Source: Vulcanimicrobiaceae bacterium | GTDB taxonomy: Bacteria > Vulcanimicrobiota > Vulcanimicrobiia > Vulcanimicrobiales > Vulcanimicrobiaceae | Assembly (NCBI GenBank): GCA_046262595.1 | Contig: JBHEMM010000036.1 | Location: forward strand, 5,885-24,840 | Length of the DNA: 18,956 bases | Direction: 5' to 3' | Shown: in pieces, positions 1-18,956 of the stretch | How the letters are laid out: the number at the start of each line of letters is the position of its first letter | Numbering within the stretch: the stretch's first letter is position 1 | The notes under the pieces: generated by a model | Seen by the model: only the letters and a program-made list of their open reading frames with translations | Database searches by the model: none | What the model was told of the DNA's origin: nothing | Translations under genes and position numbers: made by a program

Positions 1-1
1 C

Positions 2-397
2 TTTAACGCACTGCGCCGCAACGCAGATTTCACGAGTCTGCTCGATCGTTTTGTGCAGGCGTATGTCAATACGCTCGGGCAGCTCGCCGCCTGCAACCGC
101 CTGCATAATGTGTACGAGCGGTGCGCGCGCTGGTTGCTCATGACGCAGGATCGCGTCGGCCTAGCCGACATCCGGCTGACGCACGAGTACTTGGCGATGA
201 TGCTGGGCACGCAGCGTTCGGGCGTGACGATCGCGGCGGCAACCCTGCAGCGCGCGGGCTTTATCCGTTATGGGCGCGGCGTCATTACGATCGTCGATCG
301 CGCCGGCTTAGAAGATGCCGCCTGCGAATGCTACGACGTGGCGCGCGCGCAATTCGGCGGCCTGCTGCAGCGCCCGCGCTTCGACACGCACCGCTAG
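2..397 (+). CDS. Crp/Fnr-family transcriptional regulator, C-terminal part (5' end outside window)
   Basis: Frame is open from base 2 (FNALRRNADFTSLLDRFVQAY...). Contains ACNRLH..ERCARWLL, the HTH_Crp segment LTHEYLAMMLGTQRSGVT, and C-terminal ACECY, typical of this Crp subfamily. Confidence 0.92.
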   Translation, partial: FNALRRNADFTSLLDRFVQAYVNTLGQLAACNRLHNVYERCARWLLMTQDRVGLADIRLTHEYLAMMLGTQRSGVTIAAATLQRAGFIRYGRGVITIVDRAGLEDAACECYDVARAQFGGLLQRPRFDTHR

Positions 398-401
398 AAC
401 A

Positions 402-698
402 CTAGTTTTCGTCGACGGCCTTTGCGGCGCTTTTGCCGGCGGTTGCGAACATATCCGCAAACTGCAGCGCGTACTCTTTGCGCATTTCAAGAAACTTGTT
501 GGCGTAGTCGAAGCTCATTTCGACGAACTTCGTCGGCGACGTGAGGTTCTCAAGCGACACTTTGTCCATCGCGGCAACTTCAGAGAAAAACTTCTGGGTC
601 TGCTCGGCAGCGGCAACGTTCAGGTCTTGCGCCTGCTTGACGGCGGCCAGCGTCTGCTCTTGGAACTGTTCGGCGAATTTCGTAAAATCAGTGGTCAT
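402..698 (-). CDS. Phasin-like PHA granule-associated protein (98 aa)
   Basis: Small Ala/Gln/Glu/Lys/Phe-rich protein with an amphipathic helical pattern and no TM segment. Last gene of the pha cluster, preceded by a near-consensus promoter. The CDS is well supported; phasin function is inferred from context and composition. Confidence 0.7.
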   Translation of the reverse strand: MTTDFTKFAEQFQEQTLAAVKQAQDLNVAAAEQTQKFFSEVAAMDKVSLENLTSPTKFVEMSFDYANKFLEMRKEYALQFADMFATAGKSAAKAVDEN

Positions 699-718
699 GC
701 GCTAAGTATACCTAGCGC
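699..718. promoter_or_regulatory. 20-bp palindromic operator, copy 1 (GCGCTAAG-TATA-CCTAGCGC)
   Basis: 18/20 self-complementary, overlaps the -10 box and abuts the phasin ATG. Related copy at 3532-3551. Confidence 0.75.
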
Positions 719-734
719 GCGCTATATCTGTCAA
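705..734 (-). promoter_or_regulatory. Sigma70-type promoter of the phasin-like gene, probably leaderless
   Basis: Minus strand reads TTGACA (734-729), 18 nt, TATACT (710-705), 6 nt, ATG (698). No Shine-Dalgarno. The -35 overlaps the TGA of the upstream regulator. Confidence 0.85.
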
Positions 735-1087
735 CCCCGATCGGTGAACCCCCGGTAGATTCGTATCAGCGTTTCTTTCTGGTCCGTGCTCAGATGCGGG
801 TCTAGGCGGACCGCCTGCTCGACGTTCTGGCCTGGAGGGGCCTTGGCGTCCTCGTCCAGCAGTCCGGCCTGCGCATACATCGTTTCGGCGGAAATCTGCA
901 GAGCGTTCGCGATATTTTTGAGCACGTCGGCGGAGGGCTTGTAGAGCCCCTTTTCCACCTGGCCCAAGTAGGGATTGGACACGTGCGAGATCTCGGCCAG
1001 CTGGCGCAGCGAGAGATTGGCGAGCTCGCGTTGGCTGCGGATGAACTCGCCCAGGGTTTTCCAGCCGCGGCTGCTGCTCTCGCTCAT
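731..1087 (-). CDS. XRE-family HTH transcriptional regulator, Rv0474/MLDSR-like (118 aa)
   Basis: LGEFIRSQRELANLSLRQLAEISHVSNPYLGQVEKGLYKPSADVL...ISAETMYAQAGLL...DPHLSTDQKETLIRIYRGF matches my recollection of the actinobacterial Rv0474 family along its length. ATG 1087 overlaps the phaC stop (ATGA). Confidence 0.88.
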   Translation of the reverse strand: MSESSSRGWKTLGEFIRSQRELANLSLRQLAEISHVSNPYLGQVEKGLYKPSADVLKNIANALQISAETMYAQAGLLDEDAKAPPGQNVEQAVRLDPHLSTDQKETLIRIYRGFTDRG

Positions 1088-2769
1088 GCGCGCACGTACG
1101 AACCCGGTGCCGGTTCGCCCTCGGGCAGACGGCACGGCGTGCCGAGCTCGCCGCCGCGTTCTTGCGCCCACAATGCCCAGTCGTTCCACCAGCTATCGCC
1201 CTCGCGTACTGCCGATGCGAACCACTCGTCCGCGCTCTGCTCGCGCAGCGCGCGTTCTTGGGTCCAGTGCTGGGATTTGGGATTGCCCGGCGGATTGCAG
1301 ATGCCCGCGACGTGTCCCGCGTTGGTCAGGGTGTACTTCACGTCGGTCGCGCCGACCAAGTTGACCGTGCGGTACGTCGACCGCCACGGCGCGATATGAT
1401 CCGCTTGCGCGCCGAGCACGTAGAGCGGCGTTTGAATCGTGCCCAAATCAATGGGCGTGTCGCTGATGACGAATGTGCCCGGCTGCGCGATCTGATTGTG
1501 CAGATAACACGCGCGCAAGTACTGGGAGTGCATTGCGGCGGGCATGCGCGTGGAATCGCTGTTCCACGTGAGGATGTCGAATGCCGGCGGATCCTTCCCC
1601 ATAAACCAGTTGCTCACGACGTAACTCCAAATCAAATCGTTCGCGCGCATCCAATCGAAGGTGCCGGCCATCTCGCTCGAGTCCAAAAAACCGCGCTCGT
1701 TCATGCGTTTTTCCAGCCGCGCGATCGTCGTTTCGTCGGTGAAGACGCCCAAGTCGCCGGGCTGCGAGAAATCGATGAGGGAGTTCGTGAGCGTCGCGCT
1801 GTTCACGCGCTCGCCTTGACCATGGGCCTGCAGATACGCGAGCATGATGAGCGTGAGCGTTCCGCCCAAACACAGCGCGGCGATGTTCGTTTTCTCGCTG
1901 CCGGTGATGTGTTCGACCTGTGTGAGCGCTTCGAGCAGGCCCAAGCGCAGATAATCGTCCATGAGGAAGCCGCGCATGCTCTCATCCGGATTGCGGTAGC
2001 TGATCATGAAGGTTTGGTGCCCGTGACGCACGGCCCACTCGACGAACGAACGGCCGGGCGCGAGATCCATGATGTAGTACTTATTGATCCAGGGCGGACT
2101 GCACAGCAGCGGAATCGCGTGCGTTTTGGCCGTCTGCGGTTCGTACGCGAGCAGTTCGATGAGCTCGTTCTTGAACACAACACGTCCCGGGGTGGCGGCG
2201 AGATTCACTCCCAACTTATGCTGACTCGTATCCACCTGGCGCGGCATGCCCCGGTTTTCTTTTGCGTCCTGCATGAAGTTCTGCATGCCGCGCATTAAGC
2301 TGGCACCGCCGGTACTCATCGCTTCTTTGACTACTGCAGGGTTCATCCACGGCACGTTGCTCGGCGCAAACGCGTCGTTGAGCATCTGCATGGCGAAGCG
2401 CGCTTTTCGTTTGGTGGCATCGGGCAAGCGCGAGGTTTCCACCAGCGACATGGCCGCGCGCGTGCGCGCCAAATACTCTTCGAGCACACCGGCCAGCATC
2501 GGGTTCTCGCGCCAGCCCGCATCCGCGAAACGCTTATCTTTAGCGGTATCGGCGCCGTTGCCGGCCGCCTCGACGCCCGAAAGGCGCTGCAGAAAGCGCA
2601 GCCCCGCCGCCTGCTGCTCGAGCATCAGCTGCGAGTACCACATCGCCATGCGTGCGGGATCGGCCATTGCATCACTCATGACGGCTTTGAGCGCATCGCC
2701 GAGCGAGGCGGGGTCGAGTCCCGTGACGTCCAAGCCGTATTGCAGATCTTCCGGTGACATCGTGCTCAT
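1084..2769 (-). CDS. phaC: Poly(3-hydroxyalkanoate) synthase, single-subunit class I/II-like (561 aa)
   Basis: Motifs DKRF, APSN, ATPGRVV, PPWINKYYIMDL, lipase-like box ALCLGG (Cys), DHIAPW (Asp), GHVAG (His), APGSYV. ATG 2769 overlaps the phaB stop (TAATG). Confidence 0.95.
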   Translation of the reverse strand: MSTMSPEDLQYGLDVTGLDPASLGDALKAVMSDAMADPARMAMWYSQLMLEQQAAGLRFLQRLSGVEAAGNGADTAKDKRFADAGWRENPMLAGVLEEYLARTRAAMSLVETSRLPDATKRKARFAMQMLNDAFAPSNVPWMNPAVVKEAMSTGGASLMRGMQNFMQDAKENRGMPRQVDTSQHKLGVNLAATPGRVVFKNELIELLAYEPQTAKTHAIPLLCSPPWINKYYIMDLAPGRSFVEWAVRHGHQTFMISYRNPDESMRGFLMDDYLRLGLLEALTQVEHITGSEKTNIAALCLGGTLTLIMLAYLQAHGQGERVNSATLTNSLIDFSQPGDLGVFTDETTIARLEKRMNERGFLDSSEMAGTFDWMRANDLIWSYVVSNWFMGKDPPAFDILTWNSDSTRMPAAMHSQYLRACYLHNQIAQPGTFVISDTPIDLGTIQTPLYVLGAQADHIAPWRSTYRTVNLVGATDVKYTLTNAGHVAGICNPPGNPKSQHWTQERALREQSADEWFASAVREGDSWWNDWALWAQERGGELGTPCRLPEGEPAPGSYVRA

Positions 2770-3530
2770 TACATGTACATCCCGCCGTTGACGTTGTAGA
2801 CCGAACCCGTGATATAGCCGCTGTTCTCGTCGATAAGGAAACGCACCATGCGCGCGATCTCTTGCGGCGTTCCCAAACGCTGAACCGGCGTGCGCGCGGT
2901 TGCGGCCGCGATCGCCTGCTGCGGCATTGCCGCAACCATCTCCGTATTGATGAAGCCGGGGGCAACGGCATTGACGGTGATGCCTTTCGCCGCCATTTCG
3001 AGCGCGACGGTCTTCGTCAAACCGATGAGGCCCGCTTTCGCCGCCGAGTAATTCGACTGCCCCACGTTGCCGGAAAGTCCCACGACCGAGCTGATGTTCA
3101 CGATGCGCCCGTACCCTTGCGCGATCATCGGCTCGATGACCGCCTTGGTCATGAAGAACGGCCCCGAGAGATCGACCTGAAGCACCGCGTTCCATTCCTC
3201 AATGGTCATCTTCCGCAGCGTGTGATCCATCGTAATGCCGGCGTTGTTCACGAGAAAATCGATGCGCCCATGCTCCTTGACGATCGCCTCCACCGCTGCC
3301 GCACAGCGGTCGTACTCGCCCACGTTCCCTTCATAGAAAAGCACGTTCTGCGCGCTGCCGTTCAACGACGCGCGCAAGGTTTCGGTGCGTTCGCGATCGG
3401 CGGGCAGGCCGAGCACGGCCACCTTCGCGCCATCGCCCGCCAGGACGCTGGTAATCGCCGCGCCGATTCCGCGTGCCCCGCCCGTCACGATTCCGGCGCG
3501 GCCTGCAAGAGAAGTGGTAACAGTTGTCAT
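2769..3530 (-). CDS. phaB: Acetoacetyl-CoA reductase (SDR), phaC-proximal copy (253 aa)
   Basis: TGGARGIG, NNAGI, NISS, YSAAK, PGFINTEM, C-terminal NGGMYM typical of PhaB; translationally coupled to phaC. ATG 3530 preferred over GTG 3551 on promoter geometry. Confidence 0.88.
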   Translation of the reverse strand: MTTVTTSLAGRAGIVTGGARGIGAAITSVLAGDGAKVAVLGLPADRERTETLRASLNGSAQNVLFYEGNVGEYDRCAAAVEAIVKEHGRIDFLVNNAGITMDHTLRKMTIEEWNAVLQVDLSGPFFMTKAVIEPMIAQGYGRIVNISSVVGLSGNVGQSNYSAAKAGLIGLTKTVALEMAAKGITVNAVAPGFINTEMVAAMPQQAIAAATARTPVQRLGTPQEIARMVRFLIDENSGYITGSVYNVNGGMYM

Positions 3531-3531
3531 G

Positions 3532-3551
3532 GTGCTAGGCTTACCTAGCAC
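3532..3551. promoter_or_regulatory. 20-bp palindromic operator, copy 2 (GTGCTAGG-CTTA-CCTAGCAC)
   Basis: Perfect 8-bp inverted repeat with a 4-nt spacer, 1 nt from the phaB ATG. Arms are closely similar and the spacer length is identical to 699-718. Confidence 0.75.
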
Positions 3552-3567
3552 GGGCTGCGCTTCCTTT
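3539..3567 (-). promoter_or_regulatory. Putative alternative-sigma promoter AAAGG-N18-GTAAGC, 8 nt before ATG 3530
   Basis: Same geometry as the elements at 7979-8007 and 17361-17389. Confidence 0.5.
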
Positions 3568-3571
3568 GCGG

Positions 3572-4312
3572 CTACATATCCAGTCCGCCGTTAACCGTGT
3601 AAACGGCGCCGGTGATATAAGCAGACTCGTCCTCGAGCAAAAACTTCACGACGCGGGCGACTTCATGCGGGTTGCCCAAGCGCTTTTGCGGAATGCGCGA
3701 GACCACTTTTTCCAGCGCCGCTTCGGGGATGGCTTGCACCATCTCGGTCGCGATGAAGCCCGGCGCAACGCAGTTGACCGTGATGCCCTTTGTCGCCGTC
3801 TCGAGCGCAAGCGATTTTGAAAAGCCGAACAAACCGGCCTTCGAGGCCGCGTAGTTCGCCTGGCCCACGTTGCCCGTCTCGCCGATCACCGAACTGATGT
3901 TGACGATGCGGCCGCTTCCGCGCGCGATCATGTGCTCGAGCACCGCTTTGGTCATCGCGAACGCGCCGAACAGGTTGACGTTGAGCACCTTGTGCCAATC
4001 GTCGGGCGACATTTTGCGCACCGTTTTGTCGAGCGTGATGCCGGCATTGTTCACCAAGTAATCCACGCGGCCGTGCGCTTCAAGCACTTCGTTCACCACG
4101 CGCACGCAATCGGCCGCATCGTCGACGCGCCCTTGATGCACGCTTACCGTACCGCCCGCGCGGTGCAGCTCGCCTTGCAGCTTTTCTGCACCCTCTCTGT
4201 TGCGGCTGTATCCGGCGGCCACCGTAACGCCGTCACGCGCCAGCGAGGCGGTGATCGCGCCGCCGATACCGCGCGTTCCGCCCGTGACGAGTGCGACTCT
4301 CTGCTCAATCAT
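3572..4312 (-). CDS. phaB: Acetoacetyl-CoA reductase (SDR), distal copy (246 aa)
   Basis: MIEQRVALVTGGTRGIG, NNAGI, YAASK, PGFIATEM, C-terminal NGGLDM. AAGGCGG precedes ATG 4312. Confidence 0.88.
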   Translation of the reverse strand: MIEQRVALVTGGTRGIGGAITASLARDGVTVAAGYSRNREGAEKLQGELHRAGGTVSVHQGRVDDAADCVRVVNEVLEAHGRVDYLVNNAGITLDKTVRKMSPDDWHKVLNVNLFGAFAMTKAVLEHMIARGSGRIVNISSVIGETGNVGQANYAASKAGLFGFSKSLALETATKGITVNCVAPGFIATEMVQAIPEAALEKVVSRIPQKRLGNPHEVARVVKFLLEDESAYITGAVYTVNGGLDM

Positions 4313-4481
4313 GACCGCCTTGTTGGAGCAGCCGAGCGCGATACCTGTTATGGCGGCGTGCGAAGCGCCCGCAGCGTCCTTTTGAGCGAAAAAGCGTGAA
4401 CGTGTTACCGTATCTGACGCGTTTTCGAGGGTGACGGTTGCCATGTCGCTAACCGGGCAACAGATGGGTAAAAGGAGAGTC

Positions 4482-4706
4482 ATGCGCCAGATCGGGACGG
4501 CCAACATCACGCGCGGCTCGATGGCCTGGGTTAATCCGTTCCGCTTCAAACTCGCACATGTGACGCACCGTCCGCACATCCGCGTGGAAAGCGCGCGCGT
4601 GCAAGCCGCGCCGTGCGTCATCGATCGCGGCGTCGATTTTATTGCCGACGTTCGCGACCTGCAGACACCGCCTGAAGTGCTGGCGGGCGGCGAGCGCGCG
4701 CCCTAA
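4482..4706 (+). CDS. Hypothetical protein (74 aa), divergent from the pha cluster
   Basis: Strong SD (AAAAGGAGAGTC) directly before ATG 4482. No recognisable domain. Confidence 0.6.
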   Translation: MRQIGTANITRGSMAWVNPFRFKLAHVTHRPHIRVESARVQAAPCVIDRGVDFIADVRDLQTPPEVLAGGERAP

Positions 4707-4711
4707 ACGCT

Positions 4712-5281
4712 CTGCGCGCGTACGTCTTCGTCCGGTATCACAGCGGCGACGGTGCCGGCCATGTCGCTTGGGGCTTTGAAGTGCCTGATGGACGCGTGTG
4801 CGCCGGCTCAGTTGAAAATCACAGCGGCCATTTGTTCACGCCGGCAAGCCGCATGGGTTTCTGGTGCGACATTCTCGGGGACGTTCAAACGCGGCTGCAA
4901 CGGCTCAAATACGATGACGTGCGCTGCTTTGAAGTGCCCAATCCCAACGCTACCGGCGCCTACCGCGTCACCAAATGGATCGAACGCAGCGCGTACCGCG
5001 CCGTCGCCCGCAACTGCGAAGACGATGTCTACGACGTGCTGCGCATGTACGGCGTGCAGCATTTGGAAGCGCCGTTCTTTAACTGGTTTCCGCGCTGGTG
5101 GTTTTCGCGGCTAAAGGGGCCGAAGATGCCGCTTTCGGCTTGGCGTGATGCGGGCGCCCTTCGAGCGGCTCAGGGCGACACGATTTTCGAAACGCTGCCT
5201 GCGCTGAAGCCGGCTTGGCGTAAGCCGCTGCACGGCGAATTCCGCCGCCTGCAGCTGCGGAAGCTGCTGCACTTCCACTGA
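4712..5281 (+). CDS. Putative permuted papain-like (NlpC/P60 superfamily) enzyme; start uncertain (CTG 4712 proposed)
   Basis: Frame is open from 4676. Upstream of the track's GTG 4781 it reads LRAYVFVRYHSGDGAGHVAWGFE; later it reads AYRAVARNCEDDVYDVL. GH-hydrophobic strand followed by Y-x5-NC is the permuted His-before-Cys layout. Confidence 0.55.
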   Translation: MRAYVFVRYHSGDGAGHVAWGFEVPDGRVCAGSVENHSGHLFTPASRMGFWCDILGDVQTRLQRLKYDDVRCFEVPNPNATGAYRVTKWIERSAYRAVARNCEDDVYDVLRMYGVQHLEAPFFNWFPRWWFSRLKGPKMPLSAWRDAGALRAAQGDTIFETLPALKPAWRKPLHGEFRRLQLRKLLHFH

Positions 5282-5333
5282 GGCGGTCGCGAAAAGGGGC
5301 CTCGCGATGCTCCCGAGCGAACCTTACGGCCCG

Positions 5334-5576
5334 ATGCGAGCCCTTATCATGTTTCTCCTCATTACGGCACTTGCGTACGGCGCTTTGACCGCATACGCCG
5401 GGTTCCGGGTCGCGCGGGGTATCGGTGATGCCAAAGCGCGCAGCGCCATAACCCGCGTTGCAGCCCGGATGATGGGCCGCGACGCACTTGAGAAAGTGGC
5501 GATCCGGCGCGGCCGCGTGCCGGGCTGGATCACGCAATCGCCCGCCTTTTGGTGGTCGCTGCGCTCTTACGAATAA
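5334..5576 (+). CDS. Small protein with N-terminal hydrophobic anchor or signal (80 aa)
   Basis: MRALIMFLLITALAYGALTAYAGFR is one hydrophobic helix followed by a basic tail. Alternative ATG at 5307. Confidence 0.55.
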   Translation: MRALIMFLLITALAYGALTAYAGFRVARGIGDAKARSAITRVAARMMGRDALEKVAIRRGRVPGWITQSPAFWWSLRSYE

Positions 5577-7627
5577 CCACCCGCAACCAGCGCTACGTCG
5601 ATTACGGTAAGCACAAAAGTTCGCCCGTCGTTGTAACCGAGCGGCTCGCGATTGTTGCGGAACCGCCCGACGCGCCGGGCGTTCCCGCACCCAACGCGCA
5701 AGCCGGAACCTGGGCACGCTTTTTGCATAGCGGCTTGGCGCCGCTCGAACGCGCCGGCTGGACGGTCGAAATCGATCCCAGCGTACGCGACGTCGTGCTG
5801 GATCTGAGCGCGGACGCATCGCCGTGGGAAGCGCGCTTCGAATCGCAAGGCGCCGACTGGTTCGATCTCGATCTCGGTGTGGAAACGGGCGGCGAGCGCG
5901 TTCCACTGCTGCCGCTCGTCGTGGATATTCTGCGAAACATGCGCAACGGCGAGCTGCCTTCGGGCGAGGTCACCTATGCGATGCTGGGCGATCGTGCATT
6001 CGTGCTGCCAATGGAACGCATCCGCGGTATGCTGCGCACACTCGTCGAACTGCTCGAAGATGCCAAACTGAACGCGCTCGGCCGCATCGCGCTCAATAAA
6101 CTGGCCGCGCTCGAGATCGCGCAGAGCGTCGATCAGATCGAGGCGCAAGGTGAAAGCGCGCTCGCGCTGCGCGATCTCGCGCAGCGCCTCTCAACGTTTC
6201 AAGGCGTTGCCGACGTGCCCGTGCCGCCGTTATTGCGTGCGACACTGCGCGGCTACCAAACCGAAGGCTTCCGCTGGCTGCAGTTTCTGCGCGAATACGA
6301 GTGCGGCGGTATCCTGGCCGACGACATGGGGCTGGGAAAAAGCGTCCAAGCCATCGCGCACCTGCTGCACGAACGCGATCGCGCGCAGCGGCGGCCCTCG
6401 CTGCTCGTTGTTCCTACCAGCCTCGTGCCGAACTGGCTCGCGGAGATCGAACGTTTTGCGCCGGCGCTGCGCGTGGTCACCATGCACGGGCCGCAGCGTG
6501 CGCGCCTGACCGCAAGCATTGCATCGGCGGATTTGGTGATCACGACCTATGCACTGCTCTCGCGCGATCGCATTTTTCTGGACCGCGAATGGCACATTGC
6601 TATCCTCGATGAAGCGCAAGCCATTAAAAACGCGCAGTCCAAAGTTGCGCGCACCGCCCGCAAACTGCGCGCGCGCCAACGCTTGTGCCTGACCGGCACG
6701 CCGATGGAAAACCACTTGGGCGAGCTGTGGTCGCTCTTCGACTTCGTCATGCCGGGCGCGCTGTACGATCAGCGCCGGTTTGCGCAGCTGTTCCGCACGC
6801 CGATCGAACAGGGGCAATCCGCCGAACGCCGCGAGGTGCTCGCGCGCCGCATTCGCCCGTTCGTTCTGCGCCGCACCAAGGCCGGCGTTGCCATGGAGCT
6901 GCCCGCCAAAACGGAGATCGTCGAACGCGTCGAACTGGCCGACGATCAGCGCGATCTGTACGACTCGGTGCGTTTAGCGGTGAACGAAGAAGTGCGCGCC
7001 GAGATCGCGCGCTTAGGAATAGCGCGCAGCCGCATCGCGGTACTCGATGCGCTGCTCAAACTGCGCCAAGTCTGTTGCGATCCGCGCTTGGTAAAGCTGG
7101 CGAGCGCGCGGCGAGCGAAGTCGAGCGCGAAGCTGGAATGGCTGATCGATACGCTCACGCAACTTGCTGCGGAAAACCGGCGCACGCTGGTCTTCTCGCA
7201 ATTCACCAGCATGATCGACCTCATCAAACCCGAGCTCGATCGGTCGGGTCTGGCGTACGTGGAACTCGTCGGCTCGACGGTGGATCGGGCGACGCCGGTG
7301 CGCCGTTTTCAAGCGGGCGAAGTGCCGGTGTTCCTGATCAGTCTGCGCGCAGGCGGCACCGGCCTGAATCTGACCGCGGCGGACACCGTGATTCATTACG
7401 ATCCGTGGTGGAATCCGGCCGTGGAGCGCCAAGCCACCGATCGCGCGCACCGCATCGGTCAAGAAAAGCCGGTGTTCGTTTATAAACTCGTCGCGGCCGG
7501 GACGGTAGAAGAGAAGATCCTCGAGCTGCAAGCACGCAAGGCGCATATCGCCGGTGCGCTGTTCGATGCGGCCGATACGGCGAGCATCGACTTGCAGCCC
7601 GAGGACCTTGAAGCGCTGCTTACGTGA
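5549..7627 (+). CDS. SNF2/SWI2-family helicase-like ATPase (start uncertain)
   Basis: Motif I LADDMGLGKS, Ia VVPTSL, II DEAQ, III LTGTP, IV FSQF, V SLRAGGTGLNL, VI QATDRAHRIGQ. Confidence 0.95.
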   Translation: MVVAALLRITTRNQRYVDYGKHKSSPVVVTERLAIVAEPPDAPGVPAPNAQAGTWARFLHSGLAPLERAGWTVEIDPSVRDVVLDLSADASPWEARFESQGADWFDLDLGVETGGERVPLLPLVVDILRNMRNGELPSGEVTYAMLGDRAFVLPMERIRGMLRTLVELLEDAKLNALGRIALNKLAALEIAQSVDQIEAQGESALALRDLAQRLSTFQGVADVPVPPLLRATLRGYQTEGFRWLQFLREYECGGILADDMGLGKSVQAIAHLLHERDRAQRRPSLLVVPTSLVPNWLAEIERFAPALRVVTMHGPQRARLTASIASADLVITTYALLSRDRIFLDREWHIAILDEAQAIKNAQSKVARTARKLRARQRLCLTGTPMENHLGELWSLFDFVMPGALYDQRRFAQLFRTPIEQGQSAERREVLARRIRPFVLRRTKAGVAMELPAKTEIVERVELADDQRDLYDSVRLAVNEEVRAEIARLGIARSRIAVLDALLKLRQVCCDPRLVKLASARRAKSSAKLEWLIDTLTQLAAENRRTLVFSQFTSMIDLIKPELDRSGLAYVELVGSTVDRATPVRRFQAGEVPVFLISLRAGGTGLNLTAADTVIHYDPWWNPAVERQATDRAHRIGQEKPVFVYKLVAAGTVEEKILELQARKAHIAGALFDAADTASIDLQPEDLEALLT

Positions 7628-7883
7628 CGGCGCGTCGTCCCGTTACTGCGCGGATGATGAAGAGCAGAATGACTGCTCCGATAATCGCGCAGATGATGCT
7701 CCCGATGTTGAAGCCGGTAACTCCGGTATGGCCCAAAAGGCCGTAGACCCAGCCCCCGATGAGGGCGCCGATGATTCCGACAATGATGTCGCCGAGGATT
7801 CCGCCCGGGCCCTCACCCGGCACGATGTATTTTGCGATCAATCCTGCGATAAGTCCCAGGACGATCCAAGCGATAATTCCCAT
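7620..7883 (-). CDS. GlsB/YeaQ/YmgE-family (transglycosylase-associated) stress membrane protein
   Basis: IIAWIVLGLIAGLIAK..PG...GGILGDIIVGIIGALIGG with three Gly-rich hydrophobic helices. SD AAGGAG before ATG. 8-bp convergent overlap with the SNF2 gene. Confidence 0.95.
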   Translation of the reverse strand: MGIIAWIVLGLIAGLIAKYIVPGEGPGGILGDIIVGIIGALIGGWVYGLLGHTGVTGFNIGSIICAIIGAVILLFIIRAVTGRRAVT

Positions 7884-7923
7884 GATCTCTCCTTGCGGCG
7901 GTTTCGGTTATCTTGCCCGCCGG

Positions 7924-7951
7924 GCTTGCCTATACCCATCCTGTAACCCTT
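7924..7951 (-). promoter_or_regulatory. Putative alternative-sigma promoter AAGG-N18-GCAAGC of the GlsB-family gene
   Basis: Same two-box spacing as the other copies; here followed by a leader carrying an SD. Confidence 0.4.
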
Positions 7952-7978
7952 GTGCCACGTTTTCCGCCGCGTTAACCC

Positions 7979-8007
7979 AAAGGTCGCTTGCGGATGGGGC
8001 GCCAAAC
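7979..8007 (+). promoter_or_regulatory. Putative alternative-sigma promoter AAAGG-N18-CCAAAC, 8 nt before ATG 8016
   Basis: No SD before ATG 8016; geometry identical to 3539-3567 and 17361-17389. Confidence 0.5.
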
Positions 8008-8015
8008 CGCACGCC

Positions 8016-11000
8016 ATGACGGCTCGTTTTGCAGCGTTTTGTTGTGCCATTGCGATGGCTTTACCGATGGTTTCGCGAGGCGCCGAAATGCCTGCGCAGT
8101 GGCGCAGCGTGGGCCCGTTTATCGGCGGACGCGTCGTGGCGGTCGCCGGCGTTCCCGGGCGCAATCTCTTCTATATGGGCGGAGTGGACGCGGGCGTTTG
8201 GGAAAGCGCCGACTACGGCATCCGCTGGACCAACATCTCCGACGGGAAGATCGCTCCGGGCGCAAACAGCATCGGCGCGCTGGCCGTCGCGCCTTCCGAT
8301 GCGAACGTCATTTACGCCGGAACCGGCGAGGGCGACCCGCGCGGCACGATGATCACGGGTGAGGGCGTCTATAAATCGCTCGATGCCGGCAAGACGTGGC
8401 AATACGCGGGTCTGCGCGACACGCACAGCGTGGGATCGATCGCCATCGATCCGCGCGACGCCAACGTCGTCTATGTTTCCTCGCTCGGTCACGTCTTTGC
8501 CGACAACGCCGATCGCGGCGTCTTTAAAACCACGGACGGCGGAAAGACCTGGAGCAAAGTGCTTTATGTCGACGCGGCGACCGGTGCCAACAATGTCGTT
8601 ATCGATCCGCAGCAGCCAAACGTGCTGTACGCGACGATGTGGCAGATGTACCGGCGTCCGTGGAAGCTTTCCAGCGGCGGCCCGGGCAGCGGGCTGTATA
8701 AATCGGTCGACGCGGGCGCGCACTGGACGAAAATTTCGCTCCATCCGGGGTTCGCGCGCGGTTTGCTCGGAAAAATGGGCGTTGCGGTCTCGGCCAGCGA
8801 TTCCCATGTCGTCTACGCCGTCGTGCAAGCCAAGGACGGCGGGGTGTTTCGTTCGGCCGACGCGGGCGCGACATGGACGCGCGTGAACGAGGAACAGAAG
8901 CTGCGCCAGCGCGCGTTCTATTACATGTCGCTTGTGGTGGATCCGAAAAACCCGGACACGGTATATGCGCCGCAAGTGGACGGCTTGCTGGTTTCGCGCG
9001 ACGCCGGAAAACTGTGGACGCGTCTGCGTCCGCCGCACGGCGACAATCACATCGTGTGGGTCGACCCGCAGAACACGCAAGTGCTGCTGGAAGGCAACGA
9101 CGGCGGCGCAACGGTTTCGACCGACGGCGGAAAAACGTGGAGTCCGCAGCACAATCAGCCCACGGGACAGTTCTATCACGTCGCGCTCGACCGGCGCTTT
9201 CCGTTCCACATCTACGGCGCGCAGCAAGATGAAGGCTCCATCGAAGGCCCGAGCGCATCGTCGCAAGGCGGCATCACCGGCGATCTGTGGCACAATGTGG
9301 CGTACGGCGAGAGCACATTCGTCGCACCCCAGCCGGGCAACGCCGACGTAACGTACGGCAGCGGCTACTTCAGCATCTTCCTGCGTTACGACGAGCGCAC
9401 CGGCGAATACAGCAGCGTGAGCCCGCTGCCCTATTATCAGGAAGGCGCATCATCGGCGGAGCTGCGCTACCGCTTTGCGTGGACGCATCCGATTCTGTTC
9501 TCGCCGGTCAATCGCAAAGAGCTGCTCGCGGGGGCGCAGTACGTGCTGAGCAGCACCGATTACGGCAAAACGTGGCGGCGTTTGAGCGGCGACCTGACGC
9601 GCAACGACCCCAAGACCGAAGGCCCGACCGGCGGTCCGATCGAGAAAGACCAAACCAGCGCCGAAGTCTATCCGTACGTCTCCGCGCTCGCCGTGTCACC
9701 GTTGAACGGCCGTCTGCTGTGGGCCGGTTCGTCGGACGGGCTGGTGCACGTGAGCACCGATCACGGCGCGCATTGGCGCGCGATCACGCCGCCGGGGCTG
9801 CCGCAATACGCGGAGATCAGTTCCATCGAACCCTCGCATACCGCCCAAGGCACCGCCTATCTTACCGCGCAGCGCTACATGTGGGACGACTTCCGCCCGT
9901 ACGTGTATCGCACGCGCGACTTCGGCGCGCATTGGGAATCCATCGGCAGCGGCTTGCCCGCGGATCAGTACGCGTTCAAAATCGCGCAAGATCCGCGTTC
10001 GCCTCATCTGCTTTTGCTGGGCACGCGCGAAACGGTGTACGCGACGTACGACGACGGCGCGCGCTGGCAGCCGCTCACGCTGAATCTTCCGGGCGTCCAA
10101 GTGCGCGACATCGCCTTCGATACGCGCCAAGGCCAAGTGGCCATCGCAACGCACGGCCGAGCGTTTTGGGTGCTGGACGACCTGAGGTACTTCGAACAGC
10201 TCGCCGCGGCGAGCTCGAGCAGCGGCGCGCATCTGTTCGCGCCCGAAACGGCTTGGCTCACGCACTCATACGGCGGCAGCAGCTATCCGCGTCCGGACAC
10301 CGGCACAAATCCGCCGTTCGGCGCGACGATTTTTTTCCGTATTCCGCGAAGTTACAACGGCACTCAGCCCGCGACGCTGACGATCGCCGATGCGAACAAC
10401 CGCGTGGTCAACCGCTTTCAACTGCACGCCAAAGGCGCAGCGGTAAGCGCAGCACAGCGCGAACAGATGACGCCCAACCAACTGCGCGCGCTTGGGCAAG
10501 AACAAGCCACGACGATTGCCGCCGGAACGAACAAGTTTCAGTGGGATCTGCGCTACCCTTATGCCACCGACGTCACCGGGTTTTTCGTGCCGGCAGCCGC
10601 AGGCGGTGAAGAAGACACGATTCAAGGGCCGCAAGTGCTGCCCGGGCGCTACACCGCGGTGCTCACGTACGCCGGAACGACGGCGCGCGCGCCGTTCACC
10701 GTTGCGCTCGATCCGAATCTGCATCCCGGCGCCGGCGCGCTAGGCGCGCAGTTCGGTCTGCTTATGCGTATTCACGAGACGCTCAATGTGATGGACGAGC
10801 TGCTCAACAAAGCCATCGCGGCGCGCGATCGCCTGCGCGGCGGCGCGCAGCGCAGTGCACTCGACCGCGCGATCGATGCGCTCGTGAACCTGCAGAGCCA
10901 GTCCAGCGAAGGTCCGCTGCTCACCGGCACGCGGGTGCGGGACCATCTGGCGTATCTGATCTCCGACATCGAATTCACCTACAACAAACCGACCGCCGCC

Positions 11001-11075
11001 CAATACGCGGTTTACAGCCAACTCCGCGCCGCCGCCGCTCGCGGCGAATCACATTTGCGATCGTTGCTCAAGTAA
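8016..11075 (+). CDS. Secreted BNR/Asp-box (VPS10/sortilin-like) beta-propeller protein, putative glycosyl hydrolase, copy 1 (1019 aa)
   Basis: Signal peptide-like MTARFAAFCCAIAMALPMVSRGA, then WRSVGPFIGGRV, about 11 S/T-x-D-x-G-x-x-W Asp boxes, ATHGRAFWVLDD, and a C-terminal WDLRY...PGRYT module with helical tail. Confidence 0.9.
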   Translation: MTARFAAFCCAIAMALPMVSRGAEMPAQWRSVGPFIGGRVVAVAGVPGRNLFYMGGVDAGVWESADYGIRWTNISDGKIAPGANSIGALAVAPSDANVIYAGTGEGDPRGTMITGEGVYKSLDAGKTWQYAGLRDTHSVGSIAIDPRDANVVYVSSLGHVFADNADRGVFKTTDGGKTWSKVLYVDAATGANNVVIDPQQPNVLYATMWQMYRRPWKLSSGGPGSGLYKSVDAGAHWTKISLHPGFARGLLGKMGVAVSASDSHVVYAVVQAKDGGVFRSADAGATWTRVNEEQKLRQRAFYYMSLVVDPKNPDTVYAPQVDGLLVSRDAGKLWTRLRPPHGDNHIVWVDPQNTQVLLEGNDGGATVSTDGGKTWSPQHNQPTGQFYHVALDRRFPFHIYGAQQDEGSIEGPSASSQGGITGDLWHNVAYGESTFVAPQPGNADVTYGSGYFSIFLRYDERTGEYSSVSPLPYYQEGASSAELRYRFAWTHPILFSPVNRKELLAGAQYVLSSTDYGKTWRRLSGDLTRNDPKTEGPTGGPIEKDQTSAEVYPYVSALAVSPLNGRLLWAGSSDGLVHVSTDHGAHWRAITPPGLPQYAEISSIEPSHTAQGTAYLTAQRYMWDDFRPYVYRTRDFGAHWESIGSGLPADQYAFKIAQDPRSPHLLLLGTRETVYATYDDGARWQPLTLNLPGVQVRDIAFDTRQGQVAIATHGRAFWVLDDLRYFEQLAAASSSSGAHLFAPETAWLTHSYGGSSYPRPDTGTNPPFGATIFFRIPRSYNGTQPATLTIADANNRVVNRFQLHAKGAAVSAAQREQMTPNQLRALGQEQATTIAAGTNKFQWDLRYPYATDVTGFFVPAAAGGEEDTIQGPQVLPGRYTAVLTYAGTTARAPFTVALDPNLHPGAGALGAQFGLLMRIHETLNVMDELLNKAIAARDRLRGGAQRSALDRAIDALVNLQSQSSEGPLLTGTRVRDHLAYLISDIEFTYNKPTAAQYAVYSQLRAAAARGESHLRSLLK

Positions 11076-11097
11076 CGTCCGGACAAAAGGAAACAAC

Positions 11098-14000
11098 GTG
11101 AACCGAATTGCCGCCCTGACCCTGTGCGCCGTGTTCCTGGTGCTGCCGCTGGGCACGCACGCCGCCGCGACGCAAACCCCCGCGCAACCGCCCACCGCGC
11201 AGCAGCTGATGAGCAAACTGCAGTGGCGCAACATCGGCCCGTTCATCGGCGGGCGCGTCGTGGCGCTCGCCGGCGTTCCAAGCAACCCGGATTTGTTTTA
11301 CATGGGCGGCGTCCAAGGCGGCATTTGGCGCAGCACCAACTATGGCCAGAACTGGGAAAACATCAGCGACGGCGGGCTCGGTATGAACGGTTACAGCATC
11401 GGCGCTCTTGCGGTCGCGCCCTCGAATCCTAAAGTGATCTACGCCGGCACCGGTGAAGCCGACGTGCGCGGCGATTTTTCGACGGGCGACGGCGTGTATA
11501 AAACCACCGACGCCGGTAAAACGTGGCACTACGCCGGCTTGCGCGACACGCATGAAACCACGACGATCGCAATCGATCCGCGCAATGCCGACGTCGCGTA
11601 CGTCAGCTCGCTCGGCCACGTGTTCGCGCCCAATCCCGAACGCGGCATCTTCAAAACCACGGACGGCGGCAAGACGTGGAGCAAAGTGCTGTACGTGGAC
11701 GAGAAAACCGGCGGCGTTGCCGTCATCGTCGATCCGCATTCGCCGCAGAATGTGTATGCGTCGATGTGGCAAGTGCAGCGGCGCCCGTGGAACCTCACCA
11801 GCGGCGGCCCGGGAAGCGCACTGTACAAGTCGAGCGACGGCGGCGCGCACTGGTCGAAGATCTCCGATAATCCGGGCTTCGCGCGCGGCGTGCTGGGCAA
11901 GATGGGCATCACGCTCTCGGCCGCAAACCCGCGCGTCATTCTGGCCATCGTGCAAGCCAAAGAAGGCGGCGTCTTCCGCTCGGCCGACGGCGGCGCGACA
12001 TGGAAGCGCGTAAACAGCGAAATGAAGCTGCGCCAGCGCGCCTTCTACTACATGGGCATCTACGCGGACCCGACCAATGCGAACGTCGCCTACGCGCCGC
12101 AAGTGGACGGCGTGTTCAAAACCACGAACGGCGGGCGCACGTGGAAAGCCGTCACGCCGCCGGGCGATCATCACATCATCTGGATCAATCCGCGCAATCC
12201 GAAGATACTGCTCGAAGGCGACGACGGCGGCGCCACCGTTTCGGTGGACGGCGGCAAGACGTGGAGCACCGAACTCAATCAGCCGACGAGCCAATATTAC
12301 CGCATCGCGATCGATCACCAATTTCCGTTCCACGTGTACGGCGCCGCGCAGGATCAGGGCGCATGGGAAGGCCCGAGCGCATCCAACGAAGGCTTGACCT
12401 TGGGCGCCTGGCACAACGTCGCGCTGGGTGAGAGCACGTGGGTTGCGCCGGAGCCGGGCAACGCGAACGTGACGTTCGGCAGCGGCTATCAAAGCTCGAT
12501 GGCGCGCCTGGACACCTCGACCGGCGAAGAGAAGAACGTCAGCCCGTGGCCGGAGTATCAATCGGGGAACTCCTCGGCGGAAGCGCGGTACCGTTTCGGC
12601 TGGACCCATCCGATCTTTTTCTCGCCCTCCAAACCGCACGAACTGCTGGTCGGCGGCAACGTCGTGTTCAAGAGTGACGACTACGGCACGCATTGGGAGA
12701 AGATCAGCCCGGATCTCACCCGCAACGATCCCACGACCGAAGGCCCGAGCGGCGGTCCGATCGATCTTGATCAGACGGGCGTCGAAACGTTCCCCGATCT
12801 CTCCGCGCTCGCCGTCTCGCCGCTGAGCGCAAACCTGATGTGGGCGGGCTCCGCCGACGGCTTGGTGCACGTGACGACGGACGCAGGTGCGAATTGGAAG
12901 CTGGTCACGCCGCCCGAGCTGCCGCAATGGGCGCAGATCAGCAACATCGAGCCGTCGCATTTCGATAAAGGCACGGCGTATCTGACGGCGTCGCGCTATC
13001 AATGGGATGACTTTCACCCGTACGTTTACAAGACAACGGATTTCGGCGCGCATTGGAGCGCCATGTCGTCGGGCATTCCCGAGGATCAGTACGTGTTTGC
13101 GGTGCGCCAGGATCCGCGCGACGCGCGGGTGCTGCTTGCCGGAACGCGCAGCACCATCTATGTGAGTCTTGACGGCGGCGGCAAATGGCAGCCGCTCACC
13201 CTGAACCTTCCATACGTGCAAGTGCGCGACATCGCTATCGATGCGCGTCAGGGCGACATCGCGGTTGCAACCCACGGCCGCTCCTTCTGGGTGCTCGATA
13301 ATCTCAAACTGATCGAACAACTCGCGGATAACGACGCGCAAAACGCAGGCGCCGGCTCCCCTGCGCTCTTCGCACCGGAAACGGCGTGGCTCTCACACGC
13401 CTACGGCGCGAGCCCGTATCCGATTCCCAATCTGGGGCAGAATCCGCAGTACGGCACAGCGGTGTTCTTCAATGTGCCGCAAAGCTATACCAATGCGACG
13501 GCCGCGACGCTTTCGTTTGTGGATGGCAACGGGCGCACCGTGCGCAGTTTTAAACTGCATCTGCGCAACAAGAAAGAGAAAAAGCCCACGCCGGCGCACC
13601 TTGAAGCAATGGACCAGGTGCAGCTTATGGCGCGCGCGCTGCACGAGACCACCGCAATCGATCGCGGTATGAACGTGTTCCAATGGGATATGCGTTACCC
13701 GCCGGCGGCGGAAGCGAACGGCGCGCATGCGTTCGGCACCGACGACTTCGGCGACACCACCAACGGGCCGACGATCGTTCCCGGCAAGTACACGGTCGTG
13801 CTGAGTTACGACGGCAAAACGCTGCGGCGGCCGTTCCGCGTGGCGCTCGATCCGCGCCTGCATCCCGGCGCGGGCGCCCTGCAGGCGCGCCTCTCGCTCG
13901 CGATGCGCATTCACAATACGCTCGACCGCCTCAACCGGACGGTGAATGCTGCGCTCGCCGCACGTTCGCGCGTTGCACCGGAGAAACGCGCGCAGCTTCA

Positions 14001-14211
14001 AGCCGCAATCGATGAGGCGGTGCAACTCGACGTGCACTCCAGCGAAGGCGACTTGCTGCACGAGAGCAAGCTGCGCGATCACCTTGCGTTCCTGATGAAC
14101 TCGCTCGATATGGCCTATCAGGCACCCACGCCGGCGGAGGAAGCGACGTTCAACGATCTCAACGCGGAGGCGACGGCGACGATAGCGCGGCTGAATGCGC
14201 TGATGCGGTAA
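11098..14211 (+). CDS. Secreted BNR/Asp-box (VPS10/sortilin-like) beta-propeller protein, putative glycosyl hydrolase, copy 2 (1037 aa)
   Basis: SD AAAAGGA before GTG 11098; signal peptide ending THA-A; colinear full-length paralog of copy 1. Confidence 0.92.
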   Translation: MNRIAALTLCAVFLVLPLGTHAAATQTPAQPPTAQQLMSKLQWRNIGPFIGGRVVALAGVPSNPDLFYMGGVQGGIWRSTNYGQNWENISDGGLGMNGYSIGALAVAPSNPKVIYAGTGEADVRGDFSTGDGVYKTTDAGKTWHYAGLRDTHETTTIAIDPRNADVAYVSSLGHVFAPNPERGIFKTTDGGKTWSKVLYVDEKTGGVAVIVDPHSPQNVYASMWQVQRRPWNLTSGGPGSALYKSSDGGAHWSKISDNPGFARGVLGKMGITLSAANPRVILAIVQAKEGGVFRSADGGATWKRVNSEMKLRQRAFYYMGIYADPTNANVAYAPQVDGVFKTTNGGRTWKAVTPPGDHHIIWINPRNPKILLEGDDGGATVSVDGGKTWSTELNQPTSQYYRIAIDHQFPFHVYGAAQDQGAWEGPSASNEGLTLGAWHNVALGESTWVAPEPGNANVTFGSGYQSSMARLDTSTGEEKNVSPWPEYQSGNSSAEARYRFGWTHPIFFSPSKPHELLVGGNVVFKSDDYGTHWEKISPDLTRNDPTTEGPSGGPIDLDQTGVETFPDLSALAVSPLSANLMWAGSADGLVHVTTDAGANWKLVTPPELPQWAQISNIEPSHFDKGTAYLTASRYQWDDFHPYVYKTTDFGAHWSAMSSGIPEDQYVFAVRQDPRDARVLLAGTRSTIYVSLDGGGKWQPLTLNLPYVQVRDIAIDARQGDIAVATHGRSFWVLDNLKLIEQLADNDAQNAGAGSPALFAPETAWLSHAYGASPYPIPNLGQNPQYGTAVFFNVPQSYTNATAATLSFVDGNGRTVRSFKLHLRNKKEKKPTPAHLEAMDQVQLMARALHETTAIDRGMNVFQWDMRYPPAAEANGAHAFGTDDFGDTTNGPTIVPGKYTVVLSYDGKTLRRPFRVALDPRLHPGAGALQARLSLAMRIHNTLDRLNRTVNAALAARSRVAPEKRAQLQAAIDEAVQLDVHSSEGDLLHESKLRDHLAFLMNSLDMAYQAPTPAEEATFNDLNAEATATIARLNALMR

Positions 14212-14215
14212 GCAG

Positions 14216-15757
14216 CTAACCTACGGTGTGTGCGGGAATGGTTCCTCGACGTGTCCGGTCTTGGCGCGGAACCCCTTCAAGGACGGCGCGCGCATGACTG
14301 CCGCCGTTGGGGCGCTGCGCCACGGCAAACTCCTTTGTCAGACTTGAGACGATGAACAAGCCGCGTCCGCGTTCGCTCAGCACGTTGTCGGGAAGTCTTG
14401 GGGTATGGCGGAAGCCCGGTCCGCCGTCCAGCACGTGAAGCACGGGACGCTCGGCCTTCCATTCGAGCGTAATGTCGGCCCACCGCGGCGCGTACCGTAC
14501 GACATTGCCGACCAGTTCGCCGAACACCACTTCCGCCGCCGCGCGTTCCGCGCGCGCTACGCCGCCCTTTTCCAACTCGCCTAAAAATTCCGCGCGCACG
14601 GCCGCCGCCATGTCGGCATCGCTGACGTCGAACGACCAATGCAGCAAGCGCTCCGAGCGTTCGACATGCCAGACCGTCATCACGGCGACGTCGTCGCGCG
14701 CGCCGTCTTTGAGCACCGCATCGTGAATCGCCAGCGCCACGTTCGGCGCCTCGAGCACGTCTTGGTTCATCACTGCTTTGCGTAGCCGCTCTTCGCCCGC
14801 AAGCATATCTCGCGTTGCCTCGGTCAAGCCGTCGGTATACAGCACGAGCAGCGAGCCGACCGGCATGCTGATGCTTTGCACGCTGCGCGGAATGTGAAAC
14901 GGAACGCCGAGCGGCGCTCCTTCGGCGAGAAGTTCCTGCAGCGTTCCGTCCGCTAAACGCAGGACGGGCCGCGGGTGCCCGGCCGTCGCATACGTAAGCA
15001 CACTGCTCGCCGGATCGAACAGGCCCACGAACGCGGTCACCAGGGCTTGCGGATCTTCGGCTTGCAGCGCGCGATCGGCGGCATCGAGCATCGTCGAAGG
15101 ATCGTCGTGGACTTGCGCGACGCCGCGCACCAGTTGGCGCACGTTCGCCATTGCAACGGCCGCGTCCAATCCGGAACCGCACACATCGCCGATGGAGAGC
15201 ATCACACGCCCGTCGGCAAGCTGCAGCGCGTCGTACCAATCGCCTCCGATCTGGCTTTCGTCCATGCCCGGGCGGTAAAACGAACTGAACGTCAAGCCGG
15301 GAATCTGGGGCAGGGAACGCGGCAGCGCGGCTTTCTGAAAACGCTGCGCGACGCGGCGCTCGTGCTTGTACGCGCTCGAAACGCTGCGCAGCTTCAGCGA
15401 GAGCCGGCGCGCTTTGATCAAGCTCTCGACGCGGGCGCGCATCTCGACCTTTGAGAGCGGGCGCAGCACGACGTCGTCAACGACGGCCCAGAGCTCGTTG
15501 GTCATGTACGTGATGCTGCGCCGGTCGCTGAGCAGCAGAACCGGCAGCATCACCGGTTCGATGATGCTGCGTTCGAGCGAAAGGCGCTGTGCATTCGCCT
15601 TCAAACACGAGCCGTCCAGAATCACCAGATCGGGTTCGGGCGGGGCCTCGCTTTCTTCATCGGGGAACGCGAACAGCACCTCGTACTGCGGCACGAGGAG
15701 TTGCGCGAGCAAGGTGCGGTTCTCGCGGTTCGAAAGCAGGATGAGGACGCGCTCCAC
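14216..15757 (-). CDS. Atypical receiver + SpoIIE/PP2C phosphatase + RsbW-like HATPase fusion protein (513 aa)
   Basis: REC-like N-terminus (RVLILL, DLVILDG, PVLLLS, DDVVLRP). PP2C motifs GGDWYD, GDVCG, LYTDG, RDD. HATPase boxes ELVGN, DGGPG, GRGLFIV. GTG 15757 lies 1 nt after the upstream stop. Confidence 0.9.
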   Translation of the reverse strand: MERVLILLSNRENRTLLAQLLVPQYEVLFAFPDEESEAPPEPDLVILDGSCLKANAQRLSLERSIIEPVMLPVLLLSDRRSITYMTNELWAVVDDVVLRPLSKVEMRARVESLIKARRLSLKLRSVSSAYKHERRVAQRFQKAALPRSLPQIPGLTFSSFYRPGMDESQIGGDWYDALQLADGRVMLSIGDVCGSGLDAAVAMANVRQLVRGVAQVHDDPSTMLDAADRALQAEDPQALVTAFVGLFDPASSVLTYATAGHPRPVLRLADGTLQELLAEGAPLGVPFHIPRSVQSISMPVGSLLVLYTDGLTEATRDMLAGEERLRKAVMNQDVLEAPNVALAIHDAVLKDGARDDVAVMTVWHVERSERLLHWSFDVSDADMAAAVRAEFLGELEKGGVARAERAAAEVVFGELVGNVVRYAPRWADITLEWKAERPVLHVLDGGPGFRHTPRLPDNVLSERGRGLFIVSSLTKEFAVAQRPNGGSHARAVLEGVPRQDRTRRGTIPAHTVG

Positions 15758-15758
15758 G

Positions 15759-17225
15759 TCAGAGGGCGCCCTCGCGCACCCGCGGCGCATTTCCGAACAT
15801 GCCGTTGAAATCGACAACCGGATCGCCGACGATGATGCCGTCCGAACGCAATTCGAACCGGTGAATGCACTTGTCGAAATCGCTCAACCGCTTCTTGAGC
15901 ACGCCGATGACCCGCCCGATCTGTGCGTGCGCGCTGTTGTGTTCCTCGATGTAGCGCATGAACAGCACGTTGTCCGCCAGATAGCTCACGCCGACCTCGG
16001 AGACCCGGAAATCGTCCAAATGCAGCGCTTCGTTCACCAGCAGCAGCGTGACGCCGACGTTCTGCAGATAGCGCCCCAGCGCGTGCAGGCGTTCGTTGAG
16101 ATCGTCGCCGCGCATCGAGAGCTTGTAGCCGCTGATGCTGTCGATCATCACAATGCGGGTTCCATTATCTTCAACGTCTTTGCGTACTAAGTTGGCGAAC
16201 TCGTCGCCTGAAAATTGCAGCGCTTCGATGGCGGTGACGCTGAGGGTTCCGGCCTTGCACATTTCTTCGACCGGGATGCCGACCTGTTCGCAGCGGCGCA
16301 GCAGCGTGGACTTGGGCTCATCAAACGTGTAGGCCGCGCTGCGCTCGCCGCGTGCCGCGGCTTCTTTGACGAATTGCATGCCGACGGTCGTCTTGCCGAC
16401 GCCGCTGGGCCCAGTGAGCAGCGTGATGGTTCCGCGCTCAATGCCGCCGTTCATCATGGCGTCCAGCGCCGGCAAACCCCACGAGAGCACCTCGAGTTTG
16501 AACTCGCTACCGTACCTTGCGGGAATGAGCCGCGGATAGACCACGGCACCGCGTTCGGACAGACGCAGCGTGTGCTCTCCGCCGCGGTAATCGGATCCCC
16601 GGAACTTGGTAATGCGCAGCGTGCGGTGCCGGTCTTCGGGAAGCAGCTCCACGACGCCGTCGCACAAGAAGCGCAAGTCGTCGTCAGGCGCCTCCGCGCT
16701 GGATTCGGCCGTAATCAGAATGCAGCCGCCGCCGGTCAAGAGATACCGCAGAAGGGAGAGCGTCTGGCGACGGAACTCTGGCGGATCTTTGGCCAAATAC
16801 CGCAGCGAGGTCATCGAATCGATGAACACGCGCCGCGGCTTCGCTTGCGTGACTGCTTCGATGATCGCCTCGGTCGTGGGGCCCAGCTCCACTTCGGCGG
16901 CGCTAAAAATGTCGTAGCTTTGAATCTTTTCGAACGTGTCCGACGAGGGGCTCAAGTCGCAGAACGTCACGCCGCCAGTCTCGAAACCCATCGCCGCTGC
17001 ATTCGCGCGCAGTTCCGCTTCGGGTTCACCGAACGTGATGAACATGACGGGCTCGCCCTGCGCCGCGCCGGCGGTCAGAAAATGCCAACCCAGGGTCGTT
17101 TTCCCGCCGCCCGGCGGACCGGTCAGGAGATAGGTCCGTCCGCCGATGAGCCCACCGTTCAACACTTCGTCGAATCCGGGCACACCGGTCCCTACCCGTG
17201 GTTGCCGCCTGCCGTTTGTGCTCAC
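15759..17225 (-). CDS. KaiC-like (KaiC/GvpD/RAD55 superfamily) double RecA-domain ATPase (about 488 aa)
   Basis: TGVPGFDEVLNGG, Walker A GPPGGGKT and GPSGVGKT, Walker B VFIDS and VMIDS, KFRGS, SYLADN, KKR. GGAG precedes GTG 17225; alternative ATG at 17246. Confidence 0.92.
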   Translation of the reverse strand: MSTNGRRQPRVGTGVPGFDEVLNGGLIGGRTYLLTGPPGGGKTTLGWHFLTAGAAQGEPVMFITFGEPEAELRANAAAMGFETGGVTFCDLSPSSDTFEKIQSYDIFSAAEVELGPTTEAIIEAVTQAKPRRVFIDSMTSLRYLAKDPPEFRRQTLSLLRYLLTGGGCILITAESSAEAPDDDLRFLCDGVVELLPEDRHRTLRITKFRGSDYRGGEHTLRLSERGAVVYPRLIPARYGSEFKLEVLSWGLPALDAMMNGGIERGTITLLTGPSGVGKTTVGMQFVKEAAARGERSAAYTFDEPKSTLLRRCEQVGIPVEEMCKAGTLSVTAIEALQFSGDEFANLVRKDVEDNGTRIVMIDSISGYKLSMRGDDLNERLHALGRYLQNVGVTLLLVNEALHLDDFRVSEVGVSYLADNVLFMRYIEEHNSAHAQIGRVIGVLKKRLSDFDKCIHRFELRSDGIIVGDPVVDFNGMFGNAPRVREGAL

Positions 17226-17360
17226 CGTTTGTTCTCTCCGCGTCATAAGGAAGCGAGGTACTGGTTCCCTTTTTGAGGCGGGAATAAAACACCGATCGCC
17301 AGCGGAGCACGCACAGAATACCAGCGCGTGCGCATGGACGCGGGGGTTGCGACAAAGGCA

Positions 17361-17389
17361 AAAGGACGGGTGCGGCATTGGGGCCAAGC
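17361..17389 (+). promoter_or_regulatory. Putative alternative-sigma promoter AAAGG-N18-CCAAGC, 8 nt before ATG 17398
   Basis: No SD before ATG 17398; same geometry as the other copies. Confidence 0.5.
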
Positions 17390-17397
17390 GCGCAGAA

Positions 17398-18432
17398 ATG
17401 CTTAACCGCTCGAAATTTCTGGCCGCCACAACGGCAGCCGCGGCTGCAACCGCAAGTGCGGCTGCAGCCGAAACACCGTTAATGGCAGCCGCCGCAACGC
17501 CGGCAACGCCGCCAACGATAAAGCCGCCGCGGCTGCGTGCGGGCGACGCTGTCGGGCTGATTTCGCCTGCCGGACCGATGAACTCGGCGGACGACCTCAA
17601 GCACGGCATCGCGCAGATCGAACTGCTCGGGCTGCGCGCGGTCGTGGGCAAACATGCGATGGATAAAGCGGCCTACCTTGCCGGCAGCGATGCGGCGCGC
17701 GCGGAAGACGTCAACACGTTCGCGCGCGATGCGCAGATCCGCGGCGTCTTCGCGCTGCGCGGCGGTTACGGGACCATGCGCATTCTGGACGCAATCGACT
17801 ACGCGGCATTCCAAGCCGATCCGAAAATCGTTTTAGGGTTTTCCGATCTCACCGCGCTGCTCAATGCAATAACGCTGCGCACCGGACTCGTTACGTTCCA
17901 CGGACCGGTCGCCGCCTATTCCACGTACACGCCGGCCGTCGTGCGCGAGATGCAAGCCGCGCTCATGTCGGGCGCACCGATCGGCACGCTGCACAACACC
18001 TCGACGGTGACCGTCACACCGGGCAGCGTACGCGGCAAACTGGTGGGCGGAAATCTGACGCTGGTCAATGCGGTGGACGGCACGCCGTATGCGGTGCCGT
18101 TCGAGAACAACATCCTGCTCATCGAAGACGTGCACGAAGAGCCGTATCAGGTCGATCAGCTGCTCACCACACTCTTATTGCGCGGCAAACTGCAAAGCAC
18201 GGCCGGCATTGCCGCCGGTGTTTTCATGGAACCCGATCGCAAACAAGCCGAAGAACCCTCGCCCGAGCTGGCGGCGACGCTGCGCGACCGGCTGGCGCGC
18301 GCCGGCCGCCCCGCCGCCTACGGCATGCAGTTCGGGCACATTCTGAACCAGTGGATCCTTCCGATCGGTATGGACGCGGCGTTCGATGCAAGCGCCGGAA
18401 CGCTAACGATTGCGCAGGCCGCGACCCAGTAG
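17398..18432 (+). CDS. LD-carboxypeptidase, peptidase S66 family, with Tat-like signal (344 aa)
   Basis: KPPRLRAGD, YLAGSDAARA, RGGYG, GFSD (Ser), FHGP, GGNL, IEDVHE (Glu), FGH (His), LPIG. Confidence 0.93.
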   Translation: MLNRSKFLAATTAAAAATASAAAAETPLMAAAATPATPPTIKPPRLRAGDAVGLISPAGPMNSADDLKHGIAQIELLGLRAVVGKHAMDKAAYLAGSDAARAEDVNTFARDAQIRGVFALRGGYGTMRILDAIDYAAFQADPKIVLGFSDLTALLNAITLRTGLVTFHGPVAAYSTYTPAVVREMQAALMSGAPIGTLHNTSTVTVTPGSVRGKLVGGNLTLVNAVDGTPYAVPFENNILLIEDVHEEPYQVDQLLTTLLLRGKLQSTAGIAAGVFMEPDRKQAEEPSPELAATLRDRLARAGRPAAYGMQFGHILNQWILPIGMDAAFDASAGTLTIAQAATQ

Positions 18433-18451
18433 ACGCAAGTATTCGCCATGC

Positions 18452-18955
18452 TCAGGTCTGCGCACGAAGCTGCTCGACCAGCCGCAAAGCATCGCTCGCG
18501 GCCGCACCGCTTGCCGTGTTATCGAAAATGCACCACGCATTGGGCGCAGCACGCAAACGGTGCGCGATCGATGCAATCGCCGCGTCGTCGTAGGATGCGT
18601 AGTAGACGCGCGGCGACCCATGCAGACGAATGTACGTCAAGCTGCGGCTGCCGCCGGGAAACGCCGCTTGCGCAACCGGCGCAGGGTCTGCCGCGACGCG
18701 CGCCACGCCGATCGCTTCGAGCCACGCGTTCGCGTCATCGTCGAACCAACCGGCATGCCGCGGCTCGAGAACGACGGTTCCTCCGTAAAGTGACTGCAGC
18801 GTCGTGAAGAACGCGCGTGCCACTGCCGCATCGTACGCGAGTTTGGGCGGCAGCTGCACGAGCAAAACCTCGCGCTTACTGCCGAGCGCGGCGGTTTCTT
18901 CAAGAAACGCTGCAAGCAATTCGCGGCAATCGACGAGTTTGCGCACATGCGTGAT
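18452..18955 (-). CDS. DUF72 family protein, C-terminal part (5' end outside window)
   Basis: Frame runs off the window end. Motifs ITHVRKL, LLVQLPP, EPRHAGW, ADP, YIRLHG, IFDNTA. Confidence 0.93.
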   Translation of the reverse strand: MTHVRKLVDCRELLAAFLEETAALGSKREVLLVQLPPKLAYDAAVARAFFTTLQSLYGGTVVLEPRHAGWFDDDANAWLEAIGVARVAADPAPVAQAAFPGGSRSLTYIRLHGSPRVYYASYDDAAIASIAHRLRAAPNAWCIFDNTASGAAASDALRLVEQLRAQT

Positions 18956-18956
18956 C

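Follow-up and report, generated by a model that had tools for sequence, protein, structure and literature searches.

The window, the whole 18,956-nt stretch of DNA that was analysed, contains a PHA locus (402..4312) whose genes all lie on the minus strand, in the order phaB1, then phaB2-phaC-XRE, then a phasin-like gene (Table 1). In agreement with the preliminary description, which had proposed translational coupling and a phasin-like gene after the XRE gene, phaB2 (3530-2769) and phaC (2769-1084) overlap by TAATG, phaC and the XRE gene (1087-731) overlap by ATGA, and a 98-aa helical gene follows at 698-402. The single phaB described there has to be divided: the coupling holds for phaB2, but the region contains two reductases, and phaB1 is uncoupled from phaB2 by a 41-bp gap containing a palindrome. 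Both reductases scored slightly below the TIGR01829 cut-off (302.1). For PhaC, class I synthase TIGR01838 was the best NCBIfam model, and its score of 550 bits, below the cut-off of 622.65, indicates a divergent class I member. As in class I PHA synthases, PhaC has a PhaC_N domain, a single large subunit and a Cys-Asp-His triad, with the catalytic-type residues C300, D457 and H486 all present.

Table 1. Features of the PHA locus and their positions in the window.
Feature	Position	Strand	Description
Phasin-like gene (P0002)	402..698	-	98 aa; pair of long amphipathic helices, probable granule coat
Operator-like palindrome 1	699..718	.	Minus-strand sequence GCGCTAGG-TATA-CTTAGCGC; midpoint at -10 box of phasin promoter
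Sigma-70-type promoter of phasin-like gene	705..734	-	TTGACA-18-TATACT, 11/12 match
XRE-family regulator (P0001)	731..1087	-	118 aa, sister subfamily of MLDSR; HTH_3 E 4e-13
phaC	1084..2769	-	Class I-like PHA synthase, 561 aa; PF07167 E 4e-57
phaB2	2769..3530	-	Acetoacetyl-CoA reductase-like SDR, 253 aa; best model TIGR01829, 281.3 bits
Operator-like palindrome 2	3532..3551	.	Minus-strand sequence GTGCTAGG-TAAG-CCTAGCAC; immediately upstream of phaB2 ATG
phaB1	3572..4312	-	Acetoacetyl-CoA reductase-like SDR, 246 aa; best model TIGR01829, 297.7 bits

The -35 box of the phasin promoter contains the XRE stop codon, and the ATG of the phasin-like gene lies 6 nt past the -10 box, so that its mRNA is likely leaderless. 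As the gene has its own promoter, co-transcription with the regulator is not required. An identical layout was present in 43 phasin loci; these were pattern-selected and the resulting promoter logo is hence circular at its fixed positions, the independent test being provided by held-out metagenome loci (see below).

The XRE protein has an N-terminal helix-turn-helix, a seven-helix predicted model and full-length homology to MLDSR of Rhodococcus jostii (45% identity over 110 aa, E 7e-32). The two proteins are reciprocal best hits, with the next matches at E 1.5e-5 and 0.17, and the alignment spans MLDSR 20-125, covering the 25-126 stretch of the published truncations (PMC5504291). A recognition helix S-N-P-Y-L-x-Q-x-E-x-G, nearly the same as that of MLDSR, is kept in both subfamilies, whereas the wing residue, Y49 in P0001, is Y/H in 58/58 members of the XRE subfamily and R in 46/46 members of the MLDSR subfamily. 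In a quick tree of 50 rows that had no outgroup, the two groups were separated with an SH-aLRT of 99; in a second quick tree of 110 rows with distant outgroups the base was not resolved, so neither subfamily appears as the older (the frameshifted XRE of L284 and the short L303 were left out). Both subfamilies occur together in 31 of the 108 positive actinomycete genomes sampled. Given the split, the wing residue and these coexisting copies, we rejected the XRE protein as an MLDSR orthologue. The mycobacterial homologues fetched, a set that does not include Rv0474 itself, fall into the MLDSR clade, apart from the XRE protein of the window. The regulator is thus homologous to MLDSR, in line with the first description, but belongs to a sister subfamily rather than to the same clade.

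The phasin-like protein matched Phasin_2 (PF09361) with E 0.016 and 15.9 bits, below the curated cut-off of 24.9 bits. Among its family relatives, 31/42 matched Phasin_2 at E <= 0.05 (best E 4.6e-6), compared with 2 for the next family; the alignment (A1) left out the truncated gene of L005 and the near-duplicate L030. The predicted model consists of two helices (2-43 and 55-97; pLDDT 80), and a hydrophobic moment as high as that of P0002 was reached by 1 of 500 shuffles, in keeping with a small, all-helical, amphipathic phasin; 36/42 family members were amphipathic above the 95th percentile of shuffles. A Foldseek search with the model gave no match, a fold search returned generic coiled coils only (Z about 6), such searches being uninformative for long helices, and a profile search found no solved relative of the family. 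Among named Atlas clusters, the nearest ones have a PHA connection, though only as leads (under 0.9). Together, the weak family matches, amphipathy and context suggest that this protein is likely a granule coat. Homology to MLDS/TadA/HBHA was rejected (HHalign probability 1.8%, E 0.027, 35 columns). The proposed module of a regulator followed by a granule-coat gene stands in gene order and operator, but the coat gene is separately promoted and shows no detectable kinship to MLDS/HBHA, indicating that the cargo differs.

Palindrome 1 was the top site in the 2.4-Mb genome (28.5 bits) and palindrome 2 the second (25.3 bits), with the next best at 18.4 bits; this third site, where a ribosomal-protein-S15-like gene ends, has no -35 box and was not accepted as an operator. 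Palindrome 2 equals the published MLDSR motif 1 at 14 of 20 bases, counted by eye, and an inner base is mostly G versus C between the operators of the XRE and MLDSR subfamilies. A putative MLDSR-box-type operator is thus present on the phasin-like promoter, which bears out, at the level of sequence, the suggested control of the coat gene by the regulator. In held-out metagenome loci, the site lay 5' of the phasin-like gene in 56/56 cases and before phaB1 in 0/32, with the site in 57 of 3142 tiles overall; in the window, too, phaB1 is not preceded by an operator. It preceded phaB2 in 3/13 held-out loci and in 11/24 fetched genome loci having phaB2. The operator in front of phaB2-phaC is hence lineage-restricted, and it is the coat gene, rather than phaC, that forms the conserved target. 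Of 251 genomes of the phylum, 93 contained the exact pattern, and every one of these was XRE-positive; the pattern occurred in 0/27 genomes that are phaC-positive and XRE-negative, and a reversed control gave 0. The exact pattern was absent from 30/123 XRE-positive genomes, and those fetched contained variants. Where the XRE and phasin-like genes lie on separate contigs (G114, G029, G053, G121), the site stays with the phasin-like gene. No relaxed operator turned up in the vicinity of most MLDSR-type second copies.

Searches for the PhaR domains PF07879 and PF05233 gave 0 matches each in the genome of the window (89.7% complete; the control was positive in Caulobacter), and the N-domain was found in 0/160 and 0/18 genomes of the two carrier families. 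Beyond the window, where none had been reported, PhaR was thus not found in the genome either, nor, for that domain, in 178 relatives. The XRE protein itself matched neither PHB_acc_N (PF07879) nor PHB_acc (PF05233). Linkage to phaC is conserved in relatives: phaC lies directly upstream of XRE in 107/123 genomes, in counts where related genomes are not independent. In actinomycetes, the XRE subfamily is beside a phasin-like gene in 32/33 fetched loci, often between two sites, and in the nine phaC-linked actinomycete loci the palindrome is mostly degenerate. A PhaC_N match was missing in 24/33 actinomycete carriers, so the module is not PHA-specific and PHA is not the sole signal of the subfamily. 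This qualifies the idea that the module is wired to PHA rather than triacylglycerol. As WS/DGAT was present in 5/5 phaC-less carriers tested, a hydrophobic inclusion may exist in carriers with and without phaC. WS/DGAT was a neighbour in just 2/33 actinomycete loci, and a search of the window's genome gave no match (family control positive).

These data suggest a model, to which we assign a probability of roughly 0.65, in which XRE binds the palindrome, represses the phasin-like gene and leaves the DNA for nascent PHA granules, so that the coat is made as granules appear. What was observed directly is the gene order, the homology, where the operator lies and how well it is conserved, the joint inheritance of regulator, operator and coat gene, and the lack of a PhaR match. 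From the conserved palindrome we strongly infer that the XRE protein would sit over the -10 box of the phasin-like gene, a position that points to repression. As MLDSR is an activator as well as a repressor (PMC5504291), the sign of the control is uncertain. By analogy with MLDSR, for which adiposomes compete with DNA and which no longer localises to droplets when helix 2 or 6 is missing (PMC5504291), nascent granules may draw XRE off the DNA, and its release would then likely allow coat synthesis. Palindrome 2 likely marks an internal promoter and in this genome would place phaB2-phaC-XRE under the same control, so that the regulator itself would be controlled too.

The module and MLDSR-MLDS of R. 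jostii have homologous XRE proteins with almost the same recognition helix, and their 20-bp palindromes are related; in both, an amphipathic gene for an inclusion coat comes after the regulator (PMC5504291). The module differs in that the regulator forms a separate paralogous subfamily with its own wing residue and the coat gene is Phasin_2-like, separately promoted and phaB/phaC-linked, in a genome without a WS/DGAT match. Rv0474 and MSMEG_0918 are described as autorepressors, and MSMEG_0918 adjoins the HBHA homologue MSMEG_0919, judged by locus numbers (PMC10961391, PMC10884836). With PhaR-PhaP of Cupriavidus and relatives (PMC9049629) the module shares its predicted logic, a protein that represses itself as well as the phasin promoter and is released by PHA, whereas PhaR has PF07879/PF05233 and the regulator here an XRE fold without either. 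Its position beside PHA genes, kinship to MLDSR and palindrome on the coat promoter indicate that the XRE protein likely stands in for PhaR. PhaR-independent phasin control is already known: PhaQ of Bacillus (Priestia) megaterium and the AbrB-like haloarchaeal PhaR are also lineage-specific non-PhaR repressors beside a phasin gene, but belong to other protein families and share one promoter with the phasin (PMC9049629). H16_B1672 of Ralstonia eutropha, likened here by description only, is also XRE-family and binds and weakly represses a phasin promoter, but is auxiliary to PhaR, unlike the XRE of the window (PMC11332829). Our literature search, with most subscription papers outside its coverage, found no description of this XRE-phasin system.

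The regulator might bind the palindrome and control the coat gene yet sense acyl-CoA, metal or cleavage instead of the granule surface. The subfamily occurs in genomes both with and without phaC, and the solved folds nearest to XRE are those of ClgR, DdrO and SinR, regulators controlled in other ways. In mycobacteria, the family member Rv0474 is reported to be copper-responsive (PMC10961391, PMC10884836). Against this, the closest tested relative, MLDSR, is titrated by droplets (PMC5504291), P0001 contains neither a cysteine nor a separate ligand domain, the copper motif is missing from MSMEG_0918 of M. smegmatis as well (PMC10961391, PMC10884836), and the phaC-less carriers tested all have WS/DGAT. 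We therefore regard a different signal as unlikely, although it is the most probable of the alternatives.

Less probable still, the small helical protein could be a partner of the regulator (anti-repressor/antitoxin-like) or a general membrane-surface protein, the pair merely travelling with PHA genes. This would fit the score of P0002 below the Phasin_2 cut-off, the many actinomycete carriers without phaC and the few beside WS/DGAT, but not the predominance of Phasin_2 matches in the family, the PHA-related cluster leads, the amphipathy beyond shuffles, the near-consensus promoter, as expected of an abundant coat, or the adjacency of the phasin-like gene to phaC in two phyla. That the conserved DNA is merely a strong promoter (-35 plus extended -10), with XRE acting elsewhere, is very improbable: the palindrome is centred on the -10 box and TTGACA shows the same degree of conservation, but conservation reaches symmetrically past the -10 box, the same arms are found around other centres upstream of phaB2 and of actinomycete XRE genes, the exact site was never found without XRE, and it resembles the tested operator of the homologue MLDSR (PMC5504291).

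Beyond the granule-titrated repressor favoured here, we tentatively propose, at somewhat less than even odds, that MLDSR-family proteins sense bacterial carbon-storage inclusions in general, the family having split into two paralogues with distinct operators and one switching wing residue. An undescribed branch would drive an unnamed phasin family; it would serve PHA granules in Eremiobacterota as well as in some actinomycetes, and in actinomycetes lacking phaC it would serve neutral-lipid droplets. If so, one regulator-coat cassette would link two kinds of storage body. The favoured model itself would give a whole PHA-bearing lineage without PhaR the granule regulator and coat that it was missing, and would come with a defined operator of 20 bp. 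An XRE solution would join the known PhaR, PhaQ, AbrB-like and TetR-like ones; as it is borrowed from lipid-droplet biology, the logic that PHA granules and lipid droplets have in common becomes testable. With its compact operator, the 118-aa repressor could be used as a switch that responds to PHA and is orthogonal to PhaR. Nile-red-positive inclusions and PHA genes are present in one cultured representative of the phylum (PMC9758169).

The 98-aa phasin-like gene has its own promoter, TTGACA-18-TATACT (11/12 match), whose -10 box forms the centre of a 20-bp palindrome (site 1). A second palindrome (site 2) occupies the gap upstream of phaB2 and shares, by eye, 14 of 20 bases with motif 1 bound by MLDSR, the lipid-droplet regulator of Rhodococcus jostii. 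Scored with a matrix from 111 sites of other loci, these are the two best sites genome-wide. The exact operator pattern was found in 93/251 genomes of the window's phylum (reversed-pattern control, 0), all of which also encode the XRE-family regulator, and in 0/27 genomes with phaC but without XRE, counts that describe patterns rather than statistics because related genomes are not independent. As a held-out test, a profile was used to find the small gene in 80 metagenome loci. Of the 56 loci in which it was present, all 56 had a site at most 130 nt upstream, compared with sites before 0/32 phaB1 and 3/13 phaB2 genes and in 57/3142 tiles. In several loci the -35 box is covered by a second site, reminiscent of the two motifs of MLDSR (PMC5504291). 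The probability that the XRE binds the putative operator and controls the small gene is put at about 0.85.

Genes and sites of the window, with identities by profile or by eye
Feature	Position	Strand	Description
Crp-family regulator gene, 3' part	1-397	plus	HTH_Crp_2, E 2e-15; converges on phasin-like gene, 4-nt gap
98-aa helical gene	698-402	minus	phasin-like
Site 1	699-718		20-bp palindrome
XRE gene	1087-731	minus	XRE-family regulator
phaC	2769-1084	minus	PhaC_N, Cys-Asp-His set; best on class I model, score below cut-off
phaB2	3530-2769	minus	best on acetoacetyl-CoA reductase model, slightly below cut-off
Site 2	3532-3551		palindrome
phaB1	4312-3572	minus	best on acetoacetyl-CoA reductase model, slightly below cut-off
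SNF2-like helicase ORF	5549-7627	plus	by eye
Tandem pair	7950-11075, 11098-14211	plus	~1040-aa secreted-looking proteins, repeated GGxTW motifs; glycosyl-hydrolase/VPS10-like by eye
KaiC-like ATPase gene, then receiver/PP2C phosphatase/kinase-like gene	14216-17651	minus	by eye

The TAATG (phaB2/phaC) and ATGA (phaC/XRE) overlaps of the preliminary description are present in the sequence, and its report of no phaR extends to the genome (89.7% complete), where neither PhaR domain (PF07879, PF05233) matched. Four thiolase-family genes all lie on contigs other than the window's. Close homologues carry the source names Vulcanimicrobiaceae, Eremiobacteraeota and Baltobacteraceae, which suggests the Eremiobacterota lineage. 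The XRE is encoded in 123/251 genomes of the phylum and limited to two families; 122 of these 123 have a PhaC match. The proposed XRE-phaC linkage held up, with phaC directly upstream in 107/123 (elsewhere in 12, unlisted in 4). The XRE, operator and linkage tallies include G128, G213, G246 and G248, genomes flagged unpublished, on which no conclusion depends. Because one genus has phaC elsewhere and still keeps phaB1, XRE, operator and small gene together, the part that stays constant comprises the regulator, the operator and the small gene. The PhaR N-domain was found in 0/160 and 0/18 genomes of the two XRE-carrying families and in 0/251 actinomycete genomes; six genomes from other families have it. 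Most phaC-positive, XRE-negative genomes (L162-L164 and the 27 genomes above) belong to relatives whose PhaC is of a second type (~40% identical) and which lack the operator; PhaR had no match in their family either. The small-gene family was absent in five such genomes tested and matched in 4/4 XRE-positive controls.

By itself the small gene scores below the Phasin_2 cut-off; among its relatives 31/42 match Phasin_2, and no other family has more than two matches. The structure model consists of two long helices, 36/42 family members are amphipathic, and a profile search returned 737 proteins at E <= 0.001 (50% representatives). The product is termed phasin-like, and its predicted function as a granule coat is very probable. 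The arrangement of regulator and coat gene had been likened to the MLDSR-MLDS module; kinship of the small gene itself to MLDS was not detectable.

To relate the XRE to MLDSR, we searched GTDB with the 20-bp motif 1 (from PMC5504291); a homologue of the window's XRE adjoins the site in 79 of 84 loci. The R. jostii homologue contains both antibody peptides published for MLDSR (PMC5504291) and is therefore MLDSR. It shares 45% identity over 110 aa with the window's XRE, and the two are reciprocal best matches between their genomes, the next XRE scoring far below. The mycobacterial homologues analysed are those of L069 and L100. G254 is an Acidimicrobiales genome, which places its phylum as Actinomycetota; homologues occur in 108 of the 251 genomes sampled there, with two copies in 31. 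These and the PhaC_N tallies include G256, G303 and G343, flagged unpublished, and the conclusions are independent of them. In 57 of these actinomycete loci, fetched by rank, a small-gene homologue adjoins 32/33 copies nearer the window's XRE and 0/24 MLDSR-like copies. A quick 50-row tree, with no outgroup, a short alignment and groups assigned beforehand by rank and neighbours, split the two types at SH-aLRT 99. The recognition helix is nearly identical in both; the following wing residue is Y or H in 58/58 window-type and R in 46/46 MLDSR-type copies. The turn residue is always G in the MLDSR type (46/46), but most window-type copies have K, N, E, Q or H there. The inner operator base is mostly G in window-type sites (46/53 actinomycete, 55/70 metagenome), whereas MLDSR motif 1 has C there, and we infer that the wing residue sets this base. 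The description of the regulator as Rv0474/MLDSR-like is hence right as to homology with MLDSR but not as to clade: judged from sequence, it belongs to a sister subfamily within the broad MLDSR family and is not an MLDSR orthologue. A divergent XRE copy (49%; L153, G122:C4) lies opposite a phaC of 39% identity and groups with phaC-linked actinomycete copies; separate acquisition is possible.

The module had been proposed to be wired to PHA. Although phaC linkage in the window's phylum agrees with this, phaC adjoins only 9 of the 33 window-type actinomycete loci, and PhaC_N had no match in the other 24 genomes (incomplete assemblies), one of which has a weak PhaC-like match (26%). WS/DGAT was present in 5/5 phaC-less carriers tested, weak evidence as the family is common in that phylum, and lies inside the locus in 2/33. 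Taken together, the cassette likely serves storage inclusions in general, not PHA alone. In the window's genome (89.7% complete) WS/DGAT, which does match in other genomes, had zero matches, and PHA is the only candidate inclusion found. An acetyl-CoA-synthetase-like gene (by eye) adjoins the module in 7/23 phaC-less actinomycete loci (L259, L254 and five more).

Most likely, an XRE oligomer on the -10 box would block the strong coat-gene promoter. Nascent granules may then bind XRE and free the promoter, by analogy with MLDSR, which is freed from DNA by adiposomes (PMC5504291). Overall, titration by the granule seems a reasonably probable reading. Site 2 would add an autoregulatory loop through phaB2-phaC-XRE in the window's genome; a phaB2 site occurs in just 11 of 24 fetched genome loci having phaB2. 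PhaR-independent phasin control is known from Bacillus PhaQ, haloarchaeal AbrB-like PhaR and Pseudomonas PhaD, in a review whose covered parts do not mention XRE (PMC9049629), and the R. eutropha phasin promoter is bound by an XRE protein, an auxiliary repressor (PMC11332829). PMC5504291 reports MLDSR homologues solely from actinobacteria, and our literature search found no paper linking this family to PHA. The predicted system would work like PhaR/PhaQ, with the same logic of a regulator of a phasin gene, and like MLDSR.

Most phaB2 sites (window 3562-3567; L126-L136, L168, L172, L175) show, in place of TTGACA at -35, a conserved A[A]GG[AG]; L137 has TTGACG. The ATG lies 2-4 nt past the palindrome, and the element is perhaps an alternative-sigma, leaderless promoter. 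In four actinomycete genomes (L043, L054, L079, L104), exact MLDSR motif 1 lies upstream of small helical genes with weak Apolipoprotein or Phasin PF05597 matches and no XRE nearby, which suggests a dispersed MLDSR regulon with several coat types.

Follow-up and report, generated by a model that had tools for sequence, protein, structure and literature searches.

The window analysed here, a stretch of 18,956 nucleotides on one contig of a Vulcanimicrobiaceae bacterium, carries on its minus strand a PHA gene cluster with two operator-like palindromes. Boxes were scored throughout as GCTWRG-N4-CYWAGC, out of 12 bases. In minus-strand order, the features are the following.

3572–4312, minus strand: phaB2, the upstream, second phaB-like reductase gene, without a box before it here (best upstream score 9/12)
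3541–3566, minus strand: putative SigB/F-type promoter with a -35-like AAGGAA (3566–3561) and a -10-like AGGTAA (3546–3541), 10 nt before the ATG, read from the logo of 46 loci
3532–3551, no strand: site 2, a perfect operator-like box (core 3534–3549) before phaB1-phaC-xre
2769–3530, minus strand: phaB1, phaB-like acetoacetyl-CoA reductase gene, the first after site 2 (TIGR01829 is the best match, 281 bits, below the 302 cut-off)
1084–2769, minus strand: phaC, PHA synthase gene, 561 aa (PhaC_N, E = 3.7e-57; class I model 550 bits, below the 623 cut-off)
731–1087, minus strand: xre, XRE/HTH_3 regulator gene of MLDSR type, 118 aa, with Tyr49 in a GLYKPS loop after the recognition helix
721–736, minus strand: weaker second box over the -35 (8/12 here), in tandem with site 1 at a 19–20 bp period and overlapping the XRE stop codon
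705–734, minus strand: sigma-70-type promoter, TTGACA (734–729), 18 nt, TATACT (710–705), 11/12
699–718, no strand: site 1, the main operator-like box (16-bp core 701–716), covering the -10 and the predicted start of the phasin-like gene
402–698, minus strand: gene of a phasin-like helical protein of 98 aa, a granule coat candidate (Phasin_2, E = 0.016, below cut-off)

Stop and start codons overlap along phaB1-phaC-xre (the phaC ATG lies on the phaB stop and the XRE ATG on the phaC stop), so the three genes likely form one operon. The phasin-like protein reaches 15.9 bits against Phasin (PF09361), for which the gathering cut-off is 24.9; weak Phasin_2 matches occur in 13 of 19 of its homologues (best E = 5.5e-4), and its predicted structure consists of two long helices at a pLDDT of 69, a modest confidence. 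The closest named relatives of the XRE belong to Eremiobacterota/Vulcanimicrobiota, and its matches among solved structures are limited to generic XRE proteins, DdrO and ClgR. Elsewhere in the window, a fragment of a Crp-type regulator (HTH_Crp_2; 2–397, plus strand) converges on the phasin gene, and an SNF2-type helicase (5549–7627, plus strand) as well as two tandem 1040-aa repeat-propeller glycosyl-hydrolase-like genes (7950–14211, plus strand) were recognised by eye.

The two palindromes in the window and the genome

Both palindromes noticed in the initial annotation are present. Site 1 pairs at seven of eight arm positions, with one A·C mismatch, and site 2 at all eight; their described distance of 0–1 nt from an ATG also holds, site 1 abutting the phasin-like ATG (698) and site 2 lying 1 nt from the phaB ATG (3530). 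The two sites share 13 of 16 arm bases. Nevertheless, the palindrome pair within the window alone is weak evidence, and conservation is the proof. Indeed, among 300 dinucleotide shuffles of the window, 163 contained a similar pair, defined as palindromes with 8-bp arms and a 4-nt spacer, at most one mismatch and at least 13 of 16 arm bases in common. When CTAG was required in both palindromes, a condition chosen post hoc, no shuffle did (0/300). The scarcity of CTAG had been put forward for the window: the tetranucleotide is the most under-represented one in the genome (O/E 0.61), but it occurs eight times in the window and ranks only 33 there. We dropped it as an argument, as it is absent from the commonest form of site 1, GCTTGG-TATA-CTTAGC (46 of 69 relatives).

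At the scale of the 2.4-Mb genome, sites 1 and 2 are the only matches with zero or one mismatch. They also hold the top two scores (22.5 and 21.2 bits, the next being 15.3) with a PWM that was itself trained on the sites of relatives. Used alone, a degenerate 18-mer did not separate genomes with the XRE from those without it, and a reversed control pattern matched equally often.

Conservation of site 1 and of the phasin-like promoter

The XRE was searched for in 60 relatives, 26 of which encode it at E < 1e-40; two unpublished genomes were omitted, leaving 24. In 20 of them, a block within 130 nt after the xre stop was visible by eye before any pattern was fitted. In the remaining four, the phasin-like gene sits elsewhere, kilobases off or on another contig, and the block travels with it. 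The box stands ahead of the phasin-like gene in 24/24 relatives at 11–12 of 12, a score that is partly circular since the pattern was adjusted after a look at the raw DNA of the relatives. Among 80 named loci, which partly overlap the 24 relatives and include kin that are not independent, site 1 scores at least 10/12 in 69; of the other 11, one touches the edge of its locus, one falls outside the searched stretch on the upstream side, one is degenerate, and eight have no phasin match in the stretch. The resulting consensus is TTGACA-N5-AGC-N3-TGCTTGG-TATA-CTTAGCR; the conservation of site 1 is owed in part to the -10 (TA.ACT). The match of a C/T change in one arm by G/A in the other, previously taken as preserving symmetry, turned out not to be needed, the flanking pair being T-A in 33, T-G in 29, C-G in six and C-A in one of the 69 relatives.

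The -35/-10 spacer of this promoter measures 18 nt in 63/69 relatives and 17 nt in the other six. Because the ATG of the phasin-like gene comes only 6 nt past the -10, its mRNA is likely leaderless in this genome; a start codon directly after the box is found in 18/69 relatives, and a longer leader in the rest. The tandem arrangement with a weaker box is also recurrent: an AGC lies 11 nt past TTGAC in 50/69 relatives, versus 41 of 3344 TTGAC sites genome-wide, and a second box scoring at least 9/12 is present in 25/69, versus a background of 1.3%. This second box reaches 11/12 in five loci (L097, L113, L117, L125 and L126).

Site 2 and the predicted promoter of phaB-phaC-xre

Site 2 is less uniform. 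It is full (at least 11/12) in 16 of the 24 relatives, degenerate in five (one of them doubtful), absent in one (L054, 7/12) and not assessable in two. In the 46 named loci with phaB1, its right arm hardly varies, and the AGC end of this arm is found in 46/46, the AGC having been part of the anchor. The full palindrome is kept in 18 of these loci, and the left arm is degenerate (8–10 of 12) in the other 28, so that phaB-phaC may there be under weak control or have escaped it.

The initial annotation had also placed a -10 element under both sites. This stands for site 1, which covers a sigma-70 -10, but not for site 2, where the same register reads TAAGCC and the promoter scan that detected the site-1 promoter found none. 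The promoter type at site 2 depends on the lineage: TTGAC with TAGACT or TACACT occurs in L048, L049, L052 and L140, and in most other loci a GGTAA[AG] stands 9–10 nt ahead of the start codon, with A[AG]G[GT] about 16 nt before it. Across these changes of promoter, the box itself is retained. For the -35 of SigB/SigF promoters, the elements to compare are GGWWT/GTTT. The genome encodes a SigB/F/G sigma factor that scores over the profile cut-off, and among 1019 5-mers at this distance from ATGs genome-wide, GGGTA shows the strongest enrichment (47 against 18.7). Both the GGTAA[AG] arrangement of most site-2 loci and the genomic GGGTA(A) about 9–10 nt before start codons resemble the general-stress promoters of SigB/SigF, for which a GGGTA -10 is described (PMC6448022). 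In contrast to that consensus (PMC6448022), the site-2 -10 is AGGTAA in this genome and GGGTAA in only part of the relatives; AGGTA is not enriched here (rank 481 of 1019). A PWM scan of the genome for the site-2 promoter returned 89 matches, mostly unconvincing, and no clear regulon. Site 2 likely overlaps a SigB/F-type promoter of phaB-phaC-xre; being upstream of these genes, it would therefore also control the regulator's own gene. Finally, the lineages with a perfect GGGTAA at site 2 have lost the left arm, which suggests a trade-off over shared bases between the left arm of the operator and the stress-sigma -10, settled differently by lineage.

Genome-wide, 46 ORFs have GGGTA-N followed by 9–10 nt to the ATG (e.g., C9:12760-13368, C49:2460-2999 and C52:8372-8935), probably a SigB/F general-stress regulon with leaderless mRNAs. 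Twenty of them, picked by hand, include a superoxide dismutase, ferritin-like, hemerythrin and BON proteins and two SpoIIE proteins, and eight have no family. The sigma gene (C1:120510-121298) lies behind anti-anti-sigma-like and anti-sigma-like ORFs in one operon (C1:120510-122073; labels given by eye). In the window itself, a 74-aa ORF without a Pfam family (4482–4706, plus strand), divergent from phaB2, has GGGTAA 10 nt before its ATG. An 87-aa membrane protein (7620–7883, minus strand), which we take to resemble GlsB/YeaQ/YmgE, is preceded by GGGTAT at a non-leaderless distance. A KaiC-like ATPase gene followed by what looks by eye like a SpoIIE phosphatase/anti-sigma fusion (14216–17651, minus strand) possibly feeds the SigB/F switch.

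Distribution of the system and extent of the regulon

Of 57 published genomes, 25 have both the XRE and the phasin-like gene, and the two are never found apart. In a phylum-wide sample, the XRE is present in 58 of 151 genomes (one unpublished), which belong to two families only. PhaR (PF07879) was detected in 0/61 genomes, with a positive Caulobacter control. Around 12 phaC loci of a distant clade, from genomes where the XRE of the present cluster is missing or unlinked, no box of at least 11/12 was found in 5.6–10 kb, although these promoters are not orthologous to those of the cluster.

The regulon appears local. The wider set of targets initially predicted (phaA, phaZ and lipid genes) did not materialise, as the genome holds no third strong site. 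The best scores upstream of four thiolase genes and phaB2 are 8–9 of 12, a contig-edge thiolase on C97 being left unscored, and the intracellular depolymerase family (PF06850) has no match in this 90%-complete genome. Additional exact matches away from the cluster in relatives (L135-L138, L141 and L142) show no link to PHA genes. At L138:2043 (G029), a perfect site-2-like palindrome stands away from any PHA gene, and the phaB1 site of G029 scores only 10/12. In four relatives, a third box (11/12) lies 50–105 nt upstream of phaB2 (L037:5101, L038:4219, L040:4879 and L044:3113, in oriented coordinates), where the regulon may include this gene; the window genome has no such box. Some otherwise intact clusters contain genes split over two frames (phaC in L033, L035 and L040; phasin in L034), possibly through assembly errors.

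Kinship to the MLDSR system

MLDSR (RHA1_ro02105) of Rhodococcus jostii RHA1 is described as binding a 16-bp palindrome, motif 1, proven by EMSA and SPR with a KD of 175 nM; a weaker, 5-nt-spaced motif 2 lies just upstream, the two forming a 43-bp tandem (PMC5504291). In the same account, MLDSR activates at low and represses at high concentration: MLDS fell upon knockout as well as upon overexpression, and transcription rose at low protein ratios, although a reviewer of the paper doubted the activation data (PMC5504291). Lipid droplets are reported to compete with DNA for MLDSR, which does not bind single strands (PMC5504291). In the comparison with this published site, suggested in the initial annotation, motif 1 shares 13/16 arm bases with site 2 and 10/16 with site 1. 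In Nocardia farcinica, xre is followed by a PAKKA-repeat gene and the same box lies upstream. The window XRE is 48% identical to the Nocardia protein over 103 aa (E = 1e-31); since the latter was assigned to the MLDSR type by synteny and operator, the kinship to MLDSR rests on the Nocardia protein and not on the R. jostii sequence.

As in the MLDSR system of the published account (PMC5504291), an XRE of the same subfamily, judged by the syntenic Nocardia protein, goes with a 16-bp box with a 4-nt spacer and GCTW-N8-WAGC arms. A strong box is likewise joined by a weaker upstream one within about 40 bp, the second being only 8/12 here, and the targets, here predicted, comprise a gene for the storage-body coat as well as the operon of the regulator itself. 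Unlike the MLDSR box given there, GNT(T/A)GCTNNTGCTANC with an inner C/G, both sites of the window have G/C as the inner pair, and the weak upstream box is a 16-mer instead of a 5-nt-spaced motif. The window XRE carries a Tyr instead of an Arg after the recognition helix. Besides, the locus is a PHA cluster in which xre neighbours phaB-phaC and a phasin-like gene whose 98-aa product has no PAKKA repeats, rather than one for TAG droplets with an MLDS/HbhA-type PAKKA-tailed protein; and instead of a single xre-mlds operon, it has two promoters, the coat gene standing downstream of xre and the synthesis genes together with xre (PMC5504291).

The inner base pair and the residue after the recognition helix

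Of 80 metagenome XRE homologues, 73 had sufficient upstream DNA to be evaluated, and 37 of these have an upstream box; relaxing the length limit and adding the two actinobacterial records gave 40 loci with a box. The inner pair is C/G in 38/38 Arg/Lys-type loci with a box and G/C in the 2/2 Tyr-type metagenome loci. Within the site-1 set, it is G/C in 54/54 Tyr-type loci, and 9/15 His-type loci depart from G/C. Tyr-type proteins with a G/C box are also found outside the phylum (L127, L297, L298, L189 and L216). An XRE tree was built from 76 rows, for which about one Eremiobacterota locus in three was retained in addition to every His row; it separates Arg/Lys from Tyr/His by one supported, deep split, with His as one nested clade. 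Because of this topology, the covariation amounts to about two independent events and may track the clade rather than the residue.

Several observations accompany these types. Outside Eremiobacterota, L189, L216, L298 and L127 have a Tyr-type xre with a TTGA[C/T]..TA[G/T]ACT box downstream. In the first three, a phasin-like gene follows the box and no phaC was recognised among the printed ORFs; in L127, the box promoter faces an opposite-strand gene. His-type loci (L046 of G026, L080, L082, L095, L102 and others) show the order phaB2-xre-phasin without an adjacent phaC, the only phaC of G026 belonging to the distant clade (41%), and many of them combine leaderless phasin genes with relaxed inner pairs. 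A scan of viral contigs for His-type homologues yielded none.

Discussion

The initial proposal that the sites are operators of the XRE encoded in the cluster is strongly supported at the sequence level by the conservation of the sites at both orthologous promoters, the match to the MLDSR operator and an inner pair that follows the XRE clade. We favour, with a probability of about 0.75, a reading in which the two palindromes are conserved, predicted XRE operators at both promoters that would repress when the XRE is free, the regulator likely being drawn off by PHA granules. XRE dimers would very probably bind GCTWRG-N4-CYWAGC. Sitting over the -10 and +1, the XRE would probably keep RNA polymerase from a sigma-70 promoter in front of the coat gene and, in the present lineage, from a probable SigB/F stress promoter of phaB-phaC-xre, resulting in negative autoregulation. 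The weaker -35 box would tune the response or permit activation at a low protein level. We give about even odds to the next step, in which growing granules would sequester the XRE as droplets do MLDSR, with phasin and synthase released until the surface is coated, a job done by PhaR in Ralstonia; the granule binding of the XRE would here be carried over from the TAG-droplet system. Likewise, we infer pure repression with some reserve, given that MLDSR is reported to act both ways, that the weak box overlaps the -35 and that site 2 would also control the XRE's own gene. According to a follow-up paper, MLDSR is reportedly controlled by long-chain fatty acids.

The XRE might bind the boxes and act mainly as an activator or a two-way switch, using the -35 box at a low level and repressing at a high one, and sense acyl-CoA or a fatty acid instead of the granule surface. 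This would agree with the effects of MLDSR dosage on MLDS and transcription (PMC5504291), with the weak tandem box over the -35 of the phasin-like promoter and with the poor promoter elements at site 2 in this genome. We find it improbable, since the strong box occupies a repressing position over the -10 and the start, and the near-consensus phasin promoter (11/12) needs no activator. That the conserved block is a promoter plus the site of another, unlinked regulator, with the XRE as a passenger, would account for the -10 elements formed by the central bases at both sites and for the half of the metagenome XRE homologues without an upstream box. However, boxes of this family lie beside xre in Rhodococcus, Nocardia, Dormibacterota and other contigs despite differing neighbours, the inner pair follows the XRE clade and the arms are kept when the promoter type changes, all of which makes a passenger role quite unlikely.

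At the RNA level, the palindromes might be hairpins in a read-through mRNA that gate the next ATG, the AAGGA about 10 nt before the site-2 stem being a looped-out Shine-Dalgarno. Both do fold as 8-bp stems on the sense strand, site 1 through a G-U pair, and 68/69 flanking pairs are compatible with RNA pairing. Yet in 63/69 site-1 copies the invariant T at position 13 faces another T, at position 4, in mid-stem, and 28/46 site-2 copies no longer pair but retain G-TAAA and its distance from the AGG element. Moreover, a separate leader puts site 1 well ahead of the start codon in most relatives, and MLDSR is reported not to bind single strands (PMC5504291); we therefore hold such hairpins to be highly improbable. 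A terminator at the palindromes was ruled out, there being no U-tract and no terminator prediction. As for a chance likeness of two GC-rich palindromes, for which the frequency of equally similar pairs in shuffled windows would speak, its probability is negligible: it is refuted by the match to a proven operator and by a conservation that is position-specific in two families and in other phyla.

The operator reading also has counterparts in other PHA producers. PhaR of Ralstonia eutropha represses phasin and itself and is taken up by granules, and the release logic predicted for the window XRE resembles it (PMC11332829). Unlike PhaR, the XRE belongs to an unrelated protein family, and the synthesis genes phaB-phaC would here share the control. 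Few PHA regulators are known, and PhaR is called the only known one in R. eutropha (PMC11332829). The XRE-family protein H16_B1672 of that species, reported at a phasin promoter, can be likened to the window XRE by description, not by sequence (PMC11332829). In Eremiobacterota, the cultured member Vulcanimicrobium alpinus is reported to make Nile-red-positive inclusions and to have PHA genes (PMC9758169). Our search for a published account of an operator or regulator like this, whether from Eremiobacterota or from a PHA cluster, found none in mostly open literature, listings and the beginnings of abstracts. The window system likely represents an operator of MLDSR type in a PHA cluster, differing from MLDSR in its inner pair and in its MLDS partner. 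Palindromic operators for a neighbouring XRE are in themselves an ordinary mechanism class.

To conclude, and tentatively, Eremiobacterota might run their PHA granules independently of PhaR, by a circuit drawn from the lipid-droplet regulator family of actinobacteria, in which the XRE would sense the granule surface and gate both the coat gene and a stress-sigma synthase promoter, one residue (Arg/Lys, Tyr or His) setting the inner pair. This makes a sharp prediction, namely an inner G/C with Tyr49 and C/G with Arg, and would, if true, provide a simple recognition code for more than 1000 uncharacterised family clusters. Besides, the sites could serve as a granule-responsive part in PHA engineering. 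If this picture is true, the control of lipid droplets and of PHA granules would be linked through one regulator family, as a single surface-titration module of ancient origin that serves TAG droplets and PHA granules alike, and a widespread soil phylum would gain a defined storage switch.
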